In this document: positions 1 to 45,329 of the stretch, in pieces | Layout of the letters: each line of letters opens with the position of its first letter | Numbering within the stretch: the stretch's first letter is position 1 | Origin: a virus | Taxonomy: Duplodnaviria; Heunggongvirae; Uroviricota; Caudoviricetes | DNA length: 45,329 nucleotides | Strand: one strand, 5' to 3' | Virus record (IMG/VR): IMGVR_UViG_2541047734_000008 | Span: 1-45,329 of that record | Notes under the pieces: generated by a model | What the model saw: the letters and a program-made list of their open reading frames with translations, nothing else | Database searches by the model: none | What the model was told of the DNA's origin: nothing | Program-made: the position numbers and the translations under genes

Positions 1-996
1 CTGTGTGGTCAGGTACGCATTACAGGTGATGCGCGGCTCCGTGCCGCCAAAGCCGTCCGGCACTGACTGGTCGCAGTACTGGCCGATGACATACAGCGCC
101 CATTTATCCACATCCGCCGCACCAAGACGTTTCCCCATGCCGTAGCGCGGATGGGTCAGCATATCCCACAGACACCAGGCCATGTTGTTGCTGTATGCTG
201 GCTTAAACGTTCCGTCCCAGATACCGCTGTATTGCCGCGTCTGCGGGTTATAATTCGACGGCACCTGCAGAATACGCCCGCGCAGATGATAATTACGGCT
301 CACCTGCTGGCTGCCGAACTGCTCCGAATCCACCTGCACGCCGACCAGTGCCGTGTTCGGGTAGCACTGTTTCACATCGATGATTTCGGTGTATGACGAC
401 CAGAGCGTTTTGTTCTGCAGCTGGTCTGTGGTGCTGTCCGGCGTCATCCTGCGCATCCGTATATTGAACGGGCGCGGCGGCAGGTTATCCACCACCACCG
501 AGGCCAGATACTGCGAGGTGGTTTTGCCCTTAATGGTGATGTCTTTTTCCGTCACCCAGCCACCGTTACGCTGTATCTGAACCAGCAGACGGACTTCCGA
601 CGGATTCCGGTCCCCCTTTGAGGTGGTTTCCACCAGTGCCTGCACACCGAAGGTAAAGCGCAGACGGTCGATGTTTGCCGACGTGATGGTGCGGGTGATC
701 GGCGTGTCGTATTTCACTTCCGTACCCAGCACCGTCTCGGAGCCGGAGGATTCAAAACCCTCAGGCGGTGTCTGCTCCTGCTCACCTGCCCGGAACACCA
801 CCGTGACGCCGGAGATATTGGTATTCCCCTCACTGTCCAGCACCGGCGTACTGTTCAGCAGCACGCTTTTTAATCCATCCACCGGACCTTCAACCGGCCC
901 TTCGCTGATGGCATCGATCACACTCAGCAGTTGCGTGGATTTCAGGTTGTCCTTCGCTTCGCGCGGGGTATGCCCCTTACTGCTGCCTTTACCCAT
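1..996 (-). CDS. Host-specificity / central tail fibre protein J, N-terminal part (gene continues beyond window start)
   Basis: Minus-strand ATG at 996 preceded by GGAG; translation MGKGSSKGHTPREAKDNLKSTQLLSVIDAISEGP... stays open to position 1; lambda J-like N-terminus; lies after I in lambda order. Confidence 0.8.
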   Translation of the reverse strand, partial: MGKGSSKGHTPREAKDNLKSTQLLSVIDAISEGPVEGPVDGLKSVLLNSTPVLDSEGNTNISGVTVVFRAGEQEQTPPEGFESSGSETVLGTEVKYDTPITRTITSANIDRLRFTFGVQALVETTSKGDRNPSEVRLLVQIQRNGGWVTEKDITIKGKTTSQYLASVVVDNLPPRPFNIRMRRMTPDSTTDQLQNKTLWSSYTEIIDVKQCYPNTALVGVQVDSEQFGSQQVSRNYHLRGRILQVPSNYNPQTRQYSGIWDGTFKPAYSNNMAWCLWDMLTHPRYGMGKRLGAADVDKWALYVIGQYCDQSVPDGFGGTEPRITCNAYLTTQ

Positions 997-1056
997 TCGT
1001 CACGCTCCATAAACGACAAAACCGCCCGCAGGCGGTTTCACATAAAATGTTTTGCA

Positions 1057-1704
1057 TCAGCGACCAATCACCACAACCTGACCACCATCCCCTTCGTCTG
1101 CCGTGCTGATCTCCTGAGAGACCACCCGCGACCCCACGCGCATTTCACCGTACAGAACGGGCAGAACATTGCCCTGGGCAACCATGTTATCCAGTGAGGA
1201 GAAATAGGTGTTCTGTTTGCCGTTATCTGTACTGGCTGCCGTGGGCGTCCTGGCTTTCGGTGCCAGCATCTGCGCCACTCCGCCCAGGATCATACTGGCC
1301 CCTGCCGCATACATGCCCGATACAGTCGCGGCACCCAGCCAGCCCACAGGGTTCCACCATGCCACCGCAATCAGCGCCGCCCCCAGCACTGCCTGAAAAA
1401 TACCGCCACTTTTGGCACCCGCCAGACGCGGTACGATGTGGATCACGGCACCATTTTTCAGCGGCTCATTCAGACGGGCTGATAATTCGTTTTCACCTGT
1501 ATCACGCCCGGCAATCCGTATCTGATACCAGCCCTCATTCAGTTTCTGACGAAACGCCGGGAGCTGTGTGACCAGTGCCCGGATGGCTTCAGCCCCCGTT
1601 TTCACACGAAGGTCGATACGGCGACCAAATCGTTGCAAATCCCCGTAAAGGCAGATGCGTGCCATGCCCGGTGACGCCAGAGGGAGTGTGTGCGTCGCTG
1701 CCAT
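1057..1704 (-). CDS. Tail tip assembly protein I
   Basis: 215 aa ORF MAATHTLPLASPGMARICLYGDLQRFGRRIDL..., lambda gpI-like; overlaps the 3' end of K as in lambda. Confidence 0.85.
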   Translation of the reverse strand: MAATHTLPLASPGMARICLYGDLQRFGRRIDLRVKTGAEAIRALVTQLPAFRQKLNEGWYQIRIAGRDTGENELSARLNEPLKNGAVIHIVPRLAGAKSGGIFQAVLGAALIAVAWWNPVGWLGAATVSGMYAAGASMILGGVAQMLAPKARTPTAASTDNGKQNTYFSSLDNMVAQGNVLPVLYGEMRVGSRVVSQEISTADEGDGGQVVVIGR

Positions 1705-2225
1705 TTGTCGGTGTACCTCTCTCGTTTACTCAGTTGTTCAGGAATATGGTGCAGCAGCTCGCCGTCGCCACAGTAAATGGCGGCATGATTCGGCACCGAT
1801 GAACCAAAACAGCACAGCAGCACGTCGCCAGGCTGCGCCTCTGTCAGTGGGACACGGTAAAAACCCGTTGCCTCCATATTGTCAAGATAGAGATTCTGGC
1901 CGTGACGCCACCAGTCATCCCCGCGATGAAAATCCGGCATCTCAATTCCCGCCAGATGGTAAGCGTCCCGGAACAGCGTGTAACAGTCCGTCACCCCGTG
2001 CTCAAAGCGCCGCCCGGTGAGATGCGGCACACAGCGGAATTTATGAATCGCCCCCCGGCAGACCAGCCACCACGGCAAATCACTCTGCACCTGCAGCCGC
2101 CGGTCAGCCTCACTCAGCCAGGGCAGACCACCGGGGTGGCTGTGGACCAGCGCCACAATCTCACCCTGCATCTCTGCCCGCAGCCAGTCCTCCGGCGACA
2201 TCCGGAAATACGCCTCCGGCTCACC

Positions 2226-2233
2226 GGAGATAT
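2226..2233. repeat. 8-bp target-site duplication GGAGATAT (left copy) of the IS66-family element
   Basis: GGAGATAT directly abuts the IS terminus at 2226..2233 and again at 4766..4773. Confidence 0.8.
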
Positions 2234-2318
2234 GTAAGCGTAAACTGACCGCCGTATGTAGCCATCAGACGAGAATTGGTAACTTAGACGCCCATCTGAT
2301 ATAGACGGACATCTAAGT

Positions 2319-2744
2319 ATGGAATTACAGGACTGGCGAAAAGAACCTCGTAAAAACTATTCGAATGAATTCAAACTTCGTATGGTGGAACTGGCATCAC
2401 AACCTGGAGCTTGTGTTGCACAGATTGCACGTGAAAATGGCGTCAATGATAATGTTATTTTCAAATGGCTCAGGCTCTGGCAGAACGAAGGGCGTGTTTC
2501 GCGGCGTCTTCCGGTAACGACCTCTTCTGACACTGGCGTTGAATTATTACCTGTAGAAATAACGCCGGATGAGCAGAAAGAACCTGTGGCGGCCATTGCG
2601 CCGTCTTTATCCACTTCCACTCAGACCAGAGTCAGTGCCAGTTCCTGCAAGGTGGAATTCCGTCACGGTAACATGACGCTGGAAAATCCATCGCCAGAGC
2701 TGCTCACGGTGTTGATCCGTGAACTGACCGGGAGGGGAAGATGA
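2319..2744 (+). CDS. IS66-family accessory protein TnpA (orf1)
   Basis: 141 aa, MELQDWRKEPRKNYSNEFKLRMVELASQPGACVAQIARENGV... HTH-type; first ORF of an IS66 triad. Confidence 0.8.
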   Translation: MELQDWRKEPRKNYSNEFKLRMVELASQPGACVAQIARENGVNDNVIFKWLRLWQNEGRVSRRLPVTTSSDTGVELLPVEITPDEQKEPVAAIAPSLSTSTQTRVSASSCKVEFRHGNMTLENPSPELLTVLIRELTGRGR

Positions 2745-3091
2745 TCTCACTCCCATCAGGTACCCGTATCTGGCTCGTTGCCGGCGTTACCGATATGCGT
2801 AAATCCTTCAACGGACTGGGAGAACAGGTACAACATGTGCTGAATGATAATCCCTTCTCCGGTCACCTGTTTATCTTCCGTGGCCGACGGGGTGACACCG
2901 TCAAAATTCTTTGGGCTGATGCTGATGGTCTGTGCCTGTTCACCAAACGCCTGGAGGAAGGCCAGTTTATCTGGCCTGCGGTACGTGACGGCAAGGTATC
3001 CATTACCCGCTCGCAACTGGCAATGCTCCTCGATAAGCTGGACTGGCGTCAGCCAAAAACATCCAGCCGTAACTCACTGACAATGTTGTAA
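2741..3091 (+). CDS. IS66-family TnpB (orf2)
   Basis: 116 aa, overlaps orf1 stop (ATGA); MISLPSGTRIWLVAGVTDMRKSFNGL... typical IS66 Orf2. Confidence 0.8.
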   Translation: MISLPSGTRIWLVAGVTDMRKSFNGLGEQVQHVLNDNPFSGHLFIFRGRRGDTVKILWADADGLCLFTKRLEEGQFIWPAVRDGKVSITRSQLAMLLDKLDWRQPKTSSRNSLTML

Positions 3092-3121
3092 AAAACTCCT
3101 GACCGCATTATAAAAACGGTC

Positions 3122-4735
3122 ATGAGTCAGAAATACCTCATTCGCATCGCAGAGCTGGAAAGGTTGCTCTCTGAGCAGGCTGAAGCCCTCCGTCAGAAAG
3201 ACCAGCAACTGAGTCTGGTTGAAGAGACGGAAGCCTTCCTGCGCTCTGCACTGACACGTGCCGAAGAAAAGATCGAAGAAGATGAACGGGAAATAGAACA
3301 TCTGCGGGCTCAGATAGAAAAACTGCGCCGGATGCTGTTCGGTACCCGTTCTGAAAAACTGCGTCGTGAAGTTGAACTGGCTGAGGCTCTGCTGAAACAA
3401 CGTGAACAGGACAGCGATCGTTACAGTGGGCGGGAAGACGATCCTCAGGTTCCCCGCCAGTTGCGACAGTCGCGCCATCGTCGTCCGTTACCGGCACACC
3501 TTCCCCGTGAAATACACCGCCTGGAGCCAGAAGAAAGCTGTTGCCCGGAGTGTGGCGGTGAGCTGGATTATCTGGGGGAAGTCAGCGCTGAACAGCTGGA
3601 ACTGGTGAGCAGTGCCCTGAAAGTGATCCGCACAGAACGGGTAAAAAAAGCCTGTACAAAATGTGACTGTATTGTTGAAGCACCGGCGCCGTCCCGCCCG
3701 ATAGAGCGTGGTATCGCGGGCCCCGGATTACTTGCCCGCGTGTTAACGGGAAAATACTGCGAACATCTGCCACTGTATCGTCAGAGTGAAATCTTTGCCC
3801 GCCAGGGTGTCGAACTGAGCCGGGCCTTACTCTCCAACTGGGTTGACGCGTGCTGCCAGTTAATGACACCGGTGAATGATGCCCTGTACCGTTATGTAAT
3901 GAACACCCGCAAGGTTCACACTGATGACACACCGGTAAAGGTACTGGCACCGGGTCAGAAAAAGGCGAAAACAGGGCGTATCTGGACGTATGTCCGGGAT
4001 GATCGCAATGTGGGTTCGTCATCTCCTCCAGCGGTCTGGTTCGCGTACTCGCCGAACCGGCAGGGGAAACACCCGGAGCAACACCTCCGCCCCTTCCGGG
4101 GTATCCTGCAGGCGGATGCGTTCACAGGTTACGACAGGTTGTTCAGTGCAGAACGTGAAGGTGGTGCACTGACAGAAGTTGCGTGCTGGGCCCATGCCCG
4201 GCGAAAAATCCACGATGTATACATCAGCAGCAAAAGTGCGACGGCAGAAGAAGCCCTGAAGCGAATCAGTGAACTGTACGCCATCGAGGATGAAATACGG
4301 GGATTACCGGAGTCAGAGCGTCTTGCCGTCAGGCAGCAGCGAAGCAAAGTGTTACTGACGTCGCTGCATGAATGGATGGTGGAGAAGAATGGTACGCTGT
4401 CGAAAAAATCCAGACTGGGCGAAGCGTTCAGCTATGTACTGAATCAGTGGGATGCCCTCTGTTATTACAGTGATGACGGTCTGGCGGAGGCGGATAATAA
4501 TGCTGCGGAAAGAGCGCTTCGTGCAGTCTGTCTCGGAAAGAAAAACTTTATGTTCTTTGGCAGCGATCACGGCGGCGAGCGTGGAGCACTGTTGTACGGG
4601 CTGATCGGCACCTGCCGTCTGAACGGTATCGATCCGGAAGCGTATCTGCGCCATATCCTGAGCGTACTGCCGGAATGGCCTTCCAACCGAGTTGATGAAC
4701 TCCTGCCATGGAACGTAGTACTCACCAATAAATAA
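3122..4735 (+). CDS. IS66-family transposase (orf3)
   Basis: 537 aa with N-terminal coiled-coil/leucine-zipper, CxxC...CxxC zinc motif and DDE-type core; third ORF of the triad. Confidence 0.85.
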   Translation: MSQKYLIRIAELERLLSEQAEALRQKDQQLSLVEETEAFLRSALTRAEEKIEEDEREIEHLRAQIEKLRRMLFGTRSEKLRREVELAEALLKQREQDSDRYSGREDDPQVPRQLRQSRHRRPLPAHLPREIHRLEPEESCCPECGGELDYLGEVSAEQLELVSSALKVIRTERVKKACTKCDCIVEAPAPSRPIERGIAGPGLLARVLTGKYCEHLPLYRQSEIFARQGVELSRALLSNWVDACCQLMTPVNDALYRYVMNTRKVHTDDTPVKVLAPGQKKAKTGRIWTYVRDDRNVGSSSPPAVWFAYSPNRQGKHPEQHLRPFRGILQADAFTGYDRLFSAEREGGALTEVACWAHARRKIHDVYISSKSATAEEALKRISELYAIEDEIRGLPESERLAVRQQRSKVLLTSLHEWMVEKNGTLSKKSRLGEAFSYVLNQWDALCYYSDDGLAEADNNAAERALRAVCLGKKNFMFFGSDHGGERGALLYGLIGTCRLNGIDPEAYLRHILSVLPEWPSNRVDELLPWNVVLTNK

Positions 4736-4765
4736 GCGTCAATACGGTGCTCCGTTGACGCTTAC

Positions 4766-4773
4766 GGAGATAT
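4766..4773. repeat. 8-bp target-site duplication GGAGATAT (right copy)
   Basis: Identical 8-mer immediately outside the right IS terminus. Confidence 0.8.
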
Positions 4774-4890
4774 TCACGCAGGGAAAATATCTTTCCCCCT
4801 CCGGCGTTCTCACCACGAAGCCGCACGACTCTGCTGGCGCACATCGCCGGGCGTGCGCCAGAATCGCTGATTCTGTCTCTGTCATGGGAT

Positions 4891-5589
4891 TTACTGCGAA
4901 AGTTTGTTAATGGAAAGGAAGCCGCCAAAGTTGCCGACGTTATTGCGAAACTTACAGCCGCTCAGGCATTTGCTGCATTTATCCTTCGTGATATCGGACG
5001 TCGGCTGGTCATATTCATCCGCGACAGCCGGACCGTGATAACCGCACTCATCGCCGCGATAGGTCCAGGTGCAGGTGTTGGCCAGCATGATACGCCCCGG
5101 AAAAACAGCGCCATCCGTTTCCGTCGGCGTGGACAGTACAAAGGAGGCACTCACCGCGCTCAGTTCGCTGCACTGCTCGATGCGCCAGCGGCTGATCACC
5201 TCCTGCTCCGGATCGGCGTCTCTGTTTCCGTTGACGAAGTTCACCGCATCCAGAAAACGGGCGTAAACCTTACGCCTGACCACCGTTCCGCCGACCAGAC
5301 TCTGCAGATCTTCCGCCATCCCGGTGACCATGCCGTACAGATTAGAGACTTTAAGCGTTGGCCTTGCACTGGCTCCTTTGCCGTTCATCTCAAATCCGCT
5401 TCCCTGAATGGGATAAGCCTGATACTGCCGCCCCTGCCAGGTGACTGGTTCACCTTTTTCGTTCTGCTCATTACAGAAGAAATAACGATCTCCGCCGACC
5501 TCTGTCAGATCAATTTCCCAGAGCACGACCAGCGCGGATTGCTCCGTTTTAGTGCACTCATTGAGTGTTTCCTGCTGTATATCCTGCAT
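4891..5589 (-). CDS. Minor tail protein L
   Basis: 232 aa, MQDIQQETLNECTKTEQSALVVLWEIDLTEVGG..., lambda gpL-like; start overlaps M stop (ATGA). Confidence 0.85.
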   Translation of the reverse strand: MQDIQQETLNECTKTEQSALVVLWEIDLTEVGGDRYFFCNEQNEKGEPVTWQGRQYQAYPIQGSGFEMNGKGASARPTLKVSNLYGMVTGMAEDLQSLVGGTVVRRKVYARFLDAVNFVNGNRDADPEQEVISRWRIEQCSELSAVSASFVLSTPTETDGAVFPGRIMLANTCTWTYRGDECGYHGPAVADEYDQPTSDITKDKCSKCLSGCKFRNNVGNFGGFLSINKLSQ

Positions 5590-5945
5590 CAGTGAGTGAC
5601 CTCTTCAAAGGTACAGTTAAAATCGGTATACATGGCATTATCCGAAATGCTCCACTCCCTGCAGACAACCCGGACAGTCCTGTTGTGTTTTGGCGGACGC
5701 CACAAAAAAGCACGAATCCCGGCATGACGGGATAAAAAACTGTCCAGCGCGGCACGGGAATATTCATCTGTGACACGAAATACCGGTTTAAACGTTTTCA
5801 GATCCGCATTCAGACCACCAGCCCGTCGCTGTTCATATCCGTCACCAAACTTTACCGTAATAACTGATGGCTTTCGTGTCGTCTCCATCCCCTCACGGGG
5901 GATCCAGTTAAAAACTTCAGGCTCAGGCACTGTACAATCCTCCAT
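5589..5945 (-). CDS. Minor tail protein M
   Basis: Lambda gpM-like (..KFGDGYEQRRAGGLNADLKTF..); start placed at the second Met (MEDCTVPE..) to limit overlap with H; the ORF track starts at 5975. Confidence 0.7.
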   Translation of the reverse strand: MEDCTVPEPEVFNWIPREGMETTRKPSVITVKFGDGYEQRRAGGLNADLKTFKPVFRVTDEYSRAALDSFLSRHAGIRAFLWRPPKHNRTVRVVCREWSISDNAMYTDFNCTFEEVTH

Positions 5946-8900
5946 CCCGACGCGATGACTGCATAATTGACACAACCCTGCTGTCGATCAGATCCACCAG
6001 TCCCCTGGCTGAGCGCGCATCTATCTCGCCATTGCTCCCTTGATTCTGAATGCTGATGTGATACACGGGAGAATAAACAAATCCACCGCCACCATTCACA
6101 TTTCCAATGGCCCTGACCCCAAGAGAGCCGTCCGCTGCCCGTGTCAGTGGCATGATTGCTTCAGGCCCGGCCTCGCCCATCAACCCGGCACCTTTCGCAA
6201 AAGCAAAATACGTCGGTGTATCCACAATAGTGTTACTGTAAGCACTCAGATTTGCCGATGTGTAAACACCACCTTTTGCGTTTGCCACTGCACCGGAAAG
6301 CCAGTCGCCGACTGTACCAAGCCATCCTCCGGCACCGGACATGCTTTTGGAAAGTGACTTCAGCCCGTTAACGATGGCAGCGTTCATCAGAATTTTTGAA
6401 ACTTCCTGGAGAATTGAACTCCCCCAGTTTCTCCAGTCCACAACATTTCCGGCCAGTGCATCGGAAATATTTGATACCAGCCCGTCCATCGTGGAAACGA
6501 CAGCATCTGCCGCCTGTGAAGCATAATCGGTGGCACTGTCTGCCCAGTTGGTCAGTCCCTCCTGGAGTCCGGCATTCCAGTTATTACGTAAAGCATCGGC
6601 CTTTGCATAATAATTCTGCTGATCGCTGAGACGCTCTTCCAGATATTTTTTATTCAGTTCTTTCTCCTGTTTCCACAGGGCTTCTTCAATTTCTCCGGCC
6701 TGATACTGTCTCAGCAGCTCGTTATTTTTCTGCTCAAACGCCTGCCGGATACTCCACATTTCCTGGAGTCGTTCACGCATCCGTGAGCCTTCACCATATC
6801 CCAACAACTGCGCTTCGTCAGATGCCCGGGCACTGGCATTACTGTCCGCCAGACTGCTCTCATACGCAGCAAGCTGCTCACGAATCTTTTTCTGGTCGAT
6901 GAGTGCTGCATTCTGCAAAAGCGTTTTTTTCTGCGCTTCTGACAGGGTTGATAATTCGCCCTGACTGACCTGATATTTCATCTTAGCCAGTTCAGTATTC
7001 TGCCCTGCCAGTGCTATTTGTTCTTTTTGCTGTTTAATCAGCCGTTTATAAATATCTTCTGTTTTTTCCGCTTCGGTCTTTTTATGCGCTTTGGGTTTAT
7101 TTGCCTGGTTATTTCGCCAGGCATCCAGTGAGTTATTGATATAATTCTGCCTGGCTGTCTGATACGCCTCTCCCACAAAGCCGAGATCATCCGCAGCATA
7201 ACCCAAGCGGGCACGCTCACGGGCTTCCCCCTTCAGGCGGGACAGAGCCAGTTCGCGCTCGCTGTTATTCAGTGCAGTCTGCTGTTTATCATCCAGGGTT
7301 GCCTGTGGTAGCCGTAACGGTACATTCACCAGCCCCTGTCGCTGCTGAAGTAATTCATTACCGAGCCCGAGAAGGCGATTAAACTCGGTATGCTGCCCAT
7401 TCATGATCAACAGGGACTGATACGCTTTGTTTTGTTCCGCGGCCTGTTGACGGATCAACGCCACCCGTCGCTCCTCCAGCCCGGCAAGCACATCCTGAAT
7501 GGATTGCGCTTTGCCCTGCATTTGTGTGAGACGGGACTGTTCAACTGCCAGTTGATTTGTTGCTTCTGCAAGCCCTTCTGTGACAGTTTTTACCGACGTC
7601 ATGTGGTTAATCATAAAACCGTTATCGGTTGTCCAGCCCGGGTTTGCCAGCACATACTGATAGCCAGCAATTTTTTCCTGTAAGGATTTAATCTTACTTT
7701 TCTGCTCGTCAATTAACCTGTTTTGCTCATCAAGTGCCTGCCGCGTCATTTCCTCATTATCTGACGCTTCAGGAAGCGACATTGCCGACGTTTTCTGGCG
7801 AATTTCGTCGATTGTTGCGGCATACTGGCGTGCAGATTCTCTGGCCTGCTCCTGATTCTGATACATCGTGTACCAGGCCGTCGCCCCCAGCATGACGAGT
7901 CCCGGCACACCACCAACCAACCCCAGCGCACCACTTAACAGACGACTCCCCACTGACGTGACAGTATTCAGCGTTGTCTGTGCCGCTGTTCTGGCCGCAA
8001 TATTACGGGTAAGTGACGCCTGGGCAGCTGTCAGCTTCGCTTCTGCTGCGGCCTGCCTTTCGGTACCGCGAGCAGCAACAACCGCCTGTTGCGCACGATA
8101 AACCGCCGCACGCGCCCTGGCGGTTGCTATCTGTGTCCCCCGAAGTTGCGCTTCAGCAAGAGCCACTTCGTTTCTGGCTGCAGTAATTAATCCGGCAGTT
8201 GCAGATCCAGCAGACGACGCCATATTGCCAAAATATCGGGCTACCCCGACGGCAACCAGTGCGCCAGCTGCAGCAGCCACGGTATCAATATTGTCTGCAA
8301 CACCATTCAACACCCCGGTGAGTGTCTTTGTCACTCCGCTTGCCTCGTTCGCACCACCAACCCAGGCCATAAAGGCGTTTTCAACTTTGGTTGCAGAGGA
8401 TGAAACAGTATCAGGCATTGCTGCATATTCATCACGCAACGCCCCAAGCTGACTAATCAGTGCAGGAACAACCTTATCGGCGGTCAGTTTTCCGTTATCC
8501 GCCATGGCCTTCAGATCCTTACGGGCAACACCCATTCCCGCAGCCAGCGCACGAATAACACGATCGCCGTTCTCATTCACAGAGTTAAATTCTTCACCGC
8601 GCAGCACTCCCTGCGCCAGTGCCTGACTGAACTGCGTGATCACCGAACTGGCTTCTGCTGTACTGGCACCGGATAATTTCAGGCCCGTGGAGATCGCCTC
8701 GGTGACTTTCAGTACCTCCTCAGAACTGTAGCCATACTCCCGCATGGAAGCTGCAGAGCGGGCAAAAAGGCTGGCGTTATCAGAAAACGCCGTTCCCGTT
8801 CTCTGGCTGATTGCCATTAATTCACGTTGTGATACCTGAAAATCATCACTGGACTGTGAAGCCTGCTTCAGACGGGCATTTACTGAATTCCACTCATCGG

Positions 8901-9168
8901 CGAGAGAAATAAGATGACCGGTAGCAAAAGCTCCGGCAAATGCCCCCGCCATATTCAGTGCCGAAGATTTAGCTGTATTTATCTGATCCGTCACTTCTGC
9001 CAGTGCACGCCGCATTTCACGGGATGCAGCAGCGGACTGCCGGCCTCCGTTCTGCATGGTACGGTAGTAATCCTGCCCCATACGCGAAGCCCGGGAGATC
9101 TCTGACTGGAATGACCGGGAATTTGCCGAGATTTTAATAATCAGTTCACGTAATGTCGCCACACTCAT
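5923..9168 (-). CDS. Tail tape measure protein (gpH-like)
   Basis: 1081 aa, Ala/Gln-rich coiled-coil centre, positioned between GT and M. Confidence 0.85.
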   Translation of the reverse strand: MSVATLRELIIKISANSRSFQSEISRASRMGQDYYRTMQNGGRQSAAASREMRRALAEVTDQINTAKSSALNMAGAFAGAFATGHLISLADEWNSVNARLKQASQSSDDFQVSQRELMAISQRTGTAFSDNASLFARSAASMREYGYSSEEVLKVTEAISTGLKLSGASTAEASSVITQFSQALAQGVLRGEEFNSVNENGDRVIRALAAGMGVARKDLKAMADNGKLTADKVVPALISQLGALRDEYAAMPDTVSSSATKVENAFMAWVGGANEASGVTKTLTGVLNGVADNIDTVAAAAGALVAVGVARYFGNMASSAGSATAGLITAARNEVALAEAQLRGTQIATARARAAVYRAQQAVVAARGTERQAAAEAKLTAAQASLTRNIAARTAAQTTLNTVTSVGSRLLSGALGLVGGVPGLVMLGATAWYTMYQNQEQARESARQYAATIDEIRQKTSAMSLPEASDNEEMTRQALDEQNRLIDEQKSKIKSLQEKIAGYQYVLANPGWTTDNGFMINHMTSVKTVTEGLAEATNQLAVEQSRLTQMQGKAQSIQDVLAGLEERRVALIRQQAAEQNKAYQSLLIMNGQHTEFNRLLGLGNELLQQRQGLVNVPLRLPQATLDDKQQTALNNSERELALSRLKGEARERARLGYAADDLGFVGEAYQTARQNYINNSLDAWRNNQANKPKAHKKTEAEKTEDIYKRLIKQQKEQIALAGQNTELAKMKYQVSQGELSTLSEAQKKTLLQNAALIDQKKIREQLAAYESSLADSNASARASDEAQLLGYGEGSRMRERLQEMWSIRQAFEQKNNELLRQYQAGEIEEALWKQEKELNKKYLEERLSDQQNYYAKADALRNNWNAGLQEGLTNWADSATDYASQAADAVVSTMDGLVSNISDALAGNVVDWRNWGSSILQEVSKILMNAAIVNGLKSLSKSMSGAGGWLGTVGDWLSGAVANAKGGVYTSANLSAYSNTIVDTPTYFAFAKGAGLMGEAGPEAIMPLTRAADGSLGVRAIGNVNGGGGFVYSPVYHISIQNQGSNGEIDARSARGLVDLIDSRVVSIMQSSRRDGGLYSA

Positions 9169-9176
9169 TCTCCGGA

Positions 9177-9199
9177 CGAAAAAAACCGCCGAAGCGGTT
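9177..9199 (-). terminator. Candidate intrinsic terminator between T and H
   Basis: Minus strand AACCGC-TTCG-GCGGTT hairpin followed by T7, then GGAGA and the H start codon. Confidence 0.45.
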
Positions 9200-9207
9200 A
9201 TGTTGAC

Positions 9208-9896
9208 TCACTGAGACACTATTAAAAGCGCGTTTTCCAGTCCGGCAAATGGATCTGAGACGCCTTCTGTCTGCTCTTGTTCCCACTGAAGAAGCGCATC
9301 ATTCAGTGGGACTTTGACACCCTGCGCACCGTAAACCGCAGAAACTATCTGGGCAGCCCGGATATCAGCCCGCTCGTCACCCAGCGGGCTGAACCTGTCA
9401 AATTCTGCCCACATCATGATTTCTGATGCGGACATTTCCCGGCGTAACTCTGACAATGTGCGCCCGATCCTGAGCGCCAGCATCATCAGAAAACGCATCC
9501 CCGGAAGCTCTACTTTTTTTTAACCTCGCCGGCATCACTGATCAGTTCCAGAGACTGCCGAAGAAGCCGCGCATGCACCGGGCCATACACGGCAATCACC
9601 TGTTCACGATCATCCTCTGAAAATACAGGTTGCAGTCCGGTATCACACAGAACATCAATGAACAGTTCAACATCTGCCTCCAGATTTCGGCGGGCGCGCT
9701 CCGCAACGGATAACGGTGTCTCATCATCTTTTGCTTTAACGATCTCCTGCCAGCGCAACCAGGCTTCTGCAGAAGGTTCCCGTAATACAACCGTTGCCCC
9801 TTCCCATTCAGGCACATCAACAGTTTTATGGCGAAACCCCGACATCGTTGCCAGTGCCAGATTGCGGATATTTTTAGTCATCACATCTATCCTCAT
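9208..9896 (-). CDS. Tail assembly chaperone G and -1 frameshift product GT (G = 9510..9896; T extension 9208 to about 9520)
   Basis: G (128 aa) ends ..GEVKKK* on an A8G run; the 96 aa ORF 9208..9498 lies in the -1 frame and is open across the slippery run; position upstream of tape measure. Confidence 0.75.
9513..9521 (-). other. Programmed -1 ribosomal frameshift slippery site (minus strand A AAA AAG) for G to GT
   Basis: Eight T on plus strand at 9514..9521 (eight A on the coding strand) immediately before the G stop codon TAG; the -1 frame continues into the T ORF. Confidence 0.65.
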
Positions 9897-10600
9897 TAAC
9901 TGACGGTAACAGTGCAGGAAGTGGAGGTCACCTTGTTAACAGGGCTTGCTGAATCAGAAATCTCGCAGGTATACGCACCGGCATCACCTGATGCTGCTGA
10001 TGCCTTACTGAATGTTGCCGCCGTCTGTCCGGAAACAGGAGAACTACCTTTCTTCCAGACATAAGAATAAGGCGGCACACCACCGGCAGCCTCAACCACC
10101 ATTTCGAGTTTCGCTCCGGCAGAAACCTGCAGCGTGCTGTTTAAATCGACCTTCACTTTCAGCGGCTCTGTCGTCAGCACAGGTTTACCTTTCAGGCGCA
10201 GGGAAAACGTTGCAGCCACAACACCATTAGTTCCTGCAGACCAGGTATGCTGACGCACCTCTGCCATAAAGGTAAATCCGTTGCCTGACGGAAAAATAAC
10301 TTTAAAGCCATACGTGGTGTCATTGTCATAGGCACTGCGCAACGCGTTCTGGGCAGCATTGAGGTAAAAGTTGCCTGACATGGAAATCTCTGACGCGGCA
10401 CCAAGGCCGTTAATATTTTCCTGCTCAACAGAACACAGCGTGGTGACATCAATATCCTGCTTTTGTCCTGCGGTAAACTGCACCTCTTTGATTGTACAGC
10501 TCAGGCCAAGATAGCTGGCAGAATCCAGGGTTTCTGCTGTTACCGGTGCAGACGAAATCATAATTTTCGTCAGTTGCGAACGCTCAAAATTAGAGGACAT
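9896..10600 (-). CDS. Major tail protein V with C-terminal Ig-like (Big_2-type) domain
   Basis: Start at MSSNFERSQ.. (ATG 10600) preceded by AGGAGA; C-terminal ..GGVPPYSYVWKKGSSPVSGQTAATF..AGAYTCEISD.. Ig-like fold signature. Confidence 0.8.
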   Translation of the reverse strand: MSSNFERSQLTKIMISSAPVTAETLDSASYLGLSCTIKEVQFTAGQKQDIDVTTLCSVEQENINGLGAASEISMSGNFYLNAAQNALRSAYDNDTTYGFKVIFPSGNGFTFMAEVRQHTWSAGTNGVVAATFSLRLKGKPVLTTEPLKVKVDLNSTLQVSAGAKLEMVVEAAGGVPPYSYVWKKGSSPVSGQTAATFSKASAASGDAGAYTCEISDSASPVNKVTSTSCTVTVS

Positions 10601-10610
10601 ACTCGTCTCC

Positions 10611-10638
10611 TGAAAATAAAAAACCCGCCAGCGGCGGG
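10611..10638 (-). terminator. Candidate intrinsic terminator or attenuator upstream of major tail gene
   Basis: Minus strand CCCGCCGCTGGCGGG hairpin followed by TTTTTTATTTT, immediately before the V RBS. Confidence 0.45.
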
Positions 10639-10659
10639 TGGGTAAAATCATTAACGACC

Positions 10660-11004
10660 TCAGGCTATTACCTGAAATTCAAGCGTGGCTCTGCTCAGAC
10701 GGGAATCAGGATCATAACCCTGAGTTTTAGAAATAACGGAGGGTGCAAGTTGCCTTACCGCATCAAGCGCCTGCTCACGGATATCATCTGCGTCATCAGG
10801 TACTGTTGCCCAGACATCGATCTGCACGGTAATTCTGGATTCAGCCTGACCATCAAGCACATCAGACGCAGTGTCAGACACCACAGAAAATACCAGCCAT
10901 GGCGGAGATACCGCAGGCTTTCCCTCCGTCAGCGGGACCACATAAGGATAAACCTGTCCTCCGGCCAGTTGAGACAGCAGGGAATACAGTGTGGTCTCTC
11001 TCAT
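10660..11004 (-). CDS. Tail completion / tail terminator-like protein (DUF3168-like)
   Basis: 114 aa; position between the gp10-family gene and the major tail gene in an HK97-type connector module. Confidence 0.55.
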   Translation of the reverse strand: MRETTLYSLLSQLAGGQVYPYVVPLTEGKPAVSPPWLVFSVVSDTASDVLDGQAESRITVQIDVWATVPDDADDIREQALDAVRQLAPSVISKTQGYDPDSRLSRATLEFQVIA

Positions 11005-11450
11005 TTACTTAAGACCTCATCAATAGCCTGATTCATTCGCTGTATGGCAATCTGTGCTGCCAGTTCCTCTGTCGTATCGAAAGCCGGGCGAATGAACGGA
11101 TGCGCGGGCATGTTTATCGTTCCCAGCTCCACAAAGCGCCAGTAAAACGCATTTCGGGGATCACTGGCTTTCATGCTGTTATCACTGTTTCCGGTTCGCA
11201 GGTTCCGTCCACGAATGTGGACACCCGAGATAATTTCCCCCCGACGCTTTGAACGCTGAGTGAGAACAACCACATTTTTCTTCAGTTTCCCGGTTCGCTC
11301 CGGCGCACGTTCAACAACTGCATCCCGCATAACTTCAGCACCGGCACGGGTGGCATCGCGCAGTACCTTATTGTTTTCTGCCCTGCTGAGCGTCTCCAGA
11401 TCCCGTGCAATATCCGCCAGACCTGAAAAATCAAGACTGAAATCCATCAC
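11001..11450 (-). CDS. HK97 gp10-family tail component
   Basis: 149 aa; conserved position in the connector module; overlapping start/stop with neighbours. Confidence 0.55.
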   Translation of the reverse strand: MMDFSLDFSGLADIARDLETLSRAENNKVLRDATRAGAEVMRDAVVERAPERTGKLKKNVVVLTQRSKRRGEIISGVHIRGRNLRTGNSDNSMKASDPRNAFYWRFVELGTINMPAHPFIRPAFDTTEELAAQIAIQRMNQAIDEVLSK

Positions 11451-11785
11451 ACATTCCCCTTCTGAGAACAGAGTATCTCAAGCCGTGTGGCACGAGCATC
11501 CGGTATCGGCGGACCGTCTATACTCAGAATCGCGCCTTTGAATGCACCAGTCAGCACTTTCAGACATGAAGTTGCTGTTACATCTCGCCGGAATCTCATC
11601 CAGACCCTCACTGTAGCCTGAGCAGTTTCTGCGCCTCCGGATATTCTCTCCCTGCCACTGATCCCCTTAACTTCTGCCCATATGGTTGCCCCCTCCGTCA
11701 TTGTTTCCACAGGGTGCCCTGACGGAGACCGAACGGTGGTGGCATTCAGAATAACCACACGATCACGTAATCTTCCTGCCTGCAT
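11447..11785 (-). CDS. Head closure / head-tail adaptor protein
   Basis: 112 aa; position downstream of the gp6-like connector. Confidence 0.55.
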   Translation of the reverse strand: MQAGRLRDRVVILNATTVRSPSGHPVETMTEGATIWAEVKGISGRERISGGAETAQATVRVWMRFRRDVTATSCLKVLTGAFKGAILSIDGPPIPDARATRLEILCSQKGNV

Positions 11786-11793
11786 GAGTCCTC

Positions 11794-12099
11794 CTATGTT
11801 CCGGGATGAAATCGATACATCCGCAGTCCGGTATAGAAAAAATCAGGCACTGCATCCTGCATTTCCCTGTTCTCGTACCAGTAGCCAACCAGTTGCATAA
11901 GACGCAGTTTTATCAGAGGTGTTATTACAAGCCCGGTCGTATCCTGCTCAGAAACAGTTTCATCGTAAAGCGTCCGGTTTAAAAACTTTTCAGCCTCTTC
12001 CCTGGCAGCAGCCAGATACATCATAAGAAGAGAATTCTCCTGTTCATTGTCATCATCAATCCGGCACTGAACACGAAGCTCTTCCAGAGTGGGCATCAT
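11794..12099 (-). CDS. Head-tail connector protein (gp6-like)
   Basis: 101 aa, MMPTLEELRVQCRIDDDNEQENSLLMMYLAAAREEAE... gp6-type. Confidence 0.6.
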   Translation of the reverse strand: MMPTLEELRVQCRIDDDNEQENSLLMMYLAAAREEAEKFLNRTLYDETVSEQDTTGLVITPLIKLRLMQLVGYWYENREMQDAVPDFFYTGLRMYRFHPGT

Positions 12100-12110
12100 T
12101 TGGGCAACCT

Positions 12111-12299
12111 CTATGAATGCTGTTTTTTAGACTTATCAGCCCCCCGCGCAACAGGTGTTCTCTTATCAGAGACAATCCCAGCTGCAGTGGCAATTTCGCG
12201 TACCCGTTCGGGTAATTCTTTATCTTCATACTCACCGGCCCGAATAATCTCAACACGCATACCGTCCGGTGACCATTTCAGATCTTGTTTCAGGATCAT
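12111..12299 (-). CDS. Small hypothetical protein between capsid and connector genes
   Basis: 62 aa ORF in operon orientation; no recognisable family. Confidence 0.35.
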   Translation of the reverse strand: MILKQDLKWSPDGMRVEIIRAGEYEDKELPERVREIATAAGIVSDKRTPVARGADKSKKQHS

Positions 12300-12350
12300 G
12301 ATTCTTTCACCTGTCAGAACAGGGGGCGCACTTCTGCGCCCCCTGAATGA

Positions 12351-13556
12351 TTACGCCGCTGCAATCTTCAGCAGTTTGATGGCCTGCGAATCGACCAGCA
12401 TGCCGCCGGTGCGCTTGGTGGTATAAAAACCGACAAACGGTTTATTGGTGTACGGGTCACGCAGAATGCGGGTACCGATACGGTCAACGATGGTGTAACC
12501 CCGTTTGAAGTTACCAAATGCAATGGCTTTCGCATCAGCGGCAATATCCGGCATCTGTTCGTTTTCAGCGATAGCGTAACCCGCCAGAGAGGACGGCTGC
12601 CCCAGCTCCAGCCCAGGACGCCACAGATAGTTACCCTCACTGTCTTTCAGCAGACGGATGGCAAACAGACTGTTGTTGTTCATCATGAACTTCGCGCCAG
12701 TGCGGTGTGCCTTACGCAGCGTGTAAATCAGTTTGATAATGGCATCTGCGGTCACCGCCGTCGCTTCGCCGGATACAATATGCTGAAGTTTGCCGAACGC
12801 CCGGACCTTGTCTGTTTCATCCGTGGACTCATACGCCAGGAACCCTTTCGGCTTCTTGGTACCATCGCCGGTGGTAAAGGCAATTTCTTCCTGTTCGGCA
12901 AATTCGGTTGCCAGCTCGCTGTTGATCCATGCTTCCACGTTGAAAAAGGCATCATCCAGCATTTTCTGGGTGGCCTGCGGGTTACCGTAGATTTCCCCCA
13001 TGAAAGGTTCAATCAGGCCCAGTTTTGAGGTGGCAGTCTTGGAGCGCGCGTCAGTCTCGCCAACCCATCCGGAAGCCGTGCCGCCCAGATTCACCAGTTT
13101 TTTGTAGTCGGAACCACCAACGCTGATCACCGTGGCTTCCTGGCGCATCACCACTTCATCTTTCAGCAGGGTGAGAATGTTGCGATCCAGTGCTTCCGGC
13201 ACGGCATAGCCGCCGTCTTCATCGGTGCCCACCTGTAATGCCTTGCGCTCCAGATCGCGCAGACCGTCTTCACGGCCTTTACGCAGGAAGCCCACAAACG
13301 CTTCTTTATGCTCGGTGGCCAGTTTATTTTGCGCACCACCTGCCGGACGTTTCAGCTCAAGCAGCTCTTTTTCAAGATCGCTTTTGAGGTTTTCCAGCTC
13401 GCTGAGTTTCCCGTTCAGGGTTTCCACCTGCCCGGCAAGTTTGCCTTTTTCCTGCTCAATCGCATCCACGCGCTTGTCGTTCTTTGCTTTGAAGTCGTCA
13501 AACTTCTGCTGCAGCTCCTGCGCGACCTGTTCGACATCTTTAATATCAACCGCCAT
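12351..13556 (-). CDS. Major capsid protein, HK97 family
   Basis: 401 aa; N-terminal coiled-coil delta domain then HK97 fold core (..GFLAYESTDETDKVRAFGKLQ..GYTIVDRIGTR..). Confidence 0.9.
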   Translation of the reverse strand: MAVDIKDVEQVAQELQQKFDDFKAKNDKRVDAIEQEKGKLAGQVETLNGKLSELENLKSDLEKELLELKRPAGGAQNKLATEHKEAFVGFLRKGREDGLRDLERKALQVGTDEDGGYAVPEALDRNILTLLKDEVVMRQEATVISVGGSDYKKLVNLGGTASGWVGETDARSKTATSKLGLIEPFMGEIYGNPQATQKMLDDAFFNVEAWINSELATEFAEQEEIAFTTGDGTKKPKGFLAYESTDETDKVRAFGKLQHIVSGEATAVTADAIIKLIYTLRKAHRTGAKFMMNNNSLFAIRLLKDSEGNYLWRPGLELGQPSSLAGYAIAENEQMPDIAADAKAIAFGNFKRGYTIVDRIGTRILRDPYTNKPFVGFYTTKRTGGMLVDSQAIKLLKIAAA

Positions 13557-13570
13557 CGTATTTCTCCTGA

Positions 13571-14257
13571 TTAGAAGTTTAGATTTTTCAGTGCATTCAG
13601 TGCAGAGCCCACATCCTCAGCGTCGCGCAGGGACAGTGCGCCATAGCCCCCGGCCATGAATGCTTTGGCCTGGGTACGGGAGAGTCCGACATCACGCAGG
13701 ACTCTTTCGATTTTTTTCTGTTCGGGGATTTCCCCGCGGGCCAGTGCGTTCTTGACGTCGCTGATCCGCGCCTCGTCGTTAGACGGGAACGTCACCAGGC
13801 TGACTTCCCAGAGGTCGATTTCTTTCAGCAGAAAGGCTTCTTTGCTCCGGTCGTATTCCCAGTCTTTCAGGACGTACCCAATAGAAAGGCCGGTTAACGA
13901 ACCGGCCTTCATGTGTGCATGTGCGCGTTTTGCGAGGGGATCATCATCAATAAGCAACCGTCCCCTGACGTAAAGCCCGACATCGTCTTCCTTCATTTCG
14001 GTGTAAACACCGATGGGTTCATCCATGCGGTGCTGCCAGAGCAGCGCAGGTAACGCTTTTCTGTCACTCCACGCCCGCAGGGAAGCAGCAAATGCCCCGG
14101 ACATCACCACATCATCGTGGCTGTCCTTTACACCAAAGACGGAGCCATACCCTTCAAACTCACCGGAGTCACTGACAGATTTCAGACTCAGCGGTACATC
14201 AAGACGTTGTTTCGTCTGCATTGGCGTTATCCTTCTGCTTACCGGCTTTACTGCCAT
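13571..14257 (-). CDS. Prohead protease (HK97 family)
   Basis: 228 aa (..GYGSVFGVKDSHDDVVMSGAF..); between portal and capsid. Confidence 0.85.
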   Translation of the reverse strand: MAVKPVSRRITPMQTKQRLDVPLSLKSVSDSGEFEGYGSVFGVKDSHDDVVMSGAFAASLRAWSDRKALPALLWQHRMDEPIGVYTEMKEDDVGLYVRGRLLIDDDPLAKRAHAHMKAGSLTGLSIGYVLKDWEYDRSKEAFLLKEIDLWEVSLVTFPSNDEARISDVKNALARGEIPEQKKIERVLRDVGLSRTQAKAFMAGGYGALSLRDAEDVGSALNALKNLNF

Positions 14258-15440
14258 CGGATGGTTTCGTGGTCATGTTCATCGGTGTGAGATAGACATC
14301 CCCACCGGGACGCGGATTCATATCTTCCAGGTCGCGGCAGTCATTGGGAGAGTAAATTCCCCAGTTGATCCCGGTGGCGTAGGCTTCAAAACGGGACTTC
14401 ATATCCCCGCGCAGTAACGCCCCGGCGTTAAATTTGGCGTAATAAACGCCCTGCTTACTTTTTCGTACCAGTCCGGTGTTGATCCGCTGTTCGATGCGGG
14501 TCAGATACGGCACCAGTGAATAGTTGATAAATCCCAGCCCCAGCTCTTCGATATTGTTGAAGGTGGCGCGATCGGTGTTCTGCACCATGTGCAACGGCAC
14601 CCGGAACAGACGACAGATTTCTTCAAGCTGAAACTTGCGGGTTTCCAGGAACTGGCTGTCCTCGGCGTTCAGCGCCATCGACTTCCAGTCCAGCCCCATC
14701 TCAAGGATCATCGGGCGGTGAGCATTGCCAAGCCCGGTGTGACGCTCCTCAAAATCTTTCTTCAGGCGCTCATAAGCCTGATCTGACAGCGTCTGCTCTG
14801 TACGCAACACACCGGACGTCACCGCACCATTGCTGAACAGTCTGGCCCCGTGCTCTTCGGTCGCTGCCGCCAGCGATATTGCCTCGCGGGCATAGGCGAT
14901 GGGATTCAGCCCCACCAGACCGTCCAGCGTCAGCGTGCGCACATGCCAGATATCTTCCTGGCTCAGTACATCCGTGGAACCGTCCGGGAATGTGACCTGA
15001 TAGACCGGCTCCCAGCGACTGTTAAGCTTCGGTACCACACAACCGGGATCGACGGGCAGCAGTTCAGCCACTTCGCCAAATGCTTTCACTTTGTAGGCGT
15101 AAAAGTTCCCCCTCAGGCACAGACAGGTGACCACCAGCTCCCAGAACTCCTGCGGCGTCATATAGCCATTGGGATGCGTGGAGATCAGCTTATGCAGACG
15201 TTCGCCGGTGGCCCTCTGTTTCAGGCTGCCGTTCAGATGATACAGATTGCAGGGCAACATCCCGACCGACTCTGCCAGCACTCTGACGCAGGAAAAAACC
15301 GCCGTCAGTCGCATGGCCCGCTGACTGCTGATCTGCTTTCCGGTATAGGTGTCGTAAGACAACCCGATGGCATCCGCCAGCTCTGCTGGCGTGGTCACCG
15401 GCACGTCACTTTTTCGTTGAAATAATCCCGAAAAGAACAC
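14199..15440 (-). CDS. Portal protein (HK97 family)
   Basis: 413 aa; upstream of protease, downstream of terminase. Confidence 0.85.
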   Translation of the reverse strand: MFFSGLFQRKSDVPVTTPAELADAIGLSYDTYTGKQISSQRAMRLTAVFSCVRVLAESVGMLPCNLYHLNGSLKQRATGERLHKLISTHPNGYMTPQEFWELVVTCLCLRGNFYAYKVKAFGEVAELLPVDPGCVVPKLNSRWEPVYQVTFPDGSTDVLSQEDIWHVRTLTLDGLVGLNPIAYAREAISLAAATEEHGARLFSNGAVTSGVLRTEQTLSDQAYERLKKDFEERHTGLGNAHRPMILEMGLDWKSMALNAEDSQFLETRKFQLEEICRLFRVPLHMVQNTDRATFNNIEELGLGFINYSLVPYLTRIEQRINTGLVRKSKQGVYYAKFNAGALLRGDMKSRFEAYATGINWGIYSPNDCRDLEDMNPRPGGDVYLTPMNMTTKPSDGSKAGKQKDNANADETTS

Positions 15441-15622
15441 TATTTACCTCCGCCGACAGACGGCTGTGTACGGTCGAGATATCGCGCCACCAGCCACGAC
15501 CAGAACAGGCACAGCACCCCGGCAACAACAAAACCCGCCGGGGGATAAATCAGCCAGGCACCATACGCCAGCAAAAGCGCACCCAGCACGCCCACCAGTG
15601 GCGCGAGAATTATCAGAAACAT
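15440..15622 (-). CDS. Small predicted membrane protein
   Basis: 60 aa, hydrophobic ([24 protein letters not shown]..); between terL and portal. Confidence 0.35.
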
Positions 15623-15633
15623 AATGACCTCGG

Positions 15634-16370
15634 TTAAAGCGAGCGGATGCCCACGCTGATCAGATGTTCAGACAGATCCAGCTCCGGTTCACCACCATTG
15701 ACCAGCATCCGGCTCATTGCTGTAAACATCGCAACAGGGCCGTCGATTTTGGCTTCCAGCGTGGATTTATTCGGGAAGATATTGTCGTTTTTGTCCGGTT
15801 TTACCGTAACGTTAGACATCATCCAGTTCATGACCGGATGATTGCTGTGATGGAAACGCCCGGCATAGACCAGTGATTCCGTTTCCTTCATGGCCTCTGA
15901 CAGATTGCGAACCGTCTGCGGAACCTCCACCAGCGGTATCCCTTCTTCAGCCAGTGCCAGGCTGAACTGCATCGCGCTCCACGGGTCAAATCCCAGTTCC
16001 CTGAGGTTTTCACCACCAATCCATTCCAGTAAGTCACTTTTTATCTGAGCATGATCGATAACATCACCATCCGTCAGAATCAGCTTATCCATCTCCGCCC
16101 ACTTCCGGTAAAGTTCTGCCTGCTGCCGCGAGCATCGTTCCAGCCGTCCTTCCGGAAGCCAGAATTTAAAATCGGCATGAACATGCCCGTTATCCGTTCG
16201 CCAGAGTTTTGCCGCCGCACAGATATCAATCTTATGAGCAAGGTCAACGCCGACCCACATGGGATACGTTTTCAGCTCATGTCGTGGGGCAATGTATTCG
16301 CACTTCTCCCACTTAATCATGTCCATCCAGGCAGACTCTGCTGTTACCCACACATTCATGTGTTTGGTAA
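15634..16370 (-). pseudogene. Prophage terminase large subunit, C-terminal (nuclease-domain) fragment
   Basis: 241 aa ORF (..NVWVTAESAWMD..VGVDLAHKIDICAA..) aligns to the last ~243 aa of the intact island TerL; in-frame upstream codons ..NILTKH end at a stop inside island DNA; no ATPase domain. Confidence 0.85.
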
Positions 16371-16651
16371 GAATATTTCAAGTTTTTTAAAATCACCTGT
16401 ATATCAATCATTTAACATGAAAAAACAGTCTTTATAAATCATCGAGCAATACACAGCGCAATACACGTATCTGTATTGTTTTAATGCTGATACACACCGT
16501 TTTTTGATACAGTGATTCGACCTACCATCGCGAAGCATTTTTTATTTCTTGTGTGTAACAATCTGACGAGGTGAGCACTCAAAGAGATAAGAGGCAGTAG
16601 AAATTTCGATCCCCCCTGAATGCAATTTTTCGTATATATATACAAAACAGT

Positions 16652-16810
16652 GCGGGTTATGCGGGTTAGCGGGTTATCTTCGCGTGCTAAGTATTTTTTA
16701 CTCTTTAATATCAATACGTTAAAAAACAACGTATCTAAATATCAGCCAGAATGTAACCCGCAAGACATTCAAAATAACCCGCAAACACCACTCAAATAAC
16801 CCGCAAAAAC
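16652..16810. repeat. Repeat cluster near island left end: GCGGGTTA x3 tandem (16652..16677) and ATAACCCGCAA x3 in opposite orientation spaced ~22 bp (16755..16810), flanking an AT-rich core
   Basis: Directly visible 8-11 bp repeats in a ~520 bp noncoding stretch downstream of island terL. Confidence 0.7.
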
Positions 16811-16885
16811 ATCCCTGAAAGTGGGTGCCGATAATACTGAAAATTTATTCCATTAAATGAGCATTATCCTCTCTCATCCATTCCG

Positions 16886-18547
16886 TTACACACCATCAAA
16901 CGTCGCAAGCCGCTCTTTGTGGTTGTCGCTCATATCAAATGCAAATTCTTCATGCTCTGCCTGGAATGTGCCAAACGCCATCAGCGCCGCAACGCTCGGG
17001 TCTATCTTGTTGGATGATTTTTTCTTGTTCGGCTTGATATTGGCGTTCGCGTCACTCTGCATCACAACATTACTCATTGACCAGGCCAGCACCGGATCAC
17101 CACGATGCACAATCACCTTCCGGTTAACAAAAACTTCGAACGATTTCGCCGCCGGACTGAAACGAAGGTACGTTTGCGGGAACGGCTCCACCTCAAATCC
17201 TGCGCCCTGTAGCTGCGTCCTCAGGTGCGTGGCGTTCCATGTATCGAAACCCACCAGCCTGATATTGAAATTCTCTGCATCCGCCATGATGTCATCACGG
17301 ATACGGTCATAATCAATGCAGTCACCCGGTGTTGTGCGTATCCAGCCCGCCTTTACCCACTGGCGATAGATGGCGCGGTTTTTATTGGCGGGGTTCTGTA
17401 GCTGAAATTCCGGCAGATAGTGACGGGAAACCAGCATAATCTTTTTACCGACCGGAAAGGCATAGCACACGCTGGAAATATCGCTGGTTGATGATAAGTC
17501 CAGCCCCGCGTAGCACTCCTGCCCGTATAAATCCGCCTCCGCGAACGTTCCGGCGCACTCCGCCCATGCACCGTTACCCATCCACGGCGTGGCCCCCTGA
17601 CACCAGATATTGAATCGCTTGGTGAGCATTTCCACCCACTGCGACGGAATACCCCGCGCTTTCTGGATGGTTGAGGCCAGTTTTTCACGATCGACGGAAA
17701 CATCGATATTGGGATTCGCCTTTATCCACATCGCCGGATCGTCAACCTCGCTTTCATCATCCAGCTCGTAAATCAGCACGAACATGGATTCGTTCACCTC
17801 TTCACCATCCAGTATCTGGCAGCAATAGTCGTAGTGTTGTTTACAGGCTGAAACAACGTTGCTCCCCGATGTGGTGATGGCAAATAATAACCCCTCCGGA
17901 CGCGCCCCCATTCCCAGTTCAAGCGCGGAATAAACCCCGTTGTCAGGGTGCAGGTGATATTCATCCACAATGGCAAGACTCGGGTTTGTACCTTCAATGG
18001 TTGCCGCTTTTGCTGCCAGTGGCTTTAACAGGCTGTTGGTTTTCGGGTGTATCACCTTGTGTGCCTGAATATTTACCCGCTTTCGCAACGGTCGGGATAA
18101 AAGGCACATCTGACACGCATCATCAAACACGATCCGCGCCTGATCACGACTCACGGCGGCGGTGTAAATATCCTGCTGCCCGTTTTCCATAACCAGAAAC
18201 CAGTTAGCCAGGATAGCGGCGACCGTGGATTTGGCATTTTTTCGCGGCACTTCAATGAATGCGCTGGTGTATTTGCGCCGTCCGGTGGCCTTAACCTTAA
18301 AGCCCAGGATGCACGCAAAGGCGAACTGCTGCCACGGCTCCAGCTCAATGGGGCTACCGCGCATTGCGCCTTTTACGTGCGGACACACCCTGGAAAAGGC
18401 AATAAACCGCTCCACGACCTCCGGATCGAACGTGTAAAGGGGGTTTTCAAGGTCAGAAAAATACCGTTTAACGGCCTGTTTCAGTCGTTTACAGGCCGTA
18501 ATTTTGCCGTTTTTTACGCCTTCTGCGTACTCATGCCAGGCGGTCAA
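16886..18547 (-). CDS. Island terminase large subunit (intact)
   Basis: 553 aa; ATPase N-domain and nuclease C-domain; homologous along its length to the two prophage terL fragments. Confidence 0.9.
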   Translation of the reverse strand: MTAWHEYAEGVKNGKITACKRLKQAVKRYFSDLENPLYTFDPEVVERFIAFSRVCPHVKGAMRGSPIELEPWQQFAFACILGFKVKATGRRKYTSAFIEVPRKNAKSTVAAILANWFLVMENGQQDIYTAAVSRDQARIVFDDACQMCLLSRPLRKRVNIQAHKVIHPKTNSLLKPLAAKAATIEGTNPSLAIVDEYHLHPDNGVYSALELGMGARPEGLLFAITTSGSNVVSACKQHYDYCCQILDGEEVNESMFVLIYELDDESEVDDPAMWIKANPNIDVSVDREKLASTIQKARGIPSQWVEMLTKRFNIWCQGATPWMGNGAWAECAGTFAEADLYGQECYAGLDLSSTSDISSVCYAFPVGKKIMLVSRHYLPEFQLQNPANKNRAIYRQWVKAGWIRTTPGDCIDYDRIRDDIMADAENFNIRLVGFDTWNATHLRTQLQGAGFEVEPFPQTYLRFSPAAKSFEVFVNRKVIVHRGDPVLAWSMSNVVMQSDANANIKPNKKKSSNKIDPSVAALMAFGTFQAEHEEFAFDMSDNHKERLATFDGV

Positions 18548-18890
18548 GCTCGTCCTCTTCCTCTGTTTCCGGTGGATTTCTGCGGCGACTTACCGGGTCA
18601 AAACCCAGCAAAGAAGCCATTTTGATCATTATTCTTTCCGCGTCAGCCTTTGCGCTCAGGGCGGGGTTTCTGCTCTCGCTGCCCTGACTGTTAACAATGC
18701 TGAACCCGCGCGTGGCAAGGTCTTCGACGGCTTTGCGGTATATGGAGTAGTTAACGCAATACAGCTCCAGATTGCTCCAGTCGGCGGGGGTAAGGTCTTC
18801 CCGTCCGGAAAGCTGGCGCGATTTTTCCTTCCACTGCCTGACCGCGATTTCATCCAGGTAAGCGGGGGCTTTTGGTGGTCTTGCCATGTT
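18531..18890 (-). CDS. Island terminase small subunit (P27 family)
   Basis: Start placed at MARPPKAPAYLDE.. (compare prophage TerS MSGPPKTPP..); the ORF track's longer start at 19028 adds non-protein-like residues. Confidence 0.75.
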   Translation of the reverse strand, partial: NMARPPKAPAYLDEIAVRQWKEKSRQLSGREDLTPADWSNLELYCVNYSIYRKAVEDLATRGFSIVNSQGSESRNPALSAKADAERIMIKMASLLGFDPVSRRRNPPETEEEDELDRLA

Positions 18891-19175
18891 CTTTTTTCGC
18901 CCAATTATTTTCAAAAAAAATCCCGTGCACAAAAATTTGAGGAGGCGGTCGGTGTCCGGCAGGGACGGTTTCGTCCTGAAAACCTCCCCCACCCCCTCTG
19001 ACAGCCTCACCAGCGATTGCGAAAACATTCCATGACCTCGCGGTCACGGTCGGTTAATCGCTTCGCTGTGGTGCGTTCTGTGCGCCCTGTCCTGTTAGCT
19101 TTGTGCCCTGTCTCCTGTGTCTTCCATAAGTCACGCTGCCTTATCAGTCCACGTATCAGCCTGTTTTGCTCCTGT

Positions 19176-19616
19176 TCAGTCATCATCGCCATACATCCAG
19201 TCGTTACGATGTGCCGCCCGTTCTTCCTGCTCGCGATACATACCCGCCTTACGGTTCGCTTTCGTGGCTGGATCTTCCCGTGTCGTCTTACGGTTGTGGC
19301 ACGTCTGGCACAATGCCTGGTGGTTCCACTCAGGCCAGAAGAGAACATCACCGCCGCCATTGATGGGAATGATGTGATCCACCACAAGAGCTGGCGTATA
19401 AATCCCCTTAGCCAGACAACGCACGCATAACGGGTTTTTGCTCAGGTACAGGGCGCGGTATTTGTCCCACTGTCGGGAATACCCGCGCGCGCGGCGGTGT
19501 CCCCGTCTGGCATCCTCTGCACGCCATGCAGCCCGCCTGTGCTCTTCACACTTGCCGGACTTCACGCGCTTATTACAGCCCGGCTCAGTGCATCGCCTTA
19601 ATGGTTGCCACGGCAT
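19176..19616 (-). CDS. Island HNH endonuclease
   Basis: 146 aa, Cys-rich N-terminus, ..VDHIIPINGGGDV...NHQALCQTCHNRKT.. HNH motif; located upstream of terS. Confidence 0.8.
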   Translation of the reverse strand: MPWQPLRRCTEPGCNKRVKSGKCEEHRRAAWRAEDARRGHRRARGYSRQWDKYRALYLSKNPLCVRCLAKGIYTPALVVDHIIPINGGGDVLFWPEWNHQALCQTCHNRKTTREDPATKANRKAGMYREQEERAAHRNDWMYGDDD

Positions 19617-19915
19617 CAGTACACCCCCACATCACGATAAACCGACCAGAGCGCAGAAATAGCCATAGGCAGTTCAGACTGCTCCACTGGTGAAACTGCT
19701 TCCCTGTTCTCGTACAGGAAAGCGATGTACATCAGGCAACCAACACGCATTGCCGGGGTAAATTCCAGCCCGTCTTCAAAACGTTTCCCGATATGCTTCT
19801 GGCAGGCTTCCAGCGCCGCATCGGTATACATTTTCAGAAGTTCGCCTTCTCCGGAAAAGTCATCAAGGCGAAGATGTGCCCTGACCTCATCAGGTGTAAT
19901 TTTTTCTTCACTCAT
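19616..19915 (-). CDS. Island head-tail connector protein (gp6-like)
   Basis: Start at MSEEKITPDEVRAHLRLDD..; gp6-like. Confidence 0.6.
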   Translation of the reverse strand: MSEEKITPDEVRAHLRLDDFSGEGELLKMYTDAALEACQKHIGKRFEDGLEFTPAMRVGCLMYIAFLYENREAVSPVEQSELPMAISALWSVYRDVGVY

Positions 19916-21122
19916 CTTTTTCACCTTTAATTTCCACCGTCTGCTTCCATGCCTGGCTGAATTCGTCGCCACCTTCGCGCGGCGGCATCCCCTCACGTTC
20001 GCGGGCTTCGTTCGGATTCATGATCCCGTTCTTAATCCCTTTCTCATACGTGGCGTAACGCTCGGTAGGGGTGGCGCGCAGTAAATCGGCTGAATCAAAC
20101 TCAACCAGATAACGGGTACCAGGTACGGGAGAAGCCACCAGCAAAGCGGCCTTGATTTGCTGTTCGAAGTTCGCCAGCCACGGACGCATTGTCATAGTCA
20201 GAAACGCGCGGCTTGCCTCACTGAAATTGCTGTAGGTGCTGTTGCTGTATTCCTGAAGAAAAATCGGCGACACGTTGAACATACGGGCAATGTCTTCAAT
20301 GGAGAAGCGACGGGAGGCCAGCCATTCCGCATCCTGGTTACTCATCCCCAGTTGCCTGTAATCCATGCCCCCTTCAAGGATTGGCGTTTTTCCGGCATTT
20401 TTCGCCCCCTTATAGCGTTCCAGAGCATCTAATGCCTGTTTACCTTTCACGCCGTCCAGCCATTCGCCTGACGTGATAATCCCTGCCGCCATCATGCCAT
20501 CTTTCATAATGCTGGCTCCGTGGCGCTGTTGAGCAAGGCCAAGCCCCAGCGCCTCACGGCAAATCGTGACAGGGGAGCGCCCCAGAAAGCCATCATCCGA
20601 GGCATAGCGGAGATGCAGAACTTCTTCCTGTAAATACGTGCGTACCGTTCCTGTATAGGGTTCGGTGATGGTATAGCGGTATTTGTGTGCGCCTGTGCGT
20701 TCCGGTACAACACACCCCGGCGCATAAGGATGAAGTGATTTTGGCTGACCGTCCCGCCCCCACTCAATAACCGCATAGGCGTTACCGTTCAGCAGGCAGT
20801 GACGCATCATTGTGCGTTTAAACTGGTAAGGTGTCTGGCACGAATTAGGCTGCTCATTCAGCAGAATATCGACCGGGTGACTGTCCAGCCATTCCCGCGC
20901 CTCCCTGCCCTTGTCATTGCGTACCAGATACAGATAACACGGCATCGTGGCCACCGCCTCAGCGATGACAGAAACCGCGTTCATCACAGCAGGCAATGAT
21001 TCAGCCGTCCCGGCAGAAACATATTCTCCGGATCCGGTATTCGGTACGCCGGACAGCGCCAGAAAATCATCAATGGACAGGTTACGCAGATCGCTTTTTT
21101 TACGACTAAAAGGCCACCACAT
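19908..21122 (-). CDS. Island portal protein
   Basis: About 405 aa from MWWPFSRKKSD..; HK97-type portal, homologous in places to the prophage portal (..RPMILEMGLDW.. versus ..TPILEGGMDY..). Confidence 0.85.
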   Translation of the reverse strand: MWWPFSRKKSDLRNLSIDDFLALSGVPNTGSGEYVSAGTAESLPAVMNAVSVIAEAVATMPCYLYLVRNDKGREAREWLDSHPVDILLNEQPNSCQTPYQFKRTMMRHCLLNGNAYAVIEWGRDGQPKSLHPYAPGCVVPERTGAHKYRYTITEPYTGTVRTYLQEEVLHLRYASDDGFLGRSPVTICREALGLGLAQQRHGASIMKDGMMAAGIITSGEWLDGVKGKQALDALERYKGAKNAGKTPILEGGMDYRQLGMSNQDAEWLASRRFSIEDIARMFNVSPIFLQEYSNSTYSNFSEASRAFLTMTMRPWLANFEQQIKAALLVASPVPGTRYLVEFDSADLLRATPTERYATYEKGIKNGIMNPNEAREREGMPPREGGDEFSQAWKQTVEIKGEKDE

Positions 21123-21123
21123 A

Positions 21124-21684
21124 TCACAACCCCGCCAGTTCAGCCCAGCGATGACGATTATTTCCTGTCGGGCGTAATTCAGGGTGCTGTGCAAACAACG
21201 AACGGTGGGCAATCTCCACGCCGGATTCGGGATAAGCAGGCATCGACGTTATCGTGATTTCACGGAGTTCTGCGGCGGTAACAGTGCGCAGATACGGTTT
21301 TTGCGCGATATTCCACTCTTCGCATAATGCGCGAAAGCCAAAGCTCATTCCTGTAATGTCGCCACGCTCCACCAGCGTAAGCACATCTTTTCCAAGCTGG
21401 GTATCAGGCGGTGTCAGTTCAAAACGTAGCCCGGTGTTGTCCTCAGTCAGTACCAGTGTTCCGGATTTGGTGCGCCCCAGCAGTCGGGTATAGTCATGCT
21501 CATACAGGCAGCGCACATCATTACCCGCCGCCAGATAGTCAGCAAAAGCCCCCGGCGTGAACTGTTCGCGGAATTCGTCCCAGATAATTTCTGAAAGGCT
21601 GTTCCAGCGAACGGCATAACCCACCAGTTTTTTATCGCTGGCGGTCAGTTCAGATGTACGGATTTCAAAATCGGTATTTTGCAT
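21124..21684 (-). CDS. Island prohead protease
   Basis: Start at MQNTDFEIRTSEL.. (Met 73 of track ORF), ..KKLVGYAVRWNSLSE.. Confidence 0.8.
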   Translation of the reverse strand: MQNTDFEIRTSELTASDKKLVGYAVRWNSLSEIIWDEFREQFTPGAFADYLAAGNDVRCLYEHDYTRLLGRTKSGTLVLTEDNTGLRFELTPPDTQLGKDVLTLVERGDITGMSFGFRALCEEWNIAQKPYLRTVTAAELREITITSMPAYPESGVEIAHRSLFAQHPELRPTGNNRHRWAELAGL

Positions 21685-21733
21685 CGGTGTACTCCATAAA
21701 GCTGAAAAAGGAGGCCGAAGCCCCCTTTGCTCA

Positions 21734-22879
21734 TTACTTGCCAGCCTGAATTTCCAGAATCTTGATGGCGTTCGAATCCACCACACCACCGCCCAGATAT
21801 TTCTGGGTATAGATGTTAATGAATCCAGGTTCGCTGAAATCCGGACGGGTACGCGTACCGGTTTCATGGTCAACGATGAAATAACCGCGCTTAAAGTCAC
21901 CTACTGCAATCACACCGTCCGGCATAAATTCCAGATATTCAACCGGAAGCCCCAGCAGAGAATCAGGATCACCAGCCTGTAAACGATCGCGCCAGATGTA
22001 ATCACCAGTGGCATTTTTCAGTTTTTGTGCGGAGGCGGCTGTATTTGAGTTCATCACCCATACAGCTTTTTTGCGGTACTTATTGCGCAGCGTAAATTTC
22101 AGGTCAATCAGCATGTCGGCGCTGAGACTGCCAGTAACTTTTTTCGTCTGGAGCGTACCGAAAGGACGGGTTTTGTCGTTATCCGCAGTGCGCGGAAAAG
22201 CCAGGAAACCTTTAGCTTTTTTCTCGCCATCACCGGAAACCAGATCCGTTTCTTCGGTATCAACGAAAGTGTCGCCAATTTCAGAAGATAACCAGCTCAT
22301 AATATCGACTTCGGAAAAATCGATAATTTCCTGAGTGGTTTTTGGGTAAGCGTAGATCGGATACAGGCGGATACTGACTTCATTCAGTTTTGGGGTTGCC
22401 GTCTGGTTACGTGTAGTGCCTTCTTCACCGTGTTCAACGACCGCGCCCCCGGCAGAAACCAGTTGCTTAAATTCATTGCTGTGAATGGTTTTAACAGTAC
22501 AGATTTTACGCATCACCGATTCATCAGAAAGCTGACGCATAATTTCTCTGTTCAGTTCCGGGATAACCGTATAACCACCATCAGCCGGGACACTGCCGGA
22601 CAGGTTGCGGGTTTCCCCGGTCAGAATGTAAGAGCGCAGTTCGTCTTTGGTTATTTTCTCTTCGACGGAAACACCAGGCTGGTTACGTTCTTCATCAGCC
22701 ACAGATTCGAGGCGGGAAATTTCTGTGTCGAGGGAATCGGCTTTTGCACGCAGTTCATCAAACTGTTTGCCCTCGTCATCGTTCAGGCTGCGGTTTTCAC
22801 TGTCGGCTTTTTCCAGCAGGGATCGCATCTGGTTTTTCAGGGCGGTTTTTTGCTGGCGGAGTTCGATTAATTTCTTCAT
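21734..22879 (-). CDS. Island major capsid protein (HK97 family)
   Basis: 381 aa; coiled-coil delta domain then ..KGFLAFPRTADNDKTRPFGTLQ..GYFIVDHETGTR..; parallels the prophage capsid. Confidence 0.9.
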   Translation of the reverse strand: MKKLIELRQQKTALKNQMRSLLEKADSENRSLNDDEGKQFDELRAKADSLDTEISRLESVADEERNQPGVSVEEKITKDELRSYILTGETRNLSGSVPADGGYTVIPELNREIMRQLSDESVMRKICTVKTIHSNEFKQLVSAGGAVVEHGEEGTTRNQTATPKLNEVSIRLYPIYAYPKTTQEIIDFSEVDIMSWLSSEIGDTFVDTEETDLVSGDGEKKAKGFLAFPRTADNDKTRPFGTLQTKKVTGSLSADMLIDLKFTLRNKYRKKAVWVMNSNTAASAQKLKNATGDYIWRDRLQAGDPDSLLGLPVEYLEFMPDGVIAVGDFKRGYFIVDHETGTRTRPDFSEPGFINIYTQKYLGGGVVDSNAIKILEIQAGK

Positions 22880-23152
22880 GAAGGTTTTCTCGTATTGGTT
22901 AAGATTCAGGACGTGAAACCAACACGGAGGGAGCGCCGCCCGACACTCTCGGCATCTCGCAGATCAACCCGGCATCGCGCAGGGGTCAGGCGGCATTGTG
23001 GCGGCTCACGTCTGAGTGCCACACGCCAACATATACATAAAAATCAGTATGTAAACATCAGCCAGAATCACCGAACAACCTGGAACAACCACGAACAAAT
23101 AATTTACAAAACCTGAAAAAAAGACCCGGGAAAAATCCGGGCCTTTATCGCT

Positions 23153-23401
23153 TTATTGTTTCACTGGATCCCGCATTCTGCGTCTTATTTTCCACAGATA
23201 TTCGATCATCGCTTCCACCTGCTCACGGTTGGTTGCGAAAATTTCCCCGGTCAGTGAGCTACGCAGAAAATCATGATGATCCACAACAAACAACGCATCG
23301 GAAGAAAGCAGACGGCGATATTTTTTTGCTGTCGTGGTTTCCAGATCATCAAAACCATGAAACTTTTTATGTTGCTGGACTTCTTCAAATGTCACTGGCA
23401 T
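23153..23401 (-). CDS. Island hypothetical protein
   Basis: 82 aa ORF in operon orientation. Confidence 0.4.
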   Translation of the reverse strand: MPVTFEEVQQHKKFHGFDDLETTTAKKYRRLLSSDALFVVDHHDFLRSSLTGEIFATNREQVEAMIEYLWKIRRRMRDPVKQ

Positions 23402-23934
23402 GTATCCCCCTTTGCTGCCCGGCGCTGGCGCTTGTGCTTCTCATTCAGCGCCATCAGCCGCGTTTCTGCCTCCTGCTGTTCCTGTGGTGTCACTTCCCCA
23501 CATGGCTGGCCTTTCAGGTCGTAGCGTACCCCACCAGCAACCAGGGCGCGGTAATAGCGCGGAGACTGCGCATAAGATGCCAGCGTCGCACGTAATGCCC
23601 CCGGCCCGAATGCCAGCCCCCTGACGGCGAGATCCTGCATCAGGTCGTCGAATATTCCCACCTTAAGCGGCTTCGGTGCTTCCCTGTTGAATAAGTCAGG
23701 CCACATCTCAGTGAGGCGGTTAACGCGCCTGCGGTTTTTGCGCTGGCGTTTGGTCATATGCCGCCACGGTGTCACCCCTGTGGGCTGCCCTTTGCGGCTC
23801 TGCTGTGCGTTCTGATTGCCGGGTATCACTTTATGCGCCGATGTGGTTTTATCCCGCTCTTGCGCCGCCTGCGTCGTTTTCTGCGGCGTGCCGTAAATGC
23901 CTTTCGGTTTTCGGTTAATGGTCAGCTTTGTCAT
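23392..23934 (-). CDS. ProQ/FinO-domain RNA-binding protein (island)
   Basis: 180 aa, basic N-terminus, ..LTEMWPDLFNREAPKPLKVGIFDDLMQDL...RATLASYAQSPRYYRALVAGGVRYDLKGQP.. resembles the FinO/ProQ fold signature. Confidence 0.6.
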   Translation of the reverse strand: MTKLTINRKPKGIYGTPQKTTQAAQERDKTTSAHKVIPGNQNAQQSRKGQPTGVTPWRHMTKRQRKNRRRVNRLTEMWPDLFNREAPKPLKVGIFDDLMQDLAVRGLAFGPGALRATLASYAQSPRYYRALVAGGVRYDLKGQPCGEVTPQEQQEAETRLMALNEKHKRQRRAAKGDTCQ

Positions 23935-23970
23935 GCCTTCCCCTGTAATTACTCTGTTCGCTGTTGTGAA

Positions 23971-24396
23971 TTAAAACGGTATGTTATCCCCGTACAGGTC
24001 ATCGTGCTGGCCTGTCTGTTGTTTTGCCCTGTTCAGTGCGTCAGTAGCTTGGCTCTGCTGGCCTTTTTTGCCGCCCGGTCGCGCCGTTCGCGCACTGATT
24101 ACGCTGTCTGCGATGACCTGCCAGCCCTGCCGCGTTTCGCCGTTCTGGCCTGTCCACTGGCTCACCTGCATGTTACCCGCCACGCTCACCAGTTCGCCTT
24201 TGTGGTGCTTTGCCAGTGCGTCGGCCTGTCTGCCAAACGCCAGGACGGATAACCACATCGTCGCCGTTCCGTCATCTGCCTGGCTGCACGGCAGGGGAAC
24301 CGCCATACTCGCCATCGCCATTTGTGTCCCCTTGCTGGTGGTCTTTAACTGCGGGTCAGCCACCAGCCGCCCGTAAGCCGCTATCTGTGCTGTCAT
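23971..24396 (-). CDS. Single-stranded DNA-binding protein (island)
   Basis: 141 aa OB-fold-like with acidic C-terminal tail ..DDLYGDNIPF. Confidence 0.75.
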   Translation of the reverse strand: MTAQIAAYGRLVADPQLKTTSKGTQMAMASMAVPLPCSQADDGTATMWLSVLAFGRQADALAKHHKGELVSVAGNMQVSQWTGQNGETRQGWQVIADSVISARTARPGGKKGQQSQATDALNRAKQQTGQHDDLYGDNIPF

Positions 24397-24644
24397 GCTG
24401 TCTGCTCTCCGGTTTTAACGTTGATGGTTGTCACCTGTTCCGCTTCGGCAATCTCCCGCTCTGTCAGCGTGGCAAAATTTGCCGCCGCCGTGGTCATGAA
24501 TGCGCTTATCAGTTCGGGATGTGCTTTCGCGTATCCTTCTCCGGCATGGCGGTCTATTGTTCTGATTGCCACCTTTAAGGCATGCTCTGTCATGTCTAAT
24601 GCGCGATATTTTGGCGCTGTCTTATCTCTGGTTTTTCTGGTCAT
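24393..24644 (-). CDS. Island hypothetical protein
   Basis: 83 aa; overlaps ssb start. Confidence 0.4.
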   Translation of the reverse strand: MTRKTRDKTAPKYRALDMTEHALKVAIRTIDRHAGEGYAKAHPELISAFMTTAAANFATLTEREIAEAEQVTTINVKTGEQTA

Positions 24645-24648
24645 TCCT

Positions 24649-24848
24649 CACTGCTCCCCACTTTTACTACCCACTTTTTGAAATTACCCAACGTCTCCCC
24701 ACTTCTTTTTTTTGTGATTCTAACGTGATGTTTTTCAATGTATTTTTTATTCCCCACTTTTTGGGGTATATACAGGTGGGAAAGTGGGGAATCGCGTTTC
24801 AATTTTGTTAAATTCCCCACACTCCCCACTTTTACTACCCACTTTTTA
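24649..24848. repeat. Iteron cluster / candidate island replication origin next to rep
   Basis: TCCCCACTTTTACTACCCACTTTTT at 24649 and again at 24822; additional CCCCACTT copies in both orientations; AT-rich centre. Confidence 0.7.
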
Positions 24849-26261
24849 CAGTGGGCGCACGTCATCACCGTCAATAGCAATAACGCCATCACCTTCCAGC
24901 TTGTACAGCCAGCGCCGGAAGTGTTTCATCTCATACCCCAGCTTTTTCATATCATCGCGCAACAACGGAATTGTGCATTTATCGCCGCGCTGTGTGCGTG
25001 AACGGATACAGCCCCATAGCGCGGCATGATTCTCCGTCTTGTTCCCGGCTTCCTCGATGCGCTCCAGTTCAACAGGTGGGCGCGGCTTATCCACAACCAC
25101 CAGCGACGTGATTAACTCCCCGTCAGTGTCGGTAAAAAGCTCTACCACGCGTAAATCATATGCAGCCTCTTTCAGTTCCTCCGCGTCCTTCATTTTGGTA
25201 CAGGAGATAACCAGGGCTTCACTGTCCGCACCTTCACGGCGAATACGGTATTCAGCGTCCAGAGATGCACGGAATGCACTGGAACCACGCGCTCCCTTTG
25301 TTTCATCCTTGCCGGAATGGTGAACCACCAGCACCGTGGCCCCTGTGCGTCGTTTCAGTTCGTCACATCCACGGATAAACGCCCCCATATCCCGCGCGTC
25401 ATTTTCATCATTACCGCCAAAACACCGCGCCAGCGTATCCAGAATAATCATGCGTACCGGTTTACCCGTTTCCCTTTCAACCTGGCGGGAAGCGATGACC
25501 ATTTCATCGACATCAAGCGGGACTGCCGGAAAAATCGGGCGGTTTACCAGGTACAGATTTTCCACCCGTTTATCATTAACGATTTCCCATGCCTTGATAC
25601 GGCGGGGGACACCAATGCCACCTTCACCGACAACATACATCACCGAACCATGCGCCACCCTGCGGCCTCCCCAGTGGCGACCCGTGGCAACATGACACGC
25701 CCAGGAACACGCGAGGAACGATTTATAGGAACCGCTCGCGCCGTATGTGCTGCACAATGAATTAGCCGGAATCACGCCCTTAACGACATAATCAAGCTGT
25801 GTGTCGTATCCTGCAGATCCAATACTCATTGGTAGCGTGGTTTTTCGCTGGCTGTATTGCTCGTCAGTAAGTATTTCCCCGCGCTCTGCCTGTTCGCGGA
25901 TCCGTTGCAGGTAGTCGTGCCAGTTCTCCAGCTTCTGGTTGTGCATTCCCTCAGGGTAATAATTCGCATCCCGTACACCTGCCGCCGCCAGCTTTTGCCC
26001 GATAGCATTAATATTTGACGGCTTGATGTGGCCTGCCTTGTACAGCCGGACACAATAGCGACCATCGTCGATAATTTTCAGGTCTGCCAGTTCGTCAAGC
26101 TGGCTGTCTCCAAGCCATACAGGCGGAACATTGTCGCCAGCAAGTCGCCCGTCCTGCTCCTGCCATTGTTTCGCGTGCGCCCAGGCATCACTACCCGCAA
26201 AAATAATGACTTCGGTCATTTTGTCGTGCGGCTGTTTTTTTAAGTTCGGTGCCAGTTTCAT
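24846..26261 (-). CDS. Island replication initiator: primase/helicase-type Rep (RecA-like AAA ATPase)
   Basis: 471 aa; Walker A-like GASGSYKSF, Walker B MIILDTL; sits beside iterons as PICI pri-rep genes do. Confidence 0.7.
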   Translation of the reverse strand: MKLAPNLKKQPHDKMTEVIIFAGSDAWAHAKQWQEQDGRLAGDNVPPVWLGDSQLDELADLKIIDDGRYCVRLYKAGHIKPSNINAIGQKLAAAGVRDANYYPEGMHNQKLENWHDYLQRIREQAERGEILTDEQYSQRKTTLPMSIGSAGYDTQLDYVVKGVIPANSLCSTYGASGSYKSFLACSWACHVATGRHWGGRRVAHGSVMYVVGEGGIGVPRRIKAWEIVNDKRVENLYLVNRPIFPAVPLDVDEMVIASRQVERETGKPVRMIILDTLARCFGGNDENDARDMGAFIRGCDELKRRTGATVLVVHHSGKDETKGARGSSAFRASLDAEYRIRREGADSEALVISCTKMKDAEELKEAAYDLRVVELFTDTDGELITSLVVVDKPRPPVELERIEEAGNKTENHAALWGCIRSRTQRGDKCTIPLLRDDMKKLGYEMKHFRRWLYKLEGDGVIAIDGDDVRPL

Positions 26262-26557
26262 TTTTTCCCCCTGAATCCGTTAAGCATTTTTCTTATGGCC
26301 TGAATATTTGCCCGTGCCTTCTCTTTGCTGGTGGGCTGATTGCGCGGCGCGGTCTGTACCAGGGAAAAATCACGCCGGAACTGATAAACAGGCATCACAC
26401 AGTCATAGCCGTACCCATCACGGCGGTAAATAACGCACCGTCCCGCCACGCTTTTAATCGTTACCGTGCCGCCATAGTTATCCCGGAAAATATCGCCGGG
26501 GCGGATTTCAGGCCGAACGGAGCCGCTGGCAGTAAAGCCAGAATTTTTCTGTTTCAT
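26258..26557 (-). CDS. Island hypothetical protein
   Basis: 99 aa ORF, operon context. Confidence 0.4.
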   Translation of the reverse strand: MKQKNSGFTASGSVRPEIRPGDIFRDNYGGTVTIKSVAGRCVIYRRDGYGYDCVMPVYQFRRDFSLVQTAPRNQPTSKEKARANIQAIRKMLNGFRGKK

Positions 26558-26562
26558 GGTTT

Positions 26563-26772
26563 TTATTCCTCTGCGCGGGCCTTGTTGTGTATTTCCATAA
26601 CCGCGTTTAATTCATCAATAACCGGGGTTAACAGAGTGCTGAAAGCAGAAAATAAATCCCCCCCCTGTTCGGCATGAACTTCGGTTAATTTAATTAATAC
26701 TGCTTTCATTTCCAGTGCCCGGTTTAATGCATTCTCAGAATGAATAAGAACATCGAAAGGGATTTTATCCAT
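26563..26772 (-). CDS. Island hypothetical protein
   Basis: 69 aa ORF. Confidence 0.35.
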   Translation of the reverse strand: MDKIPFDVLIHSENALNRALEMKAVLIKLTEVHAEQGGDLFSAFSTLLTPVIDELNAVMEIHNKARAEE

Positions 26773-27025
26773 GGCTTACATCCTCCGTGAATTTTCTTCT
26801 GTACCGTGCCTCTGCCACATATTCCGCATAGTCCGACGCAATATTGAGAATATCGCTACCCGTTCCTGAATGTTCGGCGGTTTCCAGTAAAAAACTTGCA
26901 GCTTTTACCATGTCAGCAACACATAACAGCGCAATATCTGTATCTTCCGGTGCGCCATCAAATTCCTGTTTCAGGGCATTAAAACGATCATCACGCATAA
27001 CCCCCCCCATTTTCACAATCAGCAA
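26765..27025 (-). CDS. Island hypothetical protein
   Basis: 86 aa ORF. Confidence 0.35.
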   Translation of the reverse strand: MLIVKMGGVMRDDRFNALKQEFDGAPEDTDIALLCVADMVKAASFLLETAEHSGTGSDILNIASDYAEYVAEARYRRKFTEDVSHG

Positions 27026-27230
27026 TTAGGATGGCTTTAGCCTCATTCAGTGCCATATCAGCGGTAAGCTGTGCGTAGGCCAGCGAATGGGGGATTATTT
27101 CCCCTGTATATTCCGTCTCTCTGGTAATGTGTTTTTCTGCGGTTGCTGCCGTGCATGAAATATCAATCAGCGCGTGCATCAGCGTTTTGATGGCTTCGGC
27201 GGCTGCGTCCGGACGGGTGTTATTGCACAT
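26991..27230 (-). CDS. Island hypothetical protein
   Basis: 79 aa ORF. Confidence 0.35.
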   Translation of the reverse strand: MCNNTRPDAAAEAIKTLMHALIDISCTAATAEKHITRETEYTGEIIPHSLAYAQLTADMALNEAKAILIADCENGGGYA

Positions 27231-27426
27231 GGCGCACCCCCTGACGAATACGGGCGGCGAATACCATCACACAGCCAGCCGGGGATTGCTGGCGTGCTTC
27301 CTGTTCGCTGGTGGCCTCAATGGTAATCACGCGCGGTTGTGCCGTGCTCAGGGCGATAAAACGCCAGATATATTTATTCAGGTTGTGCGAGTCCCGCCCT
27401 TGCGGGTGTGTGGTATGATTTCTCAT
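27220..27426 (-). CDS. Island small protein, first gene of leftward operon
   Basis: 68 aa from MRNHTTHPQGRDSHNLNKYIWRFIALSTAQP..; GAGG RBS; the track's 358 aa extension upstream is not protein-like. Confidence 0.45.
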   Translation of the reverse strand: MRNHTTHPQGRDSHNLNKYIWRFIALSTAQPRVITIEATSEQEARQQSPAGCVMVFAARIRQGVRHVQ

Positions 27427-27502
27427 AGCTACCTCGATACTCTTGCTATCGTTGGTGGTTAGACGCCCTGCATGTGTTGCGAGCACTGCGGGGCGTTGCT
27501 TA

Positions 27503-27603
27503 ATTTGAGTGACAAAACTCAAACTGTGCGCACAGATTAAAATCATGTGTGCGCACATGTCAATACTTAACATCTCATTTTTTTTGCTGTATTGTGTGCG
27601 CCC
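27503..27603. promoter_or_regulatory. Divergent regulatory region with palindromic operators TGTGCGCACA
   Basis: TGTGCGCACA at 27525..27534 and 27549..27558 (within CATGTGTGCGCACATG), half-site GTGTGCGC at about 27593; lies between divergent gene starts 27426 and 27632. Confidence 0.55.
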
Positions 27604-27631
27604 ATAAAGTCCATTTAAGTGAGGTGCATCA

Positions 27632-27829
27632 ATGTCTAGCGGTAACACAAACAACAAATCAGCAAAGAAAAATATTCGATTCCCACATGAGCTTATAGAT
27701 GGGATTGATGCCAGCGTTGAACAAGAAAAATTAACTAATCCTAGTGCTAATTTTTCCGCATGGGTCTTAGATGCCTGTGGACGCAAATTAAAATATGAAC
27801 AGCGCCGGAAGGCCAAAGAATCAGAATAA
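27632..27829 (+). CDS. Small ribbon-helix-helix (Arc/MetJ-like) DNA-binding protein, candidate island regulator
   Basis: 65 aa; ..KKNIRFPHELIDGIDASVE..NFSAWVLDACGRKL.. beta-strand plus two helices pattern. Confidence 0.5.
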   Translation: MSSGNTNNKSAKKNIRFPHELIDGIDASVEQEKLTNPSANFSAWVLDACGRKLKYEQRRKAKESE

Positions 27830-27871
27830 TCACTATCAGCGCCGTGGTGTGAGTAACTACGGCGCATTGCT

Positions 27872-28060
27872 ATGCAGGACAACACAATGACCGATAAAGA
27901 ATTGACCAAAACATTATCACCGACACGGAAAAGACGGCGCAGAAAGATAGAGCATGAATCAGAAAGATTCGCACCTTGTTCGTTTGCTCTTGAGAAATTC
28001 CTTAAAGAGCGCAGGAAAAAGCTCTCGTTGCAAACCCTGGAACGAACCAAATCTGACTGA
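27872..28060 (+). CDS. Island hypothetical basic protein
   Basis: 62 aa ORF downstream of the RHH gene. Confidence 0.35.
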   Translation: MQDNTMTDKELTKTLSPTRKRRRRKIEHESERFAPCSFALEKFLKERRKKLSLQTLERTKSD

Positions 28061-28126
28061 TCACATTGCCCACCAGCCGCAAATGTGGCATTGTTGGTGA
28101 TGCTTTTGTTTTCCCTTGTTCCCACT

Positions 28127-28155
28127 GGCGACCCTTTTGCGGTCGCCTTTGTTTT
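28127..28155 (+). terminator. Intrinsic terminator
   Basis: GGCGACC-CTTTTGC-GGTCGCC followed by TTTGTTTT. Confidence 0.6.
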
Positions 28156-28251
28156 GCCTGTTATCCGGCAATAGTGGCGCTTCGTCACCTGTCTGATATA
28201 ATTCCACAGCTTATATTCATTTTTTGCGCAGTAGGTTAATTGTTCGCAAGG

Positions 28252-28282
28252 GCGCTCCGGCAACGGGGCGCTTTTTGTTTTT
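28252..28282 (+). terminator. Intrinsic terminator (GNRA-loop hairpin)
   Basis: GCGCTCCG-GCAA-CGGGGCGC followed by TTTTTGTTTTT. Confidence 0.6.
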
Positions 28283-28440
28283 ACCCACCAGCACAATAAA
28301 AATCTTCATTTTCCATTTTTGTAAAATTTCATGCTTTCCGGACGACTGGTCATATGTCATTTTTTAGCAGAAGATTTTGCCTTGCTGGTGGGTAGCTTCC
28401 CGGTCAACACGATGTACCGTATAATCAACACCGCGTGTGG

Positions 28441-29019
28441 TTACTGAATACGCTCACCAAAGTAAAACTCAGGCTGGTATTCACGTATCAGCCTTTTTTC
28501 TTCTTCCTCCAGCTCACGCTTTTTGCGCTTACATGCCTGTAGCTCCCTCCCCTTCTCACTGGCACTTATCTGGTATTGCTCTTTGCGGCGGGAAAAATCC
28601 TGTAATGCGCCCCACGGGATACCATAAGCCCCCGTTTTTCTGATACCCGGTATCACATTTCTGAATACCCAGTTACTGAAACGATGAGCAAATGTGCCAG
28701 GCGTCGTTGCTTTGCGGCTGCGGGCTATTAGTTTGTAGAAACCTGACTCGGAGATAATGCTCATATTCTGATTTCCTCCGGGGGTGTAAGTTAAATTTAC
28801 TCCCTTTTCGTCATCATCAAGCATCTGCAACGCCGTACGCGAATTGGTCAGTTCCAGCGCAGCACAAACATCCTTTGCAACAAACCACGGATCGCCGTTT
28901 AGATACACCACACGAACATCCACGCCATCAAAGCGCAGAACGACCAGATCACGAATATCACAGAATTTTTTCACATGACGTGCGTCACCCTTGCCCGTCA
29001 CGGCAATATTTTTATTCAT
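28441..29019 (-). CDS. Bro-N domain protein (antirepressor-like)
   Basis: 192 aa; ..FDGVDVRVVYLNGDPWFVAKDVCAALEL.. Bro-N signature. Confidence 0.7.
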   Translation of the reverse strand: MNKNIAVTGKGDARHVKKFCDIRDLVVLRFDGVDVRVVYLNGDPWFVAKDVCAALELTNSRTALQMLDDDEKGVNLTYTPGGNQNMSIISESGFYKLIARSRKATTPGTFAHRFSNWVFRNVIPGIRKTGAYGIPWGALQDFSRRKEQYQISASEKGRELQACKRKKRELEEEEKRLIREYQPEFYFGERIQ

Positions 29020-29076
29020 TGCTTTTTACCTCACATACAAAAAACCCCGCATTGCGTGGTGCGGGGTTGTCGGTAA

Positions 29077-29355
29077 TTACTTATTGGCGTTTTTGTATGG
29101 GCTGTTTACTTCCTTTACTCCTGGCGGATGCATAACCCACCAGAGCACATCAGAGAGCAACCAGGAAACAGACACTTTCCCTAAATGAGCACGAGCAGGA
29201 AATGCTCCCTCCTGTTCAAGTACCCAACGTCTGCTTCTTGAAAGCCCGGTACGATTGGCACACTCATGTTCGCGTATACGGCGATCATACGGTTCGCCAT
29301 GATCTTTCAGAATCTGAATGCGTTCTTCGGGTGTAGGATAAATAAATTTTTGCAT
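29077..29355 (-). CDS. AlpA-family transcriptional regulator (second copy)
   Basis: Start at MQKFIYPTPEE..; AlpA-type HTH. Confidence 0.6.
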   Translation of the reverse strand: MQKFIYPTPEERIQILKDHGEPYDRRIREHECANRTGLSRSRRWVLEQEGAFPARAHLGKVSVSWLLSDVLWWVMHPPGVKEVNSPYKNANK

Positions 29356-29418
29356 AAAAATATCACCTATAAAAAAACCCGCCAAAAGACGGGTTGATTA
29401 TATCTCATTTAATTTAGC

Positions 29419-29652
29419 TCAGGGTTTCCATTCACCTTTTACCCATTCCAGCACCTCAGATAAGCGCCAGACTTTTGTTTGTGGGCCAATACATATTTTT
29501 CGTGGAAATTTTCCTTCCTTTTCAAGTAACGATCTGTGTCTCCTGCCAAGAGCGGTTAACCATGCACATTCATCTTCCTTAATCATCCTGTCGATTGTTT
29601 CATCATTTTCAAGTTCTTCACGCGTAACTATTTGAATCATTACTGTCACCAC
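29419..29652 (-). CDS. AlpA-family transcriptional regulator
   Basis: 77 aa; ..KICIGPQTKVWRLSEVLEWVKG..; immediately downstream of int. Confidence 0.7.
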   Translation of the reverse strand: MVTVMIQIVTREELENDETIDRMIKEDECAWLTALGRRHRSLLEKEGKFPRKICIGPQTKVWRLSEVLEWVKGEWKP

Positions 29653-30841
29653 TAATTTGCTTATTCAGATAGTCGTACCACCAGTTCATAGCTTCTTTTT
29701 TTCTGTCCATATACTGGCTTCTGTTATAAACCCCGGCAACACCGCCTAATGTGTGCCCAAGCAACTGTTCAACCACATTATGTTCAAAACCATGATCACT
29801 TAGTTTTGTGGCAAACACTCTTCGCATATCATGCGCCGTCCATTTCTCCGAGTGTTTCATCCTTTTCCATGTCTTACCGATAGTTACGCTTGCCGTACAC
29901 TGACGCATATCAAACCCAATCACATTTTCTTTGTTACCTGTTATTTTTTTTAACGTAACTAACCAGTTAAACATGCCATCAGGAATCGGTCTGATTATTT
30001 CCCTGCCATTTTTGCTATGATCAGCGGGAACGCGCCATAATTTCTTATCAAAATCCCACTCTACCCAGGACGACAGTAATACTTCTGACAGTCGACAACC
30101 AAAAACTACCAGGAAACGTAAAATAATTCGGTTTTCATATGATAATTCGTGATTGTCATAATCAGTATTAATACTTCGCCATAAATCTCTGATTTCATCA
30201 TCTGTTAAAACCCTGCTTCTTCGCGCAGACTTTTTTCCCACATCACAGACCTCAAGATCATCAATTTCATGACTAATCGCGTATTTTCTTACCCTACAAA
30301 ATTTAAGCGCCTGTTTTGATATACGCAACAAAGCTCCGGCCTGTACAGGTGCTACTTTTTTTATTTTGTCAAAACACTTAATCCACATAGATATAGAGCA
30401 ATCACTAAGTGGTACATGACCAATCACCGGATAAATATGTTTACCAAAGCACTGCCTGATATGTTCTGCTCCCCTACGCTTATCCATTGCATAATTATCA
30501 AGCCAGTATTCAAGTGCCTCACGAACGGTAACAGGTTGCAAGGTGGCTTCCCGTTCAATTTTTATCTGAATCCGTGGATCTCTGCCCTCCGCAAGCCAGG
30601 TTCGACACTGATCGCGCATCTCTCTCGCTGATTTGAGACTCAGATCAGGATATTTTCCAAGTGTCAGCCAGATGGGCGCGGTTCCCCTTCCCGCCAGTCT
30701 GTAAAAGAAAACAAAACTAACACATCCGTATTTACTGACCCGTACCGAAAGCCCGTTACCATCAGCGATGGTTTCCTGCCTCTCACTCCTGCGTCCAAGC
30801 AGGGAACGAAGTTTTTTATCGCTCAGTTTGTTTAGCGCCAT
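29618..30841 (-). CDS. Tyrosine integrase (P4-type)
   Basis: Start at MALNKLSDKKLRSL..; C-terminal catalytic region ..HDMRRVFATKL...LLGHTLGGVAGVYNRSQY..; adjacent to the island boundary. Confidence 0.9.
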   Translation of the reverse strand: MALNKLSDKKLRSLLGRRSERQETIADGNGLSVRVSKYGCVSFVFFYRLAGRGTAPIWLTLGKYPDLSLKSAREMRDQCRTWLAEGRDPRIQIKIEREATLQPVTVREALEYWLDNYAMDKRRGAEHIRQCFGKHIYPVIGHVPLSDCSISMWIKCFDKIKKVAPVQAGALLRISKQALKFCRVRKYAISHEIDDLEVCDVGKKSARRSRVLTDDEIRDLWRSINTDYDNHELSYENRIILRFLVVFGCRLSEVLLSSWVEWDFDKKLWRVPADHSKNGREIIRPIPDGMFNWLVTLKKITGNKENVIGFDMRQCTASVTIGKTWKRMKHSEKWTAHDMRRVFATKLSDHGFEHNVVEQLLGHTLGGVAGVYNRSQYMDRKKEAMNWWYDYLNKQISGDSNDSNSYA

Positions 30842-31012
30842 GTGATTTATAACCCGTTTTTGCAATACACAGTGCAATACACAAATGATGAAAACAGCCA
30901 GAACCTTCCAGAAAAAACAAAAACGACGAACAAGAAAAAATCTTTTTCTTTCATTTGGTTACTAAAAAAATCAGGACAGGTCGCACTGTTGTTACGGCGT
31001 GATGTTACTTTC

Positions 31013-32040
31013 TTGGTAAAAAAATTCACCCGCGCAGAGACCTGTTCTTTCGCTTTTTTCGCCAGGCGACGCAGATCATCCCAGCGTTTACAGATGCCCA
31101 GGCCGGGATTCGCTTTCTGCCAGACCGTTTCATCAAACGGATCATCTCCCTCATCGAGGGTGTAAATAATCGCAAAGTAGGAGTCGTCTTTTACCGCGCC
31201 CTCCACGTCGCTGTTATAGCCACGCAATACCTTGATGGCGTAATCACGCTGCTCGTAACAAATCCCTTCCTTGTTAAACCCTGCCGTGGTGATACCAAAT
31301 AAAAGGGACTGCAGACGGGCACCGGTTGCCGTTTCCAGAACGTCCCACACGTCACGGGTTTTATGTGCATGCAGCTCATCAATAATGGCGCAGTGGATGT
31401 TCAGACCATCCAGGTTGTTTGCATCCGAAGAAAGCGGTTCAAATTTTGATGCGCTCTGCTCCTGGTAAATCGCCAGCTTGTTGAAATCAAACAACCGCCC
31501 GAGTGTCGACCGGGCTTTTCTGACCATATTTTTGGCGTCTTCAAACACGATTCTGGCCTGGTCACGCGTGGTTGCGGCTGAATACACCTCAGCTCCGCCT
31601 TCACCATCTGCCCCCGTCATATACAGGCCGATACCCGATGACAGAGTTGATTTTGCGTTTTTACGGGCGACTTCGTTGTACGCCGTCCGGAACCGGCGCA
31701 CCATCACCGGACGTCCGCTGCCATCGCTGCGCATGACAACTTCCCCGGTCTCTTCATTGACCAGCGGAATGACAAAACCAAAAATATTAATGAGGATAAA
31801 TACATGCCAGTCCATCAACTCAATGGGCTGGCCTGCCAGCGCCCCTTTTACATGAGGCACAAATTTGTAGAAATTCAGGATGTGCTGCGCACGGGGTTCA
31901 CTGAAATAAATCCCCCGCTCTTCGCCGTACTTCAGATCATCAAGAAAACGCTGGCAGGCCAGGCGGACAAATTCGCCAGCAACAATTTCTCCTGCAACAA
32001 CACGTTCGGCGTAGCGGATCCCGTCAGCCACTTTTGCCAT
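31013..32040 (-). pseudogene. Prophage terminase large subunit, N-terminal (ATPase-domain) fragment
   Basis: 397 aa ORF with Walker-type ATPase region; homology to island TerL residues 1 to ~310 ends at ..ARVNFFTKK, then about 45 unrelated codons run into island DNA near the integrase. Confidence 0.85.
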
Positions 32041-32522
32041 CAGTCTCTCGCTTTTAAAAGCTCCGCCAGCGGATCAACATCATCCGGTCCGGCGATATTT
32101 ACTTTAGCCCGGCTTGCCGGTGACATACCAAACTCTGCAAGCATTGCCCGGATCCGCTTCCAGGCATCCGCTTTCATTGCCGCCGCGGGGTGCGCCTTAA
32201 TCAGTACATCACCGCTCTGCGTTTCCGTGCGGTAGGTATACCCCTCAACATCGAGTGTTTCGCAGTGATGCCGATATTCGGTGTAGGCTTCCACCAGCAG
32301 CTCGAGCGCACGCGCATCAAGCTGAGAAATGATCCCTTCCGCATTCAGCTCTTCCGCCATTCGCCTGAACCAGTACTTCCCCTGAGCCCCTAAATGCTGC
32401 GGAATTTTAGGAAGACCTTTTTCATCCTTTTTAGCGGTTTTTTTGTGGTCTTTAACGGGGCGCTTTGAGGGGTTACCTCGAATCAAATGCAGGCGTGGCG
32501 GGGTTTTCGGAGGTCCTGACAT
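32040..32522 (-). CDS. Prophage terminase small subunit (P27 family)
   Basis: 160 aa, MSGPPKTPPRLHLIRGNPSKR..; immediately upstream of the terL N-fragment. Confidence 0.8.
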   Translation of the reverse strand: MSGPPKTPPRLHLIRGNPSKRPVKDHKKTAKKDEKGLPKIPQHLGAQGKYWFRRMAEELNAEGIISQLDARALELLVEAYTEYRHHCETLDVEGYTYRTETQSGDVLIKAHPAAAMKADAWKRIRAMLAEFGMSPASRAKVNIAGPDDVDPLAELLKARD

Positions 32523-32670
32523 AATCGGTCTTACCTATCAATCGTTTGTTCACATTTCCAAAAAAAAGTTTTCGAACCTGCGGCGATGTGAGGAAGGGTC
32601 AGGCGGCGGTACTGAGCAGCCAGGGTTGCAGAGATTTGACCCGCCCCTCCCCTACAGATGGGAACTGTTA

Positions 32671-33021
32671 TCAATTGATGCGTTCGCGCGCTGTTTTTGC
32701 TTTATGACAGGGCCAGCACAGACTCTGCAGGTTACTGTCTGCATCTGTGCCACCATGAGCTTTCGGAATGATGTGGTCCACAGTTCTGGCTTCAACGGCT
32801 CTCCCATTGCGCAGGCAGTTCTGACACAGATGATTATCACGCTTCAGTATGCGCGCACGTATGGCATCCCATTTCGAGCCATAGCCACGCTGGTGGCGGC
32901 TCAGTCCGCGTTGATGCTGTACCCATCCTTCGCCACGATGTTTATCGCAGTAACCAGAACTGTCTGTGGTTGTACCTGCACATCCACGCTTACGGCAGGC
33001 GCGTGGGATTCGTGATGGCAT
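32671..33021 (-). CDS. Prophage HNH endonuclease
   Basis: 116 aa, Cys-rich, ..VDHIIPKAHGGTDADSNLQSLCWPCHKAKT.. Confidence 0.8.
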   Translation of the reverse strand: MPSRIPRACRKRGCAGTTTDSSGYCDKHRGEGWVQHQRGLSRHQRGYGSKWDAIRARILKRDNHLCQNCLRNGRAVEARTVDHIIPKAHGGTDADSNLQSLCWPCHKAKTARERIN

Positions 33022-33028
33022 AAATACC

Positions 33029-33229
33029 TCACACCCTGTTCAGTTGAATGACGGGCTGATTCTCGATATGTTCTGCTGTCAGTCTGAAAGTCACAGTGAC
33101 TGTTGGTGGCTCGCCTCCGCGTGACTCTGTCCTGGCGGAAAGCTGCCCTTCCAGTAACTCACCATCAACTGCAATCCCATACCCTGCGAAATGTTTACCA
33201 CGATACAGTTTAGCGACCTGAAACTTCAT
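33029..33229 (-). CDS. Hypothetical protein
   Basis: 66 aa ORF upstream of HNH. Confidence 0.35.
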   Translation of the reverse strand: MKFQVAKLYRGKHFAGYGIAVDGELLEGQLSARTESRGGEPPTVTVTFRLTAEHIENQPVIQLNRV

Positions 33230-33473
33230 AACTCTTCCTTTTAGACATGTTAGACGTGAACCTGTCGCACGGCAGAGTCGCCGAAAGTTTACGGTTTACC
33301 CAGGCTCACAGCTGAAAGCCTTTCTTAGATGTGCACATGCGATATGCTTTGAATGAATTATTAAAAACTTTACTCTTTTTCAAAATTTCGTATCCTGGCT
33401 CGTTAATGTTAAAGAATTAAACGTAAGAAAGTAGTATGTTGAATCGCTTATATCAAAATACATAGGACTCAAA

Positions 33474-33959
33474 ATGCCAGAACTCGTTGATCCAACAGAC
33501 TCATTAATTAGTTTTCAATACGCCTTTTCTAATGGTCTGATTAAGCCTTCACCATGCATAGTTCACCCAAATATGAAGGTGCTTTTGGATGATGCAGAGG
33601 GTACACCACGGTTTACTTATGCATTCTTTGAAGGAGAAAATGTTAAAGGTGTTGCTATATATGTCCCTGCAGAGTTTGTTGAAGGTAAACCATGCTTTGG
33701 CGTTGGCTATGCAGTAGCCGATGAATATAAAGCGCAAGGCATCGGTACTCAACTTCTCATCGCCAGCATTGAAGAAATGCAATACGGATTTAGAAATTCC
33801 TTCAATGAATTCTATGTAGAGGCTATTGTCGGGGTTGGTAATCAAGCCTCCAACAAATTAGCTGCAAAAGTTTTATCTGATACTCCTGAGCCAGGGACAG
33901 ATTCTTACTCAGGAAAACCTATCAATCAGTACATGAAACTTTTCAAAACCACAAAATAA
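33474..33959 (+). CDS. GNAT-family N-acetyltransferase (moron-like gene)
   Basis: 161 aa; ..GVGYAVADEYKAQGIGTQLL.. acetyl-CoA-binding motif; opposite strand to the late operon, AT-rich flanks, own terminator. Confidence 0.6.
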   Translation: MPELVDPTDSLISFQYAFSNGLIKPSPCIVHPNMKVLLDDAEGTPRFTYAFFEGENVKGVAIYVPAEFVEGKPCFGVGYAVADEYKAQGIGTQLLIASIEEMQYGFRNSFNEFYVEAIVGVGNQASNKLAAKVLSDTPEPGTDSYSGKPINQYMKLFKTTK

Positions 33960-33970
33960 CTACCATTCTG

Positions 33971-33993
33971 GCGCAGATTTTTGCGCCTTTTCA
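33971..33993 (+). terminator. Intrinsic terminator after GNAT gene
   Basis: GGCGCA-GATTTT-TGCGCC followed by TTTTC. Confidence 0.6.
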
Positions 33994-34137
33994 GGTTTGC
34001 AGTTCACCTGCCACGCTTTGTTATGCGCCTGAATGTCCCGCTTCGTCTGTTGCATTATCATAAGTAATAGCGTAGGTTGACACCTTGGCTCTCTTTCGCC
34101 ACCGGCGAATCTTTAGCGGATTATCCTTGGCCGTTTT

Positions 34138-34620
34138 TTATCTGAGACATTGCTCACGAATGTATAGCTGTGCCCCTTCCAGTTGCTTCTGCATCGTCAT
34201 CAACCGTTCTCTGAGGGTGAAATAATCCCGTTCAGCGGTGTCTGCCAGTCGGGGGCTGGTTGCATTATCCACGCTGGTGGGTCCGGTGGCTTCACGCACG
34301 GCTGCGGAGCAACTGGCATTGACCCGCAGGCGCTTACGACCAGCGGCAACATCAGCGCGCAGAGTTTCATTTTCAGCTTTCGCATTGGCTAATTCTCTCG
34401 AGTACTTTGCATCGAGCGCAGCAACATCACGCTGACGCTGTTGCATGTCAGCGATGGTGGCAGTCGCCTGCTTCAGCTCACTGACTTTTTTATCACGCTG
34501 TTCTTTGTAGGCGATGGCGTTATCACGGTAATGATTGACCGCCCACGACAGGCAGACGATGGTGCAGATAACCAGAGTATAAATAATCGCTGCGACTCTG
34601 CTCACTGATCTATCCCCCAA
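34138..34620 (-). CDS. i-spanin Rz
   Basis: 160 aa, N-terminal TM segment, coiled-coil; follows the endolysin. Confidence 0.8.
34200..34385 (-). CDS. o-spanin Rz1 (lipoprotein embedded in Rz in alternate frame)
   Basis: 61 aa, lipobox LVVSAC, Pro-rich; entirely inside Rz. Confidence 0.75.
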
Positions 34621-35135
34621 CAGGCTAATGCGCTTTCCTGGTCACGACGAATAACCTGTCCATAGCAGTTATTTGAACGTATGCGGCAATCGCGCCCACC
34701 ATCTTTTATCCACCAGCGAATCGCCTCGCATGCGCCCTTACGATCACCGGCATTCAGCCGCTTATAAAACGTCGACGGGAAACACTTACCGGGGCCAATG
34801 TTATAGGGACAGAATGACGCTATACCCGCTTTCTGTGGTTCGGTCAGTGGTACTTTAATATTGCGCTCCACCCATGCCAGCGCCTTATCACGTTCAATAG
34901 CGTTAACCTGGTCGCATTTTTCCTTCGACAGCTTCATTCCCGGTATGACGGGCTTACCATCCACCATTGTGGCACCACGACAGATGGTCCATATACCGGA
35001 ACCATCGCGGTATGCCGTAGTGTGGTTACCCTCTTTTTCATCCAGAAACTGGTCAAGTATTTGAGGAGCAGACGCGCCTGCAGCAATCAGCGCCAGAACA
35101 GCAGCTGACAGGCCGTATTTGATTTTTGCGCTCAT
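34602..35135 (-). CDS. SAR endolysin (T4-lysozyme-like, GH24)
   Basis: 177 aa; N-terminal weakly hydrophobic Gly/Ala-rich segment [18 protein letters not shown] then ..[22 protein letters not shown].. Confidence 0.85.
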
Positions 35136-35190
35136 GGATATTTATCAGGATGCTACCAATGAAAGATACTGGAAAGCCAACTGCAAAAAG

Positions 35191-35505
35191 CTAACAACCT
35201 GTAATCGAGTTATCAGAACTGTTAATTTTTATGGTATACCGCGCCTCTGAACAGGGGCGCGTTTCTGGCAACAGCTCGTCCCCTTCACATAACCCGGCAG
35301 CAACATCCAAGAAGACCTGTCTGATGCTCCTTCTGGCTGCTGCCTCATAAAACTCCAGCGCGGCACCTTCAACACGGTCCAGCGAGATGTCCAGGTCAAA
35401 AATTTCACCGTCAAAGCGTTTTTTGTCCCGTAACGCTAAAGTTACCGTAACTTTATTCTCAAAATTGCGGATCCCTTTCACAATCAGTTCATAGTTTTGA
35501 GTCAT
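35191..35505 (-). CDS. Hypothetical protein between holin and endolysin
   Basis: 104 aa ORF; position matches small conserved genes in Qin-type lysis cassettes. Confidence 0.5.
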   Translation of the reverse strand: MTQNYELIVKGIRNFENKVTVTLALRDKKRFDGEIFDLDISLDRVEGAALEFYEAAARRSIRQVFLDVAAGLCEGDELLPETRPCSEARYTIKINSSDNSITGC

Positions 35506-35509
35506 TGAA

Positions 35510-35725
35510 TTACTCTCCCCGTGCAGCCTTACGCTTGTCTTCTCTGATTTTGAAGTACAGATTTGTCAGATAAGTCAGGAAGCCCAGAACCAGACTCCCC
35601 AGTACACCAATCGCAGCCCACTGTGAAGGACTGACCTGATCAAGCCACTGTAAAAACCAGTAGCCAGCACTGCCTGCGGAGGTGCCGTAGGCAATGCCCG
35701 TTGAAATTTTGTCCATGGATTTCAT
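35510..35725 (-). CDS. Pinholin (phage 21 S-type), dual-start motif MKSMDK
   Basis: 71 aa; two TM segments; Met1 and Met4 consistent with antiholin/holin dual start; near-identical to remembered S21 sequence. Confidence 0.85.
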
Positions 35726-35785
35726 AGCCTCACCTCCGCAAATAACGGATGGCGTAGTTTTACACTGAGAAATGAAAGGGATTTG

Positions 35786-35810
35786 AAAAGAAAAACCCGC
35801 AAAAGCGGGC
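35786..35810 (-). terminator. Intrinsic terminator between tRNA cluster and holin
   Basis: Minus strand CCCGC-TTTT-GCGGG followed by TTTTTCTTTT. Confidence 0.55.
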
Positions 35811-36016
35811 GAAACGATATATACAGAAAGGAAAGCACTCTATCCAACAAACCACCCACAGTTAATCGGAATAAAAGCAGAGTGCTTATGAATGATCGCC
35901 TGCTCGAAGGTTAGTATTTCTGCACAGCAATTTTGCAAAAAAAGGCGATCATTCATAACTTAAACGTCTTTCAGTCACTCCGGGATTTCCCATCATCGCA
36001 GACTGAAAGACTCTAA

Positions 36017-36092
<76 letters not shown>

Positions 36093-36094
36093 AT

Positions 36095-36171
<77 letters not shown>

Positions 36172-36172
36172 A

Positions 36173-36249
36173 CTGGACCGCCACCGGGGACTCGAACCTC
36201 GCACACTCAACTTAAAGGGTTGACGCTCTTTCCTGATGAGCTAGTGGCG
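36173..36249 (-). tRNA. Atypical tRNA-like gene, anticodon UUU (Lys) by position, with C at position 33
   Basis: Acceptor CCGCCAC/GTGGCGG, anticodon stem TCAAC/GTTGA, loop CCTTTAA, T-loop TTCGAGT with one T-stem mismatch, CCA encoded. Confidence 0.5.
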
Positions 36250-36250
36250 G

Positions 36251-36326
36251 CTGGTGGCCCTTGCTGGATTTGAACCAGCGACCTGGCGATTATGAGTCGC
36301 TCGCTCTCACCACTGAGCTAAAGGGC
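36251..36326 (-). tRNA. tRNA with CAU anticodon (Met or lysidine-modified Ile2)
   Basis: Acceptor GGCCCTT/AAGGGCC, anticodon loop CTCATAA, T-loop TTCAAAT, CCA encoded. Confidence 0.75.
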
Positions 36327-36430
36327 CGGGCGCAGGATAATAACGTTACGAAATCAATGTTGCAAGCATTCAAAAATCACCCTTATCTCCTCCACTAGCG
36401 CATTCACCATGTCTATCCGAGATAAGTGGC

Positions 36431-36453
36431 ACAAAAAACCCGCTTGTGGGCGG
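36431..36453 (-). terminator. Candidate tR'-like terminator downstream of Q
   Basis: CCCGC..GCGGG hairpin flanked by A6 and T-run (bidirectional look); about 60-70 nt downstream of the candidate late promoter. Confidence 0.45.
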
Positions 36454-36504
36454 GTTTTGTTTGCTTTTGCCATCACGTACAAAATCGGCAAAATATCAGA
36501 TTTG

Positions 36505-36539
36505 CATGAAATATATGCCTTTCAATCTACTTTTGCAAC
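36505..36539 (-). promoter_or_regulatory. Candidate late promoter (pR'-like) at the 3' end of Q
   Basis: TTGCAA, 17-bp spacer, TATATT-like -10 on the minus strand. Confidence 0.4.
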
Positions 36540-37217
36540 ACTTTGCTTTGAAAATGCCGCCTTTTGTTTTGAACGTGTTCTCATTACAAACAATAAAGCC
36601 TCACTATCAAGTCGGTGAAAAATGTGTTTCATTGCAACCCAGTGACGAGTAAATGTTTTGGACCAGTTTTTAGTTGTCACTCCCGCCAGTAATGCCAGCT
36701 CCTGGTATTCATAACCTTCCCCACCAAAAAGTTCTGCTTTTACTGCCTGCGCCGCCAGCCAGATTAATTTTTTCAGGCGTTCCTGCGTTTTCCCTGCAAT
36801 TTTTCTGGTACCGGATTGAGTATTAAATTCATTCCACGCCCACTGTGTTATCGCGATCTGATATTCCCAACAAATACTCCCGCTGTAACACCACAACAAC
36901 CAGGCTTTATGATGTTCTTCAAGAGACAGAACAGCCCGCCGCCACGATGATGTCGAAAACTCAACCGGACTGACCAGAGGTATTGACGTCCCCTTCGCCA
37001 GCGATTGCTTTCCCGGGATTGGTGGATTATCCCGCGTTATCATTTTTCCAGTCACTTCATCGCGGTACCGGATTTTTTTTCGCCTGTAACGCCCTGTATC
37101 GAACATGGCATTCTCTTGCCAGGCTTCAAGCTGACCTTTTGTTGCCCCACTCAAATCAGCGGTGGCGATAATGAGCTGCTCACGCACAAACTGTAAATAC
37201 TGGTTATTCATGCGCAC
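36522..37217 (-). CDS. Late-gene antiterminator Q (phage 21/82-type family)
   Basis: 231 aa; between RusA and the tRNA/lysis region. Confidence 0.65.
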   Translation of the reverse strand: MRMNNQYLQFVREQLIIATADLSGATKGQLEAWQENAMFDTGRYRRKKIRYRDEVTGKMITRDNPPIPGKQSLAKGTSIPLVSPVEFSTSSWRRAVLSLEEHHKAWLLWCYSGSICWEYQIAITQWAWNEFNTQSGTRKIAGKTQERLKKLIWLAAQAVKAELFGGEGYEYQELALLAGVTTKNWSKTFTRHWVAMKHIFHRLDSEALLFVMRTRSKQKAAFSKQSVAKVD

Positions 37218-37567
37218 TCCAGTTCTGTGATTTTTATCCCCAGCCGCCCACCAGGAACGAGCTGACCGCGCACAATATTGATTTCATCAAACTGCTCGTC
37301 GTCTATAAGTAGTCCGGCATGCGTCAGCGCATCCAGTGGTGCCTTCAGGATATTGTCCAGGTCGCGGCGGCGCTTATCCGGTGGCTCTGCAATCACCTTT
37401 ATCGCCAGCCTTCCGGACAGGCTTAATTTCAGCCGCTGCTGGCGAACAATAAGCACCACAGCCCGGCGATAACGCTTTCCCTCCTCCGAGATAAAATATG
37501 TGCTGCCACGGCGTCGCCAGTAAGTGTTCACCGTCGGCGGGTAAGGTAAAACCAAATCTATGAGCAT
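37208..37567 (-). CDS. rusA: RusA-family Holliday junction resolvase
   Basis: 119 aa; ..LPYPPTVNTYWRRRG.. and ..RRRDLDNILKAPLDAL.. RusA motifs. Confidence 0.85.
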   Translation of the reverse strand: MLIDLVLPYPPTVNTYWRRRGSTYFISEEGKRYRRAVVLIVRQQRLKLSLSGRLAIKVIAEPPDKRRRDLDNILKAPLDALTHAGLLIDDEQFDEINIVRGQLVPGGRLGIKITELECA

Positions 37568-37579
37568 CAGTCACCTCTT

Positions 37580-38557
37580 TTACCCAAGCACGCCAGTTGC
37601 AAAGGCGTGATCAAGAAAACGAAAAATTAAATCAACCTGAGAACCATGCTTTTCTTCGAACGCCAGAGGATCCGCATGAAGCTCGTTGTGATGCTCCCGA
37701 CACAGCGGTAGCGTGAAAATATCGTGAGATTTTGTCCCCATTCCGCCCTGACCATGACCAATCAGGTGATGGGGATCGTCGGCTGGCTTACCACAACACG
37801 CACACGGCTGTGTCTTCACCCAGCGTGTGTATTTCTCGTTAACCCAGCGGCGACGTTTAGGTCGTTTCATGAAAGATTCCGGAGACTCAGGATCAACGGC
37901 AATGCTGACCACCGTCTTTTCCTGTGGTGGGTTCTGTTGCTGGTGGGCGTGAGGCAGCGGCGCAAGATTTTTTGTGCGCTGTTTCAGTATGCTGGTGGCG
38001 GTCTGCTCTCCCGGTACGATGTCGCTTTCACGGTACATTGAGCGGATTTTTTCCGCACGCAACCCCAGCGAACGACGTAATACCGCTTCCGGTAGCGCGT
38101 CCGCCACCTGATTGCGGACCGCCCACCAGGATAATTCAGCCAGAGATAATTCACGCTCCTGCGTACCGCTTATTGCGTGACCGATGACGTCAATCATCCA
38201 TGCTGACAGGTTTTGATGAGCAAGTTGCTCGAGTGATTCGGATGTCTGGTCACGCAACTGGTTGTCGCAGTGCCAGCACAACACCATTGCGCCGGTACCA
38301 TAACGGTGAATGACGGTTTCGCTGTGATGATAATCGCCGTGTGGCCACTGGCAGGATTTAATATGGCGCAACAGCCAGTCAGACAATGCACCAGCACCAC
38401 CAGCAGCACGAATCACCCGTGCGTTACTGAAAAACGGCAGCAATGTTTTGTCTTCCACCAGCGGCTGGCGAACGGCAGGAACGACCCCGGACGGCAGATT
38501 ACGCATGCTTTTCGGTTCAGGCTCCACCAGCACTCGAGGGTTATGAAATACTTGCAT
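37580..38557 (-). CDS. DUF968-family prophage protein (YdfU-like), C-terminal HNH-like Cys/His cluster
   Basis: Start placed at internal Met (MQVFHNPRV..); ..CACCGKPADDPHHLIGHGQGGMGTKSHDIFTLPLCREHHNELH..; the ORF track's longer start at 38701 is possible. Confidence 0.6.
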   Translation of the reverse strand: MQVFHNPRVLVEPEPKSMRNLPSGVVPAVRQPLVEDKTLLPFFSNARVIRAAGGAGALSDWLLRHIKSCQWPHGDYHHSETVIHRYGTGAMVLCWHCDNQLRDQTSESLEQLAHQNLSAWMIDVIGHAISGTQERELSLAELSWWAVRNQVADALPEAVLRRSLGLRAEKIRSMYRESDIVPGEQTATSILKQRTKNLAPLPHAHQQQNPPQEKTVVSIAVDPESPESFMKRPKRRRWVNEKYTRWVKTQPCACCGKPADDPHHLIGHGQGGMGTKSHDIFTLPLCREHHNELHADPLAFEEKHGSQVDLIFRFLDHAFATGVLG

Positions 38558-38630
38558 GGATTCACAGCCCGGCCTAAGGACCACAAGCCCGAGTTCCGGT
38601 ACCAGAACAGGTCGAAGTAATATCCGCACG

Positions 38631-38903
38631 TTACCTCCAGATCCGTTGCTGGTATGTGCGGGATGGGCGCGGTGGGCGTTCGGAATAAGGGAGCCTGACA
38701 TAGATTATCCAGTGACGATAATCGAGGCTGAGGGCTTTCTTAATCTCGTATCCGCGTCTGCTGTAGTTATGAATTAGCCATTCGGCCTGTTCTTCAGTAC
38801 ATGGTGGGTGTTGGTACCAGTCGGTTTTAAATGCGTGTGAACGCCGCTCATGCCGGATGGCAAGGTCGGTATCAGAATTGTGAAATTTGGTTTTGTGCGC
38901 CAT
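38631..38903 (-). CDS. Hypothetical prophage protein
   Basis: 90 aa ORF upstream of the DUF968 gene. Confidence 0.4.
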   Translation of the reverse strand: MAHKTKFHNSDTDLAIRHERRSHAFKTDWYQHPPCTEEQAEWLIHNYSRRGYEIKKALSLDYRHWIIYVRLPYSERPPRPSRTYQQRIWR

Positions 38904-39070
38904 CTGTTTTCTCTGCTGGCGCAGCAGGTGTCAGGTGTTCAGGCTGACGTGCGAATTGTAAACCAGAATGCCAGGAAAAAACAAAACCCGCCGAAGCGGG
39001 TTAAGTGCGGGTGCGTTGAGGATGCCTGACTCATCAGAGGTGGCGAGGGATTTCTCCCTCGCCAGGTCTC

Positions 39071-39226
39071 TTACTCCTCAGGTTCGTAAGCTGTGAAGAC
39101 AGCGACCTCCGTCTGGCCGGTTCGGATTCGTACCTCGCAGAGGTCTTTCCTCGTTACCAGTGCCGTCACAATGACGGTTAAACAGATGACGATCAGGGCG
39201 ATTAACATCGCCTTTTGCTGCTTCAT
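39071..39226 (-). CDS. hokD: Hok/Gef-family membrane toxin (HokD/RelF-like)
   Basis: MKQQKAMLIALIVICLTVIVTALVTRKDLCEVRIRTGQTEVAVFTAYEPEE: TM helix plus conserved Cys and Hok-family C-terminus. Confidence 0.85.
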   Translation of the reverse strand: MKQQKAMLIALIVICLTVIVTALVTRKDLCEVRIRTGQTEVAVFTAYEPEE

Positions 39227-39463
39227 AGCCTGCTTCTCCTTGCCTTTCGGCACGTAAGAGGCTAACCTAGATTTGCCGTTCATAGATTGAGCCTCAGATT
39301 AATGTTAAGCGTCTTGCCGGACGCGTAATGTTAACTGGGGCTTTTCTCTATCTGCCTTTCAGTGTTCATGCCTGAGACAGATAGCCTCAAGCACCCGCAG
39401 CCATTCTACTTAACTCACGTCACCTCGCCAATATGAAATCAATCAGAAAGGTGATCCATAAAA

Positions 39464-40150
39464 TCACTCCTTCTCTTCTTTTCCGTAGTGGAGTTGGCCA
39501 ATTTTGATAAGAGGGCGTCCCTGAGATTTGCGGTGTAGATTGGTATCGCGCAGAGAATACACACAGCCACAATATTCCTGCTGATAGAATTTTTCGCGCT
39601 TGCTGATTTCAATCATACGGGACGAGCCGCCCTGCTTGCGCCAGTTATAATCCCAGTACACCATACCCGGATAATGCGCAACAGCTCGCCGCCCACACTC
39701 GTTAACCTGCTGCATATTTTTCCAGCGTGAAATGCCCAGTGAACTGCTGATCACACTGAAACCATTTTCAGCAGCGTACAACGCTGTCCGCTCAAAACGC
39801 ATGTCAAAACACATGGTACAACGGATCCCCCTCTCAGGCTCCCATTCCATTCCTTTGGCACGTTCAAACCAGTTGTCGGTGTCGTAATCAGCATCGATAA
39901 ACGGCACGCCGTGTTGTTCAGCAAAGCGAATATTTTCATCCTTACGAATTAAATACTCTTTCTGAGGATGAATGTTCGGGTTGTAGAAAAAGATGGTGTA
40001 GTCGATTCCCGAGGCCTGAAGCGCCTCCATCACTTCACCGGAACATGGAGCACAGCAAGAGTGCAGTAGTAGTTTGTTTGCCCCGTTTGGGAGCTCCAAT
40101 TTAGGCCGTTTGAAATCAGCAATAGTCATAAATATTTTTATTGGGGTCAT
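39464..40150 (-). CDS. QueH-like epoxyqueuosine reductase homolog (DUF208)
   Basis: 228 aa; ..[13 protein letters not shown].. Cys motif and further conserved Cys (..CTMCFDMR.., ..YCGCVYS..) typical of QueH. Confidence 0.6.
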
Positions 40151-40303
40151 GAAAATAGCACAGAGTGTAGCATCAGAGCAGGGCTATCGGGAATATATGT
40201 CTAAATCTGGTAATATCTGGTTTTGACGCAAAGCGGACAACCACGCTGGCTCTACCCTGCGCCATGAAAATGTCAATTCACATCTGAACTAATGCTCTTT
40301 AAT

Positions 40304-40729
40304 CTAGTAACGTCTAAAATACCTAACATTTCCTTGATAAAATGCCAGTACACGCTGCATAGCTTCGCTCTTCCGGCACTCGCGACAGATTATATTCAGG
40401 CGCCTGTCGTAGCGGCGTATTTCGCCGTCTGGTAACGACCAGATAAGGTCCGGATCAACCACTGCAGGTTTCTTCACCTTTGCCCTTGAGAGTTTTTTGC
40501 GGGCATTTTGCCAGTCCTTACGCGCCTGTTCAGACGGGAATAACCCGTAACCAGAGTTGTATACATCGCCGCTGGCAACCAGCTCTCTTGCGAGAACGCT
40601 CATCAGATATCTTGTCGCACCTGTCTTGACTTCCAGTTGCCGTAACGTCTCACGCCCACTCTGGCGTACGAGTTCAACAACCTGTCCTTTAATTTTTTCC
40701 CGCTCTTCTTGTGTAAAAACTTTTGCCAC
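40304..40729 (-). CDS. Hypothetical phage protein (early region)
   Basis: 141 aa ORF downstream of the replication gene. Confidence 0.4.
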   Translation of the reverse strand: MAKVFTQEEREKIKGQVVELVRQSGRETLRQLEVKTGATRYLMSVLARELVASGDVYNSGYGLFPSEQARKDWQNARKKLSRAKVKKPAVVDPDLIWSLPDGEIRRYDRRLNIICRECRKSEAMQRVLAFYQGNVRYFRRY

Positions 40730-40769
40730 AAGCCCTCCTGAAAATTACCTCATGACCAGAAATTAACAC

Positions 40770-41870
40770 TTACCCCCTGAAGCCCGGCGGAATTTCGTTA
40801 TCCGGTTCAGAAATATGATTCACACAACGCTGGTTGTTCGTGCCGCTTACCGGGAGCAACCAGGGGTTCTCAAAATTCCGGTCCGGTCCAAAAAACGTCG
40901 TCGCTCGCTGAACAAATTCCGTTCCCGTTTTCCCGGTAGCCGCCAAGTATCTTGCGTAACGCCTCACGCCATCCAGCATGGCCTCTGGTGGCACCCCCTC
41001 GCGTAATCTGGCCTTCCAGGCACTGAAAGCGGATTTCTTCGGGTTTGCTCCGGCACGCAACGGGTACTCCCGCCAGACCTGTTCGAACACATCCGGATAA
41101 TCCACTCGTCCCACAGACTGCCCGGTGTTTTCCGGGACTACCCGATCAGCTTCCCGCTGAATGGCGGAATCGGCTTCCCGCTGAATGGCGGAATCGGCTT
41201 CGGGCTGCTGCAGTTGGTGTGATTGCTCCAGCCTTGCGGTCATCACCTGCTGCACAGCGCCCGAATCGGCTTTCAGCGCATACGCTGAATCGGCTTCCGG
41301 TGTCGTGCCTGCTGGCTGACCAAGATTGACGGTCTGAACATCCCCTGCCTGGTTCGTGGCGTTTTTTACGCCATGGACCATAGTGTTTTGATCTTCTTGA
41401 TCTGTATCTTTATCTGTATCTTTATCTGTCGTGACTCGTCGTGACATGTGCGTGACATTTCGTGACGCGCCGTGACAATCGCCATTTTGTTCCCGCTTTC
41501 TTTCCCTCTCTCGCTGCGCCCTCTTGCGCTCTGCAGGAGATTTTGCGGTTTGCGAAATATTGCCGTTGTCCTCTTTAAGCACCTGGCGTTTTTCCCATCC
41601 AGTGATTAAATCACCATCAAGTACCCGCCCCTGCATCGTCTGCAAAATTGAATCAATTACCTCTTCTGTCACGTCGAGCGCACTTGCCAAATCTTCTGTC
41701 GTGACATCAATGTGACCTCGCGTGACATTTCGTGACGCGCTCACCAGGAGGTGGATATACACTGCCATCACTGTTGCAATTGGCTGCCCTGACACCCTGG
41801 CAATTGTTCGCCACTTAGGGTCATTTGGCATGTCATGCCATAATCTGAGCCAGGCGTTAGCCATACTCAC
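40770..41870 (-). CDS. Replication initiation protein (O-like; DnaT-like C-terminal domain) with internal repeats
   Basis: 366 aa; N-terminal HTH-like region, acidic repeat-containing linker, C-terminal ..FSAWKARLREGVPPEAMLDGVRRYARYLAATGK.. primosomal DnaT-like. Confidence 0.6.
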   Translation of the reverse strand: MSMANAWLRLWHDMPNDPKWRTIARVSGQPIATVMAVYIHLLVSASRNVTRGHIDVTTEDLASALDVTEEVIDSILQTMQGRVLDGDLITGWEKRQVLKEDNGNISQTAKSPAERKRAQRERERKREQNGDCHGASRNVTHMSRRVTTDKDTDKDTDQEDQNTMVHGVKNATNQAGDVQTVNLGQPAGTTPEADSAYALKADSGAVQQVMTARLEQSHQLQQPEADSAIQREADSAIQREADRVVPENTGQSVGRVDYPDVFEQVWREYPLRAGANPKKSAFSAWKARLREGVPPEAMLDGVRRYARYLAATGKTGTEFVQRATTFFGPDRNFENPWLLPVSGTNNQRCVNHISEPDNEIPPGFRG

Positions 41871-41935
41871 CTCTTCTGATACCGAATCTTTTTACTCACG
41901 AGTTGCCGGAAGCGATTCGATATGGCTATTGTCAG

Positions 41936-42361
41936 TCAATGTACTGCCACAGCATTTCCTGCCGGGCCACCACGGTTCATCTGATTGAAACCGGCGATTG
42001 CCACTGCGACAAAATCATCAGCGTCTCTCACCAGTCGCTCCCGCGTCTCCACCAGCTCCCGAAAATAAGCTGAACTGTGGCTGCGCATTCTGGCCACCAG
42101 CAAAGGTGGCATTGCCTTTTCGATCGCTGGTAACAACGCCTGAATTTTTTCAACTGCATCAGGGGTGTCTTTCTCTACCCAGCGGAAAATTTTCTGGGTA
42201 TTGCGAGCCAGGGCTTCCGGATGGCTGTCGTCATACAGTTCTGGGAACGTCATACCCAGTTCAAAATAAGCCCTGGTTATTTCAGCTGCCGGAACTTTTT
42301 CACCGTCCGGATGCGCCCAGGCATTCATCGCCATGCGGATGTGTTCATGCTTGATTTTCAT
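41936..42361 (-). CDS. YdaT-like regulatory protein (cII-position analog)
   Basis: 141 aa, MKIKHEHIRMAMNAW..; between cro-like and O-like genes. Confidence 0.5.
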   Translation of the reverse strand: MKIKHEHIRMAMNAWAHPDGEKVPAAEITRAYFELGMTFPELYDDSHPEALARNTQKIFRWVEKDTPDAVEKIQALLPAIEKAMPPLLVARMRSHSSAYFRELVETRERLVRDADDFVAVAIAGFNQMNRGGPAGNAVAVH

Positions 42362-42626
42362 GAATCAAGCTCCTAGAAAGTGGTTGTGTTAACGTTTTGG
42401 TATCTTCCAGCTCGGGCCAAATATTCATCCAATCAAAAGGCCTTAGTTGCTGACGTGTAACTTCACCATTACTGGCTCGCTCAATAAGGACGCATAACGA
42501 TGCCCCTAACACTTGACCTTTACTCAATGCCTTTCTTAGATAACCGATGCTGGTACCACACTCGCATGCAAACATACGCTGTTCATCTGACGAAAGAGAA
42601 TTGAGAAATATTCTTAATTCTTCCAT
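42345..42626 (-). CDS. Cro/YdaS-like HTH regulator
   Basis: 93 aa, ..CGTSIGYLRKALSKGQ.. HTH; divergent from the repressor gene. Confidence 0.6.
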   Translation of the reverse strand: MEELRIFLNSLSSDEQRMFACECGTSIGYLRKALSKGQVLGASLCVLIERASNGEVTRQQLRPFDWMNIWPELEDTKTLTQPLSRSLIHENQA

Positions 42627-42653
42627 AGCTACTCCTTAGTAAACACAGTAAAG

Positions 42654-42733
42654 AATACCCACAGGTAAACAAAAGTCAATACCCACAGGTTGTTTACCTT
42701 GCGGTAATCGCATCTATTATTTACCTATGGACA
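42654..42733. promoter_or_regulatory. Divergent promoter/operator region of the immunity switch with repeated TACC-N4-GGTA sites
   Basis: AATACCCACAGGT at 42654..42666 and 42679..42691; TACCTATGG overlapping the repressor start codon. Confidence 0.55.
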
Positions 42734-43146
42734 AATATGAATTTAGACGACAGCAACTCATCAAAATTCGTGATGAGAAATGCGATGGTAAAGCGGTTAA
42801 CGTGGCCAGAAAGATCGGGCGCGAGCCTTCTTATGTATCAAGAATGTTGTACCCAGAGGGGAAAAAGGGAAAAAAACGGATCGCTGATGATATGGTGGAG
42901 ATTATCGAAGAGTCCTTTGGGTTACCCCGGGGATGGATGGATGGTATCGTTTCATCATCAACGAACACAGCCTCCAGTTATGAAACAAGGGTTCTAACGC
43001 CACGACAACGTATTTTTTTAGATCTCTTAGACGAACTGCCAGAAAGTGAAGCGGATAACTTATTAAAAACTCTTGAAGAGAAAAAACAGTATTACAATAT
43101 GATCTACGAAGAAATCCGTAAAAAGAAAGCACAAAACGCATCATAG
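42727..43146 (+). CDS. DicA-like HTH repressor
   Basis: 139 aa; HTH ..AVNVARKIGREPSYVSRML..; C-terminus ..FLDLLDELPESEADNLLKTLEE.. resembles DicA. Confidence 0.65.
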   Translation: MDKYEFRRQQLIKIRDEKCDGKAVNVARKIGREPSYVSRMLYPEGKKGKKRIADDMVEIIEESFGLPRGWMDGIVSSSTNTASSYETRVLTPRQRIFLDLLDELPESEADNLLKTLEEKKQYYNMIYEEIRKKKAQNAS

Positions 43147-43188
43147 CTCACCAAACAACTAGTCACCAGTTAAGACACCGCAAAAAGT

Positions 43189-43225
43189 TACCCATGGGTA
43201 TTTACTTTTTAAATACCTATGGGTA
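43189..43225. promoter_or_regulatory. Palindromic operator-like sites downstream of repressor gene
   Basis: TACCCATGGGTA (perfect 12-bp palindrome, 43189..43200) and TACCTATGGGTA (43214..43225). Confidence 0.5.
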
Positions 43226-43411
43226 TCCTTCTTTTCATACCAACCCACCCCGCCCCACAGAATGCAGGGCAATACTTCGAGTTACCAGGCAGTGGTCAGG
43301 GGTTAAGTAGCCAGCCCGAGGCGTAAGAACATGACGGCAGGGTTCAACTTTAATAACTATGCAGCAGGTTTTTGTTCCGCTACCCCAGCGTTAAGGGGAA
43401 ATGAGGTCAGC

Positions 43412-43567
43412 ATGGATACTATCGATCTTGGCAACAACGAATCTCTGGTGTACGGCGTGTTTCCCAACCAGGACGGCACGTTCACCGCGATGACGTATAC
43501 CAAAAGCAAAACGTTTAAAACCGAAAATGGTGCCCGTCGCTGGCTGGAAAGAAACTCAGGTGAGTGA
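43412..43567 (+). CDS. YdfA-like small protein
   Basis: 51 aa from MDTIDLGNNESLVYGVFPNQDG..; GAGG RBS 6 nt upstream. Confidence 0.6.
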   Translation: MDTIDLGNNESLVYGVFPNQDGTFTAMTYTKSKTFKTENGARRWLERNSGE

Positions 43568-43568
43568 T

Positions 43569-43697
43569 ATGGATTTCGACACAATCATGGAAAAGGCTTA
43601 CGAAGAATACTTCGAAGACCTTGCCGAAGGCGAAGAAGCTCTCAGCTTCAGTGAGTTTAAACAGGCGCTTTCCAGCTCGGCAAAATCTAACGGCTGA
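43569..43697 (+). CDS. YdfB-like small acidic protein (42 aa; below ORF-track size cutoff)
   Basis: Hand-translated MDFDTIMEKAYEEYFEDLAEGEEALSFSEFKQALSSSAKSNG*; starts 1 nt after the ydfA-like stop. Confidence 0.55.
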   Translation: MDFDTIMEKAYEEYFEDLAEGEEALSFSEFKQALSSSAKSNG

Positions 43698-43726
43698 TAA
43701 GCGAAGTAGCACCGCGAGGAATCAGT

Positions 43727-43945
43727 ATGCAGAAACGAGAACCCGTCATAATCGCGCCAGACTATACCGATGATGAACTTTATGAGTGGATGCGCCAGAA
43801 AATTAATGCAGCGCAGGATCTGAAATGGGCCAATGAAGCCAGGGCTAAGCAGGCTGAAAATCTGTCCGCTCTGGAGCAGGATATCACCAGGCTGGAAAAA
43901 GCAGCGGCATTAAGCATTGCCAGAATGATTACATACCCGCGTTAA
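43727..43945 (+). CDS. YdfC-like protein
   Basis: 72 aa; operon position after ydfA/ydfB-like genes. Confidence 0.55.
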   Translation: MQKREPVIIAPDYTDDELYEWMRQKINAAQDLKWANEARAKQAENLSALEQDITRLEKAAALSIARMITYPR

Positions 43946-43967
43946 TAGCTAACCAACGAGGCTAATA

Positions 43968-44297
43968 ATGGAATTTAAAGATTTACCAATGCAATTCCAG
44001 GAAATGGCAGCGAATATAGTTCGTTCCCAACTGGCGACTCTTGACCTGAGTACCGTAGAAAAAGAAACCATCGATACTATATCCGGTAACGTGCGTCGTG
44101 CCTTTATCGGTCTGTACGAAGAGAAGCAGCTCTCTGATAACCAGGATTTACATGAAAAATACTTCCTGGATCTAATGGACATCATTAATAAGGGGTTTGG
44201 CTTGTTAATGGAAAAGAAAGGGATTCGGATAGAACCCCTTGAAAATTGCTTCGTAACAAGAAGCATCAATTCTTTTGATTCAAAACAAGAGAATTAA
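43968..44297 (+). CDS. Hypothetical protein
   Basis: 109 aa ORF continuing the rightward operon. Confidence 0.45.
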   Translation: MEFKDLPMQFQEMAANIVRSQLATLDLSTVEKETIDTISGNVRRAFIGLYEEKQLSDNQDLHEKYFLDLMDIINKGFGLLMEKKGIRIEPLENCFVTRSINSFDSKQEN

Positions 44298-44541
44298 TTA
44301 CAGATTTAACATGCTCTTTCTCATGATTGAAGCTCTCAGGGTTGAAAGTGCCCGGCTGAAGCGAGTCGATATAATCAACGAGATTCTTTCGTACCGTTTC
44401 ATCTTTATTCATGGCAGATGCAAGGTATGAAATTGCTAACAATGTTATATCACTACGCGCCGCAGCATGCTGTAGTGTTTTATCAAAATCATTAATTTTC
44501 CGTATAAGAGAGTTAAGAGTTTCATTGACATCAAACCCCAT
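44266..44541 (-). CDS. Hypothetical protein (convergent)
   Basis: Start at MGFDVNETLNSL.. preceded by AGGAGG 7 nt upstream; the track's 202 aa extension is not supported. Confidence 0.5.
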   Translation of the reverse strand: MGFDVNETLNSLIRKINDFDKTLQHAAARSDITLLAISYLASAMNKDETVRKNLVDYIDSLQPGTFNPESFNHEKEHVKSVINSLVLNQKN

Positions 44542-44875
44542 TTCATCCTCCTGAGGGTTAGTAATTAAGGAGTTCTCCACGGGTGAGGTGGAGTGCGTGC
44601 GCCGGACACGGGTGAGCATCCGGCACTGACAGTTTACTGAAAGGATATCTCCCTGAAAAGTCAGGGCATAACGCGAAAGCGCACGGCGAAGTTGTTGGTT
44701 CATAGATAGCCTGTCGTTAAATTTTCGTCGACCGTGCGCTTCCGGTTGTGGCACTCCGCGAAATGGCGCGGCGGTAAGTATGGCGGGGTTATTCCTTCCC
44801 CGTTGAGGACACCGGGTTGTCAGGTTGACCATACGCTTAAGTGACAACCCCGCTGCAACGCCCTCTGTTATCAAT

Positions 44876-44928
44876 TTTCTGGTGACGTTTGGCGGTATCA
44901 GTTTTACTCCGTGACTGCTCTGCCGCCC
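44876..44928 (+). ncRNA. dicF: DicF-like small RNA (cell-division inhibitor sRNA of Qin-type prophages)
   Basis: TTTCTGGTGACGTTTGGCGGTATCAGTTTTACTCCGTGACTGCTCTGCCGCCC followed by TTTTT matches the remembered DicF sequence; context ydfA-ydfB-ydfC upstream. Confidence 0.7.
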
Positions 44929-45095
44929 TTTTTAAAGTGAATTTTGTGATGTGGTGAATGCGGCTGAGCGCACGCGGAACAGTTAAAACCAAAAACAGTG
45001 TTATGGGTGGATTCTCTGTATCCGGCGTTAATTGTTAACTGGTTAACGTCACCTGGAGGCACCAGGCACCGCATCAACAAAGTTCATTTGTAAAA

Positions 45096-45329
45096 ATGGA
45101 GATAATTATGATTGCTCATCACTTCGGAACTGATGAGATTCCTCGTCAGTGCGTGACTCCCGGTGATTATGTTATTCATAAAGGAAGAACATATATTGCT
45201 TCGGTAAACAACATTAAAAAACAACGGCTCTATATTCGTGATTTTTCCACACAACACTGTATTAAGGAAACCATGATTAAAGTCTTCCTTGGTCGTGATG
45301 GTTTACCTGTAAAAGCAGAGTCATGGTGA
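45096..45329 (+). CDS. Hypothetical protein in dicB-equivalent position
   Basis: 77 aa ORF downstream of DicF; no clear resemblance to the remembered DicB sequence. Confidence 0.4.

Follow-up and report, generated by a model that had tools for sequence, protein, structure and literature searches.

A probable Rep-dependent replication origin beside the initiator gene of a capsid-forming PICI

Directly behind the rep gene of a satellite island lies a short non-coding gap crowded with repeats, which raises the question of whether this is the place where the island begins its replication. The gap occupies the full 204 nt from the stop codon of rep (24846-24848, minus strand) to the next open reading frame on that strand, which starts at 24644, and corresponds to positions 24645-24848 of the window, the whole stretch of 45,329 nt of viral DNA analyzed here. 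PGAP annotates no gene in the gap at a 99.9% identical locus. A sequence-only reading of the window had described this arrangement as the one expected of an island origin. That view is supported by the position of the repeats, their layout, an A/T-rich centre, the conservation of the layout among relatives, the covariation of the repeats with residue 447 of Rep, and the exchange of rep and repeats as a cassette. On these sequence comparisons, the gap is very probably the Rep-dependent vegetative replication origin of a capsid-forming PICI (cf-PICI).

The island is a cf-PICI inserted in the terL gene of a prophage. It spans 16371-31012 (14.6 kb) and encodes Int, two copies of AlpA, Bro-N, an Icd-like protein, DUF4222, Rep, SSB, a ProQ/FinO-like protein, capsid, S78 protease, portal, connector, HNH, TerS, and TerL (16886-18547). 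The integrase gene is at 29618-30877, and the genes around the gap are all on the minus strand. An integrase, an alpA-type regulator, rep, and a capsid and packaging set of its own, with no tail or lysis genes, make up the gene content described for cf-PICIs (bioRxiv 10.1101/2022.09.08.507074). The head genes of the island (19908-22879) follow the order capsid, protease, portal, connector, HNH, TerS, TerL, with which the PGAP annotation of the island of E. coli 042 agrees, and this differs from the order TerS, TerL, portal, protease, capsid of the surrounding prophage.

The surrounding prophage is HK97-like, and its interrupted terL is left as two minus-strand fragments at 30847-32040 and 15634-16359. 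Joining the flanks at the 7-nt direct repeat TTGGTAA (16364-16370 and 31013-31019) yields one open terL frame (...ARVNFFTKHMNVWV...). The rebuilt junction is found at 100% identity in many E. coli genomes, with 905 genomes covering at least 80% of it, and the occupied int-terL junction is found in 36 genomes, E. coli 042 among them. An intact TerL of the prophage is possible only once the satellite excises. The repeat GCAATACACAG[C/T]GCAATACAC (16447-16467 and 30862-30882) was considered as the att core and rejected, because translation across the junction puts the crossover at TTGGTAA. Its copies lie about 100 nt inside each island end, each a tandem of GCAATACAC, and they are more likely candidate arm-type binding sites of the integrase, which has an Arm-DNA-bind_3 domain, than an att core. 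Elsewhere, the tail-gene region of the prophage contains an IS66-family element on the opposite strand (2319-4735) with three plus-strand open reading frames, the last of which encodes a 537-aa DDE_Tnp_IS66 transposase. The prophage also carries (36018-36327, 39464-40150) four tRNA genes (Gly, Thr, Lys, Met) just downstream of the Q antiterminator gene (36522-37217, minus strand), and a QueH-like epoxyqueuosine reductase gene.

The repeats of the gap are copies of a short iteron with the consensus AAAGTGGG[G/T]A on the rep strand. About nine good copies and three to four degenerate ones, ~9-13 nt long with a spacing of 9-13 nt, are arranged in three groups: a direct set at the rep stop codon, a central divergent pair around TATATA, and a direct set past an A/T-rich spacer. 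The Rep-proximal set (24812-24848, minus strand) consists of three direct copies on the rep strand, with the cores GTGGGT (24837-24842), GTGGGG (24824-24829), and GTGGGG (24815-24820). Its first iteron adjoins the stop codon, which agrees with the placement of the repeats immediately downstream of rep in the sequence-only reading. The central module (24749-24792) is composed of a direct iteron, AAAGTGGGGAAT (24749-24760, rep strand), a centre, GTATATACA (24766-24774, plus strand), a partial inverted copy, GGTGGG (24775-24780), and an inverted iteron (24781-24792). The two full iterons form a perfect 12-nt inverted repeat, ATTCCCCACTTT and AAAGTGGGGAAT, on either side of the centre, so that TATATA is flanked by a divergent pair at a fixed 26 nt, and both outer iteron sets share one orientation. 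The A/T-rich spacer (24705-24748) is T-rich on the plus strand, with 21-nt windows of up to 67-86% A+T. Beyond it, the Rep-distal set (24647-24704, minus strand) holds the cores GTGGGG (24697-24702), a degenerate TTGGGT (24688-24693), GTGGGT (24669-24674), GTGGGG (24656-24661), and GTGAGG (24647-24652), the last of which overlaps the ribosome-binding site of the next gene.

A repeat search of the window finds an exact 26-nt direct repeat, CTCCCCACTTTTACTACCCACTTTTT, with one copy in the Rep-distal set (24654-24679) and the other in the Rep-proximal set (24822-24847). The shorter motif CCCCACTT has five exact copies in the window, where 1.48 are expected, and all five are inside 24656-24831, four on the plus strand and one on the minus strand. 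The earlier description of a 26-bp unit at both ends of the stretch, typed there with 25 of its 26 nt, and of further copies in both orientations is accurate. Its description of the stretch as AT-rich holds in a weaker sense, as 24649-24848 has 39% G+C against 51% for the window, an A+T content (61%) that is only moderate. The gap as a whole is strongly T-rich on the plus strand, and its 25-mer of lowest stability, centred at 24739-24740, is within the top 1% of the window. The A/T-rich spacer and the TATATA centre together are a candidate unwinding element. Rfam gives no match in the gap, and its sole trace nearby is a sub-threshold SAM-VI match inside rep.

The gene that precedes the gap, rep (24846-26261, minus strand), encodes a 471-aa initiator-helicase that PGAP names "helicase RepA family protein". 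An N-terminal alpha/beta domain (residues ~1-130) is followed by a RecA-type AAA_25 ATPase (152-320; Pfam E=3e-44) with the Walker A motif GASGSYKS around K180, and by a C-terminal winged helix (residues ~408-471; coding region 24849-25040, minus strand). The closest solved relative in a PDB sequence search is RSF1010 RepA (1g8y, E=2.5e-5). The model of full-length Rep is of low confidence (mean pLDDT 61); its best Foldseek matches are T7 gp4 and ATPases of the RecA/Rad51/KaiC type, and, the model being poor, they are used solely to back the RecA-type core. The model of the C-terminal domain (last ~65 residues) is better, with a mean pLDDT of 84, and folds into three helices and a beta-hairpin that match DtxR, PcaR, the LexA DNA-binding domain, the winged helices of MCM4 and MCM8, and DnaD-N at TM scores of 0.57-0.68. 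In the models, residue 447 (His447, codon 24921-24923) is at the N-terminal end of the recognition helix, 448-457. Since the AAA_25 domain, RSF1010 RepA, and the RecA, Rad51, and T7 gp4 matches all point the same way, Rep is assigned to the RecA type and not to the SF3/AAA+ type of the SaPIs and EcCICFT073. From sequence and models, Rep is thus predicted to be a RecA-type helicase fused to a C-terminal winged helix.

The gene had been called a primase/helicase, and the helicase half of that name stands on the AAA_25 domain and the 1g8y match. The primase half does not. No primase domain is demonstrable in Rep, where the N-terminal ~130 residues have only weak, sub-threshold links to primases, namely RepB_primase_C at E=0.044, below the cut-off, and a partial match of residues 3-135 to phrog_864, "DNA primase", and the word is therefore dropped from the description. 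In the most similar genome, ETEC1734 (L001:20547-21962), which is 99.9% identical over the origin region, the annotation gives rep as a pseudogene that has an internal stop, and the iterons are intact.

The layout of the gap is conserved among related loci. Eight loci of Rep homologues from E. coli, Salmonella, and Enterobacter, with 60-88% identity, were fetched, and 80 further loci were added from other Enterobacterales species; the layout was counted in the 81 loci that have four or more iteron cores, which come from many Enterobacterales genera. Behind the rep stop codon, 63 of these 81 show the full tripartite layout. In the direction of rep, this layout begins with two to four direct iterons that lie at the stop codon or overlap it, followed by a spacer of ~25 nt, continues with one inverted iteron, a (T/C)(G/A)TATATA centre, and one direct iteron, and ends with an A/T-rich spacer of 45-70 nt and two to five more direct iterons. 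The module of inverted iteron, TATATA, and direct iteron is kept in 76 of the 81 loci, and its 26-nt spacing, exact in 67 of those, sets the two cores about three helical turns apart. Three loci with a longer gap of ~410-480 nt (L003, L006, L007) have a second central module, inverted iteron, GCGTATATATA, direct iteron, ~200-330 nt past the rep stop codon. Among 5426 complete E. coli genomes, 1621 have a match to the 901-nt region that surrounds the gap, and searches of the phage database with this region, in near and distant modes, return no matches. The lack of a deposited phage matching the region suggests that the element is chromosomal and satellite-like.

While the layout is fixed, the iteron core varies between islands, and it does so in concert at all copies of an array. 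The window and L008 have GTGGGG, many E. coli islands and Xenorhabdus have GTGAGG, Enterobacter and Kosakonia have GTGCGG, and Serratia, Pectobacterium, and Morganella have GTGGGGG. The fourth base of the core follows residue X of the Rep motif K-X-F-x-R-W-L, which is His447 in the window. Over all loci, Asn at this position goes with A (36/36), His with G (11/12), Ser or Gly with C (9/9), and Lys with G (28/29), and both exceptions, one His and one Lys, are loci without an iteron array. Classical preferences likewise place Asn with adenine, and His or Lys with guanine. Among the last 120 columns of the alignment, column 447 is the best predictor, with 95.6% of the iteron-class entropy in 5 states; the runner-up reaches 83% in 10 states. 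Reps of the His type belong to several separate lineages, each nearest a different non-His type. The window Rep and those of P0030 and P0061 are identical over the last ~70 residues save for H447N, and the first is accompanied by GTGGGG iterons, the other two by GTGAGG.

The covariation of residue 447 with the iteron base marks the repeats as binding sites of the Rep winged helix, and we infer that those of the gap are bound in this way. The coding region of the C-terminal domain and the iterons are physically adjacent, and linkage could account for part of the covariation. The specificity for a single residue and its recurrence in separate lineages weaken this explanation but do not abolish it. 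At the Salmonella locus L007, copies of GTGAGG, GTGGGG, and ATGGGT are mixed beside a Rep of the Asn type, and this locus may be a recombinant or decaying origin.

Rep and its repeats also change together on a larger scale. Everywhere outside ~24430-26237, the window island shares 93-99% identity with the cf-PICIs of E. coli 042 and APEC17. The differing block consists of an 83-aa gene, the gap, and rep, and is 98% identical to the classical PICI at tRNA-Pro of ETEC1734. One recombination arm of this cassette is the island ssb gene (23971-24396, minus strand; Pfam SSB E=4e-16), downstream of the origin and in a homology block of 23971-24429. The other is the DUF4222 gene (26258-26557, minus strand), immediately upstream of rep. 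The open reading frame of 83 aa within the swapped cassette (24393-24644, minus strand; phrog_1231) does not encode the iteron binder, because the gene is absent from L003, L006, and L009, which share the iterons.

Other islands hold other initiators in the same slot. In EcCICFT073, a D5_N/DUF5906/Pox_D5 initiator is followed by iterons of the GGTAGAC type, and in the cf-PICIs of 042 and APEC17 the initiator is of the DUF927 type, followed in 042 by GCGGGTTA/TAACCCGC iterons. The DUF4222 gene is conserved beside all three initiator types. The helicase bodies, AAA_25 with wHTH, D5_N/SF3, and DUF927, have in common an N-terminal domain of ~130 aa, with 62% and 42% identity. Each initiator thus travels with its own iterons, as a cognate rep-ori pair predicts, and on these alignments rep and origin appear to be a self-contained cassette that is moved between islands by recombination. 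Across E. coli PICIs and cf-PICIs, the rep slot (24430-26237 in the window; L090:2242-3996; L092:9672-11792) accommodates at least three unrelated helicase bodies. EcCICFT073 was considered as a carrier of the window-type Rep and rejected, since the published primer matching L004 and L005 falls in the shared DUF4222 gene and the Rep body differs.

The island has a second array at a distance from rep. Six of the ten copies of TAACCCGC in the window (1.3 expected) lie at 16640-16810. Three are in tandem on one strand and three are ~22 nt apart on the other, with an A/T-rich stretch between them and TATATATATA alongside. This motif is unrelated to the rep-adjacent iteron of the window island; it also forms the rep-adjacent iterons of the DUF927-type island of E. 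coli 042, which has the distal array too. Judged by this match, the second array is apparently cognate to a DUF927-type initiator that the window island no longer encodes; it could be orphaned, could serve as a target for replication in trans, or could act like the crr of P4. A wider and rather doubtful proposal is that the island carries origin arrays for two initiators, the TAACCCGC array being a trans target or a leftover crr-like site, and that specificity is set largely through residue 447. If this were true, the TAACCCGC array would let a co-resident relative replicate the island in trans, or would have remained after a swap of the rep-ori cassette, and one substitution at 447 (H/N/S/K) with a concerted change of the iterons would create a new specificity or incompatibility type.

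The second array also bears on the only serious rival to the origin reading, in which the repeats of the gap are Rep-binding sites for copy-number control, autoregulation, or incompatibility, acting by handcuffing or titration, and replication starts elsewhere, for example at 16640-16810. Iteron arrays of plasmids have dual roles, with initiation and copy control often together, and an island with another origin-like array, complete with its own TATATATATA element, offers an alternative start. The TAACCCGC motif of that array, however, is cognate to the DUF927-type initiator of the sister islands and not to the resident Rep. Moreover, the classical PICIs with a window-type Rep (L001, L091) show only the rep-adjacent array within the stretches examined, and a conserved divergent pair around TATATA next to an A/T tract is the design of an opening site. 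Control of copy number as the sole role of the repeats is therefore improbable.

It is less probable still that the repeats are transcription-factor operators for the downstream operon (the 83-aa gene, ssb, the proQ-like gene, and capsid) and are unrelated to replication. The gap does separate co-directional genes, the final iteron-like copy runs into the ribosome-binding site of the gene that follows, and TATATA could serve as a -10 box, but a scan of the gap for promoters and terminators finds neither a sigma-70-like promoter nor a terminator. The repeats also covary with a Rep residue and move with rep, and the downstream gene differs among loci with the same iterons. A packaging signal of the island, either cos/pac or sites bound by TerS, would suit an element that encodes its own HNH, TerS, and TerL, and TerS sites are often repeated. 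The same cassette of rep and iterons is found, however, in classical PICIs that encode neither TerS nor TerL (L001, L091), which excludes a packaging site for practical purposes, and the repeats follow Rep, whereas the packaging module is common to sister islands with other iterons. A chance cluster in low-complexity, T-rich intergenic sequence, which would fit the lack of window-wide enrichment of YCCCACTTT with one mismatch (20 matches found, 22 expected, 7 of the 20 inside the repeat region), has a negligible probability and is excluded by the exact 26-nt repeat, the five exact 8-mers within 176 nt, and a layout conserved with concerted sequence change over 81 loci.

If the gap is the Rep-dependent origin, initiation can be pictured from the arrangement of its parts. 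Induction by a helper phage and excision of the island would come first, and the winged helix of Rep would then bind the iterons, with His447 at the N-terminal end of the recognition helix reading the fourth base of GTG-G-GG. Hexamers of the RecA-type Rep would assemble on either side of the easily melted TATATA and A/T tract and open it, and Rep would load itself as the replicative helicase. The SSB of the island, encoded just downstream, would coat the exposed strands, and priming would fall to the N-terminal domain of Rep or to a host primase.

An origin at this position places the cis-acting replication site of a satellite replicon that is very common among complete E. coli genomes. The pairing of residue 447 with the fourth iteron base is a recognition rule that could predict cross-replication or incompatibility between co-resident satellites, and it could serve the engineering of orthogonal satellite replicons. 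The behaviour of rep and origin as a cassette explains how replication modules come to be common to capsid-forming and classical PICIs.

Among known replicons, the classical iteron plasmids (pSC101, F, R6K, and RK2) differ from the window. Their origins have DnaA boxes and iterons of 17-22 bp, and their Rep is a non-helicase protein with two winged helices (WH-WH). The window has no DnaA box within one mismatch in 24645-24848, and its Rep is a helicase, which sets it apart from this class.

The IncQ plasmid RSF1010 is related in its helicase, as its ATPase core is the nearest solved relative of that of Rep, and both origins combine iterons with an A/T-rich stretch independently of DnaA boxes. 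In RSF1010, the RepA helicase, the RepB' primase, and the iteron binder RepC are three proteins that act at an oriV with 20-bp iterons. In the window, a single protein unites the helicase with the predicted iteron-binding domain and the iterons measure ~9-13 nt, so the origin is not of the IncQ class.

The satellite P4 resembles the window in its protein architecture. Its alpha protein joins an SF3 helicase and a primase domain to C-terminal origin binding, and type I iterons, TGTTCACC, are found at both ori and crr. Like the window island, P4 is a satellite replicon whose helicase and C-terminal origin-binding functions reside in a single multi-domain protein, and the DUF927-type sister islands resemble the ori and crr of P4 in having two separated arrays of the same iteron. 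The window differs in its repeats: TGTTCACC is absent from the gap, with window matches only at 2937 and 37525, which is the chance level, and the second array does not match the resident Rep.

The SaPIs provide a parallel for the domain order. Their Reps load themselves as helicases and read the iterons through a C-terminal winged helix (Qiao et al. 2022, PMC9371898). Like the window, SaPI origins (Ubeda et al.; PMC9371898) belong to an initiator-helicase with a C-terminal winged helix, have short iterons just after rep, and place these on both sides of an A/T-rich centre, some in opposite orientation. SaPI Reps are of the SF3/AAA+ type, whereas the window Rep is RecA-type (SF4-like) with no detectable sequence homology to them, and in the window the outer iteron sets have one orientation and only the central pair is divergent.

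Among the closest counterparts are the origins of the EcCI PICIs of Gram-negative bacteria. Fillol-Salom et al. (2018, PMC6092414) describe, 3' of rep in these PICIs, two iteron sets around an A/T-rich region, and they report plasmid maintenance by the EcCICFT073 rep-ori segment that needs rep and drops sharply when ori is deleted. These elements are found in the window too: the gap is directly 3' of the initiator gene and has two iteron sets and an A/T-rich region. The window initiator ends, like those of the SaPIs, in a winged helix, which in its case is predicted to recognize the iterons. The comparison with origins of PICI and P4-like elements that the sequence-only reading had proposed supports the PICI design, the type I iterons of P4 being absent. 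EcCICFT073 has the same slot, in the order DUF4222 gene, rep, ori, small open reading frame, and ssb, and the N-terminal ~134 residues of its initiator are 62% identical to those of the window Rep. It differs in having a D5_N/DUF5906/Pox_D5 (SF3-type) body and GGTAGAC iterons, against AAA_25 with a winged helix and GTGGGG in the window. As the tested EcCICFT073 has this different helicase (D5_N/SF3), function is carried over to the window by likeness of layout and not by homology of the initiator body. In the PICI and SaPI origin papers compared here, no mention was found of a RecA-type Rep (as opposed to SF3), of a central module of fixed geometry, or of the covariation of one residue with one base. 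EcCI042, an island named in the same study (PMC6092414), has a Rep of the window family and the same layout, with GTGAGG iterons. The kind of origin is already known from the published PICI design, and the window extends that design to a RecA-type initiator.

Follow-up and report, generated by a model that had tools for sequence, protein, structure and literature searches.

Here we show that the palindromic sites in the control region of a phage-inducible island overlap predicted promoter elements of two divergent genes, and that the sequence of these sites co-varies with beta-strand residues 12 and 14 of the small protein encoded beside them. Judged from sequence, the system is best read as a ribbon-helix-helix (RHH) repressor-operator switch that would sit within a nested eta/kil region of the P4 type in satellites of Gram-negative hosts. 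The 65-aa YlcI/YnfO protein is likely (with a probability of roughly 0.7) to be an Arc/Mnt-like RHH repressor encoded beside its own operators and occluding the promoter of the leftward Icd/Kil-replication-capsid operon. The literature that we searched names no repressor for Gram-negative phage-inducible islands and does not describe this module; the YlcI/YnfO switch would most likely supply the missing repressor of these elements.

The window (the whole stretch of DNA analysed, 45.3 kb) contains an E. coli phage satellite at approximately 16360-30880, a capsid-forming phage-inducible island (cf-PICI) which encodes an integrase, AlpA, a replication gene, and its own capsid, protease, portal, HNH, TerS, and TerL proteins, and which carries no tail genes. 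The island splits the large terminase (TerL) gene of a prophage: the ATPase domain together with positions 2-68 of the nuclease-domain profile is encoded at 32040..30847, and profile positions 64-283 at 16359..15634, both on the minus strand as are the island genes. This is the helper-embedded configuration described in PMC10111431, with the island facing the same way as the prophage late operon. A search for exact repeats of at least 15 nt between the island ends found none. The DNA matches, at 99%, a region of a swine strain that lies inside an Stx2e prophage, and the layout of the island is that of an island from O157 (L047).

At the right end of the island lie a tyrosine integrase gene (29618..30877, minus strand) and two AlpA-type genes (29385..29077 and 29652..29419, minus strand); a minus-strand terminator-like hairpin follows each of the two AlpA-type genes. 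A Bro-N domain protein matching phage anti-repressor families is encoded between the alpA genes and a long open reading frame described below (28441..29019, minus strand). The leftward operon begins with an Icd-like gene of 68 codons (27220..27426, minus strand), a member of the NCBIfam family NF033153 (E 1.5e-19) to which P4 Kil also belongs (E 1.6e-21), the link between Icd and Kil being made through this family model only. It continues with a DUF4222 gene, an AAA_25 helicase, SSB, a ProQ-like protein, capsid, protease, portal, HNH, TerS, and TerL; family matches thus agree with the initial annotation, in which the gene starting at 27426 headed a long minus-strand operon leading to rep and the capsid module. 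The large Stl-like repressor that it reported missing is indeed absent from the island.

Two perfect copies of a 10-bp palindrome and a half-site had been placed in this region beforehand, the copies at 27525 and 27549. Both copies of TGTGCGCACA are exact, the second starting at 27548, and the presumed half-site is a full-length copy. The palindrome occurs exactly twice in the window, at 27525-27534 (O1; 12-mer 27524-27535) and 27548-27557 (O2; 12-mer 27547-27558), while the third site, TGTGCGCCCA at 27595-27604 (O3; 12-mer 27594-27605), matches it at 9 of 10 positions and is the most degenerate of the three. In the 12-mer register common to related loci, the window sites read CTGTGCGCACAG, GTGTGCGCACAT, and GTGTGCGCCCAT, with spacings of 23 bp (O1-O2) and 47 bp (O2-O3). 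A first-order Markov model predicts 0.09 exact copies of TGTGCGCACA per window, and none of 300 simulated windows held two identical perfect 10-bp palindromes 100 bp or less apart, so chance does not account for the sites. The only other match in the window with a single mismatch, at 14934, falls within the prophage portal gene, outside the island. Replication iterons were also considered and rejected, given that the sites fall on promoter elements and follow the residues of the repressor.

Related loci were collected by scanning one genome per species, which gave 45 loci, and 41 non-redundant loci were used for layout and specificity counts. They derive from Serratia, Rahnella, Klebsiella, Pectobacterium, Xenorhabdus, Brenneria, Pantoea, Proteus, Morganella, Erwinia, Gilliamella, Orbus, and one Pasteurellaceae taxon, and many have an Icd-like gene on one flank and alpA plus integrase genes on the other. 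On the minus strand, the control region follows a conserved plan: TTGAC(G/A) is followed at once by O2, then by about 7 bases, TAnnnT, and O1, the last T of TAnnnT being the first base of O1. TTGAC is present at the leftward -35 in 38 of the 41 loci, TAnnnT at the leftward -10 in 37, the 23-bp O1-O2 spacing in 37, and an O2-O3 spacing of 44-47 bp in 32. In related loci, a TAT(A/T/G)GT hexamer is also kept directly before O3 on the plus strand.

In the window, the leftward promoter has a -35 element TTGACA (27558..27563, minus strand) and, after an 18-nt spacer, a -10 element TAATCT (27534..27539, minus strand), although the latter is ambiguous and could instead be TTTAAT at 27541..27536 with a 16-nt spacer. 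The predicted rightward promoter of the ylcI-like gene (27567..27595, plus strand) comprises TTAACA at 27567, 17 nt, and TATTGT at 27590-27595. O1 begins at the last base of the leftward -10 and spans the expected leftward start, O2 fills the promoter spacer and adjoins the -35, and O3 overlaps the end of the rightward -10 together with the expected start of the ylcI-like transcript. In window coordinates, then, the conserved layout has O1 and O2 bracketing the -10 of a promoter with a consensus -35. These positions, over spacer, -10, and start, argue for occlusion. The YlcI-like protein could instead bind its sites mainly as an activator or dual regulator, turning on the leftward operon after helper infection, for instance, much as P22 Mnt activates its own promoter; we regard this as unlikely, in that O1 and O2 occupy the spacer, -10, and start of a promoter whose -35 is already near consensus, O3 covers the other -10 and start, and only the six loci with an extra site have one upstream of a -35.

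The ylcI-like gene (27632..27829, plus strand) encodes a 65-aa protein of the YlcI/YnfO (DUF3950) family, matching NCBIfam YlcI_YnfO_N (NF041551) with E 3.5e-16 and 59 bits (cut-off 30) and Pfam DUF3950 (PF13132) with 28.3 bits (cut-off 25). Homologues are few, forming 115 clusters at 90% identity and 131 representatives at 50% among 1.84 billion proteins, and the literature searched assigns no function to the family. Residues R16, F17, P18, F41, S42, W44, V45, and C49 are invariant among close relatives. The initial annotation called the protein RHH-like, and structure prediction bears this out: an AlphaFold model built from an 80-sequence alignment (pLDDT 85) places an extended segment up to residue 18 (block pLDDT of about 90 over residues 11-20) ahead of helices 19-35 and 41-63, with only a short basic tail after the second helix. 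This is the strand-helix-helix order of the Arc/MetJ/CopG fold, and on the strength of the model an RHH fold is predicted for the protein, with K12, N14, and R16 as the proposed base-reading residues of the beta-strand.

Sequence comparison does not place the protein in a curated RHH family. No RHH Pfam entry matched the window protein, whereas 3 of 80 YlcI-family members also match Pfam CopG_antitoxin, and a profile search against PDB sequences gave no match. An hhalign comparison with Arc was not significant (probability 4.8); in this non-significant alignment AKKNIRFP stands in register with PQFNLRWP of Arc, and K12, N14, and R16 fall opposite Q9, N11, and R13. The latter are the base-contacting residues of Arc. 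A Foldseek search with the model returned no significant match, and the best structural matches include the RHH antitoxins CopA_SO, Rv0298, VapB, ParD, and HicB. StnY, AmrZ, CdbA, SvtR, NikR, omega, and HicB are also named in connection with the protein.

Since antitoxins figure among these matches, since the ylcI-like and Icd genes always adjoin, and since overexpression of P4 kil kills cells (Forti 1999, as summarised in PMC10111431), the protein might be chiefly antitoxin-like, neutralising a toxic Icd/Kil product by contact, with DNA binding secondary. The two genes are, however, divergent rather than co-transcribed, and the short basic tail of the protein leaves it with no C-terminal toxin-binding domain, so that neither of these two marks of a type II RHH antitoxin was found. 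Moreover, homologues in lambda and lambdoid prophages lie beside cos and terminase genes with no Icd partner or operon, and we consider this explanation quite unlikely. The location of the lambda and lambdoid homologues also indicates that the role of the YlcI family is not always operon control.

The readout of the sites by the adjoining protein is predicted from their variation between loci. In the 12-mers the TG and CA arms are constant and the centre varies; it differs between loci and is the same at all three positions inside one locus. When compared with O2 of the same locus, the best match at O1 shows 1.5 mismatches and that at O3 2.4, while the same search in loci with a different O2 gives 4.2 mismatches for O1 (p 3e-27) and 4.0 for O3 (p 2e-11). 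Operator sequence correlates with residues 12 and 14 once the remainder of the protein is controlled for (partial Mantel r = 0.54, reached by none of 5000 permutations) but not with that remainder once these two residues are (r = -0.05), although Mantel tests on related sequences overstate significance.

At least ten types of site sequence were found. Proteins with K-K-N at residues 12-13-14 accompany TGTGCGCACA in E. coli, Rahnella, Klebsiella, Xenorhabdus, and Erwinia, at 65-82% overall protein identity; those with Y/F-K-G accompany TGTTTAAACA in Xenorhabdus, Pantoea, Morganella, and Pectobacterium; T-K-G goes with GTGCA(C/T)A(T/A)ACAC in Serratia, Brenneria, Pectobacterium, Xenorhabdus, and others; K-K-H goes with GTGTG(A/T)ACCCAC in two loci (Pantoea and Xenorhabdus); and R-K-D goes with TGTCCG(C/T)ACA in Gilliamella and Orbus. 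A Proteus locus (L026) is an exception to this rule, combining K-K-N with GGTGTACACCCACC-type sites. That the centre follows residues 12 and 14 is what would be expected of direct readout by an RHH ribbon, and does not sit easily with a host factor or other island protein as the binder.

AlpA is itself a known DNA-binding activator of such islands (PMC6092414), and it, a host factor, or a helper repressor could bind the palindromes while the YlcI-like gene stood by. Site changes, however, track residues 12 and 14 of the adjoining protein and not its remainder, and a host factor would have no need of at least ten site sequences across closely related hosts, which makes such a binder very unlikely. 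A CRP-type site in particular was rejected, as only 2 bp separate the TGTG and CACA arms, where CRP needs 6, and the sequence differs among loci.

What had been described as a 205-bp divergent intergenic region is a gap between annotated genes, but the whole of it lies inside a minus-strand open frame of 358 codons (28296..27220) which resembles P4 eta. This frame crosses the ylcI-like gene in antisense, then the operators and both promoters, and its last part is the Icd-like gene. In 32 of the 41 loci, the minus-strand frame that is in phase with ylcI has no stop codon over the 200 nt upstream of ylcI, the corresponding numbers for the other two frames being 0 and 3. No Pfam match (6 loci) and no phage match was found for the N-terminal part of the long frame. 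Substitutions at the three codon positions number 2/1/6 in Icd and 1/1/17 in the ylcI overlap, while elsewhere in the long frame they are even (e.g. 30/35/36). The frame thus appears to be held open without a conserved protein sequence, and ylcI is the best candidate for the source of the constraint in the overlap. A small open reading frame 3' of ylcI (27872/27887-28060), annotated in CFT073, has counts of 10/4/8 at the three codon positions. The ylcI transcript is predicted to end at one of two terminator-like hairpins on the plus strand (28127..28147 and 28248-28275), both inside the long minus-strand frame.

It is extremely unlikely that the real gene is the long one and the 65-aa ORF only a spurious frame antisense to it, with the palindromes as RNA hairpins or coding repeats of the long gene: although the long frame is conserved, was the one called by the annotators of the packaged element vB_KppS-Ant (who left ylcI uncalled), and has third codon positions coinciding with those of ylcI so that conservation of either frame mimics that of the other, it shows no third-position excess outside Icd and the ylcI overlap, while ylcI homologues stand free in lambda and 150 other phage records without a long antisense frame, the protein is predicted to fold confidently as an RHH, and a Shine-Dalgarno-like purine run precedes the ylcI ATG in nearly all loci.

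A candidate leader element of the leftward transcript (27450..27496, minus strand) sits between O1 and the Icd start and consists of a hairpin, with arms at 27463-27472 and 27487-27496, followed by a near-invariant UCUAACCAC on the RNA. Across 31 distinct sequences, 94% of cells pair, with changes on both sides in 46 cells; none of 500 shuffles reached this level, and slid controls pair at 29-44%. In many loci a T-rich tail follows the hairpin on the plus strand, so assignment of the leader to the minus strand is only putative.

The module is found in satellites across Enterobacterales, Orbaceae, and Pasteurellaceae, and 1741 of 5426 complete E. coli genomes contain DNA resembling at least a part of the 901-bp Icd-YlcI region. 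Comparison with cf-PICI regulatory regions, as had been suggested earlier, recovered the same module in a capsid-forming island of O157, which has a 101-aa YlcI variant and GGTGAATACC-type sites, and likewise in EcCICFT073. In the latter, a 59-aa YlcI-family gene diverges from an Icd gene almost identical to that of the window, the sites follow the same plan (GGTGTGGCCCAC twice and a weaker third), and an open frame of 434 codons extends from the end of alpA to the Icd stop. A repressor has been described in neither island, EcCICFT073 being the model island of PMC6092414. In an O157 island at pepT/roxA the flanking parts are preserved, namely Icd, the leader hairpin, and the sequence to the right of ylcI, and the ylcI slot holds a different 57-aa RHH-like ORF, with weak similarity to Arc and YlcI, and two ATGGTAATTACCAT palindromes.

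For the repressor switch, we infer binding by the YlcI-like protein, the sign of regulation, the stoichiometry, and a role in immunity, and propose the following mechanism. One or more dimers would reach into the major groove of the three 10-12-bp palindromes with the beta-ribbon at the N-terminus (residues 12, 14, and 16). Occupancy of O1 and O2 would exclude RNA polymerase from the leftward promoter and thereby keep off the toxic Icd/Kil-like gene and, after it, the replication and capsid-packaging genes, while at high repressor levels occupancy of O3 would bring about negative autoregulation of the ylcI promoter. As the residue/operator pairs, of at least ten types, differ among satellites, the module may act as an immunity specificity. 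By analogy with P4, the leftward promoter would fire on entry into a naive cell, and the repressor would then build up, silence it, and confer type-specific immunity.

Induction could, more speculatively, proceed by transcription from upstream, either AlpA-activated or helper late, which would bypass the repressed promoter and, running antisense to ylcI, collide with ylcI transcription. AlpA is the demonstrated activator of Gram-negative phage-inducible islands, and the only regulator that work on these islands found was this activator; overexpression of AlpA alone induces EcCICFT073 (PMC6092414), which makes such a bypass probable. Because EcCICFT073 carries the same module, the repressor is evidently not the sole gatekeeper. 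The position of the island inside the prophage late operon makes antiterminated helper late transcription a plausible, if speculative, input (after PMC10111431). The view of this region as the master control region of the island gains from the promoter overlap and from the co-variation of operators and residues over 41 loci, yet it overreaches, as the AlpA activator (PMC6092414), the presence of two alpA genes, and the co-oriented position inside the prophage late operon point to inputs besides the switch.

If the repressor reading is correct, it would probably provide a function for DUF3950, a domain shared by two genes of E. coli K-12 and by a lambda ORF that has not been annotated. It would also explain the silence and establishment of Gram-negative phage-inducible islands, predict mutually exclusive satellites, and yield a small toolkit of orthogonal repressor/operator pairs whose specificity can be read from two residues. 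A broader proposal, which we advance tentatively and at clearly less than even odds, is that Gram-negative phage-inducible islands, including EcCICFT073 and the capsid-forming islands, hold an unrecognised immunity system. This would be a swappable RHH repressor/operator cassette with at least ten specificities set by two beta-strand residues, giving heteroimmunity of co-resident satellites, and lying antisense inside a variable read-through ORF that may be kept open so that ribosomes behind AlpA- or helper-driven transcription stop termination and override the repressed promoter; it would be the protein-based equivalent of the RNA immunity of P4, with which it would share the eta/kil scaffold.

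Among known systems, RHH proteins of the CopG/omega type differ from the island protein in the sites that they read (omega 7-bp heptad repeats, CopG a 13-bp element) and in that they control plasmid copy number or partition and not the life cycle of a satellite. As with Stl (Rpr) of the SaPIs, the repressor gene and the replication/packaging operon diverge, and the control region separates the integrase side of the satellite from its replication side. Stl, however, is a larger, helix-turn-helix protein with a domain that captures a helper-phage protein, whereas the island protein has 65 aa, no homology to Stl, and no sensor domain, and the integrase gene is not co-transcribed with its gene. 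Gram-negative islands are known to be triggered by expression of AlpA (PMC6092414).

In protein and promoter architecture the island resembles immI of P22, where Arc and Mnt are likewise small RHH repressors of about 50-80 aa with an N-x-R-x-P strand motif (NIRFP in the island), and where divergent promoters, operators over core promoter elements, and autoregulation (proposed for the island) also occur. The corresponding motifs of P22 are NLRWP in Arc and NFRMP in Mnt. The island protein nevertheless has no significant sequence similarity to Arc, and where P22 has one operator of 17-21 bp, the island has three separate palindromes of 10-12 bp with 23- and 47-bp spacing. The controlled gene differs as well, being an antirepressor gene in P22 and, in the island, a satellite replication/packaging operon headed by Icd/Kil.

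The organisation of the operon as a whole resembles that of P4. In both, the early operon opens with a Kil/Icd homologue, which is nested at the end of a long ORF begun upstream of an internal promoter, with an AlpA/Vis-type gene upstream and replication genes downstream. The eta frame of P4 is visible in its sequence at 8821..8171, and PMC10111431, summarising Forti 1999, describes kil as the nested end of eta, the constitutive early promoter PLE as lying inside eta, and translation as preventing premature termination. A tblastn comparison of the long ORF and the YlcI-like protein with P4 gave no match. P4 silences its operon by RNA-mediated premature termination, unlike the island, for which we propose an antisense-embedded protein repressor gene and promoter operators. 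P4-type RNA immunity was rejected for the island: the Rfam models for the CI RNA and its seqA/seqC targets detected C4 (74.9 bits) and isrK (60.8 bits) in P4, which served as positive control, whereas island positions 26900-29700 matched neither at the Rfam gathering threshold or at E<=5. With the shared NF033153 family and the eta-like frame, this suggests that the island has a P4 scaffold in which a protein repressor replaces the CI RNA.

The island interrupts the large terminase gene of the surrounding prophage inside the nuclease domain (window 15634-16359 and 30847-32040) and lies co-oriented with the prophage late operon; this terminase-splitting, co-oriented insertion is a helper-embedded satellite configuration. 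Elsewhere in the prophage, three successive plus-strand ORFs (141, 116, and 537 aa; window 2319-4735) that stand amid minus-strand tail genes are taken to be a putative insertion sequence, and four tRNA genes, the sok antitoxin RNA, and the DicF RNA were detected (window 36021-36327, 39221-39396, and 44877-44928).

Within the region between ylcI, which encodes the proposed ribbon-helix-helix repressor, and the Icd-like gene that begins the leftward operon, a conserved leader hairpin followed by a near-invariant UCUAACCAC box occupies window 27450-27496 (candidate strand, minus), and strong compensatory changes were found in the hairpin among the 31 sequences compared. A 358-codon stop-free frame on the minus strand (window 27220-28296) runs antisense through the repressor gene, crosses the entire control region, and terminates as the Icd-like gene itself. 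In-phase stops are absent from this frame in 32 of 41 related loci, and the encoded amino-acid sequence is without constraint except in Icd and the ylcI overlap. Downstream of both alpA genes lies a terminator-like hairpin, one per gene, on the minus strand (window 29043-29068 and 29376-29395), such that transcription from the alpA promoters would extend into the Bro-N gene and the long ORF only by read-through. On the plus strand, a small basic ORF 3' of the repressor gene (window 27872-28060), itself followed by a terminator-like hairpin, has an annotated homologue in CFT073 and a retained stop position; its substitutions are distributed 10/4/8 over the codon positions, and a coding pattern was not seen.

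Comparison with other loci revealed one exception to the rule that the sequence of the proposed operator sites tracks beta-strand residues 12 and 14 of the YlcI-like protein, as the Proteus columbae locus (L026) encodes a K-K-N beta-strand, as in the window protein, yet carries GGTGTACACCCACC-type sites. In five loci, including ones from Serratia and Pectobacterium (L002, L003, L004, L011, and L017), a perfect match to the DnaA-box consensus TTATCCACA is present on the minus strand immediately downstream of O1, one of the three palindromic sites; this consensus was not found in the window.

Homologues of YlcI extend to lambdoid phages. In phage lambda (J02459, L048), an unannotated 64-aa homologue (...TRNIRFPNQMIEQI...) adjoins cos at 48112-48303 on the minus strand, a homologue is found at the equivalent position in approximately 150 lambdoid and Stx phage records, and two distant members of the family carry a fused small terminase domain. 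EcCICFT073 of E. coli CFT073 (L054, 6243-7053), a Gram-negative island that has been studied experimentally (PMC6092414), also contains the YlcI/operator/Icd module seen in the window; its sites there are GGTGTGGCCCAC, and a 434-codon open frame begins where alpA ends and extends to the stop codon of Icd.

Follow-up and report, generated by a model that had tools for sequence, protein, structure and literature searches.

The prophage late region and the slot behind its lysis genes

The window (the whole stretch of DNA that was analysed, 45,329 nucleotides) is a lambdoid prophage of Escherichia coli that combines an HK97-like head with a lambda-like tail. Its late genes run on the minus strand in the order Q, four tRNA genes, holin, a YdfR-like gene, lysozyme, Rz/Rz1 and a cargo slot, and continue beyond the slot with HNH, a P27-type TerS, TerL, portal, the HK97-type head genes and the lambda-type tail genes. 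The final gene of the lysis cassette, the i-spanin gene Rz (34138..34620, minus strand; phrog_13, E = 3.5e-75; a lysis protein by annotation in L001), forms the high-coordinate edge of the slot, and the o-spanin gene Rz1 (34200..34385, minus strand; phrog_3198, E = 2.3e-28) is embedded in it. The low-coordinate edge is the HNH endonuclease gene of the HK97-type packaging module (32671..33021, minus strand), which was identified by phrog_144 (E = 1.8e-40) and by annotation. TerS (32040..32522, minus strand) lies on the same side, with TerL beyond it. Within the slot, a gene for a GNAT-family N-acetyltransferase of 161 aa was found on the plus strand (33474..33959), and its product is identical to WP_001114684.1 of E. 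coli 20Ec-P-124. A 66-aa late-strand ORF of unknown function (33029..33229, minus strand; phrog_10235) separates the GNAT cassette from HNH. Since this ORF is missing from the prophage with an empty slot described below, it belongs to the variable slot.

An earlier sequence-only reading had placed the gene between Rz/Rz1 and the packaging genes, and the annotated neighbours agree with this: Rz/Rz1 are on one side, and the 66-aa ORF, HNH, TerS and TerL are on the other. The AT-rich setting that it described was also observed, with a GC fraction of 0.38-0.40 across 33200-33999 versus 0.53-0.55 on either side. Its claim that the gene is the only plus-strand gene of the late region holds for the prophage's own late module, but an IS66-family element adds three plus-strand ORFs (2319..4735). 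This insertion (2234-4764) is at the tail-fibre end of the prophage and is lacking in a reference prophage; its ORFs are at 2319..2744, 2741..3091 and 3122..4735 (DDE_Tnp_IS66), all on the plus strand.

Two other parts of the prophage were also noted. The four tRNA genes between Q and holin (36018-36327, minus strand) are Gly-UCC, Thr-UGU, Lys-UUU and one with a CAU anticodon, which is assigned to Met by ARAGORN and to Ile by RefSeq in an identical prophage. In the immunity/early region, about 880 bp (42367-43245) have no counterpart in the reference prophage, which is otherwise 99.5-99.9% identical and carries about 1.08 kb of different sequence at this place; this looks like a module swap.

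The TerL gene of the prophage is split by a 14.6-kb insertion (16378-31012). The NZ_AP017610 prophage, otherwise 98.7-99.6% identical, lacks the insertion, and there is an overlap of 14 bp between the two BLAST segments. The genes of the insertion code for a tyrosine integrase, Bro-N, an AAA_25 protein, ProQ/FinO, an HK97-type capsid protein, portal, TerS and TerL. No tail gene was detected among the nine insertion ORFs scanned, several smaller ORFs lying outside the scan. From its gene content, the insertion looks like a capsid-forming PICI-type phage satellite inside the TerL gene of the resident prophage. Of 5426 complete E. coli genomes, 36 have the same integrase-TerL junction, and this putative TerL-splitting satellite may be more interesting than the GNAT gene itself.

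The GNAT interval is 100% identical to NZ_AP017610, and it was found with at least 99% identity in 63 of the 5426 complete E. coli genomes, as a single chromosomal copy each time. In the 50,697 deposited phage genomes, neither DNA nor protein searches found the gene. It is known from prophages and from IMG/VR viral contigs, some of them with metagenome-type identifiers and none from a phage shown to be viable.

To define the slot, the 1950 bp from HNH to Rz were searched against all complete E. coli genomes, and slots with 94-99% identical flanks were compared. In L027 the slot is empty, and Rz and HNH are 42 bp apart. In L028 it holds iss (1177-1470, plus strand), a bor homologue for a serum-survival lipoprotein, antisense to the late operon. 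L026 carries a gene for a 179-aa YfbU-family protein (phrog_6084; 790-1329, plus strand), likewise antisense, plus an 88-aa late-strand ORF, and L029 carries a 270-bp late-strand ORF alone. Thus, the Rz-HNH slot is a cargo hotspot, in which antisense single-gene cargo is the rule. Because the empty slot of L027 lies between flanks of 94-99% identity, the core property of a moron, insertion between genes that adjoin each other in a relative, applies to the GNAT cassette.

Morons were reportedly defined for HK97 and the lambdoid phages by Hendrix and colleagues. Like them, the cassette is a presumed additional transcription unit placed between two genes that adjoin each other in relatives, with a deviant composition and a terminator-like hairpin. 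It differs in that its promoter is not identifiable by consensus and the unit is known from sequence alone. Lambda bor has the same place and orientation as the GNAT cassette and is expressed from the lambda prophage. The cassette has in common with bor and iss the slot right after Rz/Rz1, the antisense orientation to the late operon and the logic of a one-gene cassette. However, bor and iss encode exported lipoproteins, whereas the product here would be a cytoplasmic acetyl-CoA enzyme, and there is no relationship in sequence or fold.

The cassette has moved between genera. A block of about 800 bp (33252-34049), which runs from the upstream region through the ORF and the hairpin to about 60 bp past the hairpin, is 86% identical in a Dryocola prophage and 76% identical in an Enterobacter mori prophage. 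The limits of this conserved block are set by the cross-genus DNA homology, and the interval 33240-33993 that had been proposed for the unit fits them well. The Dryocola and E. mori flanks gave no DNA match except for a 327-bp stretch with 76% identity in the L003 endolysin gene. The GC fraction of the GNAT gene is 0.40-0.45 versus 0.48-0.55 for the locus in other genera. The earlier designation as a moron is upheld by the empty slot or other antisense cargo in sister prophages, by the mobility of the block between genera and by the foreign composition.

The block also carries a trace of its origin. Downstream of the GNAT gene, the last 29 codons of a foreign o-spanin gene survive as a fossil on the minus strand (33960..34061), where they overlap the terminator-like hairpin. 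Of the 29 encoded residues, 23 are shared with the C-terminal end of a 78-aa lipoprotein ORF of Dryocola (L002 6490..6726, minus strand). This ORF is intact, converges on the GNAT gene and matches phrog_1275 (Rz-like spanin, E = 2e-33). The Rz/Rz1 genes of the E. coli prophage itself differ from this foreign spanin. The cassette thus entered through recombination with a phage that already had it just behind the lysis genes, and it brought the spanin-gene fragment along. In several Enterobacterales prophages, the GNAT gene adjoins late-strand glycosyltransferase/glucosyltransferase morons according to PHROGs (phrog_1579, phrog_854), as at L002 2276-5796 and its equivalents in L056, L059, L061-L065 and L067, where the slot is a multi-gene cargo island.

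The GNAT protein and its flanking elements

The identity of the gene as a GNAT was confirmed. In the profile search, PF00583 (Pfam, clan Acetyltrans) matched residues 37-132 with 27.4 bits, above the gathering score of 20.7 (E = 4.4e-6), and the predicted structure is a confident GNAT fold (pLDDT 91.9), in which the model shows the mixed alpha/beta architecture with the beta4-alpha3-beta5-alpha4 core. The pyrophosphate loop of motif A, (Q/R)-x-x-G-x-(G/A), corresponds to K86-A-Q-G89-I-G91; among 163 relatives, position 86 is R in 87% and G89 is conserved in 99%. Thus, with three of its defining features found, the gene product is a member of the GNAT superfamily. Residues conserved in at least 95% of the 163 sequences are D39, R46 (100%), G78, A80, G89, E116, A117, N123 (100%) and S126. 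The N-terminal half is atypical: it consists of one helix and then four strands, and the canonical beta1/alpha2 is missing.

At the sequence level, the only PDB matches were archaeal N-terminal acetyltransferases, which span beta4-alpha3-beta5 and align over about 40 residues (E >= 6e-4). SSO0209 (archaeal Ard1) aligns in the motif A region and at E116, which stands opposite the Glu of the YLEVR strand; presumably, by analogy with the NAT enzymes, E116 is the general base. The NAT/Rim-type GNATs (SSO0209, RimI/RimJ/RimL, Naa30/Naa50) gave the best sequence matches and the top structural matches, and the motif A loop and the beta5 Glu are common to them and the present enzyme. However, structural identity to them is just 10-19%, the N-terminal half differs, and there is no sign here of a protein N-terminal substrate. 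Foldseek gave a TM score of about 0.5 to any solved or viral GNAT. Thus, the chemistry of the enzyme is predictable and its acceptor is not.

Pairwise dN/dS among nine versions of the gene from across genera is 0.05-0.2, which indicates purifying selection. The idea that the gene is non-functional, either an ORF that arose by chance or a remnant that decays in the AT-rich junk between modules, can draw on the lack of a promoter consensus and the absence of the gene from deposited phage genomes. It is contradicted by the Pfam score over threshold, the confident fold, the intact catalytic motifs, the low dN/dS and the near-identical copies in 63 genomes. A chance ORF is excluded, and the idea as a whole is extremely improbable. 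The product is predicted to be a soluble and catalytically intact-looking GNAT enzyme.

The substrate class is harder to assign. The enzyme might serve the lysogen in resistance or detoxification, with an aminoglycoside, a microcin C-type aminoacyl-nucleotide (as for MccE/RimL-like enzymes), phosphinothricin or a similar amine as its acceptor. The structural matches include RimL, RimJ, MccE, AAC(6') and phosphinothricin acetyltransferases, a zwitterionic acceptor would be well matched by the invariant Asp/Arg pair, and a weak similarity to PF13302 (Acetyltransf_3, RimJ/RimL-type; E = 0.0056) was found, for which precomputed hits exist in several relatives. However, the PF13302 score is under threshold (17.8 versus 25.4 bits), no neighbour stands out in the structural search, and the sole match in NCBIfam, which holds curated resistance models, is meaningless (ActPatMycb56, 11.6 bits versus a cut-off of 460, E = 0.09). 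In addition, according to one paper, antibiotic-resistance genes are less frequent on phage contigs than in bacterial genomes by a factor of at least 1000. We consider this role unlikely. By these profiles, the subfamily appears to lie near PF13302 and is not a member of it.

Upstream of the gene lies a conserved AT-rich region of about 220 bp (33252..33473, plus strand), which we presume to have a promoter or regulatory role. An AGGA Shine-Dalgarno sequence is at 33464-33467 (plus strand). Eleven distinct loci were aligned over this region. They share a small GC hairpin (about 33331-33347) with two compensatory G-C to A-U changes, and an invariant GTAT(G/T)TT motif at 33434-33440, 34-40 nt upstream of the ATG. 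In pairs in which synonymous sites are saturated (dS about 1), the upstream 190 nt are still 65-69% identical. This conservation beyond that of synonymous sites argues for a constrained regulatory region. A scan of the plus strand for consensus sigma-70 promoters found none, and an Rfam search of the region gave no match. RNAalifold predicted a weak structure (-6.8 kcal/mol).

Two candidates in this region were rejected. Hand-picked promoters, such as TTTACT-16-TATCCT at 33370-33397, have just 8 of 12 matches. A pairing of GUAUUUU with AAAAUGC (33434-33440 and 33470-33476), which could mask the start codon, is invariant and so has no covariation support.

The gene is followed by a hairpin that resembles an intrinsic terminator (33970..33991, plus strand). 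It begins 11 nt past the stop codon and has a 7-bp stem with five G-C pairs and a 4-nt loop (GGCGCAG-AUUU-UUGCGCC, 33970-33987), and UUUU follows at 33988-33991. A 61-nt stretch with the hairpin has a folding energy of -14.8 kcal/mol (z = -2.9 relative to shuffled sequences). The stem does not vary among three genera, and 14 loci have the motif. In Dryocola, the 3' end of the intact o-spanin coding sequence contains the hairpin, so that part of its conservation could be due to coding constraint. Better evidence for a real terminator is that analogous hairpins, unrelated in sequence, follow the stop codon in each subgroup: GGGCGCA...TGCGCC(C) in the 161-aa subgroup, AGGCGTTTTC...GAAAACGCCT in the 158-aa subgroup and AAAAGGGC...GCCCTTTTT in the Yersinia subgroup. 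The proposal that the gene has its own terminator is thus reasonably supported by distinct GC hairpins in three subgroups, but the tail has just four U and a consensus terminator scanner, which requires at least five T, reports none.

Relatives of the GNAT subfamily and their neighbours

A word-indexed search for relatives gave 39 clusters. An exhaustive profile search of 1.84 billion representatives gave 593 at E <= 0.001 and 452 at E <= 1e-10, nearly all of 155-170 aa, so that the subfamily comprises about 590 clusters at 50% identity. In Enterobacterales, the gene was found in the late regions of prophages of E. coli, Dryocola, Enterobacter, Cronobacter (57% identity) and Yersinia (46%), and in 29 IMG/VR viral contigs. 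In each of the 35 prophage and viral loci examined, with protein identities as low as 46%, it is antisense to the flanking late genes. The usual site is between the lysis genes and HNH/TerS, and in Yersinia it is between TerS and TerL. Literature searches by accession, and for GNAT together with moron, leading region or anti-defence, found no paper describing the subfamily.

Outside Enterobacterales, homologues with 37-50% identity were found on 34 plasmids. In pAU10, the relative adjoins an Abi-family gene and the antirestriction gene ardR. In Pseudomonas aeruginosa p382, it is within a long one-directional array of small ORFs beside Pycsar. A relative on an Agrobacterium plasmid adjoins TIR and S8/AAA genes, and one on an Aeromonas plasmid is near an Abi gene. 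At three further loci of unassigned replicon type, the neighbours are KorA, small ORFs and AbiJ (L042), resolvase, UmuDC, KilA-N and integrase (L043), and, for a relative with 41% identity (L041 1-14486, GCA_015665085.1), an AcrVA2-like gene, a RecA-dependent nuclease, an NAD-salvage block and HsdR. The NAD synthesis/salvage block of L041 contains NAD synthase, NAPRTase, isochorismatase, nucleotidyltransferase and NUDIX genes, and ADP-ribosyl glycohydrolase, PIN/PhoH, RNase H and CYTH genes are also present. This island resembles a counter-defence island. The neighbours at 19 more distant genome loci amount to 141 proteins, in which SSB and the N-terminal domain of ArdC were found twice each, in the company of ordinary metabolic genes. 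An all-against-all BLAST of the neighbours from 21 loci revealed no conserved partner gene. The subfamily is often, not always, mobile-element cargo in regions rich in conflict genes.

Two fusion proteins were encountered. P0097 (1098 aa, metagenomic) joins an Mrr-type nuclease and an nSTAND1 NTPase to a C-terminal GNAT, and in P0138 (204 aa) the GNAT is followed by a SEC-C zinc motif. As single cases each, they were rejected as functional clues.

The slot and these neighbours bear on whether the gene acts as prophage defence or as a toxin, that is, as a GNAT toxin that acetylates aminoacyl-tRNA (TacT, AtaT, KacT) or another abortive-infection effector against superinfecting phages. A moron slot and the presumed expression in the lysogen would suit known prophage defence cargo, Abi-family neighbours occur on two plasmids, and one relative is the Mrr-STAND fusion P0097. 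That fusion is, however, one of 593 relatives. The TacAT/AtaRT/KacAT toxins share the superfamily, a similar size and carriage on mobile elements with the window gene, but these modules, like ItaRT, have an adjacent small antitoxin gene (RHH/DUF1778), whereas no antitoxin-sized ORF was found beside the GNAT gene, the upstream 230 bp containing only non-conserved ORFs of 22-30 aa. The toxin match is no better than that of about 50 other GNATs, none of the 5027 defence models of PADLOC-DB v2 matched at E <= 1, and a PHROGs scan of the protein gave nothing specific. Therefore, the gene is not a member of the toxin-antitoxin GNATs or of known defence systems, nor, from the profile results above, of PF13302 or the curated resistance families. 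A defence or toxin role is improbable.

The same neighbourhoods are compatible with counter-defence or establishment, in which the enzyme would acetylate a host immune protein or signal and, from its own promoter, would be expressed at DNA entry rather than for the benefit of the lysogen. AcrVA5 is a GNAT anti-CRISPR that acetylates Cas12a. It is likewise a small stand-alone GNAT of mobile elements, and relatives of the window gene adjoin AcrVA2-like and anti-restriction genes. The likeness is one of superfamily and context, no homology past the superfamily having been seen. Phage Mu Mom, a DNA adenine modifier with a GNAT fold, is also among the closest known systems. In favour of counter-defence are the relatives on the 34 plasmids, often in one-directional small-gene arrays or near conflict genes, including ArdR with an Abi-family gene in pAU10, the array beside Pycsar in p382, KorA with AbiJ in L042, the L041 neighbours and the SSB and ArdC domains. 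In addition, if the genome is of the HK97 cos type, the gene order would place the gene, beside HNH, no more than about 1 kb from the end of the genome. On the other hand, the slot also holds iss/bor, a surface protein expressed in the lysogen, many distant relatives are in ordinary chromosomal neighbourhoods, and a Nature 2024 paper on the leading region makes no mention of acetyltransferases. A placement in the leading region was also rejected from the Pseudomonas syringae HS191 plasmid, the one plasmid viewed whole, where the gene is in a maintenance/cargo region about 30 kb from the transfer genes and not clearly beside the transfer origin. We regard counter-defence as possible, at a tentative level.

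A proposed role for the cassette

Based on these results, we consider it probable that the locus is an autonomous antisense cassette for an active GNAT, driven by its own upstream region, insulated by the hairpin and switched on in the lysogen or straight after entry. The moron would have been inserted antisense to the late operon, in the variable slot between the spanin and the HNH/terminase genes, and it would consist of three parts: the AT-rich upstream region of about 220 bp, the 161-aa ORF, and the GC hairpin with its T-tract. Since the gene faces the late transcript, its own upstream region must drive transcription, which would not depend on the Q-dependent late promoter. We infer this autonomy from orientation and conservation, the sigma-70 scan of the plus strand being empty. 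Expression would take place in the lysogen or immediately after entry, and antisense late transcription would oppose it in lytic growth, as for lambda bor and iss.

Acetyl-CoA would be bound through the beta4-alpha3 loop K86-x-x-G89-x-G91 and N123. The beta5 glutamate E116 may deprotonate the amine acceptor, as in NAT/Rim-type GNATs, and the acceptor would be held by the family-specific invariant D39 and R46. The cassette would then be like bor/iss in its genome logic and like the NAT/Rim-type GNATs in its chemistry. The target is most likely a protein or small-molecule amine in a conflict between element, host and competitor, and not a housekeeping substrate.

The sequence-only reading had suggested a lysogenic-conversion function, and such a putative function is plausible. 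The plasmid contexts of the relatives fit counter-defence or establishment about as well as lysogenic conversion. A more specific form of the former can be put forward as a doubtful proposal: the subfamily (about 160 aa, with invariant D39, R46, E116 and N123) would be a mobile-element enzyme that acetylates and disables a component of host immunity, as AcrVA5 does and with a new target, and it would be encoded near the cos-proximal end under its own promoter so as to be made first.

We conclude that the cassette is a genuine moron and, as such, a fairly ordinary feature. The novelty lies in having delimited the cassette, the cargo slot and the family, and no new kind of system is involved. 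The locus is a well-delimited example of a swappable post-lysis cargo slot in E. coli prophages, which holds iss, a YfbU-family gene, the GNAT gene or nothing, and the foreign spanin-gene fragment carried along with the cassette illustrates how such cargo moves. If the target is mundane, the gene would be one more uncharacterised GNAT, already labelled correctly by the NCBI pipeline, which names it "GNAT family N-acetyltransferase" in all 63 complete genomes listed. If the target is an immune or competitor-derived molecule, the enzyme would be a new player in the conflicts between mobile elements and their hosts.

Follow-up and report, generated by a model that had tools for sequence, protein, structure and literature searches.

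The prophage and its queH locus

The window, by which we mean the whole 45,329-nt stretch of DNA that was analysed, is a Rac/Qin-like lambdoid prophage of E. coli with HK97-type head genes. Along its minus strand run cro-like and YdaT genes, the replisome organizer (40770..41870), a DUF977 gene (40304..40729; Pfam DUF977, E = 4.8e-28), queH (39464..40129), the hok/mok/sok type I toxin-antitoxin locus (39071..39396), a DUF968 gene (37580..38701), RusA, the antiterminator Q (36522..37217), four tRNA genes and the lysis genes, after which come the HK97-type head genes and the tail genes. This order places queH inside the delayed-early rightward (pR) operon and in the same orientation, with the replication genes before it and Q after it, and bears out the original prediction that the gene is prophage cargo of the early region.

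The longest uninterrupted reading frame at the locus (minus strand, 39464..40150; 228 aa) opens with an ATG and contains the motif HSCCAPCS. A second ATG, at 40129, is probably the translated start, and yields a 221-aa product (39464..40129, minus strand, stop codon included) that is predicted to be a cobalamin-independent tRNA epoxyqueuosine(34) reductase. We favour this start because the N-termini of orthologues align to it and because PGAP places the 221-aa product at this position in a genome that is 100% identical at the DNA level over positions 39000-40800 of the window. The seven in-frame codons that begin at the first ATG (MTPIKIF; minus strand, 40130..40150) probably stay untranslated as part of the queH leader, and this upstream ATG lies ~14 nt past a putative -10 element (see below). 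RefSeq lists the very same 221-aa sequence as WP_000150294.1, under the name "epoxyqueuosine reductase QueH"; the prophage gene is an ordinary, intact and previously annotated copy.

The upstream neighbour of queH is constant and the downstream one variable. DUF977 precedes the gene in all 80 IMG/VR loci (viral contigs) that encode the identical protein, as well as in four other prophages examined. Downstream, 58 of these 80 contigs have hok/sok, and 21 have a restriction-modification pair (dcm/NgoMIV) in its place. In E. coli O157:H7 strain Z1767 (positions 2806..4816 of that locus), too, a dcm-type cytosine methyltransferase and an NgoMIV-family restriction endonuclease replace hok/sok, and beside other queH alleles lie a methyltransferase remnant or further small genes. 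When five prophage alleles are aligned, the unit that they share is the ORF with 45-110 nt of leader; it ends a few nucleotides past the stop codon, and the flanks differ. Judged by these neighbours and boundaries, queH is a discrete cargo in a hypervariable slot, and the slot that follows it is a point of cargo exchange. The proximity to hok, to which attention had been drawn earlier, is genuine (hokD is annotated immediately downstream, and sok, at 39221..39396, scores 111.9 bits in Rfam), and, considering that the downstream neighbour alternates with a restriction-modification pair, incidental.

The prophage carries two large insertions. A 14.6-kb element resembling the capsid-forming PICI satellites (16378..31012; junctions at ~16377 and 31013) is inserted at a TTGGTAA core in the prophage terL, which it splits into two pieces (31013..32040 and 15634..16359). 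It encodes a tyrosine integrase (29618..30877), HTH regulators, Bro-N, a RepA/AAA_25 helicase and ProQ/FinO, together with a capsid protein, an S78 protease, a portal and its own full terL (16886..18547). The same arrangement is annotated in E. coli 2014C-3075, where two terL pseudogene halves flank the element, and at least 11 other genomes with related elements list 'terminase large subunit (x2)'; the integration of satellites into prophages is known as a general phenomenon (PMC11389934). Additionally, an IS66-family element (~2234..4764; HTH_Tnp_1 orfA, 2319..2744; IS66 Orf2/TnpB, 2741..3091; DDE transposase, 3122..4735) splits the lambda K-like tail gene (NlpC/P60), and the segments of a comparison genome that align on either side of this insertion overlap by ~9 bp. 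With both terL and the tail gene interrupted, the prophage is defective.

A DicF antisense sRNA in the immunity-left region (plus strand, 44877..44928; Rfam, 76.7 bits) marks the prophage as Qin/Rac-like, and the comparison genome has dicB/kil-like genes. The immunity region on the cro/cI side (42367..43245) has no alignment to the comparison prophage, while its flanks are 99.5-99.9% identical, so that the immunity module looks to have been swapped. Positions 31013..42366 are a net 24 nt longer than an otherwise 99.6%-identical prophage in NZ_AP017610.1; a tandem EADSAIQR repeat in the replisome-organizer ORF (around 41045..41330) is a possible site of this difference, through iteron-like repeat variation. 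On the opposite strand (plus; 33474..33959), a gene for a GNAT acetyltransferase lies between HNH/terminase and the lysis genes and looks like further prophage cargo.

Family membership, conserved residues and predicted fold

The ORF, with its CCAPCS cysteine motif, had been proposed to encode a QueH/DUF208 homologue, and profile search and structure prediction both agree with this assignment. The protein matches Pfam PF02677 (QueH/DUF208) at E = 1.1e-65 over profile positions 1-174 of 175, with 221.5 bits against a gathering cut-off of 23.5 bits, and residues 27-203 of the ORF match the sequence of T. maritima QueH (PDB 7lc5/7lc7/9deu; E = 7.8e-22). It likewise matches PHROG 3217 (E = 1.9e-138), which is labelled "unknown function". 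A search of NCBIfam with the prophage QueH gave zero matches, and hence no equivalog-level support, which indicates that the QueH name in RefSeq rests on Pfam-level or BLAST-level evidence.

A search of a representative library recovered 4774 QueH relatives at E <= 1e-3. Conservation was assessed in an alignment of the prophage QueH with 69 full-length, diverse representatives of 50%-identity clusters. All seven family cysteines are kept (C32, C33, C36, C111, C114, C194 and C196, in the numbering of the 228-aa ORF), and the pattern CCxPC ... CxxC ... CGC, associated in the family with an Fe-S cluster and additional metal binding, is complete. These positions are conserved in 74-97% of the 69 representatives, the remainder being mostly gaps, and further near-invariant residues present in the prophage protein include N57, N59, E65, Y66, R69, R110, R118 and K144. 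In T. maritima QueH the seven positions are occupied by C9, C10, D13, C87, C90, C169 and C171; Cys36 of the prophage protein thus stands where the T. maritima enzyme has Asp13. Since cysteine is the majority state there (61 of the 69 representatives), it is T. maritima QueH that is the exception. Both C9 and D13 of that enzyme have been mutated by structural biologists (C9S in 9D86, D13N in 9DCO, according to the PDB titles). Our metal-ligand assignments for T. maritima QueH come solely from PDB titles and the alignment, and the metal-site details suggested for the prophage protein are extrapolated from the family majority, not from a solved structure. The outcome that would have spoken against the assignment, a lack of a significant QueH profile match or of the catalytic Cys/Asp residues, was not obtained: the profile match is very strong and every conserved cysteine is present. 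At the Asp13 position the protein has the family-majority cysteine.

The AlphaFold2 model of the prophage protein, built on 52 sequences, reached a mean pLDDT of 81.1 and a pTM of 0.81, with the termini alone being weak. When compared with the PDB by Foldseek, its five best matches were all QueH structures (TM normalised to the target 0.84-0.86, rmsd 2.2-2.5 Å), headed by 7lc5 (TM 0.86, rmsd 2.2 Å). The next matches (E ~1e-5) were enzymes of the adenine-nucleotide alpha-hydrolase (AANH) fold, namely argininosuccinate synthetase, TtuA and LarE. The protein is accordingly modelled with a QueH fold, which has a Rossmann-like, AANH-type core.

Origin, selection and expression signals

The closest relatives of the prophage QueH are encoded by non-phage, chromosomal queH genes of other Enterobacterales (86-90% identity). 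A cluster that includes Citrobacter koseri, Klebsiella oxytoca and E. albertii (90% identity) has the gene beside LysR and GNAT genes, and Erwinia (86%) in the order purL-queH-glrK; at ~80% identity follow Providencia (tmcA-queH) and Photorhabdus, Ewingella and Gibbsiella, where the neighbours are housekeeping genes. The chromosomal closest relatives, the cassette boundaries and the alternating downstream neighbour together show the non-phage origin and the variable slot that are expected of a moron. Synonymous sites are saturated between phage and chromosomal copies, which indicates that the capture of queH is old.

The gene is widespread in E. coli. It was found in 995 of 5426 complete genomes (~18%; 985 at >= 80% coverage), nearly always as a single copy and at many different chromosomal positions, and the exact protein occurs on at least 1000 contigs. 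All 40 queH records sampled across the ranking are named QueH. Among viral sequences, 189 IMG/VR contigs encode a QueH relative, and the isolated temperate phage HannyBb is the only deposited phage genome with a close copy (95% amino-acid identity), where it is annotated as "hypothetical protein".

Prophage alleles differ from one another at dS 0.27-0.45 and dN 0.013-0.024, that is, with dN/dS of 0.05-0.06. Such low ratios at dS of up to 0.45 point to long and strong purifying selection while the gene was resident in phages, and argue against a decaying passenger. A chromosomal gene that was acquired through illegitimate recombination, and has since hitch-hiked in successful prophages with no function for phage or host, could be envisaged on the grounds that QueG is already encoded in every host genome, that the slot collects miscellaneous cargo and that the prophage in the window is crippled by its two insertions. 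We regard this as barely credible, as it is largely refuted by the signature of selection and fits poorly with an ORF of >= 80% of full length in 985 genomes and with the retention of all catalytic-site cysteines.

The leader that travels with queH between prophages (minus strand, 40130..40246, as delimited by the five-allele alignment) is AT-rich and SD-less. It includes an extended -10-like motif, TGCTACACT (minus strand, 40164..40172), 34 nt upstream of the queH ATG, which may be part of the gene's own sigma-70 promoter. Four of the five aligned prophage alleles have the motif unaltered (the O7:H15 allele reads TGCTACACA), the identical 9-mer is found upstream of the chromosomal queH of Erwinia, and the Citrobacter/Klebsiella-like chromosomal copy has TGCTAAAAT at the matching distance. 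A scan for two-hexamer consensus promoters found no canonical promoter for queH and did not flag TGCTACACT, and a terminator scan found no intrinsic terminator flanking queH, nor any separating it from the upstream genes. The one promoter-like site on the minus strand (39431..39403) lies past queH and presumably serves hok, and the sole predicted intrinsic terminator follows hok. We infer that queH was captured together with its native promoter and leader, and that it could be expressed in the lysogen.

Two other RNA signals were considered in this region. A B12 or preQ1 riboswitch upstream of queH would have coupled its expression to the cofactor or to the state of the pathway; such a riboswitch, or another RNA element, was rejected, as Rfam at E <= 1 gave only sok and sub-threshold noise. 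A sub-threshold match to IsrK, a Salmonella prophage sRNA (minus strand, 38981..39062; 27.8 bits against a gathering threshold of 50, E = 0.0016), overlaps the terminator just downstream of hok and may be merely the terminator hairpin.

The original prediction had also connected QueH with the tRNAs of the phage and with a tuning of host translation. The prophage does encode its own tRNAs, in a cluster of four genes (minus strand, 36018..36327; ARAGORN and Rfam tRNA) with the anticodons UCC (Gly), UGU (Thr), UUU (Lys) and CAU, the last annotated as tRNA-Ile by PGAP. Queuosine is confined to tRNAs with GUN anticodons (Asp, Asn, His and Tyr), and since none of the four has such an anticodon, they are not queuosine substrates and the proposed connection does not hold. 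The tuning of host translation is a hypothesis to which codon usage lends no support: among NAY codons, NAU accounts for 0.60 in the late genes of the prophage, against 0.55 in its early genes and 0.53 in a small host sample of nine K-12 core genes, and the difference between 0.60 and 0.53 is too small to speak for it.

Because the scan detected neither a classical promoter nor an intrinsic terminator beside queH, the gene may be transcribed only within the pR operon after induction. The same enzyme would then act as a lytic-phase auxiliary, pushing the GUN-anticodon tRNAs of the host from oQ to Q for the translation of late genes. The position of queH, co-oriented within the delayed-early operon that extends from the replication genes to Q, is compatible with such a role, as are the lack of a terminator before the gene and of a canonical promoter in the scan, and its retention in the isolated phage HannyBb. 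Against it stand the conserved extended -10-like motif that the prophage gene has in common with its chromosomal orthologues, the NAU share of the late genes, only slightly above that of the small host sample, and the limited turnover of tRNAs within one lytic cycle. On balance, we consider a purely lytic role rather unlikely.

Queuosine synthesis and comparison with known systems

We put at roughly 80% the probability that the prophage queH encodes a functional oQ-to-Q reductase that needs no B12 and is retained by the prophage as cargo. The analysis shows the identity, intactness, conservation, distribution and context of the gene; the enzymatic activity, the expression in the lysogen from its own promoter and any benefit of B12 independence are what we infer. 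A lambdoid phage lineage would have acquired the gene, with its short native leader, from the chromosome of a member of the Enterobacterales, and selection would have kept it in the variable slot between the DUF977/replication module and the nin-like region. The iron-sulfur and cobalamin-independent QueH would convert oQ34 to Q34 in tRNA-Asp, -Asn, -His and -Tyr, and would thereby give the host a second, B12-independent last step of Q synthesis beside QueG, to which it would relate as MetE does to MetH.

The remainder of the pathway is expected in the host, as tgt and queA belong to the core gene set of E. coli, and E. coli has no de novo synthesis of B12. Frey et al. reportedly observed in 1988 that E. 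coli accumulates oQ when B12 is missing, and QueH is said, following Zallot et al. in 2017, to perform the reduction of oQ without cobalamin. A phenotype that distinguishes oQ-tRNA from Q-tRNA is not known to us, and this is the weakest link in the argument for an advantage. Host queG was found in all 5426 complete E. coli genomes. In E. coli, oQ34-tRNA is made via Tgt and QueA and reduced to Q by QueG (PMC5372724, PMC9508795), an enzyme that is counted among the cobamide-dependent ones of this species (PMC11841063).

Two readings retain the protein family and assign it another purpose. The gene could be kept for conflict, in that having Q and not oQ at position 34 of the Asp, Asn, His and Tyr tRNAs, whatever the supply of B12, might alter the sensitivity to anticodon nucleases or to tRNA-targeting defences. 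Toxins of the colicin E5 type are anticodon nucleases that cut next to Q34 and enter through the B12 receptor BtuB. If this were true, the modification state of tRNA would be a phage-determined, strain-variable trait in ~18% of E. coli; we hold it to be very unlikely. As for a role in defence or anti-defence, PADLOC gave no match for QueH or its neighbours, and the idea was set aside.

Also very unlikely is a repurposed QueH that acts on a non-tRNA 7-deazaguanine substrate such as modified DNA, or changes tRNA modification as a counter-measure to defence systems or anticodon nucleases that read position 34. The DNA of some phages is indeed modified by 7-deazaguanine chemistry (PMC6884629), and the neighbouring slot harbours conflict genes (hok/sok, restriction-modification). 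The prophage annotation and the scanned ORFs, on the other hand, contain no DpdA/TGT, QueA or preQ0-synthesis genes, PADLOC is without a match, a change of substrate is improbable at 86-90% identity to housekeeping chromosomal QueH, and Hutinet et al. report that QueA, QueG and QueH are absent from the deazaguanine phages that they analysed (PMC6884629). A role in DNA modification was likewise rejected, as no transglycosylase or preQ0 genes occur in the annotated prophage, in the annotated copy of the satellite elsewhere or in the scanned ORFs of the window.

The enzyme, its family and the annotation of the exact protein are already known, and there is no mechanistic novelty in them. Searches of the literature for QueH or epoxyqueuosine in connection with phages and prophages brought up no paper that discusses a prophage-borne QueH in E. 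coli. On the preferred reading, that of a B12-independent oQ-to-Q reductase, about one in five E. coli strains (~18%) would carry a phage-delivered alternative to QueG that does without B12, and where B12 is scarce, strains may differ in the oQ/Q state of their tRNA through prophage queH, a cause which seems not to have been discussed. The prophage gene is a clean case of a tRNA-modification gene carried by a phage, and one that lends itself to testing; the annotations of PHROG 3217 and of the HannyBb copy can be corrected to QueH.

Five known systems serve as points of comparison. The T. maritima QueH (PDB 7LC5/7LC7/9DEU) resembles the prophage protein in its full-length profile match, its fold (predicted for the latter), 31% identity and the shared cysteine positions C9/C10/C87/C90/C169/C171; it differs in having Asp13 where the prophage protein has Cys and in being encoded chromosomally and not by a prophage, while the prophage protein has a short N-terminal extension and ~25 additional C-terminal residues. 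The chromosomal QueH of Enterobacterales is of equal length and its gene has the same kind of SD-less, AT-rich leader, with a TGnTAnnnT motif common to the prophage, Erwinia and Citrobacter-like copies; whereas these genes lie between housekeeping genes, the prophage queH lies between replication and nin-like genes and is mobile with prophages. QueG (E. coli yjeS) catalyses the same reaction (EC 1.17.99.6) on the same tRNA substrates and co-resides in every queH-positive E. coli, and is unrelated in fold and cofactor, as it depends on cobalamin and Fe-S, whereas QueH needs no cobamide.

With the 'moron' or lysogenic-conversion cargo of lambdoid phages in the replication-to-Q interval, queH has in common that it is one gene, not originally a phage gene, and that it occupies a hypervariable slot with swappable flanking cargo; it differs in that no terminator of its own was found and that its putative promoter is suggested by a conserved motif. 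The phage 7-deazaguanine DNA-modification clusters (DpdA with FolE/QueD/QueE/QueC and others) are alike in being phage-borne sets of queuosine/archaeosine-pathway genes, yet they produce bases derived from preQ0 for insertion into DNA, reportedly without QueA, QueG or QueH (PMC6884629), whereas the prophage described here has a lone last-step tRNA enzyme and no transglycosylase.

Follow-up and report, generated by a model that had tools for sequence, protein, structure and literature searches.

The initiator gene and its product

The stretch of DNA analysed here, hereafter the window, has a length of 45,329 nucleotides and carries a replication initiator gene on its minus strand (table 1). Counted from the ATG at 41864, the product has 364 amino acids; an in-frame GTG is found at 41870, and the proteins of relatives start with MANAW. 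In the protein, an N-terminal domain predicted to bind DNA is joined through a disordered linker to a C-terminal domain.

The PHROG search returned phrog_3729, "replication initiation protein," as a match over the full length of the profile (E 1.2e-252, residues 3-366 against profile positions 1-356 of 356), as well as weak matches to the replisome organisers phrog_4880 (E 4.4e-6) and phrog_5968 (E 2.7e-4). In Pfam no family was matched at E <= 0.01, replisome-organiser families included. The sequence search against the PDB retrieved the DnaT-like tail described below and one spurious designed-repeat protein, and nothing else. Near-identical proteins carry the NCBI name "phage replisome organizer."

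The AF2 model of the N-terminal domain (mean pLDDT 82) shows helices at residues 4-14, 16-25, 29-45, 56-63, and 67-77, and after the last of them a beta-hairpin at approximately 78-87. When this model was compared with the PDB by Foldseek, there was no significant match (best E 0.36) and the top positions were taken by weak matches to winged-helix regulators of the MarR, CAP, and GntR families. The order of the secondary structure elements together with these weak matches suggests a winged-helix-like domain, an assignment which stays tentative because Foldseek gave nothing significant. The predicted recognition helix (residues 67-77) varies freely between loci with the same class of repeat word (see below), and thus the DNA-reading surface of the domain is not pinned to this helix.

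The C-terminal domain is common to Stx phage 75/02, mEp460, and ST64B. Its final 24 residues (QRCVNHISEPDNEIPPGFRG) resemble the very end of E. coli DnaT, that is, primosomal protein I (E 0.0032 to PDB entry 6aep), whereas the remaining protein is unrelated to DnaT by sequence search. Accordingly, the NCBIfam DnaT model (NF002770), which has a cut-off of 201 bits, scored 19.5 bits and matched residues 343-366 alone, at positions 156-179. Some relatives are named "DnaT-like ssDNA-binding domain-containing protein" by NCBI. No phage helicase-loader gene, either P-like or DnaC-like, was found downstream of the initiator gene in the ORF list or by Pfam and PHROG.

Table 1. Positions of the initiator gene, its domains, and its repeats in the window
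Feature	Position	Strand	Remarks
Replication initiator gene	40770..41864	-	From the ORF list
Coding region of N-terminal domain (aa 1-95)	41580..41864	-	Predicted winged-helix-like; AF2 model; common to 52 diverse loci
C-terminal domain (aa about 250-364)	40770..41117	-	Module swapped among phages
DnaT-like tail (last 24 aa)	40773-40844	-	Resembles C-terminus of host DnaT
Array A, five GTCACG words	41430..41476	-	Gene nt 389, 399, 409, 420, 430; linker-coding region
Array B, four GTCAC(G) words	41700..41736	-	Gene nt 129, 139, 149, 160
Single inverted word	41668..41673	+	GTCACG on plus strand; GTGAC at gene nt 193
AT-rich run, candidate DNA-unwinding element	41383..41429	.	Three ATCTGTATCTTT 12-mers; two GATC sites
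Inverted repeat	41350..41380	.	13-pair stem, 5-nt loop; far side of AT-rich run
24-bp tandem duplication	41145..41201	-	In-frame; TRF period 24, 2.4 copies, 96% matches; EADSAIQR twice
Four GAAGCCGATTC words (11 bp)	41167..41297	-	Plus-strand starts 41167, 41191, 41263, 41287; encode (E/K)ADS in linker

Repeats within the initiator gene

Two arrays of the word GTCACG are located about 265 bp apart within the gene. On the plus strand, the CGTGAC copies of array A start at 41430, 41440, 41451, 41461, and 41471, with a spacing of 10/11/10/10. Array B consists of words at 41731-41736, 41721-41726, 41712-41716, and 41700-41705, which read CGTGAC at 41700, 41721, and 41731 and GTGAC at 41712 on the plus strand. 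It lies inside codons 43-55 (ASRNVTRGHIDVT), which encode the end of helix 3 and the loop 46-55 of the N-terminal domain. The words are asymmetric, and within an array all copies have the same orientation and are 10-11 bp apart.

The word itself is not enriched, as CGTGAC was found 28 times on both strands of the whole window versus 20.9 +/- 4.2 in shuffles, and its arrangement is what stands out. Eight of the 17 plus-strand copies fall in 41430-41736, and the phased pattern GTGAC-N4-6-GTGAC-N4-6-GTGAC occurs five times, always in arrays A and B, and 0 times in each of 100 shuffles. No further phased array was found in the 45-kb window. The scan for promoters and terminators gave nothing exceeding shuffles, with one "promoter" match consisting of two of the words, and neither DnaA boxes (<=1 mismatch) nor the IHF consensus were found in 40200-42800.

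Array A is directly adjoined by the AT-rich run, in which TRF detected a 12-bp tandem of ATCTGTATCTTT type (2.9 copies, 41395-41429). The 12-mers read GATAAAGATACA on the gene strand and encode the peptide DKDT, and purines prevail on the coding strand of the run. Within the gene, the GC content is lowest at 41380-41419 (27.5%). Array B is without an AT-rich run of its own.

The three sets of repeats reported in the initial annotation are all present, at slightly different coordinates. For instance, the 24-bp tandem is positioned at 41145-41201 and not at 41150-41210. The cluster described there as CGTGAC(A) heptamers does hold five words after the 12-mers, but the conserved core is the hexamer and its flanks are weakly conserved. 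The 21-mer GCGTGACATTTCGTGACGCGC has exactly two copies, at 41450-41470 and 41720-41740; the second had been placed at 41723-41743 and at a distance of about 275 bp instead of 270 bp. This second copy belongs to array B, which was incompletely described in that annotation.

The same annotation regarded the 24-bp unit CTTCCCGCTGAATGGCGGAATCGG as iteron-like. It is a near-perfect tandem (96%), and the 11-bp GAAGCCGATTC inside it occurs four times in the window and three times in Stx phage 75/02, where one copy is in another frame and encodes KPIG instead of EADS. However, the 24-bp unit is in frame, and a second copy is found in none of the 78 close relatives sampled, each of which has one copy or none; on these grounds it was rejected as an iteron. 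The GAAGCCGATTC copies of the window share a single frame with spacings that are multiples of 24, and the word is missing both from the other relatives of the C-terminal domain and from the Pseudomonas and Aeromonas relatives which share the N-terminal domain. Nor is there an AT-rich run next to the 24-bp repeat, where the GC content is about 60%. It is thus very unlikely that either repeat represents the iterons. From the comparison of alleles, the 24-bp repeat is a recent in-frame duplication of the linker, private to the allele of the window and outside the origin discussed below, and the GAAGCCGATTC words are probably a peptide or slippage repeat of the linker.

Conservation of the words and selection on the DNA

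Next to the sample of 78 close relatives, a distant set of 52 diverse loci sharing the N-terminal domain was used, drawn from gamma- and beta-proteobacterial prophages and from Pseudomonas and Aeromonas phages. In about 25 of the 52 loci both arrays are found at unchanged positions of the gene, with GTCAC at nt 129/139/149/160 and again at approximately 389-430. GTCAC arrays at matching gene positions are also present in Pseudomonas phage phita81A and in Aeromonas phage pAEv1818. Similarly, the inverted GTGAC at nt 193 is present in most loci of the GTCACG class, with an entropy of only 0.55 bits at the third position of codon 65. Among related phages, the comparison named as a check in the initial annotation, the hexamer arrays are hence retained and the 24-bp unit is not.

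Array A has three to five copies in each of 23 loci, spaced by 10 bp (54 times) or 11 bp (8 times). It starts anywhere between nt 379 and 479, so that the distance between the arrays shifts by tens of bp, and thus a strict helical phasing between A and B is not maintained.

The more distant homologues show a switch of the word, as GTAACG or (C)GAACGC takes its place in both arrays with at most one copy in the remaining ORF. A fourth group of homologues has no words in either array. The words accompany the N-terminal domain while the C-terminal domains and the neighboring genes differ. A typical example is a locus (L099) with the same N-terminal domain and words and a different C-terminal domain, in which the junction lies directly after the AT-rich run. 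The presence of the matching word in both arrays could be aided by gene conversion, and the window has the exact 21-mer in both.

Codons 47, 48, 50, 51, 54, and 55 of array B have an entropy of 0.00 bits at the third position. On the contrary, the spacer codons 49 and 52 reach 1.74 and 2.00 bits, and invariant four-fold codons outside the words are saturated (1.5-2.0 bits). Because array B overlaps a conserved segment of the protein, the conservation of its position cannot be fully separated from that of the protein, although the pattern of the synonymous sites speaks against such an effect.

The hexamers could also have arisen by chance, through codon bias, or as the by-product of a peptide repeat, since the peptide ASRNVT is encoded by both arrays of the window. 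This reading is contradicted by the frames, the frozen synonymous sites, and the shuffles: across loci, the words of array A use all three reading frames in equal numbers (25/31/29), the frozen sites are confined to the words, and the phased pattern was met in none of the 100 shuffles. In addition, the linker peptides change from locus to locus while the words persist. A by-product is thus hardly conceivable.

The AT-rich run was evaluated on a segment defined by position, that is, the 42 nt past the last word, in comparison with the ORF. It follows directly after the last word in all 41 loci, with a mean of 69% AT versus 45% for the ORF, and this includes high-GC hosts. The ratio of GAT to GAC codons is 130:4 within the run and 384:430 elsewhere, and the AGATAA motif is retained even when the frame differs. 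The copy number of the 12-mer differs among close relatives. In sum, the comparison of sequences shows selection on the words and on the AT-richness at the level of the DNA and not of the protein.

The hairpin on the far side of the run is less consistent. In 39 loci, the hairpins after the AT-rich run had a mean score of 6.15 versus 5.06 in control segments; those of three loci (L019, L021, and L036) are striking, and that of the window is unexceptional. An inverted repeat also lies to the right of the AT-rich region of lambda; no mention of it was found in the lambda ori literature checked. The hairpin of the window is possibly the counterpart of the palindromes in relatives and a part of the origin, and only a possible part because hairpins are not universal among the loci and the one in the window is weak.

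A candidate replication origin inside the initiator gene

As the arrays and the AT-rich run are selected as DNA across many bacteria, they are very probably a replication origin. The clustering and phasing of the words, their conservation, their covariation, their linkage to the N-terminal domain, the winged-helix-like model of that domain, and the layout of known origins were all counted for this reading. Judged from the sequences, the GTCACG arrays with the adjoining AT-rich 12-mers, and possibly the hairpin, are likely to constitute the origin of the prophage, placed inside the gene of its own initiator.

In this candidate origin, several copies of the initiator would use their winged-helix-like N-terminal domain to contact the hexamers, with the words on one face of the helix because of their spacing of 10-11 bp. 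Array A, perhaps together with array B about 265 bp upstream by looping or wrapping, would stress the DNA, and the AT-rich run would open. The C-terminal domain with its DnaT-like tail may then recruit the DnaB/DnaC helicase system of the host. We infer these steps, namely binding by the N-terminal domain, firing of the origin, looping, and the route of helicase recruitment, from the features described above. On ssDNA, the C-terminal domain of DnaT assembles into filaments where the helicase is loaded (PMC13377028). For the initiator, a functional tie of its tail to DnaB/DnaC recruitment is suggested by sequence likeness. The similarity on which the recruitment step is based spans 24 residues and lies far under the cut-off of the DnaT family.

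As the initial annotation had proposed, the candidate origin resembles lambda ori in lying inside the initiator gene. It is also laid out like lambda ori, and its CGTGAC arrays and AT-rich 12-mers are distantly conserved and selected as DNA. Lambda iterons are located at nt 349-433 of O and are followed by an A-rich stretch (PMC6022878). Here too, behind the row of repeats formed by the words of array A (nt 389-435) comes an AT-rich stretch of about 40 bp with mostly purines on the coding strand, and the two occupy nt 389-480 of the 1095-nt gene, past the folded N-terminal domain and ahead of the C-terminal domain; in lambda, likewise, the origin sits in the linker-coding part between the DNA-binding N-terminal domain and the C-terminal domain. 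The C-terminal domain is swapped as a module in both cases, and the gene similarly has cro- and cII-like genes ahead of it and a ren-like gene behind it.

The name "O-like" given to the gene holds by analogy only, as there is no Pfam match and the profile of the N-terminal domain showed no detectable homology to O (hhalign probability 0.05%). The words are not iterons of the lambda type, being asymmetric direct repeats of 6-8 bp at 10-11 bp, whereas lambda has dyad-symmetric iterons of 18 bp about 20-24 bp apart, each occupied by a dimer of its initiator. Also unlike lambda, a second array is located within the coding sequence of the N-terminal domain, and there is no P-like or DnaC-like loader gene downstream.

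Gene 38 of SPP1 contains oriL, which consists of boxes bound by G38P and a DUE (PMC5737612). The likeness comprises short repeated boxes (with binding predicted in the present case) next to an AT-rich DUE (a candidate one in the present case), both within the gene of the initiator itself, as well as an initiator without AAA+ domain. In contrast to SPP1 and the Firmicute replisome organisers, the initiator has no Pfam replisome-organiser match at E <= 0.01, the hosts are proteobacterial, and no phage helicase or loader is brought along. Moreover, the two arrays lie about 265 bp apart in one gene, whereas oriL and oriR of SPP1 are far apart.

The origins of iteron plasmids with winged-helix Rep proteins (P1 and pPS10-type) usually have iterons of 17-22 bp, located outside the rep coding sequence. 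They share with the present arrays direct repeats in one orientation, a helical spacing, and a position next to an AT-rich unwinding region, together with a winged-helix-like initiator (predicted here) and, possibly, a second set of iterons as a control element. They differ in that the initiator matches plasmid Rep proteins neither in sequence nor, at a significant level, in structure (Pfam, Foldseek), and in that no DnaA box lies in 40200-42800.

Additional iteron sets serve control in iteron plasmids, and the arrays could likewise be regulatory sites, either operators for autorepression or roadblock by the initiator or sites of another phage or host protein, with the origin located elsewhere. 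From selection on the DNA and covariation it follows only that the words are read by something, and a protein bound at array B, about 130 nt into the gene, could influence transcription. Nevertheless, the AT-rich run found directly after array A in 41/41 loci has the look of an unwinding element and no evident role in an operator; the N-terminal domain of the initiator is the one element always found with the words, while neighboring regulators vary; the 45-kb window has no second location with phased arrays; and the layout agrees with two experimentally defined intragenic origins. Regulatory sites are therefore considered unlikely.

A reading that partly overlaps with the preferred one confines the origin proper to array A and the AT-rich run, with array B as a separate accessory for copy control or handcuffing, for autoregulation, or as a second weak origin. 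The absence of an AT-rich run at array B and the variable distance between the arrays are in its favor, and G38P of SPP1 also binds two separate regions (PMC5737612). On the other hand, the arrays are kept, changed, and lost jointly in all word classes, which suits a single unit equally well. An accessory role of array B is possible, though less likely than not.

The arrangement of an origin in the gene of its initiator is textbook, and the result extends a known principle and overturns none; as judged from the comparison of sequences, which supports it well, the locus is a candidate for a new instance of an intragenic origin. No description of these iterons or of the origin of this initiator family was found in the literature searched, which included the paper on the Stx-phage replication region and covered subscription journals scarcely. 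The candidate origin offers a testable map of where replication starts in these prophages after induction, a typing of replication specificity by the three word classes, and a compact candidate pair of ori and initiator for vector building. It would also illustrate neatly how codes can overlap, as the predicted binding sites hold synonymous positions fixed and impose the sequence of a loop of the protein.

With respect to this loop, when the GTCACG and CGAACGC classes were compared, the sole systematic changes in the folded N-terminal domain were at loop positions 46, 47, 48, and 51 (NVT..H versus ATE..R). Other residue changes linked to the class are located in the basic helix (residues 110-124) immediately past the domain. 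The loop encoded by the words of array B (residues 46-55, NVTRGHIDVT) might itself read these words and would then be a candidate determinant of specificity; we regard this as improbable. If true, the same DNA would serve as the binding site and as the code of its reader, and a change of word would alter the two together, which could explain new origin specificities (incompatibility types) arising in one step. That the loop is a tolerant passenger, with its sequence dictated by the DNA, is more likely than a self-encoded reader.

The initiator gene is widespread, as matches were found in 2699 of 5426 complete E. coli genomes (about half), 1647 of them covering at least 80% of the gene and that of strain NDM1 (NZ_CP083888) being 100% identical, and the family of the N-terminal domain extends over gamma- and beta-proteobacterial prophages and Pseudomonas and Aeromonas phages. 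In the closest genomes the initiator is annotated as "hypothetical protein" only.

Hexamer Arrays, AT-Rich Run and 24-bp Unit

The three repeat sets on which the initial annotation had based its proposal of a lambda-like origin inside an O-like gene (a 24-bp unit, a CGTGAC cluster and a 21-mer pair) are all present in the sequence. Over the entire window, CGTGAC is not over-represented (28 occurrences vs. 20.9 expected), but its copies are extremely clustered, and the phased triple GTGAC-N4-6-GTGAC-N4-6-GTGAC was seen five times, always in the two arrays, and in none of 100 shuffles. The 21-mer GCGTGACATTTCGTGACGCGC is found at 41450-41470 and, within array B, at 41720-41740, an offset of 270 bp.

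Coordinates of features in the window
Feature	Position	Strand	Remarks
DUF968 protein	37580-38701	minus	PF06147, E 5.3e-77
Hok/Gef ORF	39071-39283	minus	70 aa; PF01848, E 3e-23
sok	39221-39396	minus	Rfam, 111.9 bits
QueH (epoxyqueuosine reductase) gene	39464-40150	minus	PF02677, E 1.1e-65
DUF977/Ren-like gene	40304-40729		comes after initiator gene
Initiator gene	40770-41864 (ATG)	minus	364 aa; in-frame GTG at 41870
24-bp tandem	41145-41201		2.4 copies, 96% matches
Inverted repeat	41350-41380		13 pairs; after AT-rich run
12-bp tandem ATCTGTATCTTT	41395-41429		2.9 copies
Array A, CGTGAC words	41430, 41440, 41451, 41461, 41471	plus-strand words	directly after 12-bp tandem
Inverted copy of word	41668		accompanies array B
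Array B, CGTGAC words	41700, 41721, 41731	plus-strand words	GTGAC at 41712
CII/YdaT-like gene	41936-42361		precedes initiator gene
Cro/YdaS-like gene	42345-42626		precedes initiator gene
DicA-like repressor	42727-43146		upstream of DicF
DUF1391 gene	43331-43567		upstream of DicF
DicF sRNA	44877-44928	plus	76.7 bits

On the gene strand, about 25 of the 52 N-domain loci have GTCAC at gene nt 129, 139, 149, and 160, as do two phages read directly. The same loci carry three to five further copies around nt 389-430, and an inverted GTGAC at nt 193 accompanies the GTCAC words. In array A, located in the linker, 85 words over 23 loci are spaced by 10 nt in 54 cases and by 11 nt in eight, and fall in all three reading frames (25, 31, and 29); the linker peptides vary from locus to locus, while the words stay.

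Array B corresponds to codons 43-55, within a conserved segment of the protein, and its synonymous sites were therefore tested by third-position entropy over 21 diverged loci. In other parts of the N-domain, four-fold codons that are invariant are saturated (1.5-1.96 bits); codons 47, 48, 50, 51, 54, and 55, which lie in the words, show 0.00 bits, and spacer codons 49 and 52 reach 1.74 and 2.00 bits, respectively. This is the pattern predicted by selection on the hexamers themselves, and it excludes a peptide-level explanation.

More distant homologues lack GTCACG and carry another word at both array places; five loci have GTAACG/GAAACG, and about 11 have (C)GAACGC. When the most frequent non-AT 6-mer of each linker is taken, most loci have two to five copies of it within the 78-nt stretch of array B and no more than one in the remainder of the ORF; a fourth group (L028, L031, and L041) has no repeated word at either array place. 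Since the same replacement word occupies both places, the two arrays change together, as should be the case for sites read by one protein. The only partner that stays constant alongside the words is the N-domain. Judged from these comparisons, it is almost certain that the words are under selection at the DNA level.

The GC minimum of the initiator gene (27.5% at 41380-41419) adjoins array A. Defined by position as the 42 nt downstream of the last word, the AT-rich run has more AT than its own ORF in each of the 41 loci (mean 69% vs. 45%), and this also holds in hosts with an ORF of just 32-40% AT. Its coding strand is 75% purine, the GAT:GAC ratio is 130:4 (vs. 384:430 elsewhere), and the AGATAA motif is preserved in some loci (L010, L016, L026, and L033) despite a different reading frame. 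The number of 12-mers encoding DKDT varies from about one to more than four among otherwise near-identical E. coli prophages (41383-41429 in the window vs. loci L057-L136), so the candidate unwinding element behaves like a microsatellite. The plus-strand 12-mers (ATCTGTATCTTT), with GATC nearby, are reminiscent of the T-rich 13-mers of oriC, as a resemblance only.

Hairpins after the AT-rich run are somewhat enriched across loci (score 6.15 vs. 5.06), though not universal. In many relatives whose C-domain differs, the run is immediately followed by a C5-6...G5 inverted repeat (CCCCCCTTACCCCCCTGAGGGGG) that encodes PPYPPEG-like peptides (L002 at about 2455-2495, L007, L008, L011, L018, and L026). 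Long perfect hairpins are found there in other loci (11 bp in L019, 9 bp in L021 and L036).

The 24-bp unit had to be rejected as an origin repeat. EADSAIQR is present in two copies in the window and in one or none in 78 of 78 readable close relatives; the repeat, in frame and rich in GC, was not found in relatives with the N-domain alone in common. It is a recent and private duplication, in frame, within a low-complexity linker. The 11-bp word GAAGCCGATTC within this unit has four copies in the window, all in frame, and three in Stx phage 75/02, one of them out of frame. It was not found in other C-domain relatives and carries little weight as a putative DNA-level element. What stands of the proposed intragenic origin is the hexamer arrays, conserved as DNA, and the AT-rich 12-mers, which together probably form a replication origin within the gene.

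The Initiator Gene and Its Protein

The initiator protein has no match in Pfam; its entire length is covered by a match to phrog_3729 ("replication initiation protein"; E 1.2e-252). The DNA of the window is that of an E. coli prophage. Of 5426 complete E. coli genomes, 2699 contain a match to the gene, with at least 80% coverage in 1647; a 100% identical copy lies in one E. coli genome, and the annotation given to the gene in the closest genomes is "hypothetical protein." The whole gene is found at 95-97% identity in seven phage records, Tritos and Evi among them. Pseudomonas and Aeromonas phages share its N-terminal part only (about 70% DNA identity), and Stx phages such as 75/02 its C-terminal part only. 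The gene is modular. The 52 N-domain loci (50-99% identity), obtained by scanning a single genome per species, came from Enterobacterales, Pseudomonas, Bordetella, Acidovorax, Chromobacterium, and other hosts, and a scan of viral contigs gave 80 near-identical E. coli-type copies.

In some metagenomic homologues of window 41490-41864 (P0040, P0058, P0071, P0095, and P0118), the N-domain is fused straight to an HNH endonuclease domain (PF01844/PF14279), which replaces the linker and the C-domain. Such fusions would either encode a nuclease directed by the words or be chimeric or degenerate genes.

An AlphaFold2 model of aa 1-125, built from 36 sequences (mean pLDDT 82), contains helices 4-14, 16-25, and 29-45, loop 46-55, helices 56-63 and 67-77, and a beta-hairpin, followed by a disordered stretch and a basic helix (110-124). 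The order of the N-domain elements is compatible with a winged helix-turn-helix, and Foldseek gave weak matches (best E 0.36), mostly to MarR, CAP, or GntR regulators. Array B codes for loop 46-55 and the last part of helix 3. Where GTCACG-class and CGAACGC-class proteins differ systematically, the differences fall on loop residues 46, 47, 48, and 51 and on the segment of about aa 101-117.

The last 24 residues (QRCVNHISEPDNEIPPGFRG; 40773-40844, minus strand) are almost identical to the very end of the C-terminus of E. coli DnaT (E 0.0032), a match far below the DnaT family cut-off. The C-terminal domain of DnaT forms filaments on ssDNA where the helicase is loaded (PMC13377028). No DnaC-like or P-like loader gene was found after the initiator in the window, where, as in Tritos, the DUF977/Ren-like gene stands alone; the gene in this place encodes a DnaC-like loader in pAEv1818 and in 75/02, which has the same C-domain, and a 609-aa protein in phita81A. 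The DnaT-like tail, together with the lack of a loader gene, suggests DnaT mimicry as a route to the host helicase-loading system.

Proposed Mechanism and Known Origins

Sequence comparison shows that the DNA elements are under selection and linked to the N-domain, and how they are laid out. In the proposed mechanism, the N-domain would bind the phased words, the array A complex, perhaps looped to array B, would open the adjoining AT-rich run, and the C-domain would engage the host helicase-loading machinery, because no phage loader gene is present.

The same layout of arrays and AT-rich run is seen in lambda ori, where the record has four iterons at O nt 349-433 and then an A-rich stretch; O dimers occupy each iteron, and a 39-bp high-AT region is described (PMC6022878). 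It is also that of SPP1 oriL, which lies inside gene 38 and comprises a DUE and boxes bound by G38P (PMC5737612). Unlike these systems, the window has an initiator without detectable homology to lambda O, short, asymmetric words spaced at helical intervals, a second array in the coding sequence of the DNA-binding domain itself, and no loader gene. A literature search gave no description of these words or of the origin of this initiator family, which is not proof of absence. The candidate origin is well supported by comparison, as a new example of an already known intragenic-origin arrangement.

Other Features of the Prophage

The DicA-like repressor gene is transcribed divergently from the initiator-gene region. 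The location of DicF downstream of this gene and of the DUF1391 gene marks the immunity region as being of Qin/Kim (dicA-dicF) type, which phage Tritos also has. A hok/sok-type toxin-antitoxin locus occupies 39071-39396 on the minus strand. The DUF968 protein, which resembles YdfU of the Qin prophage, has a weak HNH-like C-terminal match (PF16784, E 1.1e-4). The QueH gene closely follows the replication module, with four clustered tRNA genes (36021-36327) nearby.

Follow-up and report, generated by a model that had tools for sequence, protein, structure and literature searches.

Which DNA sites govern the immunity of a lambdoid prophage of Escherichia coli whose repressor gene occupies the place of dicA, and which regulators are likely to read them? 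The question arises from a stretch of 45,329 bp of prophage DNA, here called the window and analysed over its whole length, in which a divergent pair of regulatory genes separates the replication functions from an operon for cell-division inhibitors. A sequence-only reading of this DNA had pointed to five related sites with TACC-N4-GGTA symmetry on both sides of a DicA-like repressor gene and had proposed that they form the operators of the immunity switch. Operators flanking the repressor gene on both sides, as parts of such a switch, now have strong comparative support from 41 loci of other species and from phage mEp043, although the list of sites and the description of the repressor both had to be revised. 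We describe below the sites, the protein that probably reads them, their conservation and promoter register, and the alternative functions that some of them might have.

Gene setting of the immunity region

On the minus strand, a cro-like gene (42345..42626) encodes a protein of 93 aa that is 73% identical to the Cro of mEp043 and only weakly YdaS-like, its score against the YdaS family PF15943 (25.8 bits) being below the cut-off of 30. It is followed on the same strand by a cII equivalent of the YdaT family (41936-42361; PF06254, 39.6 bits against a cut-off of 21), and beyond the ydaT-like gene by genes for a replisome organiser and then for Ren-like, RusA, Q and lysis functions, with HNH also annotated (PHROG). 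Divergently, on the plus strand, the repressor gene is followed by ydfA, ydfB, ydfC, the DicF RNA and dicB. Past ydfC comes the DicF small RNA (44877-44928, plus strand; Rfam RF00039, 76.7 bits), so that the left operators described below would control the dicF-dicB operon, as in the Qin prophage. The 1.1-kb immunity region is covered to at least 80% in 822 of 5,426 complete E. coli genomes, in which the repressor is annotated as a hypothetical protein.

A site for a further regulator of the same switch is also present. Nowhere in the window but at 42351..42368, where the sequence is TTGATTTTCATGAATCAA, is the binding site of the CII-equivalent YdaT matched exactly; this site covers the stop codon of the cro-like gene together with the beginning of the ydaT-like gene. 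The primary YdaT site of prophage CP-933P, which has the same motif and position as 42351-42368, was DNase-footprinted at the same gene junction (PMC9986795). Further along the plus strand, about 590 bp between ydfC and dicF (43966-44555) are missing from an otherwise 97–99% identical prophage in NZ_CP016546; this segment contains an ORF at 43968-44297 that belongs to phrog_6937 (unknown function), and it overlaps an antisense ORF at 44266-44874 that has no family.

Candidate operator sites

An exact search of the whole 45,329-bp window for TACCNNNNGGTA returned four matches against 0.28 expected, a number that was reached in none of 100 shuffles, and all four (starting at 42656, 42695, 43189 and 43214) fall inside 570 bp around the repressor gene. 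Allowing one mismatch adds the site at 42680 (TACCCACAGGTT) to the four exact ones. The five sites noted earlier and the site at 42695-42706 make six candidates in total, of which those at 42656, 42680, 42695, 43189 and 43214 are supported as operator candidates; we name them after their lambda equivalents.

Three of them lie between the divergent genes. The OR1 equivalent (TACCCACAGGTA, 42656..42667) is an exact match with perfect arms and a YRYR centre, the OR2 equivalent (TACCCACAGGTT, 42680..42691) has one mismatch and adjoins the -35 hexamer of the cro promoter, and the OR3 equivalent (TACCTTGCGGTA, 42695..42706) is again an exact match with perfect arms and has a centre that is not YRYR. 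The two upstream copies of AATACCCACAGGT that had been claimed are indeed present at 42654-42666 and 42678-42690, but they are not equal sites, as the first is perfect while the second is imperfect, with GGTT as its right arm. All five sites of the earlier list exist, although the list passed over the perfect TACCTTGCGGTA at 42695-42706 and included a site that we regard as doubtful, TACCTATGGACA at 42722..42733. This last site does overlap the repressor ATG at 42727 as described, but as an operator it has two mismatches, both in an arm that does not vary elsewhere, is not conserved and is without comparative support.

The remaining two sites follow the repressor gene. Both palindromes were correctly reported, namely TACCCATGGGTA at 43189..43200 and TACCTATGGGTA at 43214..43225, each an exact match. 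To call them sites downstream of a gene gives their location correctly but incompletely, as they very probably constitute the left operator of an early-left promoter: the distal OL2 equivalent (43189) adjoins the -35 of this promoter and the proximal OL1 equivalent (43214) lies in its spacer. OR1 and OR2 are 24 bp apart, OL2 and OL1 25 bp, and OR2 and OR3 15 bp centre to centre, and the OR and OL pairs are separated by 533 bp.

The repressor protein

The repressor gene (42727..43146, plus strand) encodes 139 aa. In an AlphaFold2 model, residues 1-75 are confidently predicted as a helix-turn-helix domain, residues 77-87 as a disordered linker and residues 92-138 as a helical hairpin of the DicA type. 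Closest to this model in structure is Rep of Salmonella phage SPC32H, which is controlled by an antirepressor; XRE-type regulators come next. The DNA-binding domain, which comprises the N-terminal ~75 residues, has no Pfam match even at E<=10 and was assigned to no family by NCBIfam, and a sequence search of the PDB with the repressor gave matches at chance level only. Residues 1-75 are nevertheless widespread, sharing 38–82% identity with repressors from 41 gamma- and betaproteobacterial species, with 70–82% identity to the N-terminus of many S24 repressors of 220-240 aa (Salmonella, Edwardsiella, Klebsiella, Pantoea and others) and 65% to the N-terminal domain of mEp043 CI. The recognition helix, REPSYVSRMLY, is nearly invariant across the homologous repressors and identical in mEp043 CI.

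The earlier description of this protein as DicA-like holds for the position of its gene and for its C-terminal module but fails for the DNA-binding domain, which is not HTH_3. The last ~50 residues resemble the C-terminal part of DicA, to which BLASTP aligns residues 89-134 only (33% identity, 46 aa, E 1e-7), and they also align to the CI of phage Tritos; in both DicA and Tritos CI the C-terminal module shared with the window repressor is preceded by an HTH_3 domain. The NCBIfam DicA model NF007257 scores 23.9 against a cut-off of 101, with only model positions 81-131 matching. Full membership in the DicA family was rejected, given the partial match below the cut-off of NF007257 and the absence of HTH_3 at E<=10.

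Most of the relatives of 220-240 aa carry the S24 autoprotease domain PF00717, to which the window repressor has no match, so that its induction presumably does not proceed via RecA cleavage. Presumably the inducing agent would be an antirepressor, or else some other signal directed at the C-terminal domain of the DicA type. A search of the window found no homolog of the antirepressor Rem, nor did PHROG annotation of the early and late genes nearby reveal an antirepressor. An ORF in the +2 frame (42737-42997) overlaps the repressor gene, and the database proteins P0015 and P0018 begin in it and then rejoin the repressor frame, which indicates that in some E. coli genomes the repressor gene has been frameshifted and is decaying.

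A literature search on the TACC-N4-GGTA motif, the operators of mEp043 and DicA/DicC of O157, with subscription journals outside its reach, returned nothing on this operator type. The family of the DNA-binding domain and the TACC-N4-GGTA operator thus appear to be undescribed, while the architecture of the switch itself is classical lambdoid.

Conservation of the sites across related loci

For the comparison, we took one locus per species carrying the N-terminal domain (n=41; Enterobacterales, Aeromonas, Neisseria, Burkholderiales and Xanthomonadales) together with phage mEp043, which makes 43 loci with the window included. A scan of IMG/VR yielded 80 loci that were all 100% identical and hence of no comparative value. 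Offsets were counted from the repressor ATG, relative to which the window sites are at -71, -47 and -32. The motif search across related immunity regions that the sequence-only reading had suggested found the sites conserved at fixed offsets from this codon. At the OR1 position (-71 to -75, typically -72), 38 of 43 loci have a site, perfect in 35 of them, and at the OR3 position (-32 to -35) there is one in 37 of 43 (26 exact). The OR2 position (-47 to -50) is occupied in 34 of 43 loci, with 1 exact match, 27 sites with one mismatch and 6 with two, and the mismatches are always in the right arm, which reads GGTT, GGGA, GGTC or GGCC. The TACC and GGTA arms are essentially invariant, the central 4 bp and the flanks vary, and across the loci the centres are YRYR in OR1 and OR2 and not in OR3. 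The consensus operator of the TACC-N4-GGTA immunity type may be written as tTACC-YRYR-GGTAa.

The downstream pair is found in 32 of 43 loci, with a spacing of 24-26 bp between its sites (25-26 bp except in one locus). It lies 43 to 2169 nt past the repressor stop, beyond the repressor operon. Sites at the same positions are of other types where the DNA-binding domain is another one, namely GTAC-type in Tritos and TTAG...CTAA-type in Qin. Lambdoid immunity specificity is thus recognizable in this family, in that the same domain goes with the same sites (38/43 loci) and a different domain with different ones. The comparison also indicates what selection acts on, which is the invariant arms, the weak middle site and a fixed distance to the probably leaderless start of the repressor message.

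A Cro homolog is encoded divergently upstream in 33 of 42 related loci. Its presence and that of OR2 go together, with 33 loci having both, 7 neither and 3 being discordant, and OR2 is therefore tied additionally to Cro or to the context of the cro promoter. As OR2 tracks the Cro homolog and not the repressor domain, it could be mainly a Cro site or an element of the promoter context. Four Klebsiella loci that have neither a Cro homolog nor OR2 retain OR1, OR3 and the OL pair, and here the sites follow the repressor domain.

Some loci show related sequences of their own. The Klebsiella loci L006, L009, L010 and L012 have variant right operators at ~2925-3000, with an unrelated sequence that contains TTGCTATATTTT in place of OR2 and the Cro homolog. 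In mEp043, TTACCTG-N10-CAGGTAA lies upstream of the left operators (3547-3570 of L003), with a gap of 14 bp instead of 4 between TACC and GGTA, and the upstream region of an Advenella locus (L041) has TACC-N12-GGTA. Tritos (L002), the CI of which is of equal length to the window repressor, has GTAC-centred repeats at 3300-3390 and 3880-3930 where the window has TACC-N4-GGTA, and a mosaic junction between Tritos and the window lies at ~43240, just past the left operators.

Promoters and their register with the sites

A promoter scan called a leftward cro promoter, equivalent to PR (42652..42679, minus strand), with TTGACT as -35 (42679..42674), a 16-nt spacer and TATTCT as -10 (42657..42652). 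OR1 overlaps the first 2 nt of this -10 plus the spacer. The promoter is well preserved throughout the family (TTG of the -35 in 31/31 loci; TA of the -10 in 36/36 and its final T in 31/36), and across the family its -35 directly adjoins OR2 and the first two bases of its -10 belong also to OR1. In the opposite direction, the scan called a repressor maintenance promoter, equivalent to PRM (42693..42720, plus strand), with TTTACC as -35 (42693-42698), a 16-nt spacer and TATTAT as -10 (42715-42720). Family-wide, the left arm of OR3 is the -35 of the repressor promoter, and in the window OR2 has its centre 41.5 bp ahead of the first base of the repressor start codon. When it activates PRM, the CI protein of lambda occupies at OR2 a position of ~-41.5.

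In 36 loci the -10 of the repressor promoter finishes at a distance of 6-8 nt from the initial A of the start codon, and only 5 of them have a Shine-Dalgarno-like tetramer ahead of this codon. The window has no such tetramer, and the A of its ATG (42727) is the 7th nt after the -10. That this interval stays constant across so broad a phylogenetic spread speaks for a leaderless mRNA, and the repressor mRNA probably starts at the A of the ATG. The cI mRNA of lambda is known to be leaderless.

The early-left promoter, equivalent to PL or to dicBp (43201..43229, plus strand), was read manually, with TTTACT as -35 (43201-43206), a 17-nt spacer and TATCCT as -10 (43224-43229). Its hexamers are weak in the window (8/12 to consensus, just below the threshold of the scan, which did not call it) and stronger in other loci (TTGACn and TAGACA for the -35; TATATT and TAATAT for the -10). 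Throughout the loci, the distal site always adjoins the -35 and the final TA of the proximal site always starts the -10. The promoter leads to ydfA-ydfB-ydfC-dicF-dicB in the window, and to lambda-like nutL and N in mEp043, a working lambdoid phage.

Alternative functions of the sites

The two OL palindromes could instead form, mainly or in addition, the intrinsic terminator of the repressor gene, where it would stop read-through into the toxic dicB operon, which we think unlikely. An RNA hairpin of the two sites with UUCUUUU behind it (43185..43241, plus strand) was found by scan as a terminator-like match, with a 16-pair stem and a 5-nt loop followed by TCCTTCTTTT; its folding energy is -22.9 kcal/mol (z -6.3 versus shuffles). 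A terminator role is conceivable because the repressor stop is only 42 nt from the first OL site, with no other hairpin between, and some terminator is to be expected here since mEp043 has a separate, clear one upstream of its OL. However, two like palindromes close to each other always pair, so that the hairpin comes free as an automatic result of their similarity, and its stem is A/U-rich (G-C pairs 5/16). The T-run, moreover, is missing in the closest relative (Salmonella) and in most loci, and is broken by a C in 3 of 6 other E. coli strains aligned, while the pair itself is conserved as TACC-N4-GGTA with a fixed -35/-10 geometry at any distance from the repressor gene. As it is this promoter-operator geometry that is conserved, a pure terminator was rejected as the main function. 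Termination as the sole function is very improbable, and as a function added in this lineage it has a slightly better, though still low, probability than the reading as a whole.

The site at the start codon (42722-42733) might be a fourth right-operator site that adds negative autoregulation at +1 of the repressor promoter, a role to which we give little credence. In its favour, TTTACCTA on the left makes an excellent half-site, TATG at the centre fits YRYR, the GGAC of the right arm retains the GG of the degenerate OR2 right arms, and the site is invariant in seven E. coli variants, but these copies are too alike to be informative. TACC is found at this position in none of the 42 other loci, and the closest non-E. 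coli relative (Salmonella, 84% identical) has TACTTATGGATA there. As the right half is fixed by the conserved Met-Asp-Lys codons, only a 4-mer is left as extra sequence, and positions 11-12, which are TA invariantly in OR1 and nearly so in OR3, are AC. As a feature of the family the start-codon site was rejected, being absent from all other loci including the Salmonella relative. It is, finally, highly improbable that the sites are recognised by the Cro-like protein alone, with the repressor binding elsewhere. As this idea would have it, 33/42 loci have inherited the site set together with the Cro homolog, and loci that have lost Cro have lost OR2 too; against it, the four Klebsiella loci without a Cro homolog have kept the repressor domain with OR1, OR3 and the OL pair, the operators change where the C-terminal module carries another DNA-binding domain (Tritos, DicA), and the recognition helix is as nearly invariant as the arms.

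A proposed switch and its known counterparts

We consider it highly likely that the five TACC-N4-GGTA sites are operators of the CI-type repressor and, very probably, also of the Cro-like protein, in a bistable switch of the lambda style. Repressor dimers bound to OR1 and, possibly by cooperation, to the weaker OR2 would cover the -10 and spacer of the cro promoter and flank its -35, which would keep off cro along with the ydaT-like equivalent of cII and the genes for replication. With its centre at -41.5, the dimer on OR2 might at the same time assist the repressor's own promoter. OR3, over the -35 of that promoter, may serve negative autoregulation or be the preferred target of Cro, which would use the same sites in a different order. 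OL2 and OL1, which lie on either side of the -35 and reach into the -10 of the promoter of ydfA-ydfB-ydfC-dicF-dicB, would keep the toxic division inhibitors silent. The equal spacing of the OR and OL pairs (24-25 bp), at 533 bp from each other, makes lambda-like looping conceivable, which is speculation; and as OR2 and OR3 are only 15 bp apart, compared with 23-24 bp in lambda, their interplay may differ from that of the lambda sites.

The lambda switch, which is established knowledge summarised in PMC10448788 and PMC8630535, resembles that of the window in its divergent repressor and cro genes, its three right operators interleaved with PR and PRM, its weak middle site centred at about -42 from PRM, its leaderless repressor mRNA (probable in the window), its further group of operators over PL, beyond the repressor gene, and the spacing of 24-25 bp between paired sites. 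It differs in having 17-bp operators, compared with the 12-bp TACC-N4-GGTA of the window, and three OL sites instead of two. The DNA-binding domains of lambda CI and the window repressor have no detectable sequence relationship, and the window copy is without the S24 domain.

Closer in some respects is CP-933P of E. coli O157:H7, in which PaaR2, YdaS and YdaT are associated with a leaderless repressor mRNA and clusters of OR and OL sites (PMC8630535). Common to both prophages are a short, non-cleavable CI analogue, a CII of the YdaT type and the presence of OR and OL; the YdaS of CP-933P has as its counterpart in the window a Cro that is only weakly YdaS-like, and the leaderless repressor mRNA one that is probably so. 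The CP-933P YdaT site TTGATTN6AATCAA has its perfect copy in the window at the same gene junction. The operators of CP-933P are, however, 18-bp repeats with the consensus GTTTAGTAA, the TACC-N4-GGTA type has not been reported there, and the toxin-antitoxin pair that follows PaaR2 has no counterpart at this place in the window.

Qin shares with the window the order of a cro-like gene, a repressor gene and ydfA-ydfB-ydfC-dicF-dicB, with the window repressor in place of dicA. DicA has the homologous C-terminal ~50 residues and, like the window repressor, no RecA cleavage site, but it differs in its HTH_3 DNA-binding domain and its TTAG...CTAA operators. The operators of DicA and DicC in Qin are situated in the divergent intergenic region and on the dicB promoter, dicBp, and repression by DicA is relieved by the antirepressor Rem, not by RecA (PMC10448788).

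Phage mEp043, on the other hand, agrees with the window in the DNA-binding domain, in Cro (73% identity), in operators at the same offsets and in the geometry of PL, but its CI has 228 aa with an S24 autoprotease domain and controls an N-antiterminator operon. A published description of the mEp043 operators was not found in the literature covered, which left out subscription journals. DNA specificity and induction domain have thus been swapped independently across the family.

The map of the sites gives a precise set of candidate operators for an immunity type that is found in 822 of 5,426 complete E. coli genomes, and in which the repressor would silence dicF and dicB, which inhibit cell division; the general view of how such switches work is left unchanged by this system. 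More tentatively, and with some doubt on our part, the repressor domain, operators and Cro may make up a cassette common to Gamma- and Betaproteobacteria that is coupled interchangeably to an SOS-cleavable S24 protease (mEp043) or to a non-cleavable DicA-type hairpin (window), with OL doubling as a terminator of the repressor transcript in this lineage. If this were true, the copy that ~15% of the complete E. coli genomes carry, O157, O111 and ST131 strains among them, would confer superinfection immunity to mEp043-type phages, and a repressor of the window type could keep an SOS-inducible phage with the same immunity from being induced where both reside in one cell.

Variation within E. coli

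Among seven variants of the 121-bp right-operator region, a small sample, 8 of 10 variable columns are in site centres, arms or the -35 of the cro promoter. The variable centres read CACA, TACA or CATA at one site and CACA or CTTG at another, and substitutions in the arms are confined to a few strains (AACC in OR1 of one, AGTA in OR3 of two), so that some cryptic E. coli copies may carry operator mutations. When the E. coli copies L128-L133 are set beside 42620-42740 of the window, polymorphism is concentrated in the 4-bp centres of the sites.

Follow-up and report, generated by a model that had tools for sequence, protein, structure and literature searches.

Loci comparable to the one analyzed here have been described in two cryptic prophages of E. 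coli K-12 and in phage lambda. The dicBF operon of the cryptic prophage Qin has the order ydfA-ydfB-ydfC-dicF-dicB-ydfD-ydfE (b1571-b1577), and its small RNA DicF arises solely by processing of a transcript that starts at a promoter upstream of ydfA (PMC10448788). Pairing with ftsZ has been proven genetically for K-12 DicF, an RNA of the same sequence as the one found in the present locus (PMC5069750). The kilS-kilR region of the cryptic prophage Rac comprises ydaG-ydaF, sieB, kilS and kilR (b1352-b1355, b4833), and the C-terminal 12 or so residues of KilR are needed for the inhibition of FtsZ and MreB (PMC12482147). In lambda, the early-left operon transcribed from PL is repressor-controlled and, ahead of the recombination genes, encodes a division inhibitor that targets FtsZ (PMC3961180; partly general knowledge). 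The Kil protein of lambda is unrelated in sequence to Kil of the KilR type (PMC5793797).

The window, that is, the whole stretch of DNA that was analyzed (45,329 nucleotides, IMG/VR record IMGVR_UViG_2541047734_000008), carries at its right end what is very probably the early-left (PL-type) operon of a lambdoid E. coli prophage, in which a sequence-identical dicF is kept, dicB has been swapped for kil and a two-gene cassette has been inserted. The prophage, which strains NDM1, 20Ec-P-124 and NCTC9699 also carry, shows full head, tail and lysis modules; the element may nevertheless be defective, given that the identical copy in NDM1 has a frameshift in its integrase gene.

The immunity region precedes the operon. 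A Cro-like or YdaS-like regulator of 93 aa (42345-42626, minus strand; phrog_35, E = 4.8e-23) is divergent from the repressor gene; its match to the Pfam family YdaS_toxin was below the cut-off (25.8 bits), and it is annotated as a transcriptional regulator in the identical NDM1 prophage. The repressor itself (139 aa, 42727-43146, plus strand) occupies the position of CI or DicA and matched phrog_5736, "transcriptional regulator", at E = 4.4e-70. Its C-terminus bears a weak resemblance to DicA (NF007257, 23.9 bits; cut-off 101), and a gene of equal size and position is annotated as CI repressor in phage Tritos. Between the two genes lies an OR-like operator cluster (42656-42706) with exact TACC-N4-GGTA palindromes at 42656 and 42695, degenerate copies and the repeat families D2, I1, I3 and I6. 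Two OL-like operators, TACCCATGGGTA at 43189 and TACCTATGGGTA at 43214, were located on the plus strand upstream of ydfA (43189-43229). The palindrome occurs four times in the 45-kb window, where 0.28 copies are expected and none of 100 shuffled sequences held four or more, and all four sites are confined to the cI/cro intergenic region and the region upstream of ydfA. A putative early-left promoter would overlap the OL-like operators, with a -35 hexamer TTTACT (43201-43206) and a -10 hexamer TATCCT (43224-43229), together a weak match (8/12). The RNA of this region folds into a hairpin (-22.9 kcal/mol, z = -6.4) with a U-rich tract behind it, and the inverted repeat might just as well serve only to terminate the repressor transcript. 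Homology to the ydaG leader of Rac starts at 43236, directly past the predicted transcription start, and DNA homology to Qin starts just 38 nt before ydfA. The operon is probably controlled by the prophage's own repressor and operators and not by DicA.

The three small rightward ORFs that the original prediction had placed upstream of DicF, one of them a 42-aa ORF, were confirmed as ydfA, ydfB and ydfC. The first (51 aa, 43412-43567) belongs to DUF1391 (Pfam PF07151, E = 1.7e-28) and is annotated as ydfA by PGAP; the second (42 aa, 43569-43697) matched phrog_2061 at E = 1.1e-26, aligned to K-12 b1572 and is also annotated by PGAP; the third (72 aa, 43727-43945) matched phrog_1744 at E = 1.9e-39 and aligned to K-12 b1573. 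All are on the plus strand, and the stretch containing them (43374-43965) is 97.6% identical to K-12 Qin DNA in the same orientation.

The segment described in that prediction as a 53-nt DicF with a T-rich tail (44876-44928, plus strand) proved to be exactly this. It scored 76.7 bits against Rfam RF00039 (gathering score 48; E = 2.6e-15 for the whole window), matched positions 1-52 of the model, which is its full length, and was identical to K-12 dicF (b1574) at 53 of 53 nucleotides, so the alignment to Qin gave a significant identity and not the lack of one that would have spoken against the claim. Directly 3' of dicF is TTTTT, the U5 tail of an intrinsic terminator, which ends at 44933. When folded, the RNA showed an unpaired 5' region (nt 1-15) and a terminator hairpin (nt 16-52) followed by UUUUU; the folding energy was -15.9 kcal/mol (z = -2.3), and the MFE and centroid structures were concordant. 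By these features the segment is a bona fide DicF with the exact K-12 sequence rather than a mere homolog. Complementarity to ftsZ was found as well: nt 21-53, the 3' half, are predicted to form a duplex of -27.9 kcal/mol with ftsZ positions -29 to +3, which covers the RBS. The duplex energy separated only moderately from the control, as 33 of 500 shuffled sequences paired equally well, and because of this the claim of pairing rests on the identity with the tested K-12 RNA. In the RefSeq gene tables examined for genomes with this locus, dicF was not annotated. Another prophage sRNA, svsR, which limits phage infection (PMC12803456), was considered as a DicF relative and rejected, since it maps to the 3' end of the cI gene and resembles co293.

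Directly before DicF there are 334 nt without a conserved ORF (44542-44875). The original prediction had taken some 330 nt of noncoding DNA in this place as a departure from the Qin layout, and this was mistaken: positions 44556-44875 correspond to the normal precursor spacer of K-12, where the ydfC-dicF gap measures 340 nt, 320 of them homologous to the window, and the identity is 97.4% when the spacer is taken together with dicF and the greater part of the leader that follows. The spacer is predicted to be structured (-144 kcal/mol, z = -3.0). A long stem pairing 44667-44690 with 44728-44750 was recovered in an alifold analysis of 59 spacer variants, and the RNase III cut that yields the 190-nt form of DicF would be expected at about 44739-44744, within the region of this stem. 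The structure is supported by its energy and by the K-12 literature and not by covariation, because just 1 of 101 pairs in the alifold of the 59 variants showed a double-sided change. A plus-strand search between the cassette and DicF found no sigma-70-like promoter of at least 9/12, and the best candidates for an internal sigma-70 promoter serving DicF or kil (8-9/12) were no better than the shuffled expectation.

Downstream of DicF, a three-way alignment of the window, Qin and Rac revealed a conserved leader (44934-45107, plus strand) common to the dicF-dicB interval of Qin and the kilS-kilR interval of Rac. A Qin/Rac recombination joint lies inside it at about 45079-45090, and the sequence beyond is Rac-like. 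In BLAST, homology to Qin ends at 45088 and window positions 44923-45329 match Rac at 82.5%. The leader reached 37.9 bits against the Rfam family STnc100, a sub-threshold score (cut-off 47). An 18-mer of the leader found 25 matches in species-representative genomes; 13 belonged to Escherichia, Shigella or Citrobacter and the other 12, in unrelated taxa, were judged to be chance matches. The next gene (45108-45329, plus strand) encodes 73 aa, is annotated as kil by PGAP and ends with its stop codon at the end of the window. That the ORF following DicF does not resemble DicB had been stated beforehand and held true, since this ORF is a Rac-type kil without DicB similarity. Its product matched NCBIfam NF008465, "FtsZ inhibitor protein", over residues 1-73 of 73 (140 bits against a cut-off of 92) and phrog_294 at E = 7.9e-33, and it shares 59 of 73 residues (81%) with Rac KilR. 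The last 19 residues are identical, so the C-terminal tail critical in KilR is kept intact. Window Kil is, as far as its sequence tells, a KilR-family inhibitor of FtsZ. A tblastn search with DicB and YdfD found nothing downstream in the window.

Upstream of DicF, the window departs from Qin by a two-gene cassette of 590 bp (43966-44555), which is absent from K-12 Qin. By BLAST, window positions 43374-43965 correspond to 1971-2562 of the K-12 locus (L003) and positions 44556-45088 to 2563-3094; because the K-12 coordinates are contiguous, this is a clean insertion directly after ydfC. The convergent minus-strand gene announced in the original prediction is indeed present before DicF, at 44266-44541; the real difference from Qin, however, is the whole insertion, and its 109-aa plus-strand gene had been overlooked. 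Of 5426 E. coli genomes, 198 have the complete cassette. Other prophages fill the slot that separates ydfC from the spacer in at least five different ways, and genes like the plus-strand one lie upstream in about 47 of some 125 DicF contexts.

This plus-strand gene, ORF109 (43968-44297), encodes a hypothetical protein with a match to phrog_6937 (E = 4.3e-67). Alignment of homologues showed a conserved N-terminal part of about 55-63 aa and a variable C-terminus; three further families, phrog_1363, 2151 and 9419, are matched by the N-terminal part only. All named sources of its 235 homologues are Escherichia or Salmonella, and none of the homologues has a functional name. The AlphaFold2 model, of low confidence, is helical (pLDDT 68.8), and Foldseek found nothing below E = 1 in the PDB. 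ORF91 (91 aa, 44266-44541, minus strand) is supported as a gene by a Shine-Dalgarno sequence AGGAGG at 44548-44553, 6 nt before its ATG at 44541, by a pN/pS of 0.35 in its own frame, where the two remaining frames give 0.76-0.83, and by its annotation as a 276-nt gene in strains STEC388 and 4750. It is followed by a plausible intrinsic terminator at 44240-44218 (hairpin of -12.9 kcal/mol, z = -2.8). A convincing promoter was not found, the best candidate being an 8/12 match on the minus strand with its -35 hexamer starting at 44659, a score that does not exceed what shuffled sequence gives. Eleven homologues were identified, whose named sources are all E. coli, and a profile search added one remote full-length relative, P0138 (E = 3.2e-5).

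Searches for a function of the two proteins gave nothing functional in Pfam, PHROG, NCBIfam or PADLOC and nothing in a PDB sequence search. For ORF91 there was no match in Pfam, PHROG or NCBIfam, just BrxA at E = 0.024 (12 bits) in PADLOC, and none better than E = 0.5 in PDB sequence and fold searches; its AlphaFold2 model was of low confidence (pLDDT 60.7), and Foldseek gave no match below E = 1 in the PDB. A HMMER profile search of 1.84 billion representatives returned fragments and one remote 92-aa relative; two long proteins, whose matches were broken up into several short segments, were judged spurious. BLASTP detected no homology among the minus-strand ORFs of different cassettes. P0138, the relative linked to ORF91, resembles a 92-aa variant by eye, and at most two cassette types may thus share a fast-evolving family. 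ORF91 shares its slot and orientation with sieB of Rac, a likeness of position and orientation only. Against Rac SieB it gave a BLASTP E of 1.3, and no similarity of sequence or fold was found that would identify it as a SieB-like exclusion gene.

The proposed working of the operon follows that of Qin. Transcription would start at the repressor-controlled promoter just 5' of ydfA, with the 139-aa repressor acting on the TACC-N4-GGTA sites, and the transcript would pass through ydfA-ydfB-ydfC, ORF109 and the structured spacer of about 320 nt. RNase III and RNase E would excise DicF as in K-12, with its hairpin and U5 as the 3' end; the K-12 processing is carried over to the window because the precursors are 97% identical. 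In an Hfq-dependent manner, the 3' half of DicF would pair with the ftsZ RBS and reduce ftsZ translation, and its 5' end would repress xylR, pykA and manX, effects demonstrated by experiment for K-12 DicF, which has the same sequence. Transcripts that run past the DicF terminator would lead to kil expression by way of the leader conserved between Qin and Rac, the shared segment within which recombination probably exchanged the protein arm, Rac-type kil for dicB. Since kil replaces dicB beside an intact DicF, a double block of FtsZ would be retained, its synthesis lowered by DicF and its ring disrupted by Kil. The cassette would contribute a second, convergent small gene with its own Shine-Dalgarno sequence and terminator. 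Less DicF and kil could be made if ORF91 is transcribed against the operon or if Rho ends transcription within the untranslated spacer.

Three other explanations of the locus have to be weighed. A Qin-type dicBF operon in decay, with dicB lost or pseudogenised and DicF a relic, might be read from the partial DicB pseudogene that PGAP places, in several genomes with the locus, at the equivalent of 44998-45081, and from the integrase frameshift in NDM1. We consider it very improbable. The supposed "DicB, missing C-terminus" was rejected as a dicB remnant because it is a frame of the leader, also open upstream of the intact dicB of K-12, and in the window this frame ends in a stop before kil while 0 of the 62 codons of real dicB are present. 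Furthermore, the switch from Qin-like to Rac-like sequence is clean and is followed by an intact kil with its native Rac-type Shine-Dalgarno sequence and leader, DicF is conserved at 53 of 53 positions behind a spacer 97% identical to K-12, and the isolated phage Evi has the same architecture. Lower still do we rate the idea that the 330 nt or so before DicF code on the minus strand instead of serving as an RNA-processing spacer. A frame contiguous with ORF91 is stop-free from 44874 to 44266, RefSeq WP_001317923.1 (145 aa) is annotated in several genomes, and the 145-aa form P0003 represents 481 member sequences. Yet the extended ORF of 145 or 202 aa was rejected, because among the 59 distinct spacer variants the variable sites number 29 at the first codon position, 32 at the second and 40 at the third, which gives no periodicity, and about half of the variants carry one to three in-frame stops. 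K-12 has the same spacer with no downstream ORF to join, and the strong AGGAGG lies 6 nt before the ATG at 44541, the start used by other annotations.

An intact but effectively silent DicF is unlikely too, though less so. Here the cassette, the convergent ORF91 unit and the extra untranslated RNA would block or attenuate read-through, and DicF and kil would be uncoupled from derepression. K-12 DicF indeed lacks its own promoter and depends on the one upstream of ydfA (PMC10448788), a convergent gene with Shine-Dalgarno sequence and terminator is placed between that promoter and DicF, and the plus strand from the cassette to DicF holds no sigma-70-like promoter of 9/12 or better. However, the hairpin that the plus strand forms where ORF109 ends is weak and has no proper U-tract, the ORF91 promoter is unconvincing at 8/12, the exact DicF core is kept in cassette-bearing loci, ORF109-like genes being upstream in those 47 or so contexts, and the isolated phages Evi and mEp460_ev081 have cassette-bearing operons. 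A PL-type operon with a working DicF and kil is the reading that we prefer. As a more speculative extension, in which we place little confidence, the slot between ydfC and the spacer might be a diversity hot spot where the variable C-terminal half of ORF109-type proteins and a fast-evolving convergent protein of the ORF91 type are swapped, the unit forming either a new lysogen-expressed pair for superinfection exclusion or defence, or an antisense brake on DicF and kil.

The DicF-kil arrangement is not unusual. Of the 60 best E. coli records, 55 have the junction at 98.5% identity or more, which puts it in at least 55 complete genomes of this species, and kil follows DicF in 7 of about 125 contexts, gathered from an IMG/VR scan and separately retrieved loci and including the window. 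Lambdoid phages are expected to exchange modules at conserved linkers, and the locus is a case of a known sRNA taking part in this routine shuffling; DicF, ydfABC and Kil are already characterised or routinely annotated. For annotation, the 145-aa minus-strand protein and the "partial DicB" pseudogene of PGAP are here both artefacts. DicF, for its part, is not bound to DicB or DicA: it accompanies either of two unrelated FtsZ inhibitors, under different immunity repressors, and this independence bears on studies that take "dicBF" as a unit, for example those of the multiple dicF copies in EHEC. KilS of Rac, which occupies the same slot, seems to be a divergent relative of DicF, a kinship that suggests an ancestral module of an sRNA plus a division inhibitor, whose halves assort independently.

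Compared with Qin, the window shares the ydfABC genes (97.6% DNA identity), a dicF identical at 53 of 53 positions and the operon's orientation with respect to a divergent pair of repressor and Cro-like genes. In contrast, Qin is without the 590-bp cassette that follows ydfC, its dicB, ydfD and ydfE are replaced by kil from about 45079 on, and in identical genomes a RecE-like exonuclease lies past kil, beyond the window. Control of the DicA/DicC type was not found either, as the repressor resembles DicA in its C-terminus only (those 23.9 bits against 101) and the operators differ. With Rac, the window shares a Kil 81% identical to KilR, a kil leader and Shine-Dalgarno sequence of Rac type, a terminator-hairpin sRNA about 175-180 nt upstream of the inhibitor gene and a DUF1391 gene upstream; the region upstream of ydaG is 86.6% identical to the leader 5' of ydfA. 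Both sieB and ORF91 are antisense genes situated after the DUF1391 genes and before the sRNA, and each converges on the gene ahead of it and overlaps it, whereas the SieB protein has no similarity to ORF91, and ydfB and ydfC of the window are of Qin type. KilS reaches just 39.1 bits with the DicF model, whose cut-off is 48, and in our own reading of the three-way alignment it is without the ACUCC stretch that faces the ftsZ RBS, whereas the window sRNA is a true DicF. The lambda PL operon with kil and the window operon are alike as repressor-controlled early-left operons encoding an FtsZ-directed inhibitor; to our knowledge, lambda has neither DicF nor the ydfABC genes. The closest order is that of phage Evi (LR597642.1), which shows ydfC, a plus-strand ORF with the conserved N-terminus, a convergent small ORF, the spacer, an exact DicF, kil and a RecE-like exonuclease. 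The slot of Evi is filled with another cassette, which has an ORF of 135 aa on the plus strand and, on the minus strand, an unrelated ORF of 77 aa; the immunity region of Evi is different as well.

An exact copy of the 53-nt K-12 dicF gene (b1574), followed by TTTTT, lies on the plus strand of the window at 44876-44928. The Rfam DicF model RF00039 matched positions 44877-44928 (+) with 76.7 bits (E = 2.6e-15 in a search of the whole 45-kb window; gathering score, 48). The DicF segment with a T-rich tail of the original prediction was thus correct in identity and coordinates, as shown by alignment with Qin dicF, and the RNA folded as expected, with 15 unpaired nucleotides at the 5' end followed by a terminator hairpin (-15.9 kcal/mol, z = -2.3). 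Experiments in K-12 with the identical RNA have shown that the 3' half pairs with the ftsZ ribosome binding site and blocks translation, and that the 5' end regulates xylR and pykA (PMC5069750). The complementarity to ftsZ was also found by computation: DicF nucleotides 21-53 pair with ftsZ positions -29 to +3 at -27.9 kcal/mol. Since this duplex stood out only moderately against shuffled controls, the assignment of ftsZ as a target rests on the sequence identity to K-12 DicF.

The three small rightward ORFs predicted upstream of dicF are ydfA (43412-43567, +; DUF1391, E = 1.7e-28), ydfB (43569-43697, +; 42 aa) and ydfC (43727-43945, +). BLAST comparison with the K-12 dicBF locus of the Qin prophage placed window positions 43374-43965 on K-12 locus positions 1971-2562 (97.6%) and window positions 44556-45088 on 2563-3094 (97.4%). 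Because the K-12 coordinates are contiguous across these two collinear blocks, the additional 590 bp of the window, located directly after ydfC, represent an exact insertion at 43966-44555. The claim that about 330 bp of noncoding sequence before DicF distinguish this layout from that of K-12 had to be abandoned, as the ydfC-dicF gap of K-12 measures 340 nt, 320 of them homologous to this stretch. From 44556 onward, up to DicF, the window has the usual ydfC-dicF spacer, which belongs to a normal DicF precursor. In K-12 no separate promoter drives DicF, which is excised from a transcript starting upstream of ydfA, RNase III cleavage giving a 190-nt form and RNase E the 53-nt form (PMC10448788). 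In the window, the spacer folds at -144 kcal/mol (z = -3.0) and contains a long stem (44667-44690 with 44728-44750) that a consensus fold computed from 59 variants of the spacer also shows. By expectation the 190-nt form would start at about 44739-44744, within the 3' arm of this stem. Covariation was sparse, with double-sided changes in only 1 of 101 pairs, and lent no independent support to the fold.

Two genes make up the inserted cassette, ORF109 (43968-44297, +) and ORF91 (-; start ATG at 44541), which converge and share 32 nt at their 3' ends. The convergent minus-strand gene had been foreseen, whereas the plus-strand ORF109 of the same insertion had not been mentioned. No stop interrupts the minus-strand frame over 202 codons, as far as the DicF boundary, and in some genomes PGAP extends the gene to 145 aa. 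The extension, to 145 or 202 aa, is spurious: among 59 distinct spacer variants the variable sites numbered 29, 32 and 40 at codon positions 1, 2 and 3, stops occurred in frame in about half of the variants, and the ATG at 44541 is preceded at 6 nt by AGGAGG and is the start annotated in other genomes. The 91-aa ORF itself looks protein-coding, with a pN/pS of 0.35 in frame versus 0.76-0.83 out of frame when compared with an allele of 78% amino acid identity. A plausible intrinsic terminator follows its stop codon on the minus strand (-12.9 kcal/mol, z = -2.8). Since ORF109 ends on the plus strand in a weak hairpin without a U-tract, transcription could plausibly continue toward DicF.

The slot between ydfC and the spacer showed five fillings among the DicF contexts examined, one of them being the empty K-12 state. 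The four filled types carry a plus-strand ORF with a common N-terminus of about 55-63 residues (MEFKDLP...GLYEEK) and a differing C-terminus, and each has a different minus-strand ORF of 73-92 aa whose start codon is always 13-14 nt from the spacer boundary. Searches of Pfam, PHROG, NCBIfam, PADLOC and PDB, together with homologue, profile and fold searches, assigned no function to ORF109 or ORF91. In the Rac prophage, sieB occupies the same place and orientation as ORF91, where it converges on and overlaps the DUF1391 gene ydaF; no sequence similarity between ORF91 and SieB was found, and the likeness is positional only. Between this cassette and that of comparison locus L156 (1539-2112), pS was 0.31 in ORF91 and 0.05 in ORF109, which suggests either that another recombination boundary lies within the cassette or that the evolution of ORF91 has been accelerated.

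In a three-way alignment, the window, Qin and Rac share a conserved stretch of about 150 nt following the sRNA terminator. The window departs from Qin at about 45079-45090, from where it is identical to the leader and Shine-Dalgarno sequence of Rac kilR. As predicted, the ORF following DicF does not resemble DicB; it is kil (45108-45329, +), which had not been recognized as such and which matched the NCBIfam model NF008465, FtsZ inhibitor protein (140 bits; cut-off 92), and phrog_294 (E = 7.9e-33). Its product shares 59 of 73 residues with Rac KilR, including the last 19, and the C-terminal tail of KilR is essential for its action on FtsZ and MreB (PMC12482147). Genomes identical to the window have genes for a RecE-like exonuclease, an integrase and tRNA-Ser after kil. 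No real dicB coding sequence is present downstream of DicF in the window. The "DicB, missing C-terminus" pseudogene that PGAP places at the position corresponding to 44998-45081 (+) is an open frame of the conserved leader and no dicB remnant, for this frame is equally open upstream of the intact K-12 dicB. This annotation is a recurring RefSeq/PGAP artefact at the locus, as is WP_001317923.1 (44266-44703, -; 145 aa), in which the 91-aa ORF is over-extended and runs into the spacer of the DicF precursor. The RefSeq gene tables examined for this locus do not list dicF. Against Rfam STnc100 the leader (44930-45115, +) scored 37.9 bits, below the cut-off of 47. The same element also precedes isrK and the C4 antisense RNA in Shigella, E. 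coli and Citrobacter prophages (comparison loci L134, 3012-3154; L145, 6505-6647; L155, 5479-5618), and so may act as a linker, for regulation or recombination, that these prophages have in common.

In Rac, the slot homologous to dicF is occupied by KilS (b4833), reported as a new sRNA in the 5' UTR of kilR (PMC8175672). KilS (positions 7406-7503, - strand, of the Rac locus L006) is the positional homologue of window 44876-44933. The DicF model (cut-off 48) gives its 3' half a sub-threshold 39.1 bits, with E = 4e-7 when 500 nt are searched. The two RNAs have their stem base and terminator in common and, as read from the three-way alignment, KilS lacks the ACUCC stretch that faces the ftsZ ribosome binding site. 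By these sequence comparisons KilS qualifies as a sub-threshold DicF relative. A stretch of 16 nt in KilS, AUUGCUGUGUGUAGUC, agrees exactly with the RprA consensus; we found no paper noting either this match or the kinship with DicF.

DNA homology to Qin begins only 38 nt before ydfA, and the Qin dicB promoter and DicA operators are therefore absent from the window. A 139-aa repressor (42727-43146; phrog_5736), only weakly DicA-like at its C-terminus, is encoded divergently from a 93-aa Cro/YdaS-like gene (42345-42626), and the two form an immunity pair belonging to this prophage. Exactly four copies of the 12-bp palindrome TACC-N4-GGTA were counted in the 45 kb (0.28 expected; none of 100 shuffles reached four), at 42656 and 42695 between these two genes and at 43189 and 43214 just upstream of ydfA. 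Their likely role is that of OR- and OL-type operators for the phrog_5736 repressor, in an immunity type that is uncharacterised. A weak putative promoter (-35 TTTACT, 43201-43206; -10 TATCCT, 43224-43229) overlaps the OL pair, and homology to the transcribed leader of Rac ydaG begins at 43236, right after the predicted start site. As RNA, the OL pair forms a strong hairpin with a U-rich tail, and hence may also terminate the transcript of the repressor gene. Elsewhere in the prophage, a hok/sok type I toxin-antitoxin module was located at 39221-39396 (-; Rfam sok, 111.9 bits), with hokD annotated in the identical prophage of strain NDM1. Four tRNA genes (36021-36327, -; Ile, Lys, Thr and Gly in the NDM1 annotation) adjoin the Q antiterminator gene. 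Between the DUF977 gene and hokD, at about 38.5-39.1 kb by correspondence to NDM1 record positions 1891754-1892419, an annotated gene for QueH (epoxyqueuosine reductase) is an unusual tRNA-modification moron.

Of the 60 best-matching complete E. coli records, 55, O121:H19 STEC and ECOR29 included, have the whole 470-nt DicF-to-kil segment with at least 98.5% identity; further full-length matches of about 90% identity include O157:H7 and O145 strains. The complete cassette was found in 198 of 5426 E. coli genomes, and cassette, DicF and this kil together in about 10 records, three at 100.0%. About 125 DicF contexts were compared: those that the exact DicF core picked up in a scan of IMG/VR, those of the reference loci and that of the window itself. 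DicF was followed by dicB in 108 and by kil in 7 (counting the window and Escherichia phage Evi), with neither in range in 10; upstream, ORF109-like genes were found in about 47 and ORF91 in 6. Every upstream/downstream combination was seen, which is typical lambdoid mosaicism. Several prophage contexts of dicF are known (PMC5069750), and the literature searched held no discussion of the DicF-kil pairing. All protein genes of the locus are already annotated in public genomes; the finding is real and amounts to a known sRNA within an ordinary mosaic of modules that are themselves known.

At this locus the prophage repressor would keep the operon silent; upon derepression a ydfABC-ORF109-spacer-DicF transcript would be made and then processed, and read-through of the DicF terminator would lead to kil expression. 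Phage Evi shows the same order of ydfC, cassette, DicF, kil and exonuclease but has a different cassette. In phage Tritos, DicF is explicitly annotated and dicB follows it. As in Qin, the operon of the window would in sum block FtsZ in two ways, a KilR-type Kil taking the place of DicB. The DicB of Qin reportedly has an activity, specific to DicB, on inner-membrane receptor proteins used by phages, and relative to Qin this activity would be lost.
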